Assembly: GCA_963749915.1 (NCBI GenBank)
Contig: CAVVOP010000008.1
Coordinates: 800,001 to 864,000 of the forward strand
Direction of reading: 5' to 3'
Length of the DNA: 64,000 bases
From: an uncultured cyanobacterium
GTDB lineage: Bacteria; Cyanobacteriota; Cyanobacteriia; Cyanobacteriales; Cyanobacteriaceae
Of this stretch, positions 1 through 64,000 are shown one piece after another. A model generated the notes under the pieces. It worked only from the letters and a program-made list of their open reading frames with translations. It was not told the DNA's origin and searched no databases. The position numbers and the translations under genes were made by a program. The first letter of the stretch is position 1, and each line of letters starts with the position of its first letter.

Positions 1-1314
1 GATAATCCAATTTTTCTCCCCTTGATGACTAATCATTGTTTTTGCCCCTTTTAGTAAAATTGTACTATTGGTTCTGCGAGCGGCTTGCTGTAATGTTCTG
101 AAACGATCTGTTGTTAAATCTAAATCGGGAAATAAACGTTTAAATTCGCCTTCATGGGGAGTTAAAATTGTGGGGGATTTACGCTGGGATAAAATATCCC
201 AAAATTTCTTTTCTAATAAGTAATTAAAGCCATCAGCATCAAGAATTAACCTTGTTTCTGTGTTTAATATTTTCTCGAAAAAGTCTGTCGTTAAAGATAG
301 ATTTTTTTGAGAAATACCCATGCCAAAAACAATGGTGTCATACTTATTTAAAGACAACATATCCCCAGAAACGATGGCACCTGTACCCCTTTCGGGTAGG
401 CCAATGACTAAAGCAAAGGGAAAATGGTTAAGAATAAGGCTTTTGAGAGATTCTGGCACCCCTAGGGTTAACATACCCACACCACTACTTTTTGCCCCAT
501 ATCCTGCTAATAAAGCCGCTCCGGCATATTCTTGAGAACCACAAATTAAGAGTAAATTACCCTGTTTATATTTATAGGTATTGATAGCACGGGGTAAGGG
601 TAAAGTAGCCTTTACTTTGTGTGCTGTCATCAGTTTTACCGTAGGAGATTTATTAATTGTTTCTATAACTAAATCATGGGGAATACCTAGATCAATTCTT
701 TCTATTTTACCGCTATATTCCCAGGCTGGGGGTTGGAATAAGCCTAATTTCCACAACCCTAAACAGAGAGTGTGAGTGGCTTTTATTGCTATTCCTAAAA
801 CTGCCCCCGTATCGGTATGTATTCCCGAAGGCAAATCAATGCTAATTATCGGTTTTTTCCACTTATTAACAGAGAGAATATCATTGGCTAACGGATCATT
901 AATATTGCGATTCAAACCAAAACCAAAGAGACAATCAATAATTAAATCACAATATTTTAAGTCGTTAATATCAGTAATAAAATCAATCCCTAAAAATTTA
1001 GCATATTGTAAATGTTGAGCCGTTAAAGTCTTAGATTTATCAGCTAAAGGAGTGTATAACTTAACTTGATAACCCTTTAAAAATAATTCCCTCCCAATGA
1101 CTAAACCATCACCACCATTATGACCACTTCCGATAATAAATCCGACTTTTTTATAGTTATTTAAAGGATAATCTTGATTGATTTTCTGAGTGCAAAATAT
1201 AGCTGCTTTTTCCATTAAACTGGCTACAGGCATCCCTTCAGCAAATATTTTTTGCTCTATTTTCTGCATTTGCTCAATCGTAACAATTATTTGTTTTAGA
1301 TCATCAGTATTCAT
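1..1314 (-). CDS. nnr: Bifunctional NAD(P)H-hydrate epimerase/dehydratase (YjeF/Nnr), 3' end beyond window
   Basis: Not in the ORF track because it runs off the edge. Manual minus-strand translation from ATG at 1314 gives MNTDDLKQIIVTIEQMQKIEQKIFAEGMPVASLMEKAA...GSGHNGGDGL...IDLPSG...TPHEGEF, which are YjeF_N and carbohydrate-kinase-like motifs. Confidence 0.9.
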   Translation of the reverse strand, partial: MNTDDLKQIIVTIEQMQKIEQKIFAEGMPVASLMEKAAIFCTQKINQDYPLNNYKKVGFIIGSGHNGGDGLVIGRELFLKGYQVKLYTPLADKSKTLTAQHLQYAKFLGIDFITDINDLKYCDLIIDCLFGFGLNRNINDPLANDILSVNKWKKPIISIDLPSGIHTDTGAVLGIAIKATHTLCLGLWKLGLFQPPAWEYSGKIERIDLGIPHDLVIETINKSPTVKLMTAHKVKATLPLPRAINTYKYKQGNLLLICGSQEYAGAALLAGYGAKSSGVGMLTLGVPESLKSLILNHFPFALVIGLPERGTGAIVSGDMLSLNKYDTIVFGMGISQKNLSLTTDFFEKILNTETRLILDADGFNYLLEKKFWDILSQRKSPTILTPHEGEFKRLFPDLDLTTDRFRTLQQAARRTNSTILLKGAKTMISHQGEKNWII

Positions 1315-1669
1315 AACTTTATATATAAAGTATCTTCATCATATCACGGTCAAGAAAAGCGAGCTTTTGAAGAAAGCCTTTCCAAAACCCTTGGAACCCA
1401 CGTTCGGCATATTCTAAGAAATTACGAGGCTAAACATAAAAATAACATTGTTTAGGTATGTAAAGGTTTTAGGCTGCTCGTCACCCCTTCAGCAAAAAAA
1501 CTCTTATTATTTTCGAGGACTGAGAGCTATATCGCTTATTCAGTCAGCCTTATGACTGGTTTGTCGCCCCCACAGGTATCAGGGCTAAAAACTTCGAAAG
1601 CCTTGCTATCAAAGTACTTGTAGTCTGCAAGGCTTGTAAATTCTATTCTCGGAAATCAACATAAAAGCA

Positions 1670-1742
1670 TACCCCCAAGGGAATTCGAATCCCTGTCGCC
1701 TCCGTGAAAGGGAGGTGTCCTAGGCCTCTAGACGATGGGGGC
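1670..1742 (-). tRNA. trnE: tRNA-Glu (UUC)
   Basis: Reverse complement GCCCCCATCGTCTAGAGGCCTAGGACACCTCCCTTTCACGGAGGCGACAGGGATTCGAATTCCCTTGGGGGTA folds as a cloverleaf with anticodon TTC. Confidence 0.97.
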
Positions 1743-1916
1743 TTAGGTTTGTGATTTTTTAGAGATTTCATTTTCTCTGATTCGACGCACGTTTATTAAT
1801 ATAACCAATATTTTAATCAGTGTCAACTATTTTGCAGATTTTTCGATCACCTCAATTCTTAAAATCAATGAACAATTAATAATTTTTAAAAAGTAGCATT
1901 TTGAATTCCTTTTCTA

Positions 1917-4900
1917 TTATAGGGTTACGGGAGATTTTTGTTCTATTAAAGCTCTGATAGACTGTAAGAACTTTTGCTCAATATAGGGTTTGGTAAAATA
2001 GGCATTTGCTCCTAAATGGGTGGCTAGTTTTCGGTGTTTATCGTTACTGCGCGAGGTTAACATGGCCACGGGGATTTTATTCAATTCAGGATAGCGTCTT
2101 CTTTGCCCTAAAAATTCAAATCCGTTCATGTTAGGCATTTCAATATCACAAATTATTAAGCTCACATTAGAACTTTGTTGTAGTTGTTCGATCGCTTCTT
2201 TACCGTCTTTAGCTTGGAGGACCCGATACCCGGATTTTTCTAAGGAAAGAGCTAAGGTTCGCCTCATAGCCGCACTATCATCTACCACTAACACAGAAGC
2301 GGCTTGAAAAGCATTGACTGGTTTGTTATCAGTTTTATCAACATTTATGCCACTAAAACCTCTAGGTCTTAAGGTTGTTTTTGGTTGACTAGCTTCTAAG
2401 AAGTTAGCTAATAAAGTAACAGTGTTGATGACGGGAATTAATGTACCATCCCCTAAAATTGTACAACCATAGGTATAACTAGGGGCAGTCAAGGCACTGC
2501 CAAAGGGTTTAATTACTAATTCTTGCTCACTGACAAGATTATCTACTTCAATGGCGAATAATTCCTGCCCTAAACGCATTAATAGTAAGGGATTACCCCA
2601 TTCTTCGGGGGTAGGTAAAACTTCTAAGGCGAGACTAGTAACACGATTGTTTGATAAATAACAACGATATTTCAGTAAGTCGGTCATGGAATAAATCGGG
2701 ATAACCTTATTTTCGTAGTGCAAGAATCGCTTATTTGCTGATGTTTTTAATTGATGTTCTTCTGGTACAATAATTTCTTCGATATTATCCGAAGGTAAGG
2801 CATAAAAATGATTCTCGGCAGATAACACTAACAGTTTGTCGATGGTTAGGGTTAGGGGTAAACGTAGTATAAATGTTGTACCTAGTCCAGGTTCAGAATC
2901 TACTGATATTGTACCTTTTAGGGATCGTAATTGAGAACGGACAATGTCTAAACCGACACCGCGTCCAGAAATTTCGGTAACGGCGGCAGCAGTAGAAAAT
3001 CCGGGTTCAAAAATAAGATTAAATAAGTTCTCTTTAGTTGTCACCGCTAATTGTTCAGGGGTTAACAGTTGACGCTCAACAGCCTTTTGTCCTATTCTAT
3101 GGAGGTTTAAACCGCCGCCATCGTCTTTGATTTCGATAATAGTTTGATTCCCTTGGTGATAGGCTTTTACTTCAATAATCCCCGTTTCTGGTTTGCCTCG
3201 TTGCTTACGAATTTCTGGAGTTTCAATACCATGATCAAAACCGTTGCGGATCAAATGCACAAGGGGATCATATAATTTTTCTAAGGCAGCTTTATCTACC
3301 AATACATTTGTGCCACTTAACTTCAAGTTAACTTTTTTATGATATTTTACCGATAAATCCCGAAGAACACGGGGAAAACGGTTTAAAACTTCCCCTAAAG
3401 GCAGCATTCTTGCCCACATTAATTCATCTCGCAGACGGTTTAACATCTGACGCTGATTTTCGACAGTTTGCCCCGATTGCCCTGCGAATAAGGCTATATC
3501 GTCCACTGCCTCCTCCAATTGAATCATCTGCTCAATTAACCCTTGAACAACATAGTACATATTGTCATAACTATCCATTTCGAGGGAATCAAAAGCAGAG
3601 GCTAAGTTAAATTCCCCCTCTTCACCCATGGAGAAGGGTAAACTAGAGAACTGATTCTTTTTGCCATTACGAGTACGGAATTTATCGGGAGAAGCTACCA
3701 TTTTATCGGATAAGTCCCGTAAATTATTTGCCATTTGTTGAAAACGCATAAATCTTTCCAATAACTCTTTAACGGAAGTTTGTAGTTTATCGTTTTGCAG
3801 GGACAACCCGTTACGGTTAATGGATAACTCCCCGATTAAGTTATTCATTCTTTCGAGACGCTCTAAGTCAACCCTTACAGTTAAATTACTTTTCGTAGGT
3901 GCACTAGTAAGTTTTACTTCCGGTTGAGGTTTTTCTGATACTTTTTGACCCTTGTTCTTGAAGCTACCGCCGATTTCCTCTGAGGTTTTTAATCCTGGTA
4001 ATTTCGGGAAGACATCGCCAATAGATTTAATTACTTCATCGATATTCTCAAGGGCGTTTATTTGTTCTTCTTCTTCTAAGAAAGTTGTGACTGATGAGAT
4101 CTGATTTTGTACACTGAGTAAATCTCCCAAAGATGGTGCGACCTCCTCCATATCCCCATTTAATGGCAAGGATTCTAACTCAAACACTGATTCTAAAGAG
4201 GGGGTAGATTCTGTCCCTTCTTTTTCCTCTTGTTCTCCAACTTGATCAATTACCGGAATATCAACATTAGAAAAAATTTCACTCAGAGAAGGGGAAACAA
4301 TATTCTCTTGTTCTTCTCCCCTGGCATCGATCACTGAGGTATCCATATTGGAGAATATTTCACTTACAGAAGGAATAGTTTGGTTTTTATCCTCTTCTAA
4401 GGCCAACTCAGAGGCTTTGGCTAAAAGTTCGATTTCTTCTCCACTAAATTCAGAAGCAAAAATATCTTCAAGAGAGGGTATATTCTCATCTTCTTCGTCT
4501 TCCTGTATGGCTTGATGGATAGCCTCAATTTGATCATCATCATTAACGTTAAAGTTAAATACCTCTTCTAAGGAGGGATTATTCGTTTTTGTTTCTCCAT
4601 CCTCGGGAACCATGGTGAAAATTTCTTCAGTGGCGGATTGTAAGGCCCCAAATACATCCGTAAGAGATGGTCGATCCTCAAAATTGTTGTCTTCTCGTTC
4701 TTCTTGTTCTTCTTGTTCTGTGTCGAGTAGATAGTTTTCTTCCTCCTCGTCATCTTTGATGTAATTTTCGGCAAAACGTCTTAATTCTCGGCTAGATTGT
4801 CCTCCAGTTGTGCGCTCGCCTTTTAAGACCAAATCCCTTGCATTACCGGCATCTCGGATAATAATTTCAATGATTTTTGCGGCGTGAGTGGGATTTATGT

Positions 4901-7900
4901 CTATGGCAGTTAACCCTAATCTGGCAATTTCCGCAAAGCCGGGTAAGGCCAACATCTCCCCAAAACCCGAAAACACCTCTAAGGTAGCCCTTAATTCTCC
5001 TGCTAGGGGTTGAGAATGGGGATTTTTAAGGACATCTTTAAGGCGCTGTAATTCTTCTTGCACATCAACCTCAAATATTGATTGCACAATATCCACTCCT
5101 AAATCAAGAGAAGAGGGGATGTAGTCATCAACACGACTGAGGGCAGGTCCTAATTTACCATAAATTCTCGCCCAAATTTCATTGGCAGTAATTAATGCTT
5201 CTTCAGGGTTATAGCTTCCCGTTTCCATTTGTTGAGTTAAAGCGTTTCTTAAACAGTCAAAGGCTTCTAATAGCCAACCTTCGAGTTCTGTATCCAATTC
5301 TATGTCCGGATTGTATAATACTTTGAAAACATCTTCTAATTGGTGAGAAATTGTCTTAATTGCTTCTAGGCCTACACTAGCTGAACCACCTTTGAGAGAA
5401 TGGGCAGCTCTCATAATTTCGTGAATTTTTGCTGTGCTACGTTCTTGTCTGATGGTTAACAAACCATTTTCGATAATTTCTAGTAATTCTGGTGCTTCTT
5501 CCACAAAGAAACTATAAGATTGATCTGAAGTGTCTATAGATTCTTCTATATGCTCAATAACATAAGTGTGGGCAGGATTTTCCGTGATGGTTTCCCCTGC
5601 TAATGCCAATAACTCCTTACTGGGTTTACCCCCAGAATCTCCTTCACGAAGTGGTGTGCTGGGATCTGTTTCCATTACTTGTTGTTGGGCAATTTCTAAG
5701 TTATCGATGAAGGCTTGGGTGATAGCGGTAATTTGAGAAGGGTTGTTGTTCTTAAGGGCTTTAGCGGCGGTTTCACAAATGGCTACAAATCCGGGCAAAG
5801 CTAACATCTCTCCAAAACCTGAAAATACCTCAATTTGCATGGAAACTAAATCCTGCAATTCGGCTTCATTTCCTCGATTTAAGGCCGATTTTAAAGTATT
5901 AATCCCTTCTACCACGTCAACTTCAAAAATAGAGGTAGCAATATCAATACCTAAATCCCTGGAAGAAGGCAAAAATTCTTCAGATTTCGCAATTTCTTCG
6001 CCATATTTACCTTCAAATTCTGCCCAAAGTTCATTTGCCGATTCTAAGGCGAATTTTTCATCGAAACTTTGATCTTCCAGTCTCGCAATGAGGGGTTGAC
6101 GCAATAACTGGTAAATCTGACGAATATAAGCTTTTGTATCATCATCAAGAGGTATATTCTGGTTAAATAAAGCCTTTAAACTCTTTTCTACCTTTAAGGC
6201 AATGTTACCTAAATCCTCCAAACCTGCACTTCTGGCACCTCCTTTGAGGGAATGAGCTGCTCTTGCAATTTCGTTAACTTCGTTTATATCCCTGGTTGCT
6301 AAGGCGTTTTCTAAGCCGTCATCAATTATAGCGATCAAATCTACTGCTTCTTCGAGGAAAAAGAGATACACTTGAGCTTGTAATTCTTGTTGTTGATTTG
6401 AGGGACTCTCACTTTCTGCCTCAGTGTCCTCCTCTTCAAGGGTAAAGTTATCCATAAATGAGTCCAAATCCCCTGATTTAGCAAATTCTGAGGATATACT
6501 CCCTAAATCCCGCAAGTTTGGGGGATTTTCTCCTTGATTGGTCTCTGAATCGGAAGCTAGGGAGGCAAAATCCTTTAAATCTCCTTGATTCTCCCCAGAA
6601 TTAGGAGGTAAGGGGGCTGTATCAGGGGTTAGGGTCGAAAAACTGTCATATTGACCGATTAAATCCGCAAATTCAATGTTCTCTGCCCATTGTAGAGCAT
6701 TTTCCGAGGGGTTATTTCTTAAATCATGGGAGTTTTCTGAATCGTTAAATTGTTCTTCTAAGGGTGTTTCGCTATTAATTATTTCCTGATTTTTATATTC
6801 TTGTAATAATTCACCAAAGTCGAGGGTTGATTCCTGAAAATCGTCAACGCCCAATAATCCAGCTAATTCCTGAAGTTTACTTGAAGGTTGCCCCCCTTGA
6901 TCTCGCTGTCCTGATAATACTTGTTCTCTAGCTTCTATCAGATCGTCGATTAAATAGGTGGTAATTTGTTGAATGCGATGGGGATAATTTGTGATAGCTA
7001 AAGAAACTGTATCAGCAATGTTTTTTAACCCGACTAAATTTGTCATTTCGCTAAAACCGACTAATATTTCTAACTGTAAAGCCACATCGGTTTGTAATTC
7101 GATAATGGGCAAATTATTGAGACTTTCTTGAAGATGTTCAATAGTTTGTAAAACATCCACTTCAAATAAAGATTGCACTAAATCAATGCCTAAATCTGCC
7201 GAAGAGGGTAAATAATCATTTACTTGAATATGGCCTAATTTTTGCCCCAATTTGTCCCAGATAACTAATGCCTTTTCTTCCCATTCTGGTGGATAATTTC
7301 CGGTTTCTATTTGTTCAGAAAGGGCATTTTTTAAACAGTCCAATCCCTCTAATAAATAGGTTTCCAATTCATCATCAACGATGACACTATCATCAAATAA
7401 GGCTTTTAAATAGTCTTCTAATTTGTGGGCGATATTTTTAATACCTTCTAAGCCAACACTTGCCGCACCCCCTTTGAGAGAATGAGCAAATCGCATCATA
7501 TCATTAACTTTCGAGATACTTTTATCTTCTTTTACCGTCAGCAATCCACTTTCGAGATTGTGTAGTAAATCTGGTACTTCAGCAATAAAGAATTGATAAC
7601 TGGGATCTTCCACATTCAAGGTAGCAACATAATTTTTTGTTAATTGTTTAATGGCATTAACTTCAATTTCTGCACTGGTATCTTGTGCTAAAGTCAGTAA
7701 CGCTGAACAAGGACTACCGCCCTCTGTCTGTCCGTGAAGCGTGTCTCTGTTCTCGCCCTGTAAGACAGATTCTTGACTTTTTTCCAAATCTCGAACTAGC
7801 AAACTAGCGATGGTAACCGCCTTATCAGAATGATTTTGTAAGGCTTGTTGAGTGATATTGATCAGTAGGGAAAAACCAGGTAAGTTGACGAATTCGGCTA

Positions 7901-8474
7901 ACCCCGTAAGAATATCGAGGGACTCTTGTAATTCTTGGGAGGGGTTAAAACTTTCAGGAGAAGCCGCTAAACCTTTTAAACGAAGAATTTCTTGGGCAAT
8001 ATCTACTTCAAAAATCGAGGCTACCATGTCAACGTCTAAGTCTTCGGAAGAAGGGAAATAATTTTCTACTTGTTCAAGGGCATTACCTAATTTTAATTCC
8101 AATTTTTCCCACACCTCATCCGCACGATTTTGTGCCTGTTGACGATGGAAATTACCCGTTTCCAACTGTTGCCCTAGGGGAATAGCTAAACTATCATAAC
8201 CGGCCAAAAAGAGATCTTCCAACTCAGTATCAATAACTAAATCTTCGTTATAAAGTGCCTTGAGATAATCCTCTAACCGATGGGCAATATTTTTGATCTC
8301 CTGCAAACCAACACTAGCCGAATACACCTTAATGGACCGTACCGATCGTATCATGGCATTAACAGTGGAAGTACTTTTATGCTCCCTTAAATTCAGTAAG
8401 CCGTTTTCGATTTCTTGTAACAGTTCTGGTACTTCGTCAACAAATAACTGGTAGGCTTGATTTAGTGGATTCAT
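1917..8474 (-). CDS. Hybrid CheA-like histidine kinase (PixL/TaxAY type): 4 Hpt-like repeats, dimerisation, HATPase, CheW and receiver domains
   Basis: Three AHSLKGG motifs plus one degenerate copy; DPLVHLIRNGFDHG, IKDDGGG and GRGVGLD kinase motifs; C-terminal receiver (VVDDS...ICDIEMP...KP). Confidence 0.93.
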   Translation of the reverse strand: MNPLNQAYQLFVDEVPELLQEIENGLLNLREHKSTSTVNAMIRSVRSIKVYSASVGLQEIKNIAHRLEDYLKALYNEDLVIDTELEDLFLAGYDSLAIPLGQQLETGNFHRQQAQNRADEVWEKLELKLGNALEQVENYFPSSEDLDVDMVASIFEVDIAQEILRLKGLAASPESFNPSQELQESLDILTGLAEFVNLPGFSLLINITQQALQNHSDKAVTIASLLVRDLEKSQESVLQGENRDTLHGQTEGGSPCSALLTLAQDTSAEIEVNAIKQLTKNYVATLNVEDPSYQFFIAEVPDLLHNLESGLLTVKEDKSISKVNDMMRFAHSLKGGAASVGLEGIKNIAHKLEDYLKALFDDSVIVDDELETYLLEGLDCLKNALSEQIETGNYPPEWEEKALVIWDKLGQKLGHIQVNDYLPSSADLGIDLVQSLFEVDVLQTIEHLQESLNNLPIIELQTDVALQLEILVGFSEMTNLVGLKNIADTVSLAITNYPHRIQQITTYLIDDLIEAREQVLSGQRDQGGQPSSKLQELAGLLGVDDFQESTLDFGELLQEYKNQEIINSETPLEEQFNDSENSHDLRNNPSENALQWAENIEFADLIGQYDSFSTLTPDTAPLPPNSGENQGDLKDFASLASDSETNQGENPPNLRDLGSISSEFAKSGDLDSFMDNFTLEEEDTEAESESPSNQQQELQAQVYLFFLEEAVDLIAIIDDGLENALATRDINEVNEIARAAHSLKGGARSAGLEDLGNIALKVEKSLKALFNQNIPLDDDTKAYIRQIYQLLRQPLIARLEDQSFDEKFALESANELWAEFEGKYGEEIAKSEEFLPSSRDLGIDIATSIFEVDVVEGINTLKSALNRGNEAELQDLVSMQIEVFSGFGEMLALPGFVAICETAAKALKNNNPSQITAITQAFIDNLEIAQQQVMETDPSTPLREGDSGGKPSKELLALAGETITENPAHTYVIEHIEESIDTSDQSYSFFVEEAPELLEIIENGLLTIRQERSTAKIHEIMRAAHSLKGGSASVGLEAIKTISHQLEDVFKVLYNPDIELDTELEGWLLEAFDCLRNALTQQMETGSYNPEEALITANEIWARIYGKLGPALSRVDDYIPSSLDLGVDIVQSIFEVDVQEELQRLKDVLKNPHSQPLAGELRATLEVFSGFGEMLALPGFAEIARLGLTAIDINPTHAAKIIEIIIRDAGNARDLVLKGERTTGGQSSRELRRFAENYIKDDEEEENYLLDTEQEEQEEREDNNFEDRPSLTDVFGALQSATEEIFTMVPEDGETKTNNPSLEEVFNFNVNDDDQIEAIHQAIQEDEEDENIPSLEDIFASEFSGEEIELLAKASELALEEDKNQTIPSVSEIFSNMDTSVIDARGEEQENIVSPSLSEIFSNVDIPVIDQVGEQEEKEGTESTPSLESVFELESLPLNGDMEEVAPSLGDLLSVQNQISSVTTFLEEEEQINALENIDEVIKSIGDVFPKLPGLKTSEEIGGSFKNKGQKVSEKPQPEVKLTSAPTKSNLTVRVDLERLERMNNLIGELSINRNGLSLQNDKLQTSVKELLERFMRFQQMANNLRDLSDKMVASPDKFRTRNGKKNQFSSLPFSMGEEGEFNLASAFDSLEMDSYDNMYYVVQGLIEQMIQLEEAVDDIALFAGQSGQTVENQRQMLNRLRDELMWARMLPLGEVLNRFPRVLRDLSVKYHKKVNLKLSGTNVLVDKAALEKLYDPLVHLIRNGFDHGIETPEIRKQRGKPETGIIEVKAYHQGNQTIIEIKDDGGGLNLHRIGQKAVERQLLTPEQLAVTTKENLFNLIFEPGFSTAAAVTEISGRGVGLDIVRSQLRSLKGTISVDSEPGLGTTFILRLPLTLTIDKLLVLSAENHFYALPSDNIEEIIVPEEHQLKTSANKRFLHYENKVIPIYSMTDLLKYRCYLSNNRVTSLALEVLPTPEEWGNPLLLMRLGQELFAIEVDNLVSEQELVIKPFGSALTAPSYTYGCTILGDGTLIPVINTVTLLANFLEASQPKTTLRPRGFSGINVDKTDNKPVNAFQAASVLVVDDSAAMRRTLALSLEKSGYRVLQAKDGKEAIEQLQQSSNVSLIICDIEMPNMNGFEFLGQRRRYPELNKIPVAMLTSRSNDKHRKLATHLGANAYFTKPYIEQKFLQSIRALIEQKSPVTL

Positions 8475-8605
8475 AGCAATTGATAGGATTTTTTGTCAAG
8501 GATTTTTTCTTGAGACTTCTTTCAGAAGTTAGGGAATAGGAAATAGGGGATATGTTATGAAGTCGCCAAAGTTGTGGATTTAGGAACTTTTAAGTGTTCA
8601 TTGTT

Positions 8606-11600
8606 TTAACCTACTTTAAACCGGGAAATGTTTGACTCTAGTTTTCGGGCTACTTCTTGTAATTCTACAAAAGAATCCGATAATTGAGTTACAGAAATGG
8701 TGGTTTTTTCTGCGACTCTGGCTACACTACTCATTTTCAATGTGACCCCCTCGGAATTCTTTGACTGTTCAAAAGCAGCGGCGGCGATGGCCTCTACTAA
8801 TTCGTTAATTTGGGTGGTAGCGGCGGCAATCTGGTTTAAACTTTGGCGGGTTTCTTCTACCTGTTTACTCCCTTCGACTACCTGTTCACTACCTTCCTCC
8901 ATTGCCGTAACCACAACTTTAGTTTTACTGAGAATCTCATTAACCAGTTTATCAATGTCCGCAGTTGCTTGGGCTGATTGGGTCGCTAAAGCCCTTACTT
9001 CTTCAGCAATTACGGCGAAACCCAGTCCTTGTTCCCCCGCCCGTGCCGCTTCAATGGAAGCTTTTAATGCCAATAGGTGAGTTTGGGCAGCAAATCGTCC
9101 AATAAGTCCGACTACTGTTGAAATATTTTGAGTAGTATCTCCTAATTTTTTCACCTGTTCGGCGGCTTGTTCTACAGTAGAGCGAATTTCAATAATAGAT
9201 CTCACCGTACGATTCATCGCGGAGTCGCCTATTTCCACACTTTCTCGTGCTTGTTGTAGGGCTTCTTCTGCTTGTTCAGCACTTTCAGCCACTAAGTTAC
9301 TAGAACGACTCATTTGATTGATAGTTTCTAAGGCTTCGGAGATGTTTTCCACCTGTTCTTCCATCTCCTGACGCAGGATTCTGACATCATTTTCGTTAGT
9401 GGTGGTAGTTTGAGCTACTTCCAAAGTCGCCTTTTGTACCTGAGAGACAATTTTTCTTAAACTTTCAATGGTGGCATTATAAGAGTCAGCGATGGTCCCA
9501 ATTTCATCTTCCGTTACCGAGGCACGAATGGTTAAGTCACCCTGAGAAACGGGATCAACTTCCATCAGTAAGTTTAAGGCCCGTCTTTGTAATAATTCTT
9601 TACCTTCTCTTTGTTCTTTTTCGGAATTCAACTGTAATTCAATAAGTTTTACCCGTTCCAAACTTAAACCTACCTGGGTGGATAATTGGCCGAATAACTC
9701 TATTTCCCGGTCCTCCCAGTCACGCACATCGGAACATTGATGACAGATCAACAAACCGATTAATTTACGGTTGACCAGAATGGGTGCAACCAAATTTGCT
9801 CTGACGGCAAAAGGTTCTAATTGTCTGAGGTGACAATCTGTTAAACCTGCTTGGTAAACATCGGCGGTGGCTTGAACTCTACCCTGTTGATATTTTTCCA
9901 CATATTCATCAGCAAAACAAGGATCAGCAATGGTGGCGCCTAATGCAGTTGGAAAATTTAAACCCACAGATTCAGCGGTAATCGTACCTTGCCAATTTTC
10001 GTCAAATTCATAGATGATGGTACGATCAGTCTTTAAAGCCGAACGAATTTGACTGACCGCGGTATCTAATACTTGATTCCGGTTTAAACTCGAGGCTAAA
10101 GCAAGGGTGATTTCTTTGAGTTGTTCCGCCCTGTTGATGGCGGCCATTTGATTCTTAAGGATATTCACCCTGTCTAAAATAACCCCAAATCGTAGGGAAA
10201 TTTGGCCCAAAAAGGAGATTTCTCTTTCTTCCCATAGATGATGTTGTCGGCAATGGTGGGCGATCAATAATGCAAATAATTGTCCTTGACTAACAATAGG
10301 TACAACTAGATTAGACTTGATTTTTAAACGGTGCATTAAGGCTTCGTGTTCAGGGGCAAATCCTGCGGTATAGACATTTTCTGTGGGTACAACTCTACCG
10401 TTAATATAAGCCTGTCTTAATTCAAAAGGGATACAAGGATCATTAATATTTTCAGTAAGGGCACTAGGTAAATCTAAATCTCCTGCTTCGTTACTTATGT
10501 AACCACTAGCATCGGGTTTGAAACGATAGATAACGAGACGATCGACTTCCAAAATTTCTTTAGCTTTAGGTAAAGCTCGATCGAATACTTTATTCACGTC
10601 ATCTTCGTTAAGGGTAGTCGAACTAGTAATTTCTTGGAAAAGACTAAGTTTATTAGAGTCTAACATCAAAATAGATTCGTTTTGTTCAATGTTATCTGCT
10701 AAGTAGTTGAAAGTGTTGGCCAGTTTTCCGATTTCATCTTTGCCAATAATATCTGCCCGAAGACGATGATTGCCTTCGGCAAATTTTTCCGCCGTTACCT
10801 GTAAAGACTCAATGGGTTTTGCGATCGCCCGTCCTAAAATCACAATCAACAAGACGTTAAAAATTAACACCCCTACGGCAATTTGTCCTTGTGCGCCCAA
10901 ACTACTAGAAATAATTTGGTTAAGGATAGTTTCTCCTGTGCCCCTTACTAATACTCCTACGGGCTGCCCGTTAAAGTTTTTCAGGATTCCAGCTGTAAAA
11001 GTATAAGTTGTTTCCCCTACCTGATCTCGAAGGGAAACAATATCATCGAGATTTTTTAAGGCCAGGGTGAGCAATTTTTCAGTGGCAATGGTTTGTCCTT
11101 TAGCGGTTTCGTTTTCCGTTAAAGAACTAGCCACATCAAATTTTTGGTCTTCAGTAATTTTATAAATACCACTATATCCTCCACTAAACTCTCTAATAGT
11201 GTCTTCCACAATAGAAAATTTACCGTCAACCACATCTCCTGAGACTAATACTCCAATTACTTGGGTTGTCCCCGGACGAAATACAGGGGTAAAAGTATAA
11301 CGGACTAATAAATCTTGATTTTGCGGCAAACTGGCTAATACTGGTGGCGATTCCTTCACTAAATCTTGCCAAGGAAGGATTTCGGTGGTTTTTATTTGTT
11401 GGGGATTATTAATAACTTTTTGGACTAAACCGTTGGGGTTAAAAACTTGTCCGGTGCGATCGCTATTAGCATTAACAATGATTTTTTGATCTCTACCGAC
11501 TAAAGTGGCGTATTCAATATTTCTCGCTTTAATTTCATTTTGGAGAATTCGTCTAAGGATTCCCCGTTGTTGTGGAGTTAAAGCACCGCCATTAACCTTA

Positions 11601-11974
11601 GTCAAAGCAGCGTTAATAATGGCAATATTATCAGATTGTCCACGAAAACCGAACCCCATCTGATTAACTTTAATACTGTAGTTAATTTTGGTAGCTTCTA
11701 ATTCCGATTTTGATTGGTTGACTAGCTGTGCTCTACCCCCTTCAATCACCTGTACTACTCCCACCCCTAATAATGCCACGATGGAGACAGTTTGGGCGGT
11801 CAATAATACGATAAGTTGTTTTTTACGAATAGAGAGATTATAAAACCATGCAACAATGGGAGAACGTTGTTTGGGCGATGGGGAAATAATACCCCGATCC
11901 TCCATGGGCTGTGATGACTCAGAAGTGGTTTTGTCGTCAATATTTAGTTTTGGTCTTTCTGGTGCTTGTGTCAT
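8606..11974 (-). CDS. Methyl-accepting phototaxis receptor (PixJ-like): TM, periplasmic domain, HAMP, two CBCR GAFs, MCP signalling domain
   Basis: GAF1 DPCIP...PEH; GAF2 DPCF...DCH; MCP hairpin [31 protein letters not shown]. Confidence 0.9.
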   Translation of the reverse strand: [1122 protein letters not shown]

Positions 11975-12080
11975 GGTTCCTTAGTTAACAATTGATAGTT
12001 GAGGGACGGGCAAATTTTAAACAATTAAGGTCAAAAATGGTGGGTTGTTTTCGCATAATTTCCCCATTATGGTCCATGGC

Positions 12081-15000
12081 TTATTTGACTTTGAATTGAC
12101 TGACACTTCGTTCTAGGTTTTCAGCTACCCCTAACAGTTTTTTGAAACTTTGAGATACTTTTGTTACCGCCGTGGAGGTATCGTTAGAAATTCCCGCTAC
12201 ATCTGCCATAGTTTTCGTAATATCTTCGGAGGTTCGGGACTGCTCTGCGGCGGCGGTGGCGATCGCTGTTACTAACTGGTTAATTTGGGCTGAGGCATTA
12301 GTAATGTCAGTCAAGGAGGATCGGGTTTCTTCCACCAGTCTTGTACCCTTTACTACTTGTTGTGTACCAGATTCCATCGCCTTGACTACTTCGTTGGTTT
12401 CTTCCTGAATTTCAGCAACCACCTTCTCGATTTCCGCAGTGGCAGAGGCGGATTGACGGGCAAGAGATCGAACCTCTTCCGCTACCACCGCAAAACCTCG
12501 TCCTTCTTCCCCCGCGTGGGCTGCCTCAATAGAAGCATTTAAGGCTAAGAGGTTAGTTTGATCCGCAAAACTACTGATGAGGTTAACTACTTTAGAAATT
12601 TTCTGGGTGGATTCCCCTAGACGTTTAACTTTTTTTGCCGTTTCCGCTACGGTTTCACGAATGGCAAGAATACCATCTACTGTGCGGTTCATGGCGACGT
12701 CCCCTTCCTCCACACTGCGGTTAGCCTGTTTAACCGCTGTTTCCGCTTGTTCGGCGTTATCGAGTACCAGACGAGCGGAAAAGGCCAAGGTTTGGATTTT
12801 TTCAAGGGCGATATTAATGTCATCCCCTTGGCGGATAATCTCTGTTGCTAAATTTTCCACAAATTCTTCTTGTTCGACAATAACCTCACTTACCGCTTTT
12901 GTACCCCCTTGTACTTGGGTTACAATTCTTCTTAAACTCTCGATGGTGGCATTATAAGAGTCAGCGATGGTCCCAATTTCATCTTCCGTCACACTAGCAC
13001 GAATGGTTAAGTCACCCTGAGAAACAGGATCAACTTGCATGAGTAATTCTAACGCTCGTCGTTGGATGGTTTCCCTTGCTTTTATTTGTTCTAACTCCGA
13101 TTGTTTTTGTTTGGCTAACAATTGTATTCGTTCTAAAGCAGGACCAATTTGAGTAGCAAGTTGAGATAAGAAAGTACATTCTGAATCTGTCCATTGACGG
13201 GGGGCATCACATTGATGAGCGATTAATAATCCTAGTAAACTACCTTCGACAACAATGGGAGTAACTAAGTTAGCTTTAACTTCAAAAGGTTCTAATTGTT
13301 GGATGTGACAGTTGGTTAATCCCGCGGTGTAGATGTTATTGGTAGCTTGCACTCGCCCTTGTTTATATTTATCTATATATTTTTCGGCAAAACAAGGATC
13401 TTTGATATTTGCCCCTAATGCCCTGGGATATTTAGGATCTACCGATTCAACAATAATTGTCCCTTGCCAATCCTGATCAAAGGTATAAACGATTACTCGA
13501 TCTGTTCTCAACGCTTCTCTACCCATGTTAGTAGCTACTTCAAACACCTTATCTTTGTTTAAAGATTCAGCAATTTTGAAACTAATATCCTTTAATTTAC
13601 CAGACAAGAAAGTGTCTAACTGCTGAGATTGTAACAACATTGCCCGTTCTAAAGCGGGTCCCATTTGGGTGGCAGTTTGTGTGAAAAAATCTATTTCACT
13701 ACTTTCCCAGTTGCGGGTAGATGAACATTGATGGGCGATTAATAACCCTAATAATTTTCCATCTGCGATAACGGGGGCAACTAAGTTAGCTTTGACGGCA
13801 AAAGGTTCTAATTGTTTGAGGTGACATTCGGTTAATCCTGCTTTGTAAATATCGGAGGTGGCTTGTACCCGTCCTTGAATATATTTATCTACATATTTAT
13901 CGGCAAAACAAGGATCAAGAATTTGCGCTCCTAAGGCTTTAGGATAATTTATGTCAACGGATTCAGCGATAACTGTCCCTTTCCACCTTTCATCAAAACT
14001 ATAGACAATTACTCGATCAGATTGCAACGCCTGTCGAATTTCCTTCACGGCAATTTCAAAAACCTCTTTAACATTGAATGCCTTAGTCATTTCTAGGGTA
14101 ATATTTTTCAATAAACCAGACTGGTTAGCGAATATTTGTTGTTCTTGTAGAAGGTTTCTCAATTGTTTTGTCATTTGGTTGATGTTTTTACCCAAAGTCG
14201 CAATTTCATCGTTACCTTGAACATCTACCTCTATGTCTAAGTCCCCTGCACTAATTTTTTTAATAGTATCAGTGGTTTTTTCCAGGGGGGTAATAAGACG
14301 TTGTGCTAAAATATAGGCGATATAACCCACCAAAGCAGATGATAAAGCTACCCCTAAGAAAATAAAGTTTAAAATTCTGTTAATGGGGGCTAAAACAACA
14401 TTAGTATCCCCTGCAACAATCGTCGTCCAATTCAAACCTAACTTATCTTGTACCGGATTAAATTTTTGGAAAGTAATGATTTGTTTGGTATTTGTTAACT
14501 GATTTTTGTCGGTAATACTTGATATTCCTGAATCATCTTCTACCCACTTTAGTTTTGGAAAAACTTGGTCTATGTTAATGGGTTTCAATTCTTGATCTTT
14601 AATGACTCTCCCCGCTGAGTTTTTGTTATTCGTTAAAAATTCATCTAGGGTGGATAAAAATAATTCGTTATTTGCATTAGCTAAATAAATAATTTCTCCT
14701 TTTTTTGCTTCACTTTTAGTAAGAATTTTTTGTATTGTTTTAACGGGTAGCCGACTACGGATAAAGCCCTCATTTTGCCCTGTAACGGGATTTTTTAACA
14801 CCGAAGCAAAGTAAATATTAAAAGTGCCATCAGTACCTGAAATTAATGGTTGACTAATAACCGCACCATTTCTCGCTTTGGCTTCCTGTATATAACTTCG
14901 GTTAAGATGATTTTCTAATGGTTTTCCTTCAGTTTGGGCTATAGGATTACCTTGATTATCAAAAATAGCGATACTATTATAATAACCATAAAGTTTTTGA

Positions 15001-15476
15001 ATTTCATTCAAACTCTTTGATAGTTCAGCCTTGTTTTTGGTTCGAAAAGCAGAAGTTTCGCTGAATTTTTTAGCAAAAGTTTGTATGTCTAAAAAGCGAT
15101 CATTAATCAGTAAATTAATTTCCCTAGATACCAATTCTAATTCTTGTTTTTCTTGATTTTCGATTTCCATCCGGAATGAAGAATTAACCAACCCTGAAAT
15201 TATGGTACCGACAAATAAAACGGGCAAAACCCCTAAAGTAATGGCTACAGCAGTACTTTTAAACTTAAGATTTTGGTTCTGCCACCAAGTAACAATCTCT
15301 GGATCCTTTTTCTTTTGCCTAATTGGTTGATTTGTTTTATTTTTACTTACTGATGATGAAATAATGGTAGGTGTAGTTTGACCGTTGCTCGATGATTGAT
15401 TAATAGGAGAAGAAACGTTATTTTTGGTTTCAACTTTTTTTTCTTGATCGGGTTGTTGTGGAGAAGTTTGGGTCAT
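12081..15476 (-). CDS. Methyl-accepting phototaxis receptor (PixJ-like) with Cache-like periplasmic domain, HAMP and two DXCF CBCR GAFs
   Basis: Both GAFs carry DPCF and CH (ECH, NCH); MCP hairpin [31 protein letters not shown]. Confidence 0.9.
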
Positions 15477-15632
15477 TGAATCTTTCCTCTAATGATTTAC
15501 GCTGAAATTAAACTTAAGTATTTTTACGTACCATTATTACGTACTATTAAGAGTTATTAGTTATTTAATATATTCTCTTAATTTTAACTCAATTCAAAGG
15601 AATTAAATCTTTTAAATTTTTCCTAACCCACC

Positions 15633-16769
15633 CTAAAGATTCTCAAATTGTCTCATGAACGTCTTGTCTAAATATTTTTTCCAATACCATAACATAGGCG
15701 ATTCCCAACCGAGAGAACCCCACATGGCTACAGCACTTTGATTACCTATACCGATTATATTTAGATAACATTTTTGGGGATGATAGGATTTTAAGGGTTT
15801 TTTATTTAGAAAACGGCAAATATTTTCATATAATGGTTTTCCTTGTTTGACGGCGAAAACTCCAGCTTTGGGATAAGGATTATTAACCATAGTTGCAATA
15901 TCTCCCGTAGCAAAAATAAAGTCGTAATTCACACTTTGTAGAGTATTTTTAATAAGAATAAAACCTTCCTTATCAGTGGAAATTGAGCTATTTTTTAACC
16001 ATAAAGGTGCGGTGCCTTGGGTCACTAAAAAATGATAATCTGCACTAATTTTTAGCCCTGATTCGGTGATAATATTGTCTTGATGAACAGCCTTAACGGT
16101 GGTATTTAGATAAAGATTAATGTTTTTACTTTTGAGGATTTCTGCTAATTTATGACTAACCCATTCATTCTGATTTGATAATAATTTTTCTCTTTTATGA
16201 ATTAAGTTAATGGCTAATTTATTTAGAGGTAAAATACCGATTAATTTTTGATAAGTATTAAGAGTTAATTCAACACCTCCTGCACCACCACCAATAATAT
16301 TTAAAGTTAATAATTTATTTTGATTTTGTTTTGCTTTATCAATAATTTCTTGCCATCTTTCTAAGAATAAATTAACTGGTTTTGCAGGAATACTATATAA
16401 ATTTGCACCCTCAATTTCACTATTTTTGGGCGTACTGCCAATGTCGATACTAACTATGTCAAAATCTACTTGATTGCCTGATTGACAAACAATTTTTTTT
16501 CTCTTTGCATCTATATCGATCACCTGATCAATAATTAATTTTATCTTGGCAAATTTGGCTAGTTTTTCAAGATTAATATGAGTTTCTTCATAGTTATAAT
16601 AACCCCCTAAATATCCAGGCAACATTCCCGAATAAGGAGTATTTTTAACATTACTAATTAAGGTTACTTTTATTCCTAATACTGGTTTTTTGCCCCATAA
16701 CTTCAAGGCGATCCCATGGCTATGACCACCGCCGATAAAGACTAAATTAAACATAAAAAAAATAGCCAA
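15633..16769 (-). CDS. FAD-dependent pyridine nucleotide-disulfide oxidoreductase (type often fused to SelD)
   Basis: IGGGHSH, TPYSGMLPG, IIGGGAGGVE, FATGD and PKAGVFAV motifs. Confidence 0.8.
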   Translation of the reverse strand: MAIFFMFNLVFIGGGHSHGIALKLWGKKPVLGIKVTLISNVKNTPYSGMLPGYLGGYYNYEETHINLEKLAKFAKIKLIIDQVIDIDAKRKKIVCQSGNQVDFDIVSIDIGSTPKNSEIEGANLYSIPAKPVNLFLERWQEIIDKAKQNQNKLLTLNIIGGGAGGVELTLNTYQKLIGILPLNKLAINLIHKREKLLSNQNEWVSHKLAEILKSKNINLYLNTTVKAVHQDNIITESGLKISADYHFLVTQGTAPLWLKNSSISTDKEGFILIKNTLQSVNYDFIFATGDIATMVNNPYPKAGVFAVKQGKPLYENICRFLNKKPLKSYHPQKCYLNIIGIGNQSAVAMWGSLGWESPMLWYWKKYLDKTFMRQFENL

Positions 16770-16898
16770 GGATTAAATTGTTTATTCCAGGATTCCTTGA
16801 TCAACGGGAAAAAGTCTGCTTGCAGAAGTCAGGGAATGAGGAATAGTTTGATGGTGAAGAAACCTTAGTTATTAATTGTTAATTGTCATTGTTAATTG

Positions 16899-17645
16899 TT
16901 AAACGGCTACATTAACAGAAGCGCAATTCAAGGCTTCCACCAAACTGCGTACTACTGCAATCATCGCTATTTGATCATTTAATTTATTTACAGCAGAACC
17001 AACCCCTACTCCATCAGCACCTGCAGCGATCGCCATGGAGACAGTAACATTAGATAAGCCAGAAGCACACATAACAGGTACTTCAACTGCACGGGAAATG
17101 GCATGGGCGGCGGCGAGGGTCGGAGATGCTTTTTCAATTAAACCTAAAATACCGCTATGATTGGGGTTAGAACTTGTGCCGCCTTCGGTTTGAATCATAT
17201 CGGCACCGGCAGAAACCAGGGCTTGAGCTAATTCTACTTGTTCGTCAAGGGCTAAAATATGAGGTACAGTGACACAAAGAGTCACATTAGGTAATAAAGC
17301 ACGGGTTTCCCTGGTTAGGCGTAAGACATCCTCCGCGGAAAAAGTGATACCTTGAGTGTAAAAACTATCAAAGTTACCAATTTCAACTAAATCTGCACCA
17401 GCTTCTACCGCAGACACCAACAATTCAGGGTTGATGGCGGATACACAGATGGGAAGATTAACTAATTGACCCACGGTTTTAATTAAATTGACATCGGCGG
17501 CAATATCCACAAAAGTTGCACCACCTAATTCAGCTGCCTTACATACTGCTACGACATTATCCCCATCGAAATTATTTAAACCGCTAATAACTTTGAGGGC
17601 TTTTTTTGTAGCGAATGCTTGGGCTAATTTAGAGTTGTTAATCAT
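16899..17645 (-). CDS. DUF561/Ycf23 family TIM-barrel protein
   Basis: LKVISGLNNFD, GATFVDIAAD, IEIGNFD-like and IQTEGG motifs. Confidence 0.8.
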   Translation of the reverse strand: MINNSKLAQAFATKKALKVISGLNNFDGDNVVAVCKAAELGGATFVDIAADVNLIKTVGQLVNLPICVSAINPELLVSAVEAGADLVEIGNFDSFYTQGITFSAEDVLRLTRETRALLPNVTLCVTVPHILALDEQVELAQALVSAGADMIQTEGGTSSNPNHSGILGLIEKASPTLAAAHAISRAVEVPVMCASGLSNVTVSMAIAAGADGVGVGSAVNKLNDQIAMIAVVRSLVEALNCASVNVAV

Positions 17646-17786
17646 AGTTAAACTTAAAATTTGTGACGTTTTAACTTCTGATCATAACAAAATATAGCCC
17701 CTAAATAGCCAAGTTTGGGGACTTTTTTATATTTTTTCATTCAATCTCAAATTTTGGATTAATTCCCCCCCCATTAGAGACAAAAT

Positions 17787-18983
17787 TTAGCAACTTTTAG
17801 ATGTAAAAATTTTCTCGATAACATCTTCCACCACTTTATCAGGAGTTGATGCACCAGAGGTTATACCTACGGTAATTTTTCCTTGGGGAAGCCAATTTTC
17901 CTTAATTTCTAAGTCAGTTTCTAGGGGTTTATGTTCAATTTTGTTATCTAAATAAATTCTTTGTGCACTGTCAATATGATAAGAAGGAATATTATATTCT
18001 ACAGAAATTTCTTGTAAATGAGTTGTGTTAGAAGAGTTAAAGCCACCGATGACGACAATTAAATCCAGTTTTTCTTTGACTAAATCTAACATGGCATCTT
18101 GTCTTTCTTGGGTTGCGTCACAGATAGTATTAAAACTCATAAAATGTTCGTTTAACTCTGTGGGAGGATATTTTTTAAGCATAGTTTGTTCAAATAATTT
18201 CCCAATGGCTTCCGTTTCACTTTTTAACATGGTGGTTTGATTCGCTATGCCTACTCTTTCTAAGTCGGTATTGGGATTAAATCCTTGGGAATAGGCATTT
18301 TTAAATTTTGTCAGAAATTCTGTGGGGTCGCCGCCATTGAGAATATAATTAGCGACATATTGTGCTTCAGTCAAGTTCAAAACCACTAAATAAGTATCGG
18401 CAAAAGAACTTGTAGCAATGGTTTCTTCATGTTTATACTTACCGTGAATAATGGAGGTATAACTGCGTTTTTTGTGCTTTTCAACGGAATTCCAGACTTT
18501 AGATACCCAAGGACAAGTTGTGTCAACAATGGTACAACCCTTTTCATCGAGTAACTGCATTTCACTGACGCTAGCACCAAAAGCAGGTAAAATGACAACT
18601 TCATTACTATTAACCACAGAAAAATCTTTTAACTCCCCATTTACGGGTATAAAATCGACATTCATCTCCTTCAGCCTTTGATTTACTGAGGGATTATGGA
18701 TAATTTCGTTAGTGATCCAGATTTTTTGCGTGGGGAAATGAGTGCGTGTTTCATAGGCCATCGCTACGGCCCTTTCTACACCCCAACAAAAACCGAAGGC
18801 TTCAGCAAGACGAATAGTAACATCACCTTTGGTAATTTGATAGTTGTTTTGGCGGATAGTTTGAATTAAACTGCTTTGATATTCTTGGTTTAAGGTTGCC
18901 GTTACTTCTTCTTGATGTCCAAATCCTTTGCGATGGTAGTTGTCTGACTGTTGCAAATTGCGTTTAAAGGTCTTAGTATCCAT
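17787..18983 (-). CDS. ispH: 4-hydroxy-3-methylbut-2-enyl diphosphate reductase
   Basis: [31 protein letters not shown] and TSGASTP motifs. Confidence 0.97.
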
Positions 18984-19100
18984 GAGTATCTAAAAAGTTG
19001 ATCATTATTTACAATATCTTAACTGAGTTCGGAGTTCAGAGTGGACAACTGATTTCGGAATGGGGAATTGAGTTCAGAGTGGGAAACTGAGGCGGGCATG

Positions 19101-19238
19101 AATACTGCGAGGGTTTTGGAAAATATAATTGTCGGCGGTGGTAAGGCAGGAGGCAGAAGGTAATAAATTCTAAATTCTAAATTCTAAATTCTAAATTACC
19201 CTCACAGTAATGTTTTCGGCACGCTTCCGAGCAGTATT
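19101..19238. mobile_element. MITE-like element family A (AATACTGC...GCAGTATT ends, internal TTCTAAA heptamers)
   Basis: 8-bp terminal inverted repeat; partial homologous copies at 32782-32853 (inverted), 50817-50881 and 55693-55747. Confidence 0.7.
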
Positions 19239-19249
19239 GAGGTGAGGAT

Positions 19250-20152
19250 TCATTGTCCATCAACTATTCCTGCATGGTAAGAACTGCGTACTAAAGGACC
19301 ACTACGCACATGGCTGAATCCCAGTGAATAGGCCGTTTTTCCTAACTCGTCAAATTCTGCGGGAGTCCAATATTTTTCCACGGGTAAGTGTGCCAATGAT
19401 GGTCGTAAATATTGACCTAAAGTAAGGCGATCGCAATTAACGCGTCTTAAATCTTCAAGGGTGTTGATAATTTCCCCTTTGGTTTCCCCCAACCCCAACA
19501 TTAAACCTGATTTCGTTGGTATAGAAAGATCTAATTCTTTTACCGTGGCTAAAACTCGCAATGAACGATCATATTTTGCCCCTCTTCTTACAGGATCTTG
19601 TAATCTGGCTACGGTTTCTAAATTGTGATTATAACAAGCAGGTTTCGCCGACACAATGATTTTAATCCTCTCCCTTTGTTGATTGATGGCATCTTTTCCC
19701 GTACCAAAATCAGGGGTTAATACCTCTATTTTCGTGTCAGGATTCATTTCGCGAATGGCATCCATTACCCTCACAAACCAACTCGCACCACCGTCTTTTA
19801 AGTCATCCCTTGCCACGGAGGTTAAAACTACATACTTTAATTCTAATAAATTAACTGCTTCTGCTACTTTCCTCGGTTCGTCTTCATCGAGAGGCATCGG
19901 CGAATGTCCTTTATCTACTTGACAAAATGCACAACTGCGGGTGCAGGTAGGACCCATTAATAAAAAAGTAGCGGTACCTTGGCTATAGCATTCTCCTCGA
20001 TGGGGACAACGTCCTTCCTCGCAAATAGTGTGAATTTGACGCTGTTTAACAATTTTTTGCACTTGGGAAATTTCTGAGGCCTTACCAATGGGCGATCGTA
20101 ACCACACAGGAAGATTGACTGAGGAAAATTCAGCGGAAGTCGTTTGAGTCAT
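19250..20152 (-). CDS. lipA: Lipoyl synthase
   Basis: [12 protein letters not shown] and CTRSCAFC clusters; C-terminal RSSYHA. Confidence 0.96.
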
Positions 20153-20249
20153 GGTAAAGAGGATAAAACATCAGAAAATAAATATTTTTGATCATATTTT
20201 AATATACTTAATAAGATTAAGGTTTTTATTTTTTGCAAGGAGTTTGATT

Positions 20250-20804
20250 ATGGCAAATCACAAAATTTTAGTTATTGATGACAGTATGGTCATTAGAAGG
20301 ACTGTAAAAGATATGTTGCCGCCGGAGAAATTTGAAGTGGTGGAAGCCAAAGACGGAGTTCAAGGCATGGAACTGATACATAATAGTAATCCTAACTTGA
20401 TTATGTTAGACTTCTTTTTACCAAAAATGAGCGGATGGGAAGTTTATCAAGAAATACAAAAAAATCCCCAATTGAAGGCGATTCCTTTACTGTTAATGTC
20501 TGGTAGAAAAGATGAAGTAACAGAGAAAATACCCGAACCATTTGAATTTTTCTCTTTCTTGGAAAAACCCTTTGATCAAAAACAGTTGATTCAAGGTATC
20601 CGCGACTCCATGGAAAAATCCAAGAAATTAGCCCAATTAACTGATAGCAGAACCACTTTAGCAAAAACTACCCAAAGCGGTACTATGAGTAATGCAGAAA
20701 TTGAACAATTACAAGCTAGAATGGCTCATTTAGAATCAGAAGTCGCAAAATTGAAAAAACAACAGGGTCAACTTATCTCTTTCATCAAGAAAAAATTACA
20801 GTAA
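20250..20804 (+). CDS. Response regulator (receiver plus C-terminal coiled coil)
   Basis: KILVIDDS...LIMLDFFLP...EKPF. ATG at 20250 follows AAGGAG and is preferred over the track start at 20151. Confidence 0.85.
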   Translation: MANHKILVIDDSMVIRRTVKDMLPPEKFEVVEAKDGVQGMELIHNSNPNLIMLDFFLPKMSGWEVYQEIQKNPQLKAIPLLLMSGRKDEVTEKIPEPFEFFSFLEKPFDQKQLIQGIRDSMEKSKKLAQLTDSRTTLAKTTQSGTMSNAEIEQLQARMAHLESEVAKLKKQQGQLISFIKKKLQ

Positions 20805-20808
20805 ATTT

Positions 20809-21012
20809 ATGTTAATTATCAACCAATTCTTTTTTCTGTTTAAGGTTTTATTTTTCTCCACTGTTATCTCTATTTTAATTAAATATGGGTTGGATAACTT
20901 GTTAATTCAAGAGGCAGTATATCTAGCCCCCGTCATTATTTTTGCCCCTGTAATTATTATATTGATTCTCCTAATAATAAGACAAAATACACAAGGTGAA
21001 ATACAAAAGTAA
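20809..21012 (+). CDS. Small two-TM membrane protein
   Basis: 67 aa hydrophobic ORF in operon-like spacing between neighbours. Confidence 0.6.
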   Translation: MLIINQFFFLFKVLFFSTVISILIKYGLDNLLIQEAVYLAPVIIFAPVIIILILLIIRQNTQGEIQK

Positions 21013-21065
21013 ATAAATAAAAAGCAGAAATAAATCAGTTATCAACTACTAACTATTAACTATTA

Positions 21066-22097
21066 ATGATGAACTTTGCTAAATGGATTAGTTTTAGTGT
21101 CGTTATAATTTGTATTTATATTCTTTGGCAAATAAGACAAATACTACTATTAGCTTTAACTGCCGTTGTTTTTGCTTTAACTTTAAATATTTTAGTCAAC
21201 AAACTAATGGATTTCGGTTTTAAAAGAATCTATGGAATTTTATTGTCCGTAGCAAGTTTATTTACCTTAATAATCCTCTTATTTTTAATATTAGTTCCTT
21301 CTCTTCTTTCTCAATTTCAAGAATTATTTACTCTCGTAACCCAAGGAATAAATAAGTTAATCTTGGAATTAAATAATATTAAATATTATCTTTCTCCGGA
21401 TTTTACCGAGTCTCTACCAGATCTTGAAGAAATTTTAATACAGTTACAGCCCATACTCACTAATTTATATAAAAAGGGTTTTAATGTTGTTTTTGGTTTT
21501 TTTGGTGTTTTGTTAAGTAGCTTATTATTACTAGCTTTAACCTTAATGATCCTCGTTGATCCCTTACCCTATAAACAGGGCTTTATTCGGTTATTTCCTA
21601 ACTTTTATCGCCCTCGAATTAATACTATTTTAAACCAAGCTCAAACTGATTTAGAAGAATGGTTAGCGGATATGTTCATTAAAATCATCAGCGTAACTAT
21701 TTTAACTTTTTTCTGTTTATTAATTCTTCGTGTACCTTTAGTATTCCCTCAAGCATTATTAGCGGGGATTTTAGCTTTTATCCCTTATATTGGCCCAAGT
21801 ATTAGTGTTATTTCTCCCATGGCCATCGCTTTTCTATATTCGCCATGGATATCTTGGTTAATCTTGATCATGTATATTGCTATTTATCAGATTACTGACA
21901 AAATAATAATACCGAAACTAAGAAAAAACAGAGTAGTTTTAATTTCAGCTAATGTAATTATCGGAGAAGTTATTTTTGCCAACTTTTTAGGCTTACTCGG
22001 ATTATTTTTAGCCTTACCACTAATAATTATCACCCAAATTTTGATCAAAGAAATTTTGATCAATGATATTTTCGATCATTGGCAAATCAAACAATGA
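21066..22097 (+). CDS. AI-2E (PerM) family transporter
   Basis: Polytopic hydrophobic pattern; LAFIPYIGP and GLLGLFLALP motifs. Confidence 0.85.
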   Translation: MMNFAKWISFSVVIICIYILWQIRQILLLALTAVVFALTLNILVNKLMDFGFKRIYGILLSVASLFTLIILLFLILVPSLLSQFQELFTLVTQGINKLILELNNIKYYLSPDFTESLPDLEEILIQLQPILTNLYKKGFNVVFGFFGVLLSSLLLLALTLMILVDPLPYKQGFIRLFPNFYRPRINTILNQAQTDLEEWLADMFIKIISVTILTFFCLLILRVPLVFPQALLAGILAFIPYIGPSISVISPMAIAFLYSPWISWLILIMYIAIYQITDKIIIPKLRKNRVVLISANVIIGEVIFANFLGLLGLFLALPLIIITQILIKEILINDIFDHWQIKQ

Positions 22098-22197
22098 ACA
22101 ATGAATAATTAGCAATCAGTTGTCAATTTCCTGATTATCTCTACTCACATTTAATAGAAAGTTGATACAATACGGAATAAAATAATTAAGATCGATT

Positions 22198-23874
22198 ATG
22201 GTAACAACAACGAGTTCTAAAACATTATCTTTAAAGACTTATAAGGTGATCCAAGAAATAAACTGGTCCTTATTAGTCTCCATTAGTGTTCATGGTTTAT
22301 TCTTTACCCTCATTTTGCCTCAGTGGAATCCTCGAAACAATTCTGAGATAAATCTAGGGGATACCCCAGTAGTTGAACTGAATGACATAGAACAAACTCG
22401 CTTACCAAATTTAAACCCCCGCAATTCTTTTAATTGGGATACCCTTAAGACTCTTCCTCCATCGGATAATTTATTACCTCCTCTGTCTGCCATTAATATT
22501 CCCCTTCCTCCTGTCAATAATACTGAGTTTTTTGTACCCAGTTTTGACAGTGGTACTATAACGAATTTACCTGCGCCTCCTTCTCTTCCCCCTGCTACAA
22601 ATTTGCCTCCCATTAATTACTCTTATAATGTTGACAATCTGCCTACTCCCAAGGAATTACCTGCGCCTCCTCCTCTCAACGAAAATACCATGGCGACATT
22701 ACCCCTTGCCATTAACGATGACAACCTATCTACTAACTTTATCCCCTCCACTACTGGTAAAGTGGGTGATATAGATACAGATCCTCAACGGGAAGCAGAA
22801 ATCAGACAAAAACTATTTGCTAATTCTGATGTGGAAATAATCAGTAATCCTAGAGATCTCATTAACGGTAAAATTCCTCAAACCTATACCCAAAAAGATA
22901 GTCGTGGAAATATAATCATTATTCAGCCTTCGGAAGTTCGCCCCAACTATACCAGCATCTCCTCTAAGCTACAAAAACAAGTGGAAAATACCAGTGATGA
23001 AGAGGCTCGAAAAAATTATGTAGCATGGGCTAAAGAAGTTCAAAGTATTACCCCGAAACAACTAACTTTCACAGGGATATATCCGAAAGATGCTTGTGTT
23101 GGCAAGTTAGAAGGTACTACTACCTATGGCGTGACAGTTAACCCCAGTGGCGGTGTTATAAATACTCAACTCATTAAAAGTTCCGGATATCCTTTACTCA
23201 ATGATCAAGCCTTAAAGCAGATCAGATCCCGTAATTTTGCCAATGATAGCGGTAGCAGTCAACCCTATCATGTCTATGTCAATTTCAAATATGATTCGCA
23301 AATTTGTCCTTCTCTTTCTGTCCCTAATGTCGGCGAAACTCCTGCCACCAATTCCGTTAAACCGGCGGAAGTAAATACCCCAGCGATTAACAACATACAA
23401 CGAATTATTAAGACACCTTCTGCAACTCCGAAACCAGAAACGCAAGAAAATAAACCAAGCAAGGTTTCTATACCCCAAACATCGCAACCAATTCAGTCTT
23501 TCCCTGAACCTAAGCCAGTAATACAGAAAAAAGATCCTAAAAATGTAGAGGTCGAATTACCTGCAGAAAATAAGTCAGAGTCTCTCATGAAACCTCCCGC
23601 AGAAAAATCACCTGTAGAAAATAAATCAGAGTCTCTCATAAAACCTCCCGTAGAAAAATCACCTGTAGAAAATAAATCGGAGTCTCTCATAAAAACTCCC
23701 GTGGGAACATTACCTGTAGAAAATAAGTCGGAGTCTCTTATAAAACCAACCATAGAAAAATTACCTCAAGAGGTCAAACAGTCACCCATAACTCCAGCCA
23801 TTAAAAAACCTTCCACAGTCACAGAATCTAAACCTTTTCCTTCTACTCCTACAAAAATTGAAGTTTCGGAATAA
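22198..23874 (+). CDS. TonB-family energy transducer-like protein
   Basis: N-terminal TM with SxxxH (SISVHG), Pro-rich linker, TonB_C-like YPKDAC...SSGYPLLNDQAL. Confidence 0.75.
   Translation: MVTTTSSKTLSLKTYKVIQEINWSLLVSISVHGLFFTLILPQWNPRNNSEINLGDTPVVELNDIEQTRLPNLNPRNSFNWDTLKTLPPSDNLLPPLSAINIPLPPVNNTEFFVPSFDSGTITNLPAPPSLPPATNLPPINYSYNVDNLPTPKELPAPPPLNENTMATLPLAINDDNLSTNFIPSTTGKVGDIDTDPQREAEIRQKLFANSDVEIISNPRDLINGKIPQTYTQKDSRGNIIIIQPSEVRPNYTSISSKLQKQVENTSDEEARKNYVAWAKEVQSITPKQLTFTGIYPKDACVGKLEGTTTYGVTVNPSGGVINTQLIKSSGYPLLNDQALKQIRSRNFANDSGSSQPYHVYVNFKYDSQICPSLSVPNVGETPATNSVKPAEVNTPAINNIQRIIKTPSATPKPETQENKPSKVSIPQTSQPIQSFPEPKPVIQKKDPKNVEVELPAENKSESLMKPPAEKSPVENKSESLIKPPVEKSPVENKSESLIKTPVGTLPVENKSESLIKPTIEKLPQEVKQSPITPAIKKPSTVTESKPFPSTPTKIEVSE
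23557..23766 (+). repeat. Four 51-bp in-frame tandem repeats (PVENKSESLIKPPVEKS)
   Basis: Units start at 23557, 23608, 23659 and 23710. Confidence 0.9.
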
Positions 23875-24029
23875 TGTTTAGAATCATGTAAGTTATAACA
23901 AAAGCTGTGATTCTTATAATTAACAATTAATTTAAATAAGTGTAAATAAAACTATTTCTTTTTTCATGGAAAAACTTTTAAAAAAATTACTAAATATAAA
24001 AATGGATTAAATTCAAAGAAAATTTAATT

Positions 24030-24389
24030 ATGGATCAAATTAATGAGCAAAGAGCTTTCCGTCGTGTTCTTGCAGTGTGTAGAGTTTTAGATTCTGAGGG
24101 AAAATTTCTCGGTTTTACCCTTGATCTAAACACTAACAGTATACACGTAATTATTAATAAAGATTTTCCTTCTGAATCGCCCTTTAAGATTATTTTGAAT
24201 CAGATAAAGGAAAATGAAATTATAAGTTCAAATATAAGAGTTAAAATACAGCAAATGTGGCGATCGTCTACCAGTGAAGAATTTGACCAAATTGGAGGAA
24301 AAATTATCGAGGTAGATTACCCTGAAAAGTTAGAAAATTTAGTGCGTTATTGTGATCAAAAAGCAAAAGAAAGGTATAAAAATTATTAG
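24030..24389 (+). CDS. PilZ-like domain protein
   Basis: EQRAFRR (RxxxR) and DLNTNS (degenerate DxSxxG). Confidence 0.55.
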   Translation: MDQINEQRAFRRVLAVCRVLDSEGKFLGFTLDLNTNSIHVIINKDFPSESPFKIILNQIKENEIISSNIRVKIQQMWRSSTSEEFDQIGGKIIEVDYPEKLENLVRYCDQKAKERYKNY

Positions 24390-24539
24390 ACCTCTCGCAA
24401 ATTGCAAAAGTCAAAAAATCTGGTCGTCAGAGAAGTCAGGAGTCAGAAAGGCTTTTCCAATCCAAAATCCAAAATCCAAAATTCAAAATCCAAAATCCAA
24501 AATCACCTAACCGAGAAATCTATTTTTGCAAGAGGTCTA
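24387..24539. mobile_element. MITE family B (TAGACCTCTYGCAAA inverted termini, internal TCCAAAA heptamers)
   Basis: TAGACCTCTCGCAAA ... TTTGCAAGAGGTCTA, with TA at both ends. Confidence 0.8.
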
Positions 24540-24654
24540 TTAGTTGAAACAGGGAACAAGGAACAGCAAATGGGAAACAGAGAAGTACAAAATCCATAAG
24601 TTATTAAGCCATATTTTTTTACAGCTATTCCGGAAAAATCATCTTAATTAACTG

Positions 24655-25983
24655 TTAATTGTTGATTGTTAATTCTAGCCTTTGTTGAGATTCTTCTAAA
24701 GCCTCTTTCGGTGTTTTTTCTCCTAATAAAGAAGATTCGATCGCTCGTCCTAAATTTTCGGAAATAGCAGGATAATCTGCAATAATGGGACGGGATTTTG
24801 CCACTTTCATCTGATTTAAAAATACCTTAATAACGGGATTTGTTTGGATAAATTCTTGATACTCTGAACTCTGCTGAGCTTTAATATTAATAGGTAAATA
24901 GCCCGTTTTTAATGCCCATTCTGTTTGAAATTCTTCACTTAAAACAAACTCTAAAAACTTAAGAGTAGCTTCTTCCCGTTGAGGATTAGTCTTGAAAACA
25001 AATAAATTTTCTCCTCCCAAAACTGCTGCACTTTGATCAATAATAGGTATAGGAAAAACAGAATAATCGATGGCTGATTCTTTTAATTGTGCTAGAGTCC
25101 AAGGACCAGTAATTTGCATAGCAACTTTACTATTAATAAAATTATCTAACTCATAACCTCGATCCGGTGCGGATAAAATGGCAATATTTTCTTTTACTAA
25201 TTCAACCCCTAATTGTAAGGCTTTTTCTGTACCTTCACTCACTAAATTAGGCTGATTATTTTGGATAATTTGACCATTGGCACTGAAAATAAAAGGCAAC
25301 CAAACAAAGACAGTAAATTCTCCTTTTCCTGATGATAATAAAACACCATTTTGATCGATTCTACCATCATTATTAGTGTCGATAGTCAATTTTTTTGCCA
25401 CTTGTGCAAACTCATTCCATGTTTTCGGAGTATCTGTAATTCCTGCTTTTTCAAATAAACTAGGACGATAAAACATCGCCGCATTATTAGTAGCAAAAGG
25501 CACAGACCAAATATTATTATCTAACTCCATTGTTGCCAACATTGCTGGATCAATTTCTACTTTTATTTCTGAATTATTCCACCAATCTTGTAGAGGTTTA
25601 AGGGCCTGTAATTCTACTAATTTTCCCGTTAATTGCGGCACATACCAAAGCAAATCAGGGGGTTGATTCCCGGCGATGGCAGCGATAATTTTCGGTAACT
25701 GTTCATCGGGTTGACCAACATATAAAGCCTCTACTTGAATAGTGGGATTTTTTTCATTAAACTTAGCTAATAACTTGTTAAAAATTTCTCTATTTTCAGG
25801 GGGGTTAATACCGTGCCAAAAAGTAATTTTAGTAACGGTATTATTGTTTGATAATTCAGAATTTAAACTATTATTTTGACAACCACTAATAAAAAATAAG
25901 CTAAAAACGCAAATCAAACTAATAGATTTAACTAAAAAATGACGACGAGAAAAGAAAACTTTGGCAAAAAACATAATTAACAA
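24655..25983 (-). CDS. ABC transporter sugar-binding lipoprotein
   Basis: Lipobox ISGC, ITFWHG, PPDL, AMQITGPW and GYLP; SBP_bac_1/8 pattern. Confidence 0.88.
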   Translation of the reverse strand: MLIMFFAKVFFSRRHFLVKSISLICVFSLFFISGCQNNSLNSELSNNNTVTKITFWHGINPPENREIFNKLLAKFNEKNPTIQVEALYVGQPDEQLPKIIAAIAGNQPPDLLWYVPQLTGKLVELQALKPLQDWWNNSEIKVEIDPAMLATMELDNNIWSVPFATNNAAMFYRPSLFEKAGITDTPKTWNEFAQVAKKLTIDTNNDGRIDQNGVLLSSGKGEFTVFVWLPFIFSANGQIIQNNQPNLVSEGTEKALQLGVELVKENIAILSAPDRGYELDNFINSKVAMQITGPWTLAQLKESAIDYSVFPIPIIDQSAAVLGGENLFVFKTNPQREEATLKFLEFVLSEEFQTEWALKTGYLPINIKAQQSSEYQEFIQTNPVIKVFLNQMKVAKSRPIIADYPAISENLGRAIESSLLGEKTPKEALEESQQRLELTINN

Positions 25984-26207
25984 TTTTTTTTAATGATTAT
26001 ATTTTATAGAAATAATATGCCCATAGCCACATTTGATGAGATTCAAGAAAAATAGCGATCAAAGATGAGGATTTTTCATTTATACGGTGAAAGCTGATAT
26101 ACCCATTATAAGGCTTATGAATGAAAAGATTTAATTTTAGTAGTGCGATCGCTTTAATTTTAATATCATCAAAGTCAACCCCAAACCTTAAACTTTGAGC
26201 TTAAATT

Positions 26208-26296
26208 ATTAACCTTAAAAGAAGGGATTTTTTGTACGGTTTAGCTGGTTTATCAGGAAGTATAATTGCAAGTCAATGGCCTTTTGAATCCCTAAA
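26208..26296 (+). pseudogene. Orphan twin-arginine signal peptide remnant
   Basis: Frame from 26208 reads INLKRRDFLYGLAGLSGSIIASQWPFESLK; there is no ATG and it abuts the dacB fragment. Confidence 0.5.
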
Positions 26297-26779
26297 ATCT
26301 ACGGCACCGGAGGAATTAATAACGGTATTTTTCAAGGTGATTTAGTGGTAGAATCTGACGGAGATCCTTTATTTGTCTGGCAAGAAGCGATCGTTTTAGG
26401 TAGTAAATTACAACAATTAGGGATTAATAAAATAGAAGGTAACTTAATCCTTGTGGGTAATTGGCAGATGAATTACAAAGATAAGCCTTTATCTCCAAAT
26501 ATACAAATAGAAGGCACAGTTAAAAAAAGCGATCGCATTAAATCTGAACTTTTCCATCTACTGAATGTACCCAGAGAAGAAATATTATTACATAATGGGT
26601 CAGATTTAGGAGTTGATAACCGTATCTCTCCTCGTGGGGCTTGTCGAATGTTTATGGCTTTAGAAACCCAATTAGAAGGCAGTAATATTAATATCGGTGA
26701 CTTATTTCCCGTAGCAGGTGTGGATAAAAAAGGTACAGTGGAATATCGCAACATACCCTATGATATTCCTCTAAAAACG
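26297..26779 (+). pseudogene. Internally deleted partial copy of dacB
   Basis: Blocks match 31408-32679 (IYGTG..NNGI..GDLVVES.GDPLFVW; PNIQI.GTVKK; NVPREEILLHNGS...YRNIPY). It lacks the catalytic SxxK and SNN motifs. Confidence 0.88.
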
Positions 26780-26823
26780 ATTTCTTCTCAATTTTAACTA
26801 TTTTAAAGCAAAATTAAAGATAA

Positions 26824-26860
26824 CTTAAACTAAATTTAAACTAAATTTAAACTAAATTTA
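26824..26860 (+). promoter_or_regulatory. Pho box (SphR-type YTTAAYY(T/A) direct repeats, 11-bp period)
   Basis: CTTAAACT-aaa-TTTAAACT-aaa-TTTAAACT-aaa-TTTA upstream of pstS. Confidence 0.75.
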
Positions 26861-27026
26861 TTTTTTTCGGGATACACTTAGCCGATGACAAACAAAAAAA
26901 TTATCGAAAAGATTGTTGTTAATAAAGAATCAAGAAAGCTTAAATTAAAATTTACTAAATGTTAACAATACCTGGAGATAATAACTAATTATTTGTCAAG
27001 CAAAAAGATAGTTTAAGGAAATAAAG

Positions 27027-28013
27027 ATGATTACTAACAAGTGGAAAGTAGGCGGAACATTGGCGGCGTTAGCAACTGCTATAGCCTTGGGTGTACCCGC
27101 AGTACAATCTCAAAGTACTCCCCTAATCAAAATTGACGGTTCAAGTACAGTTTTCCCCATTACTGAAGCAGTGGCTGAAGAGTTTCAGGCCATGAAAAAA
27201 GGTGCTGTTAGAGTTACCGTTGGTATTTCTGGTACAGGTGGCGGTTTTGAAAAATTCTGTAGCAATAATGCTTCAGTTAGAACTGATATTTCTGACGCTT
27301 CTCGGCCTATTAAACAAGAAGAAATGGACGCTTGTAAAGCATCAGGAGTAGAATTTATTGAGTTACCCATAGCCTATGATGCGCTTACCGTTGTGGTCAA
27401 TAAAGCCAATACTAAAGTCAATCAATTAACGGTGGCTGAATTACAGAAAATGTGGTCAAAAAATTCCCAAAATAGTGGAATTAAAAATTGGAATCAAATT
27501 AATTCTAGTTTCCCGGCCACAGCCTTTAAACTTTATGGACCTGGTTTAGATTCCGGTACTTATGATTATTTCAAAGAAGTTATTATCGGCAAAGATAACG
27601 ACATTAGAAATGATTTTACCCCCAGTGAGGATGATAACGTTTTAGTGCAAGGGGTGGCCAGAGAAGCTAATGGTCTTGGTTATTTTGGTTTTGCCTATTA
27701 TGAGGAAAATCAGGATAAATTAAAGGCTGTGGCCATTGTTAATCCTAAGACTGGAAAGGCTGTTTTACCTTCTGCGGCCCATGTTAATGATGGCAGCTAT
27801 GCACCATTATCCCGTCCCATTTACATCTATGTTAATAAAGCTTCTGCTAACAAGGCTGAGGTTAAAGATTTTGTCGATTTTTATCTAAAAAATGCAGCTA
27901 AATTATCCGCAGAAGTTGGTTATGTTGCTTTACCAGCGGCTGATTATACTAAAGCTCAGACACGTTTTGCTAATGGTCAAGTGGGAAGAGTTCCTTTAAG
28001 AGCCGGATTATAA
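27027..28013 (+). CDS. pstS: Phosphate ABC transporter substrate-binding protein
   Basis: [23 protein letters not shown] and YAPLSRP motifs. Confidence 0.95.
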
Positions 28014-28025
28014 AATATACTGCTA

Positions 28026-28064
28026 TTTAGAAATCGAGGGTCTGAGGGATTTTCGATTTCTAAA
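28026..28064 (+). terminator. Intercistronic hairpin after pstS (attenuator or mRNA stabiliser)
   Basis: 12-bp stem TTTAGAAATCGA / TCGATTTCTAAA followed by TTTTT. Confidence 0.6.
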
Positions 28065-28143
28065 TTTTTCAGTGTTTCTGTTGAATGATTTCTTGCGGGT
28101 TTATATTTATCTTTCCTTATGTTTTGTTTGCCATAAAAAAATA

Positions 28144-29073
28144 ATGACTCAACGACAATTATCTTTGGTTTCAAGTAAAAAATTATCTCCTAAATTAATT
28201 CGTAATCTCAAGGAAAAGGCGATCGAAATATTATTATTTCTGGCCGCTTGTTCTTCAGTTGCCACCACCGTGGCAATTATGTTTCTTCTGATCGAAGAAT
28301 CTTGGTTACTTTTTCAGCAAGTATCTATTTTTGAGTTTTTAACTGCTACTGAATGGAGTCCTTTGTTTGCTGAACCCCGTTATGGCATTCTCCCTTTATT
28401 GTCGGGAACTATTGTTACTTCGGCGATCGCCCTTTTTGTTGCTATTCCTTTAGGTACAATTGCTGCCATCTATTTGAGTGAATTTGCTGAATCAAAAGTC
28501 AGAGAAGTAGTCAAACCTTTGTTGGAATTATTAGCCGCTATTCCTACAGTAGTTTACGGTTATTTTGCCCTTTTATTTGTCACACCCTTCCTCCAACAAA
28601 TCTTCCCAACTTTACCCGGTTTTAATATGTTAAGTGCTGGGTTAGTGATGGGTTTAATGATTACTCCTTTTGTAAGTTCCCTCAGTGAAGATGCGATGCG
28701 GGCTGTACCTATTTCTTTGAGAGAAGGTTCTACAGCCATGGGAGCGACTAAATTGCAAACAGCCTTAAAGGTGGTGTTCCCTTCGGCCATATCAGGTATT
28801 AGCTCCTCCTATATTTTAGGGGCTTCTCGGGCGGTGGGAGAAACGATGATTGTGGCGATCGCCGCTGGCTTACAACCCAACTTCACTTTCAATCCCTTTA
28901 GTCAGGGTGCAACCATTACCGCCTATATTGTGCAAGTTAGTCTCGGAGATGTTCCCAGAGGTACGATTGAATATGAAACCATTTTTGCGGCGGGTTTAAC
29001 CCTCGTGTTAATGACCCTAGTTCTGAACGTCATTGGGTATTACCTCGCTAAACGTTACCGAGAAATTTATTAA
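28144..29073 (+). CDS. pstC: Phosphate ABC transporter permease
   Basis: [10 protein letters not shown] and SRAVGETM motifs; ATG at 28144 is preferred over the track start at 28072. Confidence 0.93.
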
Positions 29074-29077
29074 AAAA

Positions 29078-30010
29078 ATGTCAAATGTAGCCATCACAAA
29101 TTTAGCAGAAATTAGAAGTAACATCAAACGTCGTCAACTGTTCAGTCAGATATTTTCCATTGTTGGTTTGGTGGTTATTTTAGTAGCCATTTTAATTTTA
29201 CTGGCACTGACTTTAAGAATGTTTCTTGACGGCGTACACCGTTTAACCCCTGCTTTTTTTATCAGTTTTCCCAGTCGTAGGCCAGAAAATGCGGGAATTT
29301 TGTCAGCCTGGGTAGGTACAAGTTTAGTCATGTTAGTAACTGCCTTTGCCGCCGTACCCGTGGGAGTAGCCGCAGGAATCTATCTCGAAGAATATGCTCG
29401 CAAAAATCTCATCTCTGAAATTATTGAAATTAATGTCACTAATTTAGCGGGTGTACCCTCAATTATCTATGGGCTTTTAGCTCTAGGATTTTTTGTCTAT
29501 CAATTTTCCCTCGGTCAAAGTATTTTAACTGCAGGGTTGACCTTAGCTTTGTTAATTCTCCCGGTGGTAATTGTGACCACGAGGGAGTCCATTCGGGCTA
29601 TTCCCAATAGTCTCCGGGAGGCCGCCTATGCGGTGGGGGCGACGAAATGGCAAGTAATTCAAGACCATATTCTCCCCTACTCCTTTGGTAGTATTTTGAC
29701 GGGAATTATCATTGGCTTATCAAGGGCAATCGGCGAAACTGCCCCAGTAATTACCATTGGGGCTTTAACTTTTATTGCCTTTTTACCTGACTCTCCCATC
29801 AAATCAGAATTTCCCTTGATCTCCTTTGAATGGCTTAAAGCACCATTTACCGTTATGCCTATTCAAATGTTTAATTGGATATCTCGCCCGCAAGTTGAGT
29901 TTCATGCCAATGCAGCGGCTACTGGTGCAGTTTTGATTTTTATGACCTTGGGCATGAATGCCCTCGCTATTTATTTACGTTATAATTTGCGCAAAGGAAT
30001 CAAATGGTAG
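29078..30010 (+). CDS. pstA: Phosphate ABC transporter permease
   Basis: [20 protein letters not shown] and SRAIGETAP motifs; ATG at 29078. Confidence 0.93.
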
Positions 30011-30789
30011 AACAATTAGAAAAATCCCTCGAATTTAAGCCGTCAGCTGAAGTGAAATACCTTGATTTTTACTATAGTGGCTTCCATGCCATTAAAAATG
30101 TCAATTTTGATGTCCCCGAAAAGAATGTAACATCTTTAATTGGTCCGTCCGGTTGTGGTAAAACTACCCTACTTCGTTGTTTTAACCGTATGCATGATCT
30201 TTACCCCGGTAATCGTTATCAGGGTGGAATTTTAATGAATGGAATCAATATTTTAGCCAAAGATGTTGACCCCATTGAAGTTAGAATGCGCATTAGCATG
30301 GTGTTTCAAAAACCTAACCCGTTTCCTAAGTCCATTTATGAAAACGTAGCCTATGGTTTACGAGTTAGGGGCGAAAATTCCCGCACTGTACTTGATGAAA
30401 AAATAGAAAATGCTCTGCGTAATGCGGCTTTGTGGGATGAAGTCAAGGATCGCTTGAAAGAATCAGCCTATGATCTGTCTGGTGGTCAACAACAACGTTT
30501 ATGTATTGCCAGAGCGTTAGTTACTGAACCAGAAATTATGTTGTTTGATGAACCGACTTCCGCCCTTGATCCCATTGCCACTGATAGCATTGAAGAATTA
30601 ATGAGTGAGTTAAAACAAAAGGTGACCATTCTTATTGTTACCCATAGTATGCAGCAGGCTGCACGTTTTTCTGACTATACAGCCTTTATGTATCTTGGAG
30701 AATTGATCGAGTTTAATAAAACCGAAATTATTTTTTCCCAACCTGCCGAAAAACGCACTCAAGAATATCTCGGTGGTAAAATCGGTTAA
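30004..30789 (+). CDS. pstB: Phosphate ABC transporter ATPase
   Basis: [24 protein letters not shown] and DEPTSALD motifs. Confidence 0.96.
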
Positions 30790-31004
30790 CCCACCAATAT
30801 TAACCCTCTTTTGTAACTTTCCGTTTTTTCCTATTATTAATAGTTTTCACTACTGTTGAAAATAAAAGAAATAAACATACTACAAGTTATTTTTGTCAAT
30901 TTGAAGGTATTTTTTATGGTTGTTCGACTTTGAGTATGATAAATGATTGGTTGAGGTAGGCAAAAGGCAAACGGCAAGAGGCAAAAGTTAATTTTATTTT
31001 TTTA

Positions 31005-31214
31005 TTTAAAGACTTTAAAGATTTAATAATTTGGCAAAAAGGGATGACAATAGCCGAAAAATGTTTTTTGCTTACCCAAAAATTTCCTAAAGAAGAATTA
31101 TATGGCATGGTTCAACAAATAAGAAGGGCCTCCTCATCGATACCCGCAAATATATCAGAAAGTTATGGCCGAAGATCTCCTGGAGATTATAAGCGTTTTT
31201 TAAACATTGCACAA
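31005..31214 (+). pseudogene. Truncated four-helix-bundle (23S rRNA IVP / bAvd-like) gene
   Basis: FKDFKDLIIWQKGM...FPKEELYGMVQQIRRASSSIPANISESYGR...FLNIAQ; the GS.xELET C-terminal half is missing. Confidence 0.8.
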
Positions 31215-31219
31215 GAAGG

Positions 31220-31290
31220 TTCAGCACAATTTGCTCCAATGCTTGTGCCACTTCTTAAAAATTGTTTTGATAGTAACTTAATTAATCTAG
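31220..31290 (-). pseudogene. Second four-helix-bundle gene fragment on the opposite strand
   Basis: Reverse complement reads RLIKLLSKQFLRSGTSIGANCAE, the family's LRSGTSIGAN motif. Confidence 0.7.
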
Positions 31291-31407
31291 TTATTTTAAC
31301 CTATTACCCATTACCTATTACCTATTACTAAAAAAAAAGAGACAAAATATTCCCAACCATTTTTTCGCTCACCCAATACTGGGGACTTAGAGGCGTATAA
31401 TTATTCA

Positions 31408-32679
31408 TTGTTCATTATTGGTTGTTGGTTGTTTATGTTTCTTTCCCACTTATTAGCGTTTCTCTTTACCTCTCCTCAACCACCCTCTTTACCTGTAATT
31501 TCATGGCATGAGGCTTCTATTTTTCAGATACCTACTGATCCTGATCCTCAAGTAGAGGTTATCGTAGGTCAATATTTACAAACTCTTGCCCGTCAAGGTT
31601 TACTCACTGATAAACAAGGAATTTGGATCCAGTCGGATTGGGCAATTTTAGCCAATAACCAAGGAAAAATAGCCGCTCCTGCCGCCTCTTTAACAAAAAT
31701 TGCCACTACCATCGCATCTATCGATACATGGGGTTTAAATCATCGTTTTTTAACGACAATCTATGGTACAGGGGAAATTAATAACGGTATTCTTAAAGGA
31801 GATTTAGTGGTGGAATCTGGCGGAGATCCCTTATTTGTGTGGGAGGAAGCGATCGCACTAGGTCAAAAATTACAACAAATAGGCATTGATAAAGTAGAAG
31901 GAAACTTGATCCTTGTGGGTAATTGGCAGATGAATTATGAAGAAAACCCAGTTAAGTCAGGAGAATTATTAAAACAAGCTCTCAATGGGAAAAACTGGTC
32001 AAAAATAATCGAAAAACAATATCAAGCCATGAAAAATCCGCCCTTACGTCCCAATATACAAATACAAGGTACAGTTAAAAAAGTAGATAGTTTCCCCAAA
32101 AATACACAGTTATTATTAACCCATCAATCCTTAACCTTACGGGAAATATTGCGATCGATGAACGTTTACAGTAACAATAAAATAGCGGAATCCCTCGCCC
32201 AGCAAATCGGAGGGGGTGCAAAAGTAGCAGAAATAGCGGCAAAAATAGCCAATGTACCCAGAGAAGAAATCTTATTACATAATGGATCAGGTTTAGGAGT
32301 CGATAACCGTATATCTCCCCGTGCAGCCTGTCGAATGCTTATGGCTTTAGAAACCCAATTAGAAGGCATTAATATTAATATAGCTGACCTATTCCCTGTG
32401 GCAGGAGTTGATAAAAAAGGTACTGTGGAATATCGCAACATACCCTATGGCATCCCCGTGAAAACGGGTACATTATCGGTAGTAAGCGCCTTAGCAGGGG
32501 TTCTCCCCACCACCAAGAGAAATCATGTTTATTTCGCCGTTGTCAATTACGGTAGCAATATAGAAGACTTGAGAAAAAAACAAGACATTTTACTGAGAAA
32601 TCTTGAACAACATTGGACTTTAAAACCTCTATTGCCCACAAAATCAATTAATATTTCTTTCGGCGACAATGGATCATAA
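31408..32679 (+). CDS. dacB: D-Ala-D-Ala carboxypeptidase/endopeptidase (peptidase S13, PBP4)
   Basis: ASLTK (SxxK), SNN, NGSGL and KTGTL motifs; the true start may be the ATG at 31435. Confidence 0.9.
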   Translation: MFIIGCWLFMFLSHLLAFLFTSPQPPSLPVISWHEASIFQIPTDPDPQVEVIVGQYLQTLARQGLLTDKQGIWIQSDWAILANNQGKIAAPAASLTKIATTIASIDTWGLNHRFLTTIYGTGEINNGILKGDLVVESGGDPLFVWEEAIALGQKLQQIGIDKVEGNLILVGNWQMNYEENPVKSGELLKQALNGKNWSKIIEKQYQAMKNPPLRPNIQIQGTVKKVDSFPKNTQLLLTHQSLTLREILRSMNVYSNNKIAESLAQQIGGGAKVAEIAAKIANVPREEILLHNGSGLGVDNRISPRAACRMLMALETQLEGININIADLFPVAGVDKKGTVEYRNIPYGIPVKTGTLSVVSALAGVLPTTKRNHVYFAVVNYGSNIEDLRKKQDILLRNLEQHWTLKPLLPTKSINISFGDNGS

Positions 32680-32781
32680 CGGATGGTAATAAATTTTACT
32701 TCCTTCTCATCTAGTTGGCACAGATTCCCATAGGTAGTGGATTTGCTGTCAATTTATTCTTGGTACTCGGCGGCTTTACTC

Positions 32782-32853
32782 AATACTGCTCGCAAGCGTG
32801 CTGAAAAGGTTGCTGTGATTTAGAATTTAGAATTTAGAATTTAGAATTTAGAA
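32782..32853 (-). mobile_element. MITE family A, partial inverted copy
   Basis: AATACTGCTCGCAAGCGTGCTGAAAA plus (TTTAGAA)5 is the reverse complement of the right end of 19101-19238. Confidence 0.7.
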
Positions 32854-32939
32854 TAAAAAGATTCAGATTCTGGCAGCACAAAAATATTAGATTGAACTCA
32901 CGCTAATATAAGTAAAGTAATAAAACTTTAAGATAGTTA

Positions 32940-34400
32940 ATGTTTATTAATATTTATCAACCCGCGAAAATCAAGCAATATATAGAAGATAAGCTGTTAT
33001 TTGGCAATAAACTCACCCCAGAATTATTTGCCATCCTTACAGTATATTTTGTGCAAGGTATCTTAGGATTAGCTAGACTTGCCGTTAGTTTCTTCCTCAA
33101 AGACGAATTAATGCTTTCCCCTGCTCAAGTTTCCGCTCTCATGGGAGTAGCGGCTATTCCTTGGGTGACGAAGCCTATTATTGGTTTTTTGAGTGATGGT
33201 AAACCCCTCTTTGGTTATCGTCGTCGTAGTTATTTATTTCTTTCGGGCATTTTAGGTGCGATGGCATGGTTAAGTTTAGGTACGATCGTCAATAATGCTT
33301 GGGGTGCGACTATTGCTATTTTATTTACCTCTCTTTCTGTGGCTATGAGTGACGTTATCGTTGACTCGGTGGTAGTGGAAAGGGCAAAAAACGAATCTTT
33401 AGCTAAATCAGGCTCTTTACAATCCGTAACATGGGGATGTTCAGCTCTAGGTGGTTTAATCACCGCTTATTTTAGCGGCTCACTATTACAACATTTTAGT
33501 AGTAATACGATCTTTTTCATTACTGCCTGTTTCCCTTTATTGGTGGTAGGTATAGCCGGATTAATCATCGAAAAACCGGTGGAAAAAGCAACTACCTTAA
33601 ACCCTTTTCCAGAACAAATAAAACAATTATGGCAAACCATTACCAAACAATCAATTCTTGCCCCAGTTATCTTTGTTTCCCTTTGGCAGGCAACTCCTAG
33701 TGCCGATTCGGCCTTTTTCTTCTTCTCTACCAATGAATTAGGATTCACTCCGGAATTTTTAGGTAGGATAAGATTAATTACTAGTTTGGCGGCACTAATA
33801 GGCATATTTTGTTATCAAACATGGCTAAAACAAATCTCCTTCCGAGTCATGTTAGGTTGGAGTGTAGTGTTATCTTCCCTTTTGGGCATGACAAGCCTGA
33901 TATTGGTAACCCATTTTAACCGTGTTCTGGGTATTGATGATCATTGGTTTAGCTTAGGTGATAGCCTAATTTTAACGGTTATGGGACAAATCGCCTTTAT
34001 GCCTATATTGGTATTGTCAGCCCGTCTGTGTCCTGAAGGCATCGAAGCCAGTTTTTTCGCCCTATTAATGTCAATTTGGAATTTAGCCGGATTAGTTTCC
34101 CATGAATTAGGAGCGTTACTTACCCACTGGTTAGGGGTAACAGAAAGCAATTTTGAGCATCTTTGGTTACTATTATTGATTACTAACTTATCGAGTTTAC
34201 TACCCTTACCCCTACTTAAATTACTACCCAACGAAGATCCCCAAAAACAAAATAACCTCAAAAATTTACCAGTATCAGAAATTTATGAACATCATAGTCC
34301 AGGGGCAGTATTAGGTCAAGATATCATACCGGAAATCATCATCGACTTAAACTCCCACATGACTCAATCTCCAGTGTCAACTACAAAAGACCTTAATTAA
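32940..34400 (+). CDS. Folate/biopterin (BT1/FBT) MFS transporter
   Basis: VYFVQG, PW..KP..G..SD..P.FGYRRRSY and RLCPEGIEA motifs. Confidence 0.9.
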   Translation: MFINIYQPAKIKQYIEDKLLFGNKLTPELFAILTVYFVQGILGLARLAVSFFLKDELMLSPAQVSALMGVAAIPWVTKPIIGFLSDGKPLFGYRRRSYLFLSGILGAMAWLSLGTIVNNAWGATIAILFTSLSVAMSDVIVDSVVVERAKNESLAKSGSLQSVTWGCSALGGLITAYFSGSLLQHFSSNTIFFITACFPLLVVGIAGLIIEKPVEKATTLNPFPEQIKQLWQTITKQSILAPVIFVSLWQATPSADSAFFFFSTNELGFTPEFLGRIRLITSLAALIGIFCYQTWLKQISFRVMLGWSVVLSSLLGMTSLILVTHFNRVLGIDDHWFSLGDSLILTVMGQIAFMPILVLSARLCPEGIEASFFALLMSIWNLAGLVSHELGALLTHWLGVTESNFEHLWLLLLITNLSSLLPLPLLKLLPNEDPQKQNNLKNLPVSEIYEHHSPGAVLGQDIIPEIIIDLNSHMTQSPVSTTKDLN

Positions 34401-34490
34401 ATTTAATCCTAAAAAAAGATTTCCTCCCTCTTGCACCTTCTAAAAAAGTGCGTTATACTGGTCATCGTTGTGAAAAAATGAACAACCGAC

Positions 34491-34562
34491 GGGTCGCTAG
34501 CTCAGCGGTAGAGCACTCGGCTTTTAACTGATTGGTCCTGAGTTCGAATCTCAGGCGACCCA
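34491..34562 (+). tRNA. trnK: tRNA-Lys (UUU)
   Basis: GGGTCGCTAGCTCAGCGGTAGAGCACTCGGCTTTTAACTGATTGGTCCTGAGTTCGAATCTCAGGCGACCCA folds as a cloverleaf. Confidence 0.96.
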
Positions 34563-34730
34563 TTTTTAGTCTGTTGAGTCAGATTCAGGATATCGCTACA
34601 TAAGTAAAGGATGAGGGAAAATAGTGGGTATTAGTTTTCTCTGGAAACTTTATTAATGTCAGAATTCAGTGTTATCTTGTCCCCATTGCGTTTTTCATCA
34701 GGTCGTCAATTTTTGATATAGTTCCTCTTT

Positions 34731-35861
34731 ATGTTTTCATCTAACTTACCCACAGAAGAAGAAGAAGATTATTTCGATTATTCTTACGATGAACCGGGAA
34801 GTGAACCCGGTAGTATTACCATCGATCCTTTGGCGTTACCTTCTCATATTACTCTTATTGAATATGATCAACATAACGCTCATCGTCGAGTAAATGCTCA
34901 ACCTGAAGATTGTGTTTCTTGTCTGACTAATAACTTAGTTTCTTGGGCTGATGTTGAGGGATTAGGAACAGAGAATATTCTTCGAAGAATTGGACAAGTT
35001 TTTCAGTTACATCCTTTAATTTTAGAAGATATTGTCAGTGTTCCTCAAAGACCAAAAATAGAAGACTATTCTGATCAATTATTAATAATTATTCACTCCG
35101 TTAAAGCTAATGAAAATGAAATTGGTTTTACTTCTGAGCAAATTAGTTTTATCTTAGGAAAAGACTATTTACTGACTTTTCAAGAAGATAATATTGATAA
35201 TTTTGCCAAAGTCAGAGAACGTATCAGACTCAATCAAGGAAAAGTAAGACAATTAGGGGCCGATTATTTAGCTTATTTATTATTAGATACATTGATTGAT
35301 AATTATTTTCCCGTGTTGGAAGATTATGGAGAAAGAATCGGAGATTTAGAGGATCAAATAGTCTTACACCCCAGCAAAAAAACATTACAAGAGATTTATA
35401 ACGTGAGAAGGGAGTTATTGTCTTTGAGACGCTCAATTTGGCCTCTGCGTAATCTTTTTAATGAGTTAATCAGAGAAGATAATAATTTAATTACTAAAGA
35501 AGTCTATATTTATTTTCGAGATTGTTATTATCACACCATCCAAATTTTAGATATTTTAGAAACTTATAGAGAATTAGCTTCTAGTTTAATGGAAGTATTA
35601 ATCTCATCTATGAGCAACAAAATGAACGAGGTAATCACTTTATTAACAATTATTTCTAGTATTTTTATTCCCTTAACTTTCATTGCCGGACTTTATGGTA
35701 TGAATTTTGAATATATGCCTGAATTAAAATTACGTTGGGGATATTTTGCCACTTTACTGTTAATGTTGTTAGTGGCAGGGGTAATGACTTTTTATTTTTG
35801 GCGTAGAGGATGGTTTAAATTATTTTTGGAGAAACAGGAAAAATTTAATATTTATAAATAA
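34731..35861 (+). CDS. corA: Mg2+/Co2+ transporter
   Basis: LHPLILEDI, QRPK and YGMNFEYMPEL motifs. Confidence 0.95.
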   Translation: MFSSNLPTEEEEDYFDYSYDEPGSEPGSITIDPLALPSHITLIEYDQHNAHRRVNAQPEDCVSCLTNNLVSWADVEGLGTENILRRIGQVFQLHPLILEDIVSVPQRPKIEDYSDQLLIIIHSVKANENEIGFTSEQISFILGKDYLLTFQEDNIDNFAKVRERIRLNQGKVRQLGADYLAYLLLDTLIDNYFPVLEDYGERIGDLEDQIVLHPSKKTLQEIYNVRRELLSLRRSIWPLRNLFNELIREDNNLITKEVYIYFRDCYYHTIQILDILETYRELASSLMEVLISSMSNKMNEVITLLTIISSIFIPLTFIAGLYGMNFEYMPELKLRWGYFATLLLMLLVAGVMTFYFWRRGWFKLFLEKQEKFNIYK

Positions 35862-35988
35862 CTCGACTACTCAGGTTACTTAATTGCTCAGATTACCAAT
35901 GTAGGTAATAACTTTATTTCTTCTTTTTCTAACTGCAATTTTGGTTTTTTATCTTGCCATCTTTATACCACTCACTTATTTCTTTTCC

Positions 35989-37494
35989 TCACTGTGATAT
36001 TTCCGGCATCAACGGAGGAGTATTGACAAGTATCGGAGTAGGATCGGTAGTATTAGTAAGATTAGTAAGATTTTTTCTTGATTTAGTCATAAATTCTTCA
36101 TGGTAGGATCGCTCTGTGTTCACATCCCATAAATGATGATTTGCACCCATAATATTTTCTACGGCTAATAATGCTGATAACATCGAGTGGTCTTGATTAT
36201 TATAACAGTGCATTCCATTACGACCGACGGAATATAAATTCTCAAAGTCATCGATATAATTCTGAAGTACCTTTAAATGTTCTTGATATTGCTCATCGTA
36301 AACAGGATAAGCCTTTTTTTGTCGAATTACAGTGCCATCTATCACTTTATTGATGTCATCCACCAAGCCAAGATTAACAATTTCCTCACTGGCCAGTTGA
36401 ATTAAATCTCGATTATCCATGCCCCATAACTCATCCCCTTCGCTACAAAAATATTCCATGCCCAGGCAAGTTTTACTGTTATCGGGTACCATTTTCGGAC
36501 TCCAATTTTTAAAATTCTGAATCCGTCCTACCTTAAATTCAGGACTGTGAATATAAATCCAATTATCAGGAAATAGATATTCTTGATCGATGACAATGGG
36601 AACAATGAGAAAATCACGATATTTTAGACCACGAGCGGCTTTTAATACATTTTCTGGCGGTAGTGGTTCTAAACGTTGCATTAGAAGAGTTATCGGCATT
36701 GTATTAATGAAGTTATCTCCTGTAAAGATTAGGGTTTCATTACCTTTTTTAGCAACAATACTGGTAATACGTTTTCCTTTCCTATTCACCTTCAGCACTT
36801 CTGTATTTAATAGTACCTGAGAGCCTTTATCCTCCAACTTTTCTTGAAATCTCTCCCACATCATTCCCGGACCTAAAATGGGGTAATCAAATTCTTTAAT
36901 CAAAGTTTTAGTATCGCCTATACCAAATAAAGCATCAATGACAGCTTTTCTCAGAGATAATCCCTTAATTCTTTGTGCGGCCCAATCTGCTCGAATTTGA
37001 GTACAGGAAATGCCCCAGACTTTTTCAGTGTAAGTTTTAAAAAAAGTTTGATATAAACGTCCCCCAAAACGATTCGTCACCCATTGTTCAAAATTATCCT
37101 CCAAAGGTAAGGGATAAACCTTTATTTTGAGATAACTATAGAGGATCCTCAAACTATCGATAATTCCCAAATTAGTTAGGGCATTAATGGGTTCTAAAGG
37201 ATAACTGAAAAATTTGCCTTTATAGTAAATTCTGGAGAGACGGGGAACTTTAATAAATTCATTTCCCAAGACTTCATTCCACAGATTTTGTACTTTTCTA
37301 ACTTTAGTAAAAAAACGGTGTCCCCCAATGTCAAAACGATAGCCTTTATAGGTTTCAGTGCGAGAAATTCCGCCTACTCTATCGAATTTTTCTAAAGCTA
37401 AAACTTTGTGACCATTTTTAATTAATTCATAACCAGCAGTTAATCCAGCAGGGCCCGCACCGATAATAACAATTTTTTGAGGATGACTGTTCAT
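35989..37494 (-). CDS. NAD(P)/FAD-dependent oxidoreductase (HemY/UDP-galactopyranose-mutase-like superfamily)
   Basis: GAGPAG, FDIGGHRFFTK and GRNGMH.YNNQDHSM motifs. Confidence 0.8.
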   Translation of the reverse strand: MNSHPQKIVIIGAGPAGLTAGYELIKNGHKVLALEKFDRVGGISRTETYKGYRFDIGGHRFFTKVRKVQNLWNEVLGNEFIKVPRLSRIYYKGKFFSYPLEPINALTNLGIIDSLRILYSYLKIKVYPLPLEDNFEQWVTNRFGGRLYQTFFKTYTEKVWGISCTQIRADWAAQRIKGLSLRKAVIDALFGIGDTKTLIKEFDYPILGPGMMWERFQEKLEDKGSQVLLNTEVLKVNRKGKRITSIVAKKGNETLIFTGDNFINTMPITLLMQRLEPLPPENVLKAARGLKYRDFLIVPIVIDQEYLFPDNWIYIHSPEFKVGRIQNFKNWSPKMVPDNSKTCLGMEYFCSEGDELWGMDNRDLIQLASEEIVNLGLVDDINKVIDGTVIRQKKAYPVYDEQYQEHLKVLQNYIDDFENLYSVGRNGMHCYNNQDHSMLSALLAVENIMGANHHLWDVNTERSYHEEFMTKSRKNLTNLTNTTDPTPILVNTPPLMPEISQ

Positions 37495-37921
37495 AATTGA
37501 GACTACTTAATGGGTAATTTTGTATTAATACCAATAAAAATTGTGTCTTTGCATTGGGCATATTAAGGGATTAGGGTTCACAAATAGGTTCGGCGGGTTG
37601 GAGCTTATCTATTTTCCTTACCCATGCACTTAAGTGCTTTATCCTGAGTATAAAAGATTTTTTTGAGAATGACTGGATTTTTCCTGTATTTAACACAAAC
37701 TTCACAAATGCCCAAACTTTATACAATCTTTATATAAGGATTTTACAGAAACTCTACAAATTTATCTGCTCGCCAAATACCACGTAAGTAAATACCACGT
37801 AAGTATGGTGGGGTTGATCTCACAGGGGTAGGTTTTTTACAATAAGATTGTGAACATAACCCTCTCCAAGAAAATAACGGTGTGCCTATTGAATTTTTAC
37901 AAATAGCTAAAGATATTTAAA

Positions 37922-38672
37922 ATGGGGAAGAATATGGATTTTGAGTATTATTTGGCCTGTGGAAGTAAAGATGCGGTCTCAATCAGTTCTCAGCCAGGGA
38001 TTTTGTTGATTGGAGGAGCAGAAGGGGACAAATCGGGTGAGCATGAAGCAACTCAATGGTTTCTTGCACGAGCCAAAGGCGGTAAATATTTAGTGCTTCG
38101 CACTGGGGGTATAGGGGGTCAAGCCAAATGGATTTGTCAGCATTATCGAGATTGGGTTCATTCAGCGGCTGAACTTTCTATTGATGGTCGTGAAGCCGCC
38201 AATGAACCCAAAGTTATCGACTATATTCGTGAAGCCGATGCCCTGTTTATAGCGGGAGGAGATCAAACTAAATATAAAAAATATTGGGAAGGAACCGAGA
38301 CACAGAAGGCACTTAATTATTTGATTAATGACAAGAAAATTCCCGTGGCCGGGACAAGTGCTGGGATGGCTATTTTAGGAGACTATTACTATGCTCCCGA
38401 TAATAATGGAATTCTGAGTTCAGAGATTCTCGATGATCCTTTCCACTACAATACCCACAGCCTTTATCGAAGCCACTCCTGAGCAAATGGAACCTGGCTG
38501 GCCACTGATTTGGAATAACCAAGGGAAGGCCGTAAAAGTTTACCAAATTTCGGGAACTCGGGAAGGGAGTGGTTATTTTGACTTGAAAGATTGGTCTACC
38601 GCTAAGGATGGAACATGGGAATATTGGTACACAGTCGGCGGCAAGTCTGGATTAACAAAAAAACCATTCTAA
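37922..38672 (+). pseudogene. Cyanophycinase-like (peptidase S51) gene, internally deleted and frameshifted
   Basis: LLIGG, FIAGGDQ and AGTSAG in 37922-38482. The apparent C-terminal part is in another frame (38433-38672), and the segment expected to carry the catalytic His/Glu is absent. Confidence 0.65.
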
Positions 38673-38723
38673 TTTCTCCTGTGCCAATGCCAATCAATTC
38701 GCTCAAAAATCCAGCACCCAAAC

Positions 38724-38829
38724 CTAGTGGTCTGTCAAGATAGTTTTGAGGGACTGGGAACGGGTAATTTTGGATTTTGGATTTTGGAGGATTGTTTTAT
38801 CCCTCATTTCAAAATTGACAGACCACTAG
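38724..38829. mobile_element. MITE family C (CTAGTGGTCTGTCAA inverted termini)
   Basis: Perfect 15-bp inverted repeat CTAGTGGTCTGTCAA / TTGACAGACCACTAG; internal TTTGGAT heptamers. Confidence 0.85.
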
Positions 38830-38954
38830 TAGAATAAAAACATAGTTTTTCCGTTAGTTGTTCCGTTAGTTGTTTCCTAATCTGCTTTTGCTACAATTTT
38901 AATGGAGCATAAGCCCATTGAAGGAAGAAAGATTGAAAGAGCCAGAATCTAAAA

Positions 38955-39341
38955 ATGGAAATAAACAAAATTCATCATATAGCTATTATTTCTTCTGATT
39001 ATGAAAAATCAAAGGACTTTTACACGAAGATACTTGCTTTTTCAATCATTAAGGAAACATTTAGAGAAGACAAAAACTCTTATAAGTTAGATTTGAGAGT
39101 TGGCAATAATGACATGATCGAACTTTTTTCTTTTCCCTCTCCTCCTGCTAGGCTTAGTAATCCAGAAAATTGCGGACTAAGACATTTAGCCTTTGAAGTG
39201 GAGAATATCGATAAATCCGTTGTTTACTTAAAATCCAAAGGGGTCAGTGTTGAACCCATTAGAACAGATGAATTGACGGATAAACGCTTTACTTTTTTTA
39301 AAGACCCAGATAATTTACCTCTGGAAATATATGAGAGATAA
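38955..39341 (+). CDS. VOC/glyoxalase family protein (YaeR-like)
   Basis: IHHIAII, IELFSFP, GLRHLAF and FFKDPD.LPLE motifs. Confidence 0.88.
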   Translation: MEINKIHHIAIISSDYEKSKDFYTKILAFSIIKETFREDKNSYKLDLRVGNNDMIELFSFPSPPARLSNPENCGLRHLAFEVENIDKSVVYLKSKGVSVEPIRTDELTDKRFTFFKDPDNLPLEIYER

Positions 39342-39432
39342 AATAATAATTGGGTGTAGTTGGAAACAGAAGCTAGCTGTAGGCAAGGGATTACTCCAAG
39401 AAGTTGAGGTTAAGTATTTCAGTATTTTGTGA

Positions 39433-40182
39433 TTAATTACTTACGGCACCTTCGATGGTTCTTAAAAAGAAATGAGTATCAATGTTATCTTTTAAACGAT
39501 ACAATTTCGCGGGACGTTTGGCATCTTGACGCATTTCGGAGGTTTCCTCTAAAATTTCTGCTTTGGCAATACGACGACGAAAGGATTTTGTTTCTAAAGT
39601 ATGATCAAGAATTACCTCATAAACTTTTTGTAAATCCCCAAGGGTAAATTTTTCAGACATCAAGTAAGCTGGTAAGGAAGTATAAAGTACTTTATTGCGT
39701 AAACGTTCGATGGCCTGACTTAAAATTTCGTTATGATCAAAGGCTAATGACTCTATTAGTTTATTTTTGACGATGGGCGACCACTTGATCTCGATGGCAC
39801 CTTTTCCCGCTGTAAGTTGAATTTTATCATGGGGCAATAGGGCAAAATAAACAGTAGTTACGGACCATCCTCGAGGATCCCGGTGTTTATTGCCAACGGT
39901 AAAACACTGCTCTAAATAGGGCGTTTTTACGCCAGTTTTCTCCTCTAATTTACGTCTTGCGGTATCCTTTAAAGTCTTATCATTATCCAAGTCGATAAAA
40001 CCGCCAACTAATGCCCATTGATTTTTAAAAGGATAGTTTGCCCGTCTTACGAGGAGAACTTGCAAAGATTGCTCAAAAACTGTGAAAATTACGGTATCTA
40101 CTGAAGTACTGGGGCGATCAAATTTTCTCGGATCGTAATCTTTGAGAAATTCTGCTTCAGAACTGTAGTACTTTTCTTCCAT
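39433..40182 (-). CDS. nrtR: NrtR Nudix-related transcriptional regulator
   Basis: Degenerate Nudix box GGFIDLDNDKTLKDTARRKLEEKTG, RDPRGW, LAFDH, and wHTH FTLGDLQKVYE...SFRRRI...RPAKLY. Confidence 0.9.
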   Translation of the reverse strand: MEEKYYSSEAEFLKDYDPRKFDRPSTSVDTVIFTVFEQSLQVLLVRRANYPFKNQWALVGGFIDLDNDKTLKDTARRKLEEKTGVKTPYLEQCFTVGNKHRDPRGWSVTTVYFALLPHDKIQLTAGKGAIEIKWSPIVKNKLIESLAFDHNEILSQAIERLRNKVLYTSLPAYLMSEKFTLGDLQKVYEVILDHTLETKSFRRRIAKAEILEETSEMRQDAKRPAKLYRLKDNIDTHFFLRTIEGAVSN

Positions 40183-40196
40183 GATCTATTTTTCCT

Positions 40197-41678
40197 TTAA
40201 AGATGACTCTCAATACGTTGGCGAATATCCGAAAGGGTATAACTTTTGACTAGCTTACCATCGAGAAACACGATTTTTAAAGCACCTTGTTTTTCCTGTT
40301 CTACTGTTTGTTGTTCATATAAAACATAAGTATTGCTGTTTTCCTCAACTCTCAATAAACCTTTAGCGGATTTTTTTGTACCTCCGTCGGTTTTAGGATT
40401 TTTAAAAATATCTCGGCGATCGCCATTAACTATACCGCTAGTGGCTTTTACGGCAAATCCGAGGTTATCCCTGGTGACGTATTGATAGGTATATGAACCA
40501 ATGCCAAAAACCACATTCCCCGAAGCAAATCCTTTTTTATCCAATCGTTGTAAGATGTTATCAGCCCGATCGAGGGTAATAGAATCACCGTAAATCAAAC
40601 CAATATGAGAATCAAGCATTTTATATCCTGTGGGGCTAAGACTACCGCCAAAAATTTCCCATAAACATTCTACAGCACCTTTATATTCAGGGCTACCTTG
40701 GGAGGCCCTAAAATCTCCACAAATAATTTTAACAGGATCTCCACTATCAGGACGGATAACTAACTTACCATCCCGTGCTAGAATTTTATTCTTGAGGATG
40801 ACCGTATATTCCGTTATCACTTTCCAAAAATCCCAGGTATCGGCAACAACGGAAATAATACCTTTGGGGTATAAATCTTCGATGAGTCGGCGAAAGGTCT
40901 CTAATTCTCCGTCTTGCATACCCATGGCCATGACAGAATGTTCCGTAGCTGCCACAGAAACACCGATCATCTCATGATCTGCATTGGCACTATAATAATT
41001 TTCTAGTAGATCGATTGCTAATACCGTATCAGTACCACAAAAAGAAGTAAGGTGAGCTGCACCACTAATTATGGCATCCTGTACACTGGATAAACCCCGA
41101 AAAGAAAAATCATGACATTGAAAGGGTATAAAATCTAAGGGCGTTCCTGTTTTTAAGGCATAATTTGTCATTAACTTTTTATATTGATAGGCTGTTGTAG
41201 CAGATGTTATCGGTTTCCATAAATAACAGGACATCACTGACTCAATATAATTAGTTAACCAGAAAAAATCAGGATGAGTATTTACCACTGTCAATAGAGG
41301 TATTCCTATGGAAACTAGACTTCCCTCCGGCAATGCCTTAATTTTGAGAGGTAAATATCCTAAATCGTAGAGGGCACAAATATGTTCGAGAGGAATTGCA
41401 CCCACTCCCAAGGAAGTATCCATGCGTCTTTGATAGGCGGAAATTACCGTTTTTTTATCCTGTTGAAAAAAGTTTTCGTTCCAACAATCAATTAGGTAAT
41501 CTTTGATAAAATATTGTAAGCCAAAAAACACGACTCGAATGTCATCGGAATCTAAAACTTTGGCAAGACGACCACTGCGAGGGGTAAAATTAGCATAAAC
41601 TTCCGTTGTACCTTGAGGATATTGACGACGGTGATCGGTTTTGTAAAAATCAATGGCATTAAGGGGATTTATTTTCAT
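40197..41678 (-). CDS. Nicotinamide phosphoribosyltransferase family protein (NadV or Namat-like)
   Basis: DFYKTDH..QYP, NFTPRS, HDFSFRG, ATEHSVM, IRPDSGDP and IYGDSI motifs; likely start at MKINP (41678). Confidence 0.9.
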   Translation of the reverse strand: MKINPLNAIDFYKTDHRRQYPQGTTEVYANFTPRSGRLAKVLDSDDIRVVFFGLQYFIKDYLIDCWNENFFQQDKKTVISAYQRRMDTSLGVGAIPLEHICALYDLGYLPLKIKALPEGSLVSIGIPLLTVVNTHPDFFWLTNYIESVMSCYLWKPITSATTAYQYKKLMTNYALKTGTPLDFIPFQCHDFSFRGLSSVQDAIISGAAHLTSFCGTDTVLAIDLLENYYSANADHEMIGVSVAATEHSVMAMGMQDGELETFRRLIEDLYPKGIISVVADTWDFWKVITEYTVILKNKILARDGKLVIRPDSGDPVKIICGDFRASQGSPEYKGAVECLWEIFGGSLSPTGYKMLDSHIGLIYGDSITLDRADNILQRLDKKGFASGNVVFGIGSYTYQYVTRDNLGFAVKATSGIVNGDRRDIFKNPKTDGGTKKSAKGLLRVEENSNTYVLYEQQTVEQEKQGALKIVFLDGKLVKSYTLSDIRQRIESHL

Positions 41679-41761
41679 GGTTTTTTCTCTGGTAAAAATT
41701 TGATAAATTTGGGATTTCGATAAATTTGGCATAGGCTTTTGGCCTGTATCGTTAACCTAAG

Positions 41762-42592
41762 CTATATTAGGGAGTGGGGTAAAATGGTCAAAAAATTACT
41801 ATCTTGTTCTTCTGGGAATAGCATGGTGTGACAACAATAAATTTGATTAAAATATGGCCGTAATGGCTCTAATCCTTTAGAAAAAATGCCATGGGTAACA
41901 TAAAGAGCAATTTCCTGAACCTCTTTTTCTTGAAGTACTTTTGCCAATTCGATAAAGGTTCGCCCACCATCACAAATATCATCTACTAAAATCACTTTTC
42001 GCCCTCTAACATCATCATGAAAGGTGCTAAAGAGAATTTTCCCTGTTTTTGTATCACGAATTTTACTGGCACAAAAAACATCAAGGTATTGCCCAGATTT
42101 TCCTATACGTTTAGCTACTTCAAGGGTTTTTTTCTCTGCACCAGCATCAGGGGCGATCAAAGCCCAGTTTTCTTTTTCAAGCCTTTTTCCTAAGTCACTA
42201 TCAGCTAAAATATCAGCTTGGGTTACTACATGACAGTTATTTAATAAAGCGGGAGTCACATCAGAATGAGGATCAATAATTACAATGCGATCGCACTTTA
42301 AGCCGTTGATCAAATTTGCCATTACTTTAACACTCAGAGGTTCCCCTGGATTACAAACTCGATCCTGTCTAGCATAGGGAAAATAAGGAATAATCAAATC
42401 AATAGTGACGGTGGTTAAAATACGGCGAATAGCATCAACGGTAAGTAATAAAGCGATAATATCGTTAGCACTGTTTAAAATACCTTTAATTACTGTTTTT
42501 GGGATCACAGTCCGCGGTGATAAGGTCACCTGGCATTCTCCTCCGGGAAAGTTAAAGGTTTTTATCTCGCAATCATTGACTAATATGGGCAT
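41762..42592 (-). CDS. Short ribose-phosphate pyrophosphokinase family protein (Prs or Adps-like)
   Basis: FPGGE, PYFPYARQDR, DPHS, APDAGA, VDDICDGGRTF and YVTHGIFS motifs; 276 aa. Confidence 0.9.
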   Translation of the reverse strand: MPILVNDCEIKTFNFPGGECQVTLSPRTVIPKTVIKGILNSANDIIALLLTVDAIRRILTTVTIDLIIPYFPYARQDRVCNPGEPLSVKVMANLINGLKCDRIVIIDPHSDVTPALLNNCHVVTQADILADSDLGKRLEKENWALIAPDAGAEKKTLEVAKRIGKSGQYLDVFCASKIRDTKTGKILFSTFHDDVRGRKVILVDDICDGGRTFIELAKVLQEKEVQEIALYVTHGIFSKGLEPLRPYFNQIYCCHTMLFPEEQDSNFLTILPHSLI

Positions 42593-42638
42593 TTTTTTAC
42601 TCTCTTTGATAAATTAATGGCTTTAAGCCATTAAATAT

Positions 42639-42659
42639 ATAATGTCATAGAGACACTTA
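42639..42659. promoter_or_regulatory. NrtR operator overlapping the promoter of the prs-nampt-nrtR operon
   Basis: 21-bp dyad ATAATGTC-ATAGA-GACACTTA. Minus-strand TTGACA lies at 42668-42663 and a TGnCATTAT -10 falls inside the dyad. Confidence 0.75.
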
Positions 42660-42700
42660 TAATGTCAAGGAGTTATCCCAGAAAACTCATCGAATTAAAG

Positions 42701-43291
42701 TTATGGATAAATAAGAGGGTAATTTTCTGGAGGAAGATAAACCCCGTCACAATCAGGCTTATGGCGATATTCGTTTAATTCAAAAGCTGAATTATGCCAT
42801 TTATACTGAGCAAAACTACCACAATCCCCTAAACCTCTAGTTTTCGTCTCTAGTATTAAAATTTGACTGAGGGGATCAAATTCTGCTGTACCGGTTAAAG
42901 TGTTAGTATTAGTTAGCCTTAAATTGTCACTAATATTGCTGTCAAAGGTGGTAAAGTCAATCACCCTAATTTCTGAAGATGCTTTATCAAATAAAATATA
43001 TTGATAGTTGCCCTGATAAGCACCGAAAAAGCATAAAATCTCTACCAAATATGTTTGGTTATTTAATCGATATATATTAGCAGAATTTTTTGATAACTTA
43101 TTATCTCGCTCTTGATTACATAAATTTAAAGTTTTTTGTTGACTGTAAATTATCTTGATTATTTCTTGCTTTTTTTCAGGAGTTATAGTTACTAATTCTT
43201 CCGATTTTTTTGCTTCTAGTTGACAGCCCAAACTATTTACTATTAATCCATAAATGATACATTTTAAAATTTTGAAAGAGAAATTGGACAA
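42701..43291 (-). CDS. DUF1176-like lipoprotein
   Basis: Lipobox SLGC; CFFGAYQ and KTRGLGDCG motifs. Confidence 0.7.
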   Translation of the reverse strand: MSNFSFKILKCIIYGLIVNSLGCQLEAKKSEELVTITPEKKQEIIKIIYSQQKTLNLCNQERDNKLSKNSANIYRLNNQTYLVEILCFFGAYQGNYQYILFDKASSEIRVIDFTTFDSNISDNLRLTNTNTLTGTAEFDPLSQILILETKTRGLGDCGSFAQYKWHNSAFELNEYRHKPDCDGVYLPPENYPLIYP

Positions 43292-43389
43292 TTTAGTTAT
43301 AGAGTAAATTTAAAAAAGTTTAGTCTATGGCAATATTAACTTAATATAATGTAAAATCGGATCCAAAATCATCGAGGGAAAAAAAAGAA

Positions 43390-44646
43390 TTGAGTCGTAA
43401 CTATTTATTTACATCCGAGTCCGTCACAGAAGGGCATCCTGACAAAATCTGTGACCAAATCTCTGACACTATTTTAGATGCTTTGTTAACTCAAGATCAA
43501 TCTAGTCGGGTGGCCGCAGAAGTAGTAGTTAACACTGGTTTAGTTTTGATTACTGGAGAAATTTCTTCTCAAGCCCACGTTAATTACATAAATTTGGCAC
43601 GCAAAAAAATTGCGGATATCGGCTATACTGACGCTAGTAACGGTTTTTCTGCTGATAGTTGCTCTGTTTTAATAGCTTTAGACGAACAATCCGCCGATAT
43701 TGCCCAAGGAGTTGATCAAGCACAAGAACAACGACAAAATCTCAGTGATGATGAACTGGATAAGATTGGGGCTGGGGATCAAGGCATTATGTTTGGTTTT
43801 GCTTGTAATGAGACTCCGGAGTTAATGCCTTTACCTATTAGTCTAGCTCACCGCATGGCCAGACGTTTAGCATTGGTTAGAAAGTCTGGAGAACTACCCT
43901 ATTTAGGTCCTGATGGGAAAACTCAGGTGACGATCGCCTACGAAAATGATCAACCTGTAGGTATTGACACTATTTTAATTTCTACTCAGCACACTGCTAC
44001 CATCGGCAATATTACTGATAATAATTCTATTCAGGCGACTTTAAAAGAGGCAATTCAAGAAGTGGTAGTTAGTCCTGTTTTCCACGATTTACAAATTAAG
44101 CCGACGGATAAAACCCGTTTCTTACTGAATCCCACAGGCAAATTCGTCATTGGTGGGCCTCAAGGGGACTCTGGCTTGACAGGGCGTAAAATTATTATTG
44201 ATACCTATGGCGGTTATTCTCGTCATGGTGGTGGTGCTTTTTCGGGCAAAGACCCTACTAAAGTCGATCGTAGCGCTTCCTATGCCTGTCGTTATGTCGC
44301 TAAAAATATTGTAGCCGCTGGATTAGCTAGTAAGTGTGAAGTGCAAGTAAGTTATGCCATCGGTGTGGCTCAACCTGTGAGTATTTTTATTGAAACTTTT
44401 GGAACGGCAACTATCCCCGAAGAAAAACTATTGCCCTTGGTTAAGGCCCATTTTGACTTACGCCCCGCAGGTATTATTCAAATGTTCAACTTATGTTCTT
44501 TACCTTCTCAACGAAATGGTCGTTTTTACCAAGATGTTGCCGCTTATGGGCATTTTGGACGTACTGATTTAGATCTACCTTGGGAAAGAACTGATAAAGC
44601 CGCTTTACTTCTGGATTCTATTGGCCAAAAATTGGCGATCGCCTAG
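43390..44646 (+). CDS. metK: S-adenosylmethionine synthetase
   Basis: [19 protein letters not shown] and GGGAFSGKD motifs. Confidence 0.98.
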
Positions 44647-44766
44647 AGTAATTAACAATTAACAATTAGCCATGAAGAAAAAACTGCGAAAGTGTAGAAA
44701 GTATAATTATAGATCATTGTGAACTACCTAAATCGAACTTAACGTAACTGTGAAACTTTTTTACTT

Positions 44767-46212
44767 ATGACACCCAAATTCACTACTTTTATGGTCGCTA
44801 TTAGTATTAATATTCCCGTACTATTACTATGCCATCCCACTCAAGCCCAATCCTCTGCCATGGAGGAAAATCCTGGTTTGAGCCCTTTATTACCGCCTCT
44901 TCAACCCCTTACTCCACCGAAAATCTTACCAGAAACGAAGCCCTATGCTTTAGGTCCAGGTGATATCATTCGGGTTAGTGTGTATGAACTACCGGATCAA
45001 GGGGGCGAATTTCAAATATCTACTGACGGCACAATTTCTATTCCCTTGATAGGTACTTTGAACATTGAAGGAAAAACCGTTGAACAAGTCTATCAACTTT
45101 TAACGGAAGAATATAGTCTGTTTCTCAAGCGTCCAGTGGTTACTGTCACCCTCATAGCACAACGCCCCCTGAAATTGGCCATCGCAGGAGAAATAAATGT
45201 ACCAGGAAAATACACCCTAAGTCCTGACTTAGGAGATAGAAAACGACCAAAAGTAACCGATTTACTTGAACAAGCAGGGGGTTTAACCGTCTCAGCCAAT
45301 GTGAGAGAAATTCTCTTAAAAAGAAATGAAAATAACGGTGAAAGAATTTACACCATAGACTTTTGGCAACTATTACAACAGGGAGACTTAAAACAAGATG
45401 TTGACTTACAGGACGGAGACGTAATTATCATACCCAAACAAGAAATAATCAATGCCAGAGAAAATCGTCAATTAGCCGATGCCAATTTTGGGATTAAATT
45501 TGCTCAACCGCCCAATGTTACCATTGTAGGGGAAGTTAACCGCCCCGGTGCTTATACCATACCCATTGAAACAGGATCTCCTCGACTTACGATTGCTTTA
45601 CAACAAAGTGGCGGTATCCGAGAAATGGCTAATATTCGTGAAATTACCGTTAATCGTATTACTAGAGATGGACAAGAGCAAACCATTGAGATCAATCTAT
45701 GGGAAATGCTAGAAACAGGAGATGTCAATAAAGATATTGTTTTACAAGATGGAGATACAATCATCGTACCAAGAGCGGAGGAAATTGATCCCGCCGAAGC
45801 ACAAACCATTGCCTCTGCTAACTTTTCTCCCGCCGAAATTATCGTTAACGTGGTGGGTTCAGTGAGAAGGCCGGGGGGCCTACAAATAACTCCCAATAGC
45901 CCTTTAAATAATGCGATATTAGCTGCTGGCGGTTTTGATGATCGTCGTGCTAATAAGAGTGTAGTGCAACTGCTGAGGGTTAATCCTAATGGTACAGTTA
46001 CCAAAAGGGATGTTTCTGTAGATTTAGCCGCGGAGGTTAATGAAGAAACAAACCCTATTCTTAAAAATAATGATGTGATTATCGTTAATAGGAACGTTTT
46101 CGCCGCAATTGGCGACGGTTTTGAGACGGTTTTTGGACCGATCGGTAGAACTTTTTCTATTTATAATTTGTTTAATAATGCCTTTGATAATAACAATAAT
46201 AATAGGAGATAA
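44767..46212 (+). CDS. Polysaccharide export protein with SLBB domains (Wza-like)
   Basis: YALGPGD, DGTISIPLIG and repeated GEV.RPG...AGG. Confidence 0.88.
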   Translation: MTPKFTTFMVAISINIPVLLLCHPTQAQSSAMEENPGLSPLLPPLQPLTPPKILPETKPYALGPGDIIRVSVYELPDQGGEFQISTDGTISIPLIGTLNIEGKTVEQVYQLLTEEYSLFLKRPVVTVTLIAQRPLKLAIAGEINVPGKYTLSPDLGDRKRPKVTDLLEQAGGLTVSANVREILLKRNENNGERIYTIDFWQLLQQGDLKQDVDLQDGDVIIIPKQEIINARENRQLADANFGIKFAQPPNVTIVGEVNRPGAYTIPIETGSPRLTIALQQSGGIREMANIREITVNRITRDGQEQTIEINLWEMLETGDVNKDIVLQDGDTIIVPRAEEIDPAEAQTIASANFSPAEIIVNVVGSVRRPGGLQITPNSPLNNAILAAGGFDDRRANKSVVQLLRVNPNGTVTKRDVSVDLAAEVNEETNPILKNNDVIIVNRNVFAAIGDGFETVFGPIGRTFSIYNLFNNAFDNNNNNRR

Positions 46213-46332
46213 CTTCCCATCTAGCAACAGAATTATTTTTCTAATTTCACAGTTTTTCAAGAATAATTTTGGACTGCTATCATTCCTTCTTCTCTTTCCT
46301 TTTTCCCTTATCAACTATCAATTATTTAAAAA

Positions 46333-48666
46333 ATGTCCCCAAAAAAAGACTCAGATTATGAATTAGGATCTAACAATAATGATCTTCAGGATATAGAAAA
46401 TAATGTCGTCTCCTCTTTATCAATGATCTCCCAAAAAGCGGATCAAGAAGCTGATAATGTTAATAGTTTTTCCCGGTTTTTCTCATTACTAAAAAGACGC
46501 TGGATGGTTTTTACCAGCGTAACAGTGGGGGTTACTGCTGCCATAAGTTTTTGGACTTATCAACAATCACCAATTTATCAAGGTAAGTTCCTGTTATTGG
46601 TGGACAAATTCGAGGAAAAAGGAAAAAGTGATGCTAATATAAATGGCTCGATATCCCCATCTCAACCATCAGAAATTGACTACAATACGGAAATAGAAAT
46701 TTTGGCTAGTACCAGTGTTTTGCTACCTATTTTAGATAAAATTTCTGTTGAATATCCCGATATTTATGAGGATATTAACCTCGAAAAATTAGACAATTTA
46801 ACCATTAAACCCTTAGAAAATACGAAAATAGTAGAAGTTATTTTTAAAAATAAAGATCCTCAAAAAATTAAATATGTTTTAGACGAAATTGCGAGTAGTT
46901 ATTTAGCTAACAATTTGGCAGAAAATAAAAATAATATTAATGAAGGTTTAAAATTTGTCCGAAATCAAGTGCCACAATTAGAAAATAAAGTAACATCTTT
47001 ACAGACTCAATTACAAACTTTAAGACAACAATATCAGTTTATCGATCCCCAAGTTAAAGCCACAGAATTAACTCAACAATTATTAGCTGTGGAACAAGAT
47101 TATTTAGCGACTCAAGTTCAGTTAAAACAAGCCAATTCTGCTTATATTAATTTACAACAACAGTTAAATTTATCTCCCGAACAAGCCATTGCTGTTAGTT
47201 ATTTAACGGAATCACCAAAATACCAAAGTTTATTAAAACAATTACAAGATTTGGAACTAGAATTAGCAGTACAATCCGCTATTTTTACTGACAAAAGTCC
47301 TCAAATTATTACTTTAAAAGAAAAAAGAGAAAATGTCACCCAATTATTAAGACAAGAAAGTCGAAATGTCCTAGCTCAAGAATTTGGCAATATTACTGAT
47401 CAAGAATCGATCGCCTTATCTTCTCCTAATCAAATTCGCACGAAATTAACAGAAGAATTACTGTTAAAAGCTAACGAACTAAAAATGTTTCAAACCAAAG
47501 TTGACAGTTTAAAAATAGTATTAGAAGAACTGAAACAACGCACTCAACAAATGCCCACGATTACCAGACAATATGCCGATTTACAGAGAGAATTGCAATC
47601 CACCACTGACAGTTTAAAACGTTTCTTAGAAATCAGAGAAAAACTGGAATTAGAGCAAGCCCAAAAAAACGTAACTTGGCGCATAATAAACCCTCCTAAA
47701 ATTCCCGATGAACCTGTTTATCCCACCCCATTAAATAATATCATTATTGGTTTTCTAGGAGGATTAATTTTAGGTATGACAACGGCTTTAATCGTTGATA
47801 AATTAGACGTTTCAATACATACATTAGAACAATTAAAAGAATTAATAAAACAACCTATTTTAGGAAAAATACCCATTCATAAAAACATTAATTCCGTAGA
47901 GGAAGTCATCCGCAAAGCCTTACCCTCCCTTCACTCTAGCCCTGAATCTGCCCTTAGTTGGATGCCAAAAACCACCCAACCTCAAGAATACACCTCATCT
48001 TATTGGATTGAATCTTTCCGTAACCTTTATACCAACGTCAGTTTATTAGGCTCGGACTCTCCTGTTAACTCCTTGGTAATTAGTTCCGCTAATCCCGCCG
48101 AGGGTAAATCTACCATCAGTCTTAATTTAGCACAAGGGGCGGCGGCTATGGGGCAAAAAGTATTGTTAATCGATGCGGATTTACGATTACCTCAATTACA
48201 TCGCCTCTTGGGAGTGGATAATGAGAATGGTTTAACTAACGTTTTAGCTACGGGAGTTGACTTGGTGTCGGCGATCAAAGAAGTGCCTCAATGGGAAAAT
48301 TTATCAGTCATCACCGCCGGACAAATACCACCAGATCCTACTCGCTTGTTACACTCGAAAAAAATGCAACAGATTATCAAAGAATTAAAGGAATCTGAAA
48401 AATTTGACTTTATTATCTATGATAGTCCTTCAGTGTTGGGTTTCTCCGACGCCAAAATTCTCGCCCCGAATACCAATGGTTTAATTTTAGTCGTGAAATT
48501 AGGTAAAACAGAGAGTTCTGATTTGCAGCAGGTCACAGAACAATTAAAAATATCTCATATTCCTCTGTTGGGTATTGTTGCTAATGGAATCAAATATAAT
48601 GATCAAGGAGGATATTATCGCTCTAACTATCATAATTATTATAAATCTCATCGAGGTAAGGTATAG
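46333..48666 (+). CDS. Polysaccharide co-polymerase / BY tyrosine kinase (Wzc-like)
   Basis: Two TMs, coiled coil, AEGKST, IDADLR, IYDSP and a Tyr-rich tail YYRSNYHNYY. Confidence 0.9.
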   Translation: MSPKKDSDYELGSNNNDLQDIENNVVSSLSMISQKADQEADNVNSFSRFFSLLKRRWMVFTSVTVGVTAAISFWTYQQSPIYQGKFLLLVDKFEEKGKSDANINGSISPSQPSEIDYNTEIEILASTSVLLPILDKISVEYPDIYEDINLEKLDNLTIKPLENTKIVEVIFKNKDPQKIKYVLDEIASSYLANNLAENKNNINEGLKFVRNQVPQLENKVTSLQTQLQTLRQQYQFIDPQVKATELTQQLLAVEQDYLATQVQLKQANSAYINLQQQLNLSPEQAIAVSYLTESPKYQSLLKQLQDLELELAVQSAIFTDKSPQIITLKEKRENVTQLLRQESRNVLAQEFGNITDQESIALSSPNQIRTKLTEELLLKANELKMFQTKVDSLKIVLEELKQRTQQMPTITRQYADLQRELQSTTDSLKRFLEIREKLELEQAQKNVTWRIINPPKIPDEPVYPTPLNNIIIGFLGGLILGMTTALIVDKLDVSIHTLEQLKELIKQPILGKIPIHKNINSVEEVIRKALPSLHSSPESALSWMPKTTQPQEYTSSYWIESFRNLYTNVSLLGSDSPVNSLVISSANPAEGKSTISLNLAQGAAAMGQKVLLIDADLRLPQLHRLLGVDNENGLTNVLATGVDLVSAIKEVPQWENLSVITAGQIPPDPTRLLHSKKMQQIIKELKESEKFDFIIYDSPSVLGFSDAKILAPNTNGLILVVKLGKTESSDLQQVTEQLKISHIPLLGIVANGIKYNDQGGYYRSNYHNYYKSHRGKV

Positions 48667-48756
48667 ATGATGGTTGATTGATGGAAAGAAATATTCAAAA
48701 CCTACCCTTGTAAACTCTTGGTGGCTCATATTTTAGCAATTATTGATTATTAAACT

Positions 48757-49281
48757 ATGGTTTCTACATTATTACTCACAATATTGTTAATGATCGGTCT
48801 GTTTTTCTTCATCAGAGGAAGTATCAAAGATCGTACAGAAATTGTGACTCTGGCCTGTCAAGATACTGAAGATAATATTCTGAGTTATTTAAGAAATTAT
48901 TTTCAAACTAGATCCTATAAAGTCACGGCTATCGATGGTGAAACTAATAAAGTATCCTTAGAAGGACTTGTTTCCCCTAGCATTTTTTTAGCAGTTTTTC
49001 TGAGTTTTTTAGCAGGTTGTGGTTTATTTTGTTTTGCGTTAGTTTTATCGATGTTATTTTCTACCGAAAGTAATCTATTTTTAGGGTTACTAATTCTTGC
49101 ACCCCTTGCAGGTTTTTTCTATTGGAAAGGTGCCGGTAGAGTTGAAAAAGTAGTTTTTCGTTTAGATAGCAATACTCAAGAATCTGCCGATACGATTATT
49201 ACAATTCAAGCACACAGGGACGAACTAATACAATTACAAAATACTTTTCCTTTTATTTATTCCGTGAAGGAAACTGTTTAA
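48757..49281 (+). CDS. Cofactor assembly of complex C subunit B (CCB1-like)
   Basis: STLLLT.L..IGLFFFIR.S.KDR, FFYW..A.R.E and AHRDEL motifs. Confidence 0.8.
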   Translation: MVSTLLLTILLMIGLFFFIRGSIKDRTEIVTLACQDTEDNILSYLRNYFQTRSYKVTAIDGETNKVSLEGLVSPSIFLAVFLSFLAGCGLFCFALVLSMLFSTESNLFLGLLILAPLAGFFYWKGAGRVEKVVFRLDSNTQESADTIITIQAHRDELIQLQNTFPFIYSVKETV

Positions 49282-49334
49282 AACTATAAATCTTCTCTCC
49301 CAACTCCCACCGCCCTTCTCCCCTGCTACCACAA

Positions 49335-49475
49335 CCCCTAATTTCAAAATTGTTCAAGCACTAGTACTCTGACATTTCTAATTTGAGGGGTAAAACTATT
49401 TTCGAAAATCTAACATCTAAAATCCAAAATTATCTTAACCAGTCCATCAATATGGTGCTGTCAAAACAATACTAG
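49335..49475. mobile_element. Degenerate MITE family C copies joined at a shared CTAG
   Basis: 49361-49475 aligns to the reverse complement of 38724-38829; 49335-49364 resembles the right end of that element. Confidence 0.6.
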
Positions 49476-49568
49476 TGTCACTGGTCAGTAATCAGTTGAT
49501 TCTTTATTGACTTATGGTTGTCTCAATAGGGAATCTAGGCTAAAATTTTAGACAAAATAACTGGAATT

Positions 49569-50747
49569 ATGATGTTAATTCGTCGATTCATCATTGCCCT
49601 TGCTTTTGTTTATCCTCTTGTTAGTTCTTTCCCTCTAAAAGCTCAAGATCATTTCTCCGAACCTCCTTCTTCATCGGAAACTAAAACAGATTTACCCTCT
49701 AAATTACGGGTGGGATTTGCAGGAGGAGAACCGGCTGTGATTGTCTCTGGGACTGGAAAAATAACTGGAATTACAGTAGAAATGTGGCACGAACTGGCCG
49801 AAAAACTGAATCTTAACGATGAAATGGTTTTCTATTCCTCTGTTCCTGAGATGTTAGTTCACTTGGGACTGGGGAAAATTGATGTGGCGTTTGGGACAAT
49901 TTCGATTACGCCAGAGCGATTAGAACTCTTTGATTTTACGCAACCCGTTGGCCAAGACCATCTCACCTTACTGTTACCCTCTTCTCCACCGACGTTGTGG
50001 GGTATTGTTCGCCCCTTCTTGGGATGGGCTTTTATTTCCTCCGCAGGAGTCATTTATCTTTGTCTGTTCACCGTTGGCAATTTGCTCTGGTTAGCGGAAC
50101 ACAAGGACAACCCTGAACAGTTTACCCCTGAATATTTTAAGGGAATTAAAGAAGGAATGTGGTGTGCTGTCATGACCTTTACCACTGTCGGCTATGGCGA
50201 TCGCTATCCCATTACCCCCTTAGGACGCATCATTGCCTCATGGTGGGCGATTATTTCCACCATTATTGTTAGTTCATTAACTGCTGGAATTGCTACAACC
50301 TTGGCTTTGGCGTTTTCCCCTCGTTCAGTTGAGGAGTTTAGTAAACCCCAAGATTTAAACAATGCCCGTATCGCCGTGATAACCGGTTCAAATGCGGCAA
50401 AATGGGCGACATACTATGGAGCACGTCTGGTGCCTATCAAAGATCTAGCATCTGGTATTACCCAGTTGAAAAACAAACAGGTGGACGCAATTCTTTATTC
50501 CCGTTTATTTTTAGAAAATTACCTCCATCAAAATCCTCAGATTGATTATCGAATGGCCAATTTTAGTCTAGGAACTGAAGACTATAGTATTGCTCTGACC
50601 GCCAATAATCCTTTAACTAAAAAATTGAATGAGCAGTTATTTAACATTGATACGCAAATTAAATTTCAACAAATTGCAGAGAATTGGTTTCAGTTTAAAA
50701 ACGACGATTCCCGTTATAACAATCGAGGATCTAGCAATACTAAATGA
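49569..50747 (+). CDS. GluR0-like ligand-gated K+ channel
   Basis: Split SBP_bac_3 ligand-binding domain (ISITPER...FDFTQP) flanking a TM-pore with TTVGYGD. Confidence 0.88.
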   Translation: MMLIRRFIIALAFVYPLVSSFPLKAQDHFSEPPSSSETKTDLPSKLRVGFAGGEPAVIVSGTGKITGITVEMWHELAEKLNLNDEMVFYSSVPEMLVHLGLGKIDVAFGTISITPERLELFDFTQPVGQDHLTLLLPSSPPTLWGIVRPFLGWAFISSAGVIYLCLFTVGNLLWLAEHKDNPEQFTPEYFKGIKEGMWCAVMTFTTVGYGDRYPITPLGRIIASWWAIISTIIVSSLTAGIATTLALAFSPRSVEEFSKPQDLNNARIAVITGSNAAKWATYYGARLVPIKDLASGITQLKNKQVDAILYSRLFLENYLHQNPQIDYRMANFSLGTEDYSIALTANNPLTKKLNEQLFNIDTQIKFQQIAENWFQFKNDDSRYNNRGSSNTK

Positions 50748-50816
50748 ATAAACATGGATTAATCTCTATTATTCATGCAATCATTAAAAATAGTAAAGCT
50801 AAAAATTAATTCTTCA

Positions 50817-50881
50817 TTCTAAATTCTAAATTCTAAATTACCCTCCAGAGAGTCTTTTTCGGGCAAATCCCTTGCAGTATT
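50817..50881 (+). mobile_element. MITE family A partial copy overlapping the 3' end of the nuclease gene
   Basis: (TTCTAAA)3 TTACCCTC...GCAGTATT, as in 19170-19238. Confidence 0.65.
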
Positions 50882-51656
50882 CAGCAAGGCCCACAATTTC
50901 TATGTCATCGAGAGAAGTGGGTAAATTTTGATCTAATTCCGATTCCGTTGATAAATTAGGAAAATTATGACGATGGGGGCAAGTTTCACAGTTATTATGA
51001 TGAGGAAAATTAAGTCTATTTTCGATATATTCTGCGGTTAAATACTCTAGTTTTTCTAATAAATAATTTAACTCTTTTCTGGTTTTTTCGTGTTTCGTTT
51101 TATTATATTTAATGGTCTGTCGTTGCGGCTTATTGGGTAACTTAACAAACCAATAAGTAAAAGAAAGTTGGTGAGGTCTATAGTCAAGTTTCTCTGCTAA
51201 AATATATAGATATAGTTTTGTTTGCCAATTATTAATTAATTTATCCTCATCTTGAGGTTTTAAATAAGTTTTCCAATCAAAAATTACCGCCTTATTTTTA
51301 TATAAAATTAATAAATCATAAACTGAGGTAAATAAATAATTATTAAGGGTATAGTTAACCTGATATTCTGCCTTTTTCGTAATAATTTCAGAAGAAGTCC
51401 ATATATCTTCAGTGGCATTAATTAAAGCCTTCACAGAAAGTTTTAAATCGTCATTATCTGTTTGAATATCATCGATAGGTAAACCTAAATTATGTTGTTG
51501 CATCAACAGATGGAACTGTTTTCCCCATTGGGTTTTTTCTTCTTGGATTAAATTAAAAGGAATTTTTAACTGTTGTAAATAAATTTTTTGAAATAGTGGC
51601 GGACAAGTTTCTAATGTATTCAAATGTTTTTGGGATAAATGCCAATGTGATGTCAT
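50838..51656 (-). CDS. PD-(D/E)XK nuclease family protein (AddB/RecB-like)
   Basis: LSQ..L..LETCP, WGKQFH, YDLL...IFDWKT, WQTKLY and CETC motifs. Confidence 0.8.
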   Translation of the reverse strand: MTSHWHLSQKHLNTLETCPPLFQKIYLQQLKIPFNLIQEEKTQWGKQFHLLMQQHNLGLPIDDIQTDNDDLKLSVKALINATEDIWTSSEIITKKAEYQVNYTLNNYLFTSVYDLLILYKNKAVIFDWKTYLKPQDEDKLINNWQTKLYLYILAEKLDYRPHQLSFTYWFVKLPNKPQRQTIKYNKTKHEKTRKELNYLLEKLEYLTAEYIENRLNFPHHNNCETCPHRHNFPNLSTESELDQNLPTSLDDIEIVGLAEYCKGFARKRLSGG

Positions 51657-51713
51657 AAGGCAATATACTGATAGTTAGATAATTTTGTATAAACTTATTA
51701 TTAATAACTCATC

Positions 51714-52412
51714 ATGTCAGAAGTAGAAAGAATATTATTAGTGGATGATGAACCCGGTATCAGAGAGTCAGTACAAGCATACCTAAATTATAACGAAAAT
51801 TGGCAAGTAGAAGTGGCCAGTAATGCCAAAGAAGCGTGGCAAAAGTTAGAACATGATACCCCTGATTTAATTATCTCCGATATTATGATGCCGGAGGTTA
51901 ATGGGTTACAGTTTTTGGCACAACTAAAAGAAGATAGTCGTTTTTGTTCAGTACCTGTGGTATTTCTGACAGCTAAAGGAATGACAACTGATCGCATAGA
52001 GGGATATACTGCCGGATGTGATGCGTATTTACCAAAACCCTTTGATGCCGATGAGTTAGAAGCTATTGTCAGAAACTTATTGGCGAAAAAAAGAACCCAG
52101 CAAGAAAATACTGAAGGGAATGTTCAATTAGAGGAGTTAGTTAAAGATGTGAAAGACATCAAAGATAAACTCAAAAACAGTAGTAGTAAGTTTACCATTA
52201 CAGAGCCTCCCATAGCCATTGATTTAACCCCAAGAGAACAAAGTGTCTTAGATTTAGTGGCACAGGGTTTAATGAATAAAGAAATTGCGAAAACCTTGGA
52301 AACCAGCGTTAGAAACGTCGAAAAATACGTTAGTCGTCTTTTCAGCAAAACGGGTACTAATAGCCGCACTGAATTAGTCAGATTTGCATTGAAACACGGA
52401 TTGACAGATTAA
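51714..52412 (+). CDS. NarL/LuxR response regulator (Ycf29/Rre1-like)
   Basis: Receiver domain plus LTPREQSVL...GLMNKEIA...RNVEKYVSRL. Confidence 0.9.
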   Translation: MSEVERILLVDDEPGIRESVQAYLNYNENWQVEVASNAKEAWQKLEHDTPDLIISDIMMPEVNGLQFLAQLKEDSRFCSVPVVFLTAKGMTTDRIEGYTAGCDAYLPKPFDADELEAIVRNLLAKKRTQQENTEGNVQLEELVKDVKDIKDKLKNSSSKFTITEPPIAIDLTPREQSVLDLVAQGLMNKEIAKTLETSVRNVEKYVSRLFSKTGTNSRTELVRFALKHGLTD

Positions 52413-52465
52413 CAATGAACAAAGGAAAGGCAGAAGAGAATACTAACCCATCTTTCTAGTTAAAT

Positions 52466-52498
52466 AAAAAAAGGGGCGAGACAATAATGCCCACCCCC
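52466..52498 (-). terminator. Intrinsic terminator of clpC
   Basis: Minus strand GGGGTGGGCA-TTAT-TGTCTCGCCCC-TTTTTTT. Confidence 0.65.
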
Positions 52499-52520
52499 AG
52501 AGATTAGTTAAATAAAACGT

Positions 52521-54992
52521 TTAAACACTAGCTTTGACTAATAAAGGATTTTCTCTTTCGGCTTTAATAGCAACTTTTCCTTCTTCGTCAATATCTACTG
52601 TGGCAGTATCTCCTTCTTGAAGACGTTTCGAGAGAATTTCCTCGGCTAACACATCCTCTAAAAGTCGCATAATTGCACGACGTAAAGGACGAGCACCATA
52701 GGCAGGATTAAAACCTTCTTCTACTAAACGCTCTTTGAATTTGTCTGTTACTTGTAAGTAAATTTCTTGCTCGGTTAAACGGGCAAACACTTCTTTGAGT
52801 AAGATTTCGGAAATTTCCTTGACTTCTCCTTTGTTAAGTTGACGGAAGACGATAATTTCATCGAGACGATTAAGAAACTCAGGACGGAAGTAGTTTTTTA
52901 ACTCCTCATTTACTAGGGACTTAATACGGTTGTATTGAGATTCGTTTTTGTCATCTTCGAGTTCAAAACCTAAACCGCCTCCACCTTTTTCGATTACTTT
53001 TGAACCGATATTGGAAGTCATGATCAACAGGGTATTTTTGAAATCAACAGTACGACCTTTAGAATCGGTCAAACGTCCATCTTCGAAGATTTGTAATAAG
53101 AGATTGAAGACATCGGGGTGGGCCTTCTCAATTTCATCGAAGAGAACCACTGTGTAAGGACGACGACGTACAGCTTCGGTTAATTGTCCACCCTCATTAT
53201 AGCCGACATAGCCCGGGGGAGAACCAATTAATTTCGATACTGTGTGACGTTCCATATATTCCGACATATCCAAGCGGATCATAGCATCTTCCGAACCAAA
53301 AAAGTAAGTTGCTAAGGCTTTGGTAAGTTCGGTTTTTCCTACTCCAGTAGGTCCAGAGAAAATGAATGAGGCAATGGGACGGTTAGGATTTTTCAAGCCG
53401 ACTCTTGCCCGACGAATAGCCCGTGAAATAGATTTCACCGCGTCTTCTTGACCGATAATTCTCTGATGGAGAGTATCTTCCATGTGTAAGAGTTTATCCG
53501 CTTCAGATTCTGTTAATTTTTGAACGGGTACACCAGTCCAAGAAGCCACAATATGAGCGATTTCTTCTTCGGTAACTATGGGATTATCATTAACTTGAGG
53601 ATTTTTCTTCTTCTGATCCGCCAAAGCCCGAATTTCTCCCTTAATTTCCATTTCTCGATCACGTAATTCCCCAGCCTTATCAAAGTCTTGAGATCTCACA
53701 GCTTCGTCTTTTTCTTTTAGTACCTGTCTCAATTCCTTGTCTAACTCTTTAGCTTCGGCGGGTAACTGAGAATTCATCAAACGAACTCTTGAACCCGCTT
53801 CATCAACTAAGTCGATGGCTTTGTCAGGCAAATAGCGATCGCTGATATAACGATCAGATAATTGAGCTGCCGCAGAAAGAGCTTCATCGGAAATTTTGAG
53901 CTTGTGATGTTGTTCGTAACGTTCCCGTAGTCCGAATAAAATCTCGATGGTTTCTTCCACACTGGGTTCACCTACCATCACAGGCTGAAAACGCCGGGCT
54001 AAAGCCGCATCTCTTTCGATGTGTTTGCGGTATTCATCAAGGGTCGTAGCCCCGATACATTGCAGTTCACCCCTTGCTAAAGCAGGTTTAAGGATGTTTG
54101 CCGCATCTATGGCCCCTTCAGCCGCCCCAGCACCGATAAGGGTGTGAACTTCATCAATTACAAGGACGACATTTCCTGCTTGGCGAATTTCGTCCATGAT
54201 TTTTTTGAGTCGCTCTTCAAATTCCCCACGATACTTAGTACCAGCCACTAATAAACCAATATCAAGGGTGACGACTCGTTTGTCTTCTAATAAATCCGGC
54301 ACATCTTTATTAGCAATGCGTTGAGCTAAGCCTTCAGCAATGGCAGTTTTACCGACACCGGGTTCACCAATTAAGACAGGGTTATTTTTGGTACGACGAC
54401 CTAAAATTTGGATAACACGCTCAATTTCTTTTTGACGACCAACCACAGGATCCAATTTCCCTTCGGTAGCCATGATAGTTAAATTAGAGCCGAACTCATC
54501 CAAAGTAGGAGTTTTGTTAGAGCGACTACCACCACCAACACCCACAGGAGTAGTTTCGGTTTCCCCTAGCATACGAATAACCTGAGTGCGTACTTTACCC
54601 AAGTCCACCCCGAGATTTTCTAAAACTCTTGCCGCAACACCCTCACCCTCACGGATTAAACCGAGAAGTAAGTGTTCCGTACCAATATAATTGTGTCCTA
54701 ATTGACGAGCTTCTTCTAAAGATAACTCTAATACTCGTTTCGCTCTGGGAGTAAAGGGAATTTCCACCGCTACAAAACCAGAACCTCGACCGATAATTTT
54801 TTCAACCTCAATCCGAGCATCTTTTAGGTTAACACCCATAGATTTAAGAACTTTGGCGGCGACACCAGTTCCTTCTCCAATCAAACCAAGCAAAATTTGC
54901 TCAGTACCTACGAAGTTATGACCCAAGCGACGAGCTTCCTCTTGGGCTAACATGATCACCTTGATCGCCTTTTCTGTGAAGCGTTCAAACAT
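52521..54992 (-). CDS. clpC: Clp protease ATP-binding subunit
   Basis: [22 protein letters not shown], two AAA+ modules and a UVR domain. Confidence 0.98.
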
Positions 54993-55692
54993 AATTTTTC
55001 TTTACTCACCCTATGCCACGTTTAATAGCGATTTTAACACAGGATTAAGGTTAGTATGTGCCAGTAAGTACAGTAATTAGTTCGGAAATCAGTATTCCTA
55101 TGCTGAAGATTTAGGTAAGAACAGGATAAGGTCGAGTAAAACATAAAAAATATTGAGAGATTTAGCTAAAAATTATAATACTAGTTAATTACCGTGTTAT
55201 CTAACAATTAATCTACTAATTTTAGCTGTTTAAGAAACAAATAAATTTTAGAGAAAATTATTGTTAATATAAATCAATTGAATACTGGATTCTGGATTCT
55301 GAATCCTTTTAAAACAATTATTTGATTCTCACGAATGATTCCTGATTGCTATATTACTTGCAATATAAATATTATGAATATTTAATAAGTATTTACTTTT
55401 ATTTCTATTTAAGTTTAAGCTAAAATCAATTAATCACAATCTAATAGTTTCAAATAGCTAAAAGTCATGGTTGATTTACAAAATATAATTTTGAAGTTTT
55501 TGTAATTACTTTGATAAAATCTTAGAGTTGTGGTCGAACAACTTTAACTCTTAATTGACTAGAAAAAGAAACAGATTATTTTAAAAGTGAATTAGCTAAT
55601 AATATTAAATTAGAGGCGATAAATATTTTTGGATTTAAGATTTCGGACATCGAACAAAGCCAATATCTATGTACTTGAGTGGTAAAACCTCC

Positions 55693-55747
55693 AATACTGG
55701 TAGAGTTTTGGAAATATGTTCGTCGGCGGTGGTAAGGCAGGAGGCAG
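55693..55747 (+). mobile_element. MITE family A left-end copy
   Basis: Shares GTTTTGGAAA and GTCGGCGGTGGTAAGGCAGGAGGCAG with 19101-19157. Confidence 0.7.
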
Positions 55748-55987
55748 TGCTCACAGGTGTAGGTTTTTTACAATGTAACTTAAAAGTGGAGGAGTAAGGA
55801 GTAGGGAGTGGGGAGAGAATTAACGCAAGATTTTCGAGCTCATTTCCTCAATCTTAATACTACTCACTTATTACTTATTACTTATTACTTATTCCTTATT
55901 ACTTATTACTTCCATTGATAGTTGCTATACTTTACCTGAATGTTTGATAATAAGCATGGGAAACAAGATTATATCGCAATCATTATC

Positions 55988-56983
55988 ATGGCAACGGAAA
56001 TAGAATCGCAATTGAAAATATTAGCGGAATCGGCTCAAAAAGCGATCGCAACAACTGATAGTTTGCAGAAGTTAGAGGAATTAAGAGTAAGCTATTTAGG
56101 GAAGAAAGGTCAATTATCCTTAATTTTAAAGGAAATGGGCAAATTGTCCCCTGAAGATCGTCCTCGTATTGGTGCAGTTGCCAATGATATTAAAACAGGA
56201 ATACAAACCCGTTTAACGAATCAACAACAGCAGTTACAACAAAGGGAAATTAACGATCAAATACTGACTGAAACCCTTGATGTCACTATGCCCGGTGTTG
56301 GTCGACCCCTGGGTAAATCTCACCCCTTACAAAGTACCATCGATGGCGTAATAGATATTTTTGTAGGCTTGGGATATACCATCGCTGAAGGTCCACAAAT
56401 TGAGAGCGACTATTATAACTTTACCGCCTTAAATACCCCTGAAGATCATCCGGCTAGGGATATGCAAGATACTTTTTACTTTGAAGATGGAAGTTTATTG
56501 AGGACTCATACATCATCAGTACAAATTAGATACATGGAAAATCATGAACCACCTCTAAGAATTATCGCCCCGGGTAGGGTATATAGAAGAGATACCGTGG
56601 ACGCAACCCACTCCGCAGTATTTCATCAAATCGAAATTTTAGCCATCGATAAGGGTTTAACTTTCTCAGATCTCAAAGGTACAATCAAAGAGTTTTTGCG
56701 TCAAATGTTCGGCGATGATTTACCAACGGTATTCCGTGCGAGTTATTTCCCTTTTACCGAACCGTCAGCAGAAGTTGACGTACAATGGCAAGGAAAATGG
56801 TTAGAAGTGTTAGGCTGTGGCATGGTTGATCCCAATGTTTTAAAAGCTGTAGGATATGACCCAGAGGTTTATAGCGGTTTTGCCGCAGGGTTAGGAGTTG
56901 AGCGTTTTGCCATGATTTTACACAAAATAGACGATATCCGCCGATTGTATAACAGCGATCTCCGTTTTTTACAACAATTTTAA
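55988..56983 (+). CDS. pheS: Phenylalanine-tRNA ligase alpha subunit
   Basis: [22 protein letters not shown] and GLGVER motifs; ATG at 55988 is preferred over 55940. Confidence 0.97.
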
Positions 56984-57031
56984 CAATTAACAAAACAATA
57001 GATTAGGATTAAATATAATTATTTCTGGGGT

Positions 57032-57967
57032 TTGCTTGTGTTTTTCAGCGTTGTTATTCCTACTTATAATCGTTTGCCAATTTTACAAAAATGTCTCCTT
57101 GCTTTGGAGAATCAACAATTTGATCCAGATTTAATTACTGAACATGAAATTGTTGTAGTAGATGATGGATCGACAGATGAAACTATATCATGGCTAACCA
57201 GTGAAAAAGCCCATTTACCCCACGTTAAACTTTTTACCCAAAATCACAAGGGAGCAGCCGCCGCTCGTAATTTAGGCGTAGAGAAAGCCAAAGGAGATTG
57301 GATTATTTTTATTGATAGCGACTTAATCGTAACACGTTCTTTTTTACAAGCCCATAGTCAAGCCTTAGATTCCGCTCAAAAAAGTACTAATAGCGATCGC
57401 ATTTTTACCTATGGTGCGGTAATTAATACCTGTAACTTTGATGATCCCACATCTGAGCCTTATAAAATAACGGATTTTTCCGCTGCTTATTTTGCCACGG
57501 GTAACGTGGCGATCGCCAAAAAATGGTTATTATCGGCAGGATTATTTGACACCATGTTTAGCCAATACGGTTGGGAAGATTTAGAGTTGGGAGTTAGACT
57601 TAAAAAACTAGGCTTAAAATTAATTAAATGTCCTCAAGCAGTCGGCTATCACTGGCATCCACCCTTTAATCTTGAACAAATACCGAAGTTAATTGATCAA
57701 GAAATTCAAAGAGGAAAAATGGGGGTATTATTCTATCAAAAACATCCTAGTTATGAAGTTAAAATGATGATTCAAATGACATGGATACACCGACTACTAT
57801 GGGGCATTTTATCCTTAGGAGGCACGTTGAACGAAAAAACTCTTAAACCCCTTCTCCAATGGCTAATCAATCAAGGAAAACCTCAATTAGCATTAGAAAT
57901 AGCCCGTATTTTTCTTAACTGGTATAACGTCAAAGGAGTTTATGCTGCCTATCAGGAAATTAAGTAA
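57032..57967 (+). CDS. Glycosyltransferase family 2
   Basis: SVVIPTYN, VVDDGSTD, FIDSD and GWEDLE motifs. Confidence 0.9.
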   Translation: MLVFFSVVIPTYNRLPILQKCLLALENQQFDPDLITEHEIVVVDDGSTDETISWLTSEKAHLPHVKLFTQNHKGAAAARNLGVEKAKGDWIIFIDSDLIVTRSFLQAHSQALDSAQKSTNSDRIFTYGAVINTCNFDDPTSEPYKITDFSAAYFATGNVAIAKKWLLSAGLFDTMFSQYGWEDLELGVRLKKLGLKLIKCPQAVGYHWHPPFNLEQIPKLIDQEIQRGKMGVLFYQKHPSYEVKMMIQMTWIHRLLWGILSLGGTLNEKTLKPLLQWLINQGKPQLALEIARIFLNWYNVKGVYAAYQEIK

Positions 57968-58090
57968 TAATACTGAATTTATGGAAAGATGATAACTAAA
58001 TAAAATTTGTCCATATAATACTTTTAGATTAGAAATAAGAAAAGTAAAATAACGGATTCTTATAAAAAAAAAAATTACGGAGGAAAAATC

Positions 58091-59383
58091 ATGGAAGCGG
58101 TTTTTATTATTATTGGTGGATTTATCGGTGCAGGTATAATGTTTTTTGTAAAACCAAATCAAACAGATAACGCTGTTATCGAAGAGGAAAGACAAAAGGC
58201 GTTAAATCAAGCAGAAAAAGATTTCGAAATTCGTAAACAAGAATTAATTGCATCTCTAAGCCAGCAATATCAGGCTGAGGCTAATCAGAAAATTGCTGAC
58301 ACGGAGAAAGAATTTGAAGCACAAATTCAAAACTATCAAAATCAAATCACCGAATTAGAGACAACTATTAGTAACTCGCCCCCTATCGAAGATCAAAGTG
58401 TTGAGTTACGAAATACCATTTTAGAATTACAAGCTAGAATCAGTGAATTAGAGGCGGGAGTTGCAACTTCTGAATCAGATGATAGTGTTAGGGTAGCAGA
58501 ATTAGAGCAACAACTCCAACAACAGGCACAAGAATTTGCAGATAGACAAGCCGAACTGCAAGAATCTTTCCAAATTCAAATCGAACAATTACAATCTGGT
58601 CATCAAGAGGAAATTCAAGATTATCAAATCCAAATCGACAATTTAAGAAATAGTTTTGCCAATATTGCTACTCCAGTGGAAGAAAGCACTAATGTGGTTG
58701 AAGAATATCCAGTTGAAGAAACTAATTATTCTGAGAATACTGTTGATGAAATTTCAGCGTCACCCGAAGAAGAAATTACTCCATCTGCAGAAGAAACTTT
58801 TGATACTTTTGATACTGGGTCAGATTTATCTCCAGAGAATGAATTAGAAGAAATTGCTACCTCGGAAGAAGATTTTAACCTCGATGCTTTTTCTGAATCT
58901 GCTTCTGCTTCTGTGGAATCTGATGTAGAAATATTTAGCGAAGGTTTAGATTTATCTCCAGAGAATGAATTAGAAGAAATTACTACCTCGGAAGAAGATT
59001 TTAACCTCGATGCTTTTTCTGAATCCGCTTCTGGTTCTGTAGAATCTGATGTGGAAATATTCAGCGAAGGTTTAGATTTATCCCCAGAGAATGAATTAGA
59101 AGAAATTGCTACCTCGGAAGAAGATTTTAATTTCGATGCTTTTTCTGAATCTGCTTCTGGTTCTGTAGAATCTGATGTGGAAATATTTAGAGACAATTTG
59201 GATTTATCTACGGAATATGACTTTAATCTCGACTTAGAGTTATCTGAGATTTCTGATGATGAGAATGACTTAGATTTATTTGCTTTAGTTGATGACGACA
59301 ATTCTGTTTCTTCTGATGAACATAGCAATGACGATTTCGATTTCGATGCTTTATTGGACGACGAATCTGAGAATAAATCATAG
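58091..59383 (+). CDS. Membrane-anchored coiled-coil protein with acidic repeat tail
   Basis: N-terminal TM, Q/E-rich coiled coil and D/E-rich C-terminus. Confidence 0.75.
   Translation: MEAVFIIIGGFIGAGIMFFVKPNQTDNAVIEEERQKALNQAEKDFEIRKQELIASLSQQYQAEANQKIADTEKEFEAQIQNYQNQITELETTISNSPPIEDQSVELRNTILELQARISELEAGVATSESDDSVRVAELEQQLQQQAQEFADRQAELQESFQIQIEQLQSGHQEEIQDYQIQIDNLRNSFANIATPVEESTNVVEEYPVEETNYSENTVDEISASPEEEITPSAEETFDTFDTGSDLSPENELEEIATSEEDFNLDAFSESASASVESDVEIFSEGLDLSPENELEEITTSEEDFNLDAFSESASGSVESDVEIFSEGLDLSPENELEEIATSEEDFNFDAFSESASGSVESDVEIFRDNLDLSTEYDFNLDLELSEISDDENDLDLFALVDDDNSVSSDEHSNDDFDFDALLDDESENKS
58823..59209 (+). repeat. Three 126-bp in-frame tandem repeats (42 aa)
   Basis: GATTTATC unit starts at 58823, 58949, 59075 and 59201. 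Confidence 0.92.
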
Positions 59384-59405
59384 ATGAATCACAGGAAATT
59401 AGATA

Positions 59406-59492
59406 AGCTAAGACGCACTTATTTCGCAATGCTTAACCTCTTACAGCAAGGAGCTCATAGCTTTAAAAAGCAAGGTTAAATGCGTCTTAGCT
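59406..59492. mobile_element. MITE family D (AGCTAAGACGCA inverted termini)
   Basis: Perfect 12-bp inverted repeat AGCTAAGACGCA / TGCGTCTTAGCT, spanning 87 bp. Confidence 0.7.
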
Positions 59493-59737
59493 GAAGGGGT
59501 GATTAGCTGTTAAATTTTAAATATTTGCTGTTATTGATCATCGATTTTCATGGCAATAATTCATTAGCTGATAAGATTGATGTCATAAATCAAAGTAAAA
59601 AGTAAAAAGTAATAAGTAATAAGTAATAAGTTAGTAATATATAACTTCAGATTTTGAGTCCAAAATTTTACTCTTAACAACTCCCGTTGCTGGAATTTGT
59701 ATTAATGTTCATATCGGGGTTACAATTTAGAAATACA

Positions 59738-60082
59738 TTACCTAAATTTAACCTTATTATGAAGCCAATTAGTAACCTTACTTGGTAAATTTTTTTTCAC
59801 CCATTGCCATGCAATAATTTTCACTAAAGGTTTAGGAGTACGGGCGATAAATTTAGCTAATTTATTCATCAATCGGTTAGGAATTTTTTTGTTTATTATA
59901 TTGATAATTCCTATATCATAAAGACAATCAATTATCAGCTTAATGGTCACTTCTTCTTGTAAAGCTAAATTTTCTAAGAGTAAATAAACATCTCTTAATC
60001 TTTCCTGTTGGAAACGCTTCTCTTCTGGCGTTAATTCTTGTAAAGCCACTATTTTCACTGTTTCTTTTTGACGACTCAGCAT
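59738..60082 (-). CDS. Hypothetical protein
   Basis: 114 aa ORF with protein-like composition, downstream of and co-oriented with secA. Confidence 0.65.
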   Translation of the reverse strand: MLSRQKETVKIVALQELTPEEKRFQQERLRDVYLLLENLALQEEVTIKLIIDCLYDIGIINIINKKIPNRLMNKLAKFIARTPKPLVKIIAWQWVKKNLPSKVTNWLHNKVKFR

Positions 60083-60298
60083 CAGAATAATAATTGATAA
60101 TTAGCAGTTGATAATTGATACTTCACAGTTGATAATTGATACTTCACAGTTGATAATTAGGGAAGATAAAAGGCAAGAATAAATATTTTTCTTCTCGCCT
60201 TCTTGTCTACTTTCCCTCCTTGTCCACCTTGTCTCGTCTTAACGAGTTCGTAAAAAACCTACCCTTGTAAGGTGAGTCCCTCTCCCTGTTGCCTTTCC

Positions 60299-63118
60299 CT
60301 AAACTGTTTGGGGTTGTGCTTGGGGTTGAAATTGGAATAGAGAATAAACCACATTTCGGCGAATGTCAATCATCATCTCTAAAAACATTTCGTAACCTTC
60401 TTGTTTATATTCGATTAAAGGATCTTTTTGTCCATAACCCCTCAAACCAACAGATTCTCGTAAGCCGTCCATTGCTTGTAAATGTTCACGCCACAGGGTA
60501 TCAATTTGTTGGAGGATGAAGAATCTTTCCGCTTGACGCATTAACCCTGGTTGTAATTGTTCAATTTGATACTCTTTCAAATCATAGGCTTTGTGTACTT
60601 CTTCATGGAGAAAAGTCTTCATCTGAGTAACCGTCATGTCTTCTAAGTCTTTGACGGTTATATCTTCGAGTAAGTAAATAAACTCTTTGGCTTTGTTGAC
60701 TAATCCTTCTAAATTCCACTCGTCTGGGGGTAATTCGGGGTTGACGTAAGCATCGACAATTTCATCTGTGGTTTTAGTGGCATATTGAAGTACTTGTTCC
60801 TTCAATTCACGCCCTTCTAAGACTCGACGACGTTCAGCATATATGGCACGACGTTGGTTATTCATTACCTCATCATACTCGAATACACTCTTACGAGCAT
60901 CATAGTAGAAGGTTTCTACTTTTTTCTGAGCACCTTCTAATGAGCGAGTTAACATCCCTGATTCGATGGGCATATCTTCTTCCACTCGAAAGGCATTCAT
61001 TAAACCAGCCACTCTATCACCGCCGAAAATTCGCAATAAATTGTCTTCTAAACTTAAAAAGAAACGTGTTGAGCCTGGATCACCTTGTCTTCCTGCTCTA
61101 CCTCTTAATTGGTTGTCTATACGTCTTGATTCGTGTCTTTCTGTCCCGATGACGTGTAAACCTCCTTTCTCGACGACTAACTTATGTTCTTCATCTGTAA
61201 GCTTGTCGTATTCTTGGCGAATGGATTTATAAACCTTTCTCAAGGCTTGAATTACAGGATCCTCCGTAGGGGCTTTTTCGGCTGCGATGGCAATTTTTTC
61301 TTCAGCGTCTAACTCCGATAAACTTTGTTGACCATAGATTTCAACGGCAAGTTTCACCGCATCCTTAAGTTTAGTTTCCGTTTCGGAAGACAACTCACAG
61401 GGGAAAATATCCGAAGAAGGCTTCCAATTTTTCACCTTTTTACCGTCACCGTTGCCGCCGAAACCTTGCCCTTTAGAACGTTTATTCACGTCAATTCCAG
61501 GCACACTTACCATAAATTGATCATCTTCAGGGGTGACAATTTGGGGCATAAAATACTCGCGAATTTTTAACCTTGCCATATAGTCAGAGTTACCACCGAG
61601 GATAATATCTGTACCACGCCCTGCCATATTAGTAGCGATGGTAATTGCACTTTTTCTTCCAGCTTGAGCGACAATTTCTGATTCTCTTTCCACGTTTTCC
61701 GGACGCGCATTGAGGATATTATGGGGAATTTCTCTTTCTACTAACAATTTGGCCAATAATTCTGATTTTTCGACGCTAGTAGTACCAATTAGTACAGGCC
61801 TGCCAGATTCATGCATTTCTGTGCATTCTTCCGCAACGGCTTTCCACTTGGCAATCTCATTTTTATACACCACGTCGGGCAAATCCACACGACCAGAGGG
61901 ACGATTAGTAGGGACGATAGTTACCTCTAATTTATACACTTTCTCAAATTCTGTCTCCTCCGTTTTGGCAGTACCCGTCATGCCCGATAATTTAGGATAG
62001 AGTAAGAAGAAGTTTTGATAAGTAATACTGGCCAAAGTTTGAGTTTCCTTTTGAATTTCTACCCCTTCTTTGGCCTCAATAGCTTGATGTAAACCATCAC
62101 TCCACCTTCTACCAGCCAAAACCCTTCCCGTAAACTCATCGACGATAACGACTTCATTATTTCGCACAATATAGTTAACATCGGCAGTAAATAATTCTTT
62201 GGCTTTAATAGCGTTAAATATATAATGAGCCCAAGGATTTTCTTGATCATATAGATCTTTAACTCCTAACAATTCCTCCGCCTTGGCGAAACCCTCATCG
62301 GTTAACAAGACATTACGGGCTTTCTCGTCCACTTCATAATCTCCTCCGTCACCCTCCTGTATTTGTTTCGTGAGTAACTGAGCGATTCTGGCCGCTTCCA
62401 TGTATTTCTCCATCGGACGCTCAACTTGTCCAGATATAATTAACGGGGTACGTGCCTCATCCACTAAAATAGAGTCAACCTCATCAATGATAGAATAATT
62501 CGGCACTCTTTGCACCACCTCAGCAATGTCGGTAGCCATATTGTCCCGTAGATAGTCAAAACCCAATTCGCTATTGGTGGCGTAGGTAATATCAGCATTG
62601 TAGTTTTTCTGCCTTTCGGAGGATGTCATACCACTTTGAATCAGGCCGACACTCAAACCTAAAAAGCGGTGAATTTGCCCCATCCATTCCGCATCCCTAC
62701 GGGCGAGGTAATCGTTAACGGTGACAATATGAACACCTTTTCCCGTTAAACCGTTAAGGTAGGCGGGTAGAGTCGCCACTAGGGTTTTACCTTCACCTGT
62801 TTTCATCTCTGCAATTTGCCCTGTGTGTAAGACAACTCCCCCCAACATTTGCACATCATAATGACGCATTCCTAAAACTCTTATTCCCGCTTCTCTGACC
62901 AAAGCGAAGGCTTCCACCAAAATTTCATCTAAGAGGATATCTCTTTCTTCCTGATTTTTGGCCTTGGCTAACATTTCCTTAAAAGAAGAGGTTTTCGCCC
63001 TCATTTCGTCGTCGGTAAGTTTTTTAAAGTCTTCTTCTAATAAGTTAATTTCTGTAACTAGAGGGTGTAGTTTTTTAAGTTTACGAGCGTTAGGATCTCC
63101 GAATAGCTTTTTAAACAT
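60299..63118 (-). CDS. secA: Preprotein translocase ATPase
   Basis: [33 protein letters not shown] and [13 protein letters not shown] motifs. Confidence 0.98.
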
Positions 63119-63363
63119 ACTTCGTTTTTATAATTTCTTTAAATATATCGATTAATCTCTCATCATATCATTTATAGCAATGGACAATGGACAATTGATG
63201 ATTGACAATTAATTTTTTATTTACATCCTACATGGTCTTAAATATCTAGCCTGAACGGTAGCGAATATCAGTAGTATTACTGTTGTATCTATGCTAATTA
63301 AATGTAGTCCGCTCAAATGTCAGAAACTGGAAAAAACATTGTTCATCTTACACGGCATTATTG

Positions 63364-64000
63364 TTATAAATAAACTAAATTTTCAGGTAATTCCGACAAC
63401 TTAAAAAGACTATCTTCCTGAATAATAATATCCCGAAAAAGTTTCTTAGTTTGAGAAGGTAAAATTAACACTTTCTCTGATTTGACCACCGAATTTTTAA
63501 ACCCTCCTAAATCTTGATTAGTTTCTACATAACTCACCAGACGACGAAACAATTTAGGTAAAATAATGACGTTTTTTTCTTCATCAAATAAATCCCAAAC
63601 ATGAAAACCTTTATTCGTATAATCAAATTCCCAGACCCCCTTATTTTGTTTCCTTGCATGATTAACCCCCACCGTCATTTCTCTTCTTAAAGTAGGGGCT
63701 AAACCACGATAATAAGTGGGGTAAGATTCTCCGTGTAAGAGACTTTGATAATTAACTGATTGGACAAATAACTCTATAGGTAAAAAGAAAATATCCCCAT
63801 CTTTAACATCAATTTTCCCCTTAAACACAAAACCTAAAGGACGACCATGTTGGTCGGTTTTTTTTGCCAGAATAAAACCTTCAATATTATCTTGTGCTTC
63901 GATGATTAAATTTTCTTCTTCATGCCATTTTACTCCATCAATTTCTAGGTATTTTAATAAAAAATCAGCCGCACTCAATGCCCATTTAGTACTCTGTTGA
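63364..64000 (-). CDS. Thermonuclease (SNase)-like protein, 5' end beyond window
   Basis: The frame is open to the window edge (QQSTKWALSAAD...); DQHGRPLGFV, SVNY..L..G..YP and AR....GVW are SNase-like motifs. Confidence 0.6.
   Translation of the reverse strand, partial: QQSTKWALSAADFLLKYLEIDGVKWHEEENLIIEAQDNIEGFILAKKTDQHGRPLGFVFKGKIDVKDGDIFFLPIELFVQSVNYQSLLHGESYPTYYRGLAPTLRREMTVGVNHARKQNKGVWEFDYTNKGFHVWDLFDEEKNVIILPKLFRRLVSYVETNQDLGGFKNSVVKSEKVLILPSQTKKLFRDIIIQEDSLFKLSELPENLVYL

Follow-up and report, generated by a model that had tools for sequence, protein, structure and literature searches.

A probable chromosomal operon of the phage NARP1 type, under predicted NrtR control, in a cyanobacterial family

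What a second prs homologue does beside a NAMPT homologue and the gene of the repressor NrtR is the question raised by a short operon on the chromosome of an uncultured cyanobacterium. NrtR-regulated prs-nadV operons have been described from Shewanella oneidensis, Acinetobacter sp. ADP1, Chromobacterium violaceum and Cytophaga hutchinsonii, where the joint regulation of nadV and an additional prs was described as 'quite unexpected', with a significance 'yet to be elucidated' (PMC2330246). For the window (the whole stretch of 64,000 nucleotides that was analysed), the sequence-only reading had proposed a tight minus-strand operon in the order prs-like, NAMPT-like, nrtR. The three open reading frames were confirmed at 39433-42592 as one compact operon, all on the minus strand, coding for an Adps-type Prs homologue, a Namat-type NAMPT homologue and NrtR. 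The features of the locus are as follows.

39433-40182, minus strand: nrtR, 249 aa, degenerate Nudix sensor domain and winged helix
40197-41678, minus strand: namat-like gene, 493 aa from the second ATG (41678)
41762-42592, minus strand: adps-like gene, 276 aa
42614-42634, no strand assigned: predicted NrtR operator 2, a 21-bp palindrome, nearly perfect, built on a GGC-N5-GCC core and covering the inferred start of transcription
42639-42659, no strand assigned: predicted NrtR operator 1, with a GTC-N5-GAC core, lying across the -10 and the spacer of the promoter
42639-42668, minus strand: sigma70-type promoter, -35 TTGACA (42668-42663), 18-nt spacer, extended -10 TG-n-CATTAT (42644-42639)

The namat-like frame also opens at an upstream ATG at 41732 (40197-41732, 511 aa), and the second ATG at 41678 is the start found in relatives. 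The genes are separated by 29 nt between adps and namat (83 nt to the second ATG) and by 14 nt between namat and nrtR. Their GC content (37.5-38.5%) matches that of the host, and the flanking genes are pst, metK, clpC, pheS, secA and chemotaxis genes. PADLOC returned only weak PRT-fold matches. A DUF1176 gene (42701-43291) was considered as a further operon member and rejected, as it ends upstream of the promoter and no such gene stands beside the operon in two extended relatives.

The product of the namat-like gene scored 543 bits to SPbetaL1 Namat (9w5w/9w5x), at most 243 bits to mammalian NAMPT and 215 bits to the NAMPT 7yqo. Its adenine clamp, GSYTYQYVTRD at 412-422 (numbering from 41732), agrees throughout with the published Namat signature, GSXxXxXxTRD in which the residues at positions 3 and 7 are aromatic. 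The stacking residue of the clamp loop, SPbetaL1 R40, is R55 here, and SPbetaL1 D13, Y15, F189, R192, D215 and R306 correspond to D28, Y30, F209, R212, D235 and R327. The catalytic His lies in an ATEHS motif, and the DFYK...NFTPRS-type motif noted earlier was found in the protein. Phylogeny placed it with the Bas63 and ICP1 proteins (SH-aLRT 99), apart from KVP40 NadV and the nadM-linked cyanobacterial NadV (100), and an AU test rejected its grouping with NadV (p 7e-61). NadV/NARP2 (KVP40 NadV and the Synechocystis-type nadM-nadV) shares the fold, the catalytic core and nicotinamide salvage with this protein, and the Synechocystis nadM-nadV is likewise under NrtR control. However, the KVP40 and cyanobacterial NadV are only 30-31% identical to it, lack the clamp (GMGG.LLQ..RD) and have NadM, not Adps, as partner. 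We infer that the 493-aa protein is of the Namat type and would convert ADPR-PP and nicotinamide to NAD+ and PPi, with PRPP to NMN as a likely side activity.

A similar picture emerged for the 276-aa protein, which scored 282 bits with the phage profile phrog_619 versus 145 with TIGR01251, and is 41% identical to ICP1 Adps, 38% to Bas63 Adps and 27-29% to E. coli Prs and the canonical Prs of its own genome. Its PP loop (DDICDGGRTF) is the same as that of Bas63. By sequence alignment K177 corresponds to ICP1 K185, and the protein stops before the C-terminal helices of Prs (the alpha11-alpha12 module; 276 aa versus 315 and 331 aa). Most Adps pocket residues are common to canonical Prs, and the ICP1 adenine contact F92, which is C80 here and V, C or M in other rows, is not family-defining because Bas63 has M at that position. 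In the Prs tree the protein joins the Adps of Bas63 and ICP1 (95), and 16 canonical Prs stand separate from it (99). The AU test did not reject a constraint that holds it together with the full set of 16 (p 0.33), so the Prs tree alone cannot rule out a canonical placement; a clade with cyanobacterial Prs was rejected (p 1.3e-5) in a narrower test picked after the p 0.33 result. The constraint to all 16 only shifts the long joining branch onto the window's protein. All trees were quick searches without bootstrap on 47 and 37 hand-picked rows, and one row on a very long branch (L122) was excluded from the AU tests. The earlier proposal that the pair is closer to phage Adps/Namat than to Prs/NadV thus agrees with profile and PDB scores, trees and sequence signatures alike, and in the comparisons it had suggested against the canonical enzymes both proteins grouped with characterised Adps and Namat. 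Neither NadV-clade placement, a DDMIDT loop, a full-length Prs nor a partner NMN adenylyltransferase was seen for the window's pair. The 276-aa protein would accordingly be an Adps-type Prs homologue, predicted to use ADPR together with ATP to form ADPR-PP and AMP.

The third protein carries PF00293 and PF21906, an N-terminal Nudix-like domain with a perturbed signature (Nudix box RKLEEKTG) and a C-terminal winged helix. Its best PDB match is 3gz5/3gz6 (218 bits), it is 47% identical to S. oneidensis NrtR, and it scored 280 bits with NCBIfam NF050029, under the cut-off of 400. R104 aligns with the R98 whose R98E mutant serves as a non-responding sensor control. These features suggest a Shewanella-type autorepressor released by ADPR. 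The promoter consensus match taken alone is at chance level (14 found versus 14.1 expected); the promoter is kept in 9 of 9 cyanobacterial loci (-35 TTGACA in seven, TTGTCA in two). Operator 1 fits the published GT-N7-AC core (PMC2330246), and operator 2 is a GGC/GCC core variant common among the nearest loci. A palindrome filter of at least 12/21 matches missed operator 1 (10/21), and weight matrices were used instead. The first matrix, built from 88 gammaproteobacterial sites before the pattern of the second was chosen, ranked operator 1 (42639) first among nine genome sites above 13 bits. The second, for which 32 sites at 22 loci outside the cyanobacteria served as training set and whose site pattern was picked after seeing the window's operator 2, ranked operator 2 first (27.3 bits) and operator 1 second (21.0 bits) among 16 sites above 14 bits in the 4.69 Mb genome. 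The next site by that matrix scored 17.4 bits. A third-ranked operator-like site at C22:31555 was set aside; two genes converge on it, with their 3' ends on either side. Both operators are present in all nine cyanobacterial loci (the window's own counted), always with operator 2 placed 25-26 bp downstream of operator 1, and in three relatives in which nrtR has been relocated elsewhere both are still at the operon. The operator claimed at the outset is therefore real and above chance, as two tandem sites and not one; NrtR control of the operon, also claimed, is supported by the two conserved operators and the kinship to the ADPR-released S. oneidensis NrtR.

The remaining NAD genes of the genome are relevant to the reading of the pair. 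A separate prs and nadM had been named as something to look for, and a canonical prs was found (C30:20138-21148) whereas NadM was not. Among 18 genomes tested 12 have a second, Adps-type Prs, and all 12 also have the canonical one. NadM, PncB, PncA and NadR were not found in the 100%-complete genome; CinA/PncC, NadD and NadE are encoded elsewhere in it, together with a native nadD-nrtR pair and six more Nudix proteins, one of them NudE/NudF-like, below cut-offs. The stated lack of nadM, nadD and an intact Nudix gene thus holds for the window, not for the genome, which has nadD, CinA/PncC and the six Nudix genes. The missing NMN adenylyltransferase is a weaker argument than first proposed, because with CinA/PncC, NadD and NadE encoded elsewhere an NMN route is possible without NadM. 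The operon is the only entry to nicotinamide salvage found in its cyanobacterial family.

It occurs in 4 of 6 genomes of the genus, 8 of 19 of the family and none of 41 others in the order, its genes being intact and conserved across three genera. In the best 80 of 424 related bacterial GTDB loci, a NAMPT-like neighbour was found in all 80 and nadM in none; nadM was adjacent in seven of nine cyanobacterial genomes with a NAMPT-like protein of lower identity (G229 aside). The clamp was found in 78 (loose) or 66 (strict) of the same best 80. These loci include nrtR in 71 cases, which is not an unbiased rate because they were chosen by likeness to the window's Adps and are related; among 14 extended Bacteroidota loci it was seen in only five (six stop short of the operon head). 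Genes releasing ADPR travel with the adps-namat pair: NADAR, Tpt1 or DraG occurred at 9 loci out of the best 80 of 424, and at 11 of the 14 from Bacteroidota, often placed between adps and namat, and a macro domain was also seen.

Phage NARP1 (Bas63, SPbetaL1, ICP1; bioRxiv 10.1101/2024.02.11.579819; PMC12774641; PMC13586617) shares with the window the gene order and clades, the Namat clamp and catalytic residues, the Adps PP loop, the catalytic lysine and the C-terminal truncation; relative to Bas63 and ICP1 the identity is 38-41% for Adps and 43-53% for Namat. Unlike it, the window's pair is chromosomal and comes with nrtR and two operators, both absent from the three phage loci examined. 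The bacterial pair of Paenibacillus foliorum is active in vitro and in vivo (PMC12774641), and chromosomal NARP1 was already counted by AntiDefenseFinder (bioRxiv 10.1101/2024.08.21.608784); both, P. foliorum being compared by description, are non-mobile Adps-Namat pairs like ours. The operons of PMC2330246 share with the window the trio, tandem operators with the same core and a second prs paralogue, in ADP1 even the identical order prs-nadV-nrtR, yet were published as PRPP/NMN salvage; the cyanobacteria in that work had other NrtR regulons, nadM-nadV and pncB-nadD-nrtR-nadE.

We are fairly confident that the locus is a chromosomal NARP1 operon induced by its substrate, in which ADPR would lift repression and ADPR, ATP and nicotinamide would yield NAD+ in two steps. 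Judging from operator position and homology, NrtR on both operators over the promoter would repress adps-namat-nrtR, itself included. Free ADPR, from NAD+ cleavage or the removal of ADP-ribose marks, would bind the non-catalytic Nudix domain and free the DNA, a release shown in 2008 for the S. oneidensis protein (PMC2330246). A search of the genome for a source of this ADPR found none, which speaks against the reading. Adps would then make ADPR-PP from ADPR and ATP, and Namat would join it with nicotinamide directly to NAD+, needing no NMN adenylyltransferase; these reactions have been shown for phage and Paenibacillus enzymes (PMC12774641 for Paenibacillus). Repression would resume as ADPR falls. 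Where ADPR-PP is scarce, Namat probably makes NMN from host PRPP, from which CinA/PncC, NadD and NadE could complete NAD+. One cyanobacterial family probably gained the cassette by horizontal transfer, and there the cassette would now be a housekeeping or stress-recovery module rather than a phage gene.

The classical salvage of 2008, in which ADPR is the inducer but is cleaved by a Nudix enzyme to ribose-5-phosphate, dedicated PRPP comes from the second Prs and NMN from NadV, and CinA/PncC, NadD and NadE finish, we regard as unlikely. All its downstream enzymes (CinA/PncC, NadD, NadE, the six other Nudix proteins) are encoded, one AU test leaves the Prs beside canonical Prs (p 0.33), and a NadM-like gene is present, unlinked, in one Acinetobacter genome that carries the trio. 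Studies by Galeazzi (2011) and Sorci (2010) reportedly describe NMN-route salvage in Shewanella and Acinetobacter, which counts in its favour. Against it, overexpression of nadV and pncC in S. oneidensis changed NAD(H) and nicotinamide use only minimally; with the transporter added NAD(H) did rise, which shows some salvage of outside nicotinamide. In vitro, Namat does show NAMPT activity, but the clamp is needed solely for the ADPR-PP reaction (PMC12774641) and is nevertheless kept in 78 of the best 80 of 424 loci, none of which has a linked NadM. The Adps that has been characterised formed a product from ADPR but none from the canonical sugar phosphate.

A role in conflict, whereby the enzymes restore NAD+ after the cell's own NADase defence or an incoming NADase or ADP-ribosylating toxin, would fit the patchy distribution and the neutralisation of SPARSA by bacterial NARP1 in E. 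coli (PMC12774641); we think it quite unlikely. The SIR2/TIR trigger suggested earlier found no counterpart: of the families searched, SIR2_2, TIR_2, SIR2, RES, CAP12-TIR, Tpt1 and NADAR gave no match in the genome, and others, such as SEFIR, ThsB and ADP-ribosyltransferases, may occur there. Among 18 family genomes TIR_2 (3), RES (3) and CAP12-TIR (1) did not track the operon, and the window is housekeeping chromosome and not a defence island. The genome does hold an ADP-ribosylglycohydrolase-like match of only 47 residues, with no NCBIfam match, and a macro-like domain within an 845-aa protein. That the locus is a prophage remnant or a newly captured phage counter-defence cassette without a host role is very improbable and largely refuted already. 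Of 50,697 phage records, 1575 do contain a homologue of Adps and 2047 a NAMPT-like one; however, the neighbours and GC content are those of the host, the intact genes are conserved across genera, the closest relatives outside the cyanobacteria are cellular (about 70% identity in Namat versus 53% for ICP1), and three phage loci examined had neither nrtR nor operators.

Since chromosomal NARP1 and the prs-nadV-nrtR trio are both already published, the window's operon is one more bacterial NARP1, and the gain from this locus alone is modest. Sequence evidence says that the NrtR prs-nadV operons of PMC2330246 and the bacterial NARP1 of PMC12774641, whose role was said to need further study, are the same operons; both papers' questions could therefore be addressed by one LC-MS assay in the organism with the crystallised repressor. 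Our literature search found no paper connecting NrtR with NARP1: NrtR is unmentioned in the text and supplement of PMC12774641, and the AntiDefenseFinder preprint (bioRxiv 10.1101/2024.08.21.608784) was absent from the NrtR and NARP1 results. Taken as one joint proposition, it is probable that prs-nadV, the textbook target of NrtR, is NARP1 and not PRPP/NMN salvage, the S. oneidensis operon among the rest. ADPR would induce a NAD+ recycling loop and also serve as its substrate; the loop would close on itself, be distributed across several bacterial phyla and frequently be accompanied by the ADPR-releasing enzymes NADAR, macro, Tpt1 or DraG, and phages are presumed to have taken its two enzymes without the repressor. 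If true, this would explain the pairing found puzzling in 2008. The operon whose adjoining NrtR is identical to the S. oneidensis protein that was crystallised is likewise of the Adps/Namat type, with Ala in place of the PP-loop Asp in its Adps and His at position 7 of its clamp.

The operon quite probably works like NARP1: every defining feature that can be looked for in the sequence was found, and we infer its chemistry and induction. Its three genes lie where the sequence-only reading had placed them, the start of the second (the NAMPT homologue) most likely being 41678, as in relatives. The Prs homologue is Adps-like by sequence. It scored 282 bits to a phage family and 145 to the general Prs model in a profile search, is 38–41% identical to the Adps of Bas63 and ICP1 and 27–29% to E. 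coli Prs and its own genome's Prs, and carries a Bas63-type PP loop and catalytic lysine; its pocket residues are mostly common to Prs and hence not diagnostic. The C-terminal module, whose loss is a defining signature of Adps in the part of PMC13586617 covered, is absent. A quick tree of 47 rows put it inside the Adps group (support 95), with canonical Prs apart (99). The phage-type affinity first proposed for it is thus borne out by profile scores, PP loop and tree, with mixed results from the AU tests: a constraint joining it to the full set of 16 canonical Prs was not rejected (p 0.33), and one joining it to six cyanobacterial Prs, picked after the outcome of the former, was (p 1.3e-5). 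Outside the cyanobacteria its closest kin come from alpha- and gammaproteobacterial, Micavibrio and verrucomicrobial MAGs, suggesting horizontal gain. At another locus (L135/L151, G229:C1:2646646-2648920) an Adps-type Prs (DDICDGGGTF) adjoins a NAMPT-like gene whose product misses the clamp (GVGGILRNHSRD) and falls beyond the Namat group in the tree, with no nrtR in the 11 kb around; this protein is possibly an intermediate or of different specificity.

For the NAMPT homologue, profile, motif and tree all argue for a Namat and uphold the earlier view that it is phage-type rather than NadV. It scored 543 bits against SPbetaL1 Namat (9w5w/9w5x, so identified in PMC12774641), 467 against 9ke8 and no more than 243 against mammalian NAMPT. 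The marks of Namat in the covered portions of PMC12774641, a clamp motif missing from NAMPT and a stacking arginine, were all found in the alignment, as were the catalytic residues. In a 37-row quick tree it grouped with Bas63 and ICP1 (support 99), separate from KVP40 NadV and nadM-linked cyanobacterial NadV (100), and forcing it into NadV was rejected (AU test, p 7e-61).

A pair of the same type stands in an operon like that described in 2008. As far as the covered text of PMC2330246 goes, EMSA showed Shewanella oneidensis NrtR on tandem sites ahead of prs-nadV, ADPR is its best releaser from DNA, and the prs-nadV pairing, found only there in the literature searched, was termed unexpected. 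3GZ6 is this NrtR bound to DNA, and the NrtR of our locus L100 (genome G133) is identical to it (237/237 residues). At L100, nrtR is followed by two high-scoring predicted operators, an Adps-group Prs homologue of 301 aa (loop DDICAGGRTF) and a 'NadV' with the clamp GSFTYQHVTRD and 575 bits to Namat vs 233 or less to NAMPT. This pair departs in two places, Asp to Ala in the PP loop and His at clamp position 7, and its activity cannot simply be read across from the characterised enzymes. Acinetobacter prs-nadV-nrtR loci show the same pattern. On the other side, Galeazzi 2011 and Sorci 2010 reportedly may show salvage by the NMN route with enzymes of this clade.

The surroundings in the window are ordinary cyanobacterial chromosome of uniform composition. 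Predicted control elements are as follows.

Upstream of the operon: sigma70-like promoter, by sequence match
42639-42659, upstream of the operon: predicted NrtR operator 1, by weight-matrix rank
42614-42634, upstream of the operon: predicted NrtR operator 2, by weight-matrix rank

Operator 1 ranked top genome-wide with a matrix of 88 sites from gammaproteobacterial loci; with this matrix three phage loci scored below zero. A second matrix (32 sites from 22 non-cyanobacterial loci), whose training pattern was picked after sight of operator 2, ranked operator 2 first and operator 1 second in the genome. Both operators and the -35 element are conserved in 9/9 cyanobacterial loci, three of which keep both operators with nrtR relocated. 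In L147-L149 (G017, G015 and G010, one genus) the operon-type nrtR now adjoins a metal-uptake ABC operon, with no operator of its own. The nrtR frame of L012 (G007:C4:658127-658873) is interrupted twice by TGA stops, both operators being kept; the repressor may be broken, or the assembly may be in error.

The host genome, 100% complete, encodes the separate canonical prs that was to be checked for, along with nadA, nadB, nadC, nadD, nadE and CinA/PncC. Its nadD adjoins a second, cyanobacterial-type nrtR (G000:C30:4529-5816) without pncB, the gene usually preceding in cyanobacteria and not found in this genome. The NAMPT homologue is the sole PF04095 member, and the queries used gave no NadM, PncA, NadR or PnuC, so that no entry for nicotinamide other than the operon was found. 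The lack of NadM noted for the window was also seen genome-wide with these queries, but an NMN route via PncC is possible. The suggested NADase (SIR2/TIR) trigger has no support in this genome: NADases and ADPR-releasing enzymes of seven families had no match in the host genome. ADPR might instead come from non-enzymatic NAD breakdown, enzymes outside these families, or phage or competitor enzymes.

The Namat-type gene occurs in 4/6 same-genus and 8/19 same-family genomes and in none of 41 others of the order. A phylum survey (401 genomes) gave 14 matches, four of them Namat-type, all in the family, and seven nadM-nadV. Among the best 80 of 424 Adps-related GTDB loci, a set biased to kin of the window's Adps and including three duplicate relatives already counted, a NAMPT-like neighbour was present in 80, the clamp in 78 (loose) or 66 (strict), nrtR in 71 and nadM in none; the closest named relatives were Geminocystis and Cyanobacterium MAGs. 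In 10 of these 80 (L024, L025, L030, L035, L044, L049, L051, L057-L059) the trio is joined by an SPFH/Band 7 gene and by one encoding 311 aa that has no Pfam match and looks NAD-kinase-like by eye; NT5C appears in five. Zavarzinella formosa (L072) has namat in two pieces (4820-5683 and 6157-7053) and no nrtR nearby. The genes around the trio in L002 (CAKLQF020000015.1), a record under the name 'Acinetobacter phage MD-2021a', are chromosomal in kind, and the nrtR there is annotated as bifunctional NMN adenylyltransferase/ADPR pyrophosphatase.

Among 401 Bacteroidota genomes 16 carry the Namat type, two with nrtR within 1.5 kb; extending the other 14 loci to ~13 kb revealed nrtR in five, six falling short of the operon head. 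NADAR, Tpt1 or DraG genes were present in 11 of these 14, frequently placed between adps and namat, with a macro domain in addition in one locus. Enzymes of the NADAR, Tpt1, DraG and macro types release ADPR or its phosphates; these neighbours fit ADPR as substrate. The enlarged operons (L184-L196, nrtR-adps-...-namat, with NADAR, macro, Tpt1 and DraG in between) also hold a metallophosphoesterase, a 2OG-Fe oxygenase and an adenylosuccinate-synthetase-like gene.

Chromosomal NARP1 is already published and the window operon is one more case; what it chiefly offers is a link between two questions that published work leaves open, rather than the locus itself. In the covered parts of their work, Osterman et al. 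noted non-prophage copies, suggested housekeeping or regulatory use and considered that transcription may be ADPR-regulated in some bacteria. According to the AntiDefenseFinder preprint (bioRxiv 10.1101/2024.08.21.608784, portions covered), non-mobile regions are enriched for NARP1, which was counted 469 times in Acinetobacter, and the P. foliorum pair is active (PMC12774641, whose text and one supplement, as covered, do not mention NrtR). No paper combining chromosomal NARP1, ADP-ribose and a repressor was found in the literature searched. Nor was an NrtR-NARP1 or NrtR-Adps link, the one paper that turned up for each pair drawing none in its NrtR passages. Subscription papers, supplements to bioRxiv preprints and figures (e.g. 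Fig. 5F of PMC12774641) lay outside the scope; such a link may already be in print.

Elsewhere in the window, ORFs at 58091-59383 (+, 430 aa) and 63364-63978 (-, 204 aa) had no Pfam match at 1e-5. A 186-aa cyanophycinase/peptidase S51-like ORF (37922-38482, +) covers about half of the profile and is possibly truncated, and a phototaxis-type cluster (1917-15476, -) comprises a CheA-like kinase, in which four Hpt stretches are seen, and two tandem GAF-HAMP-MCP receptors.
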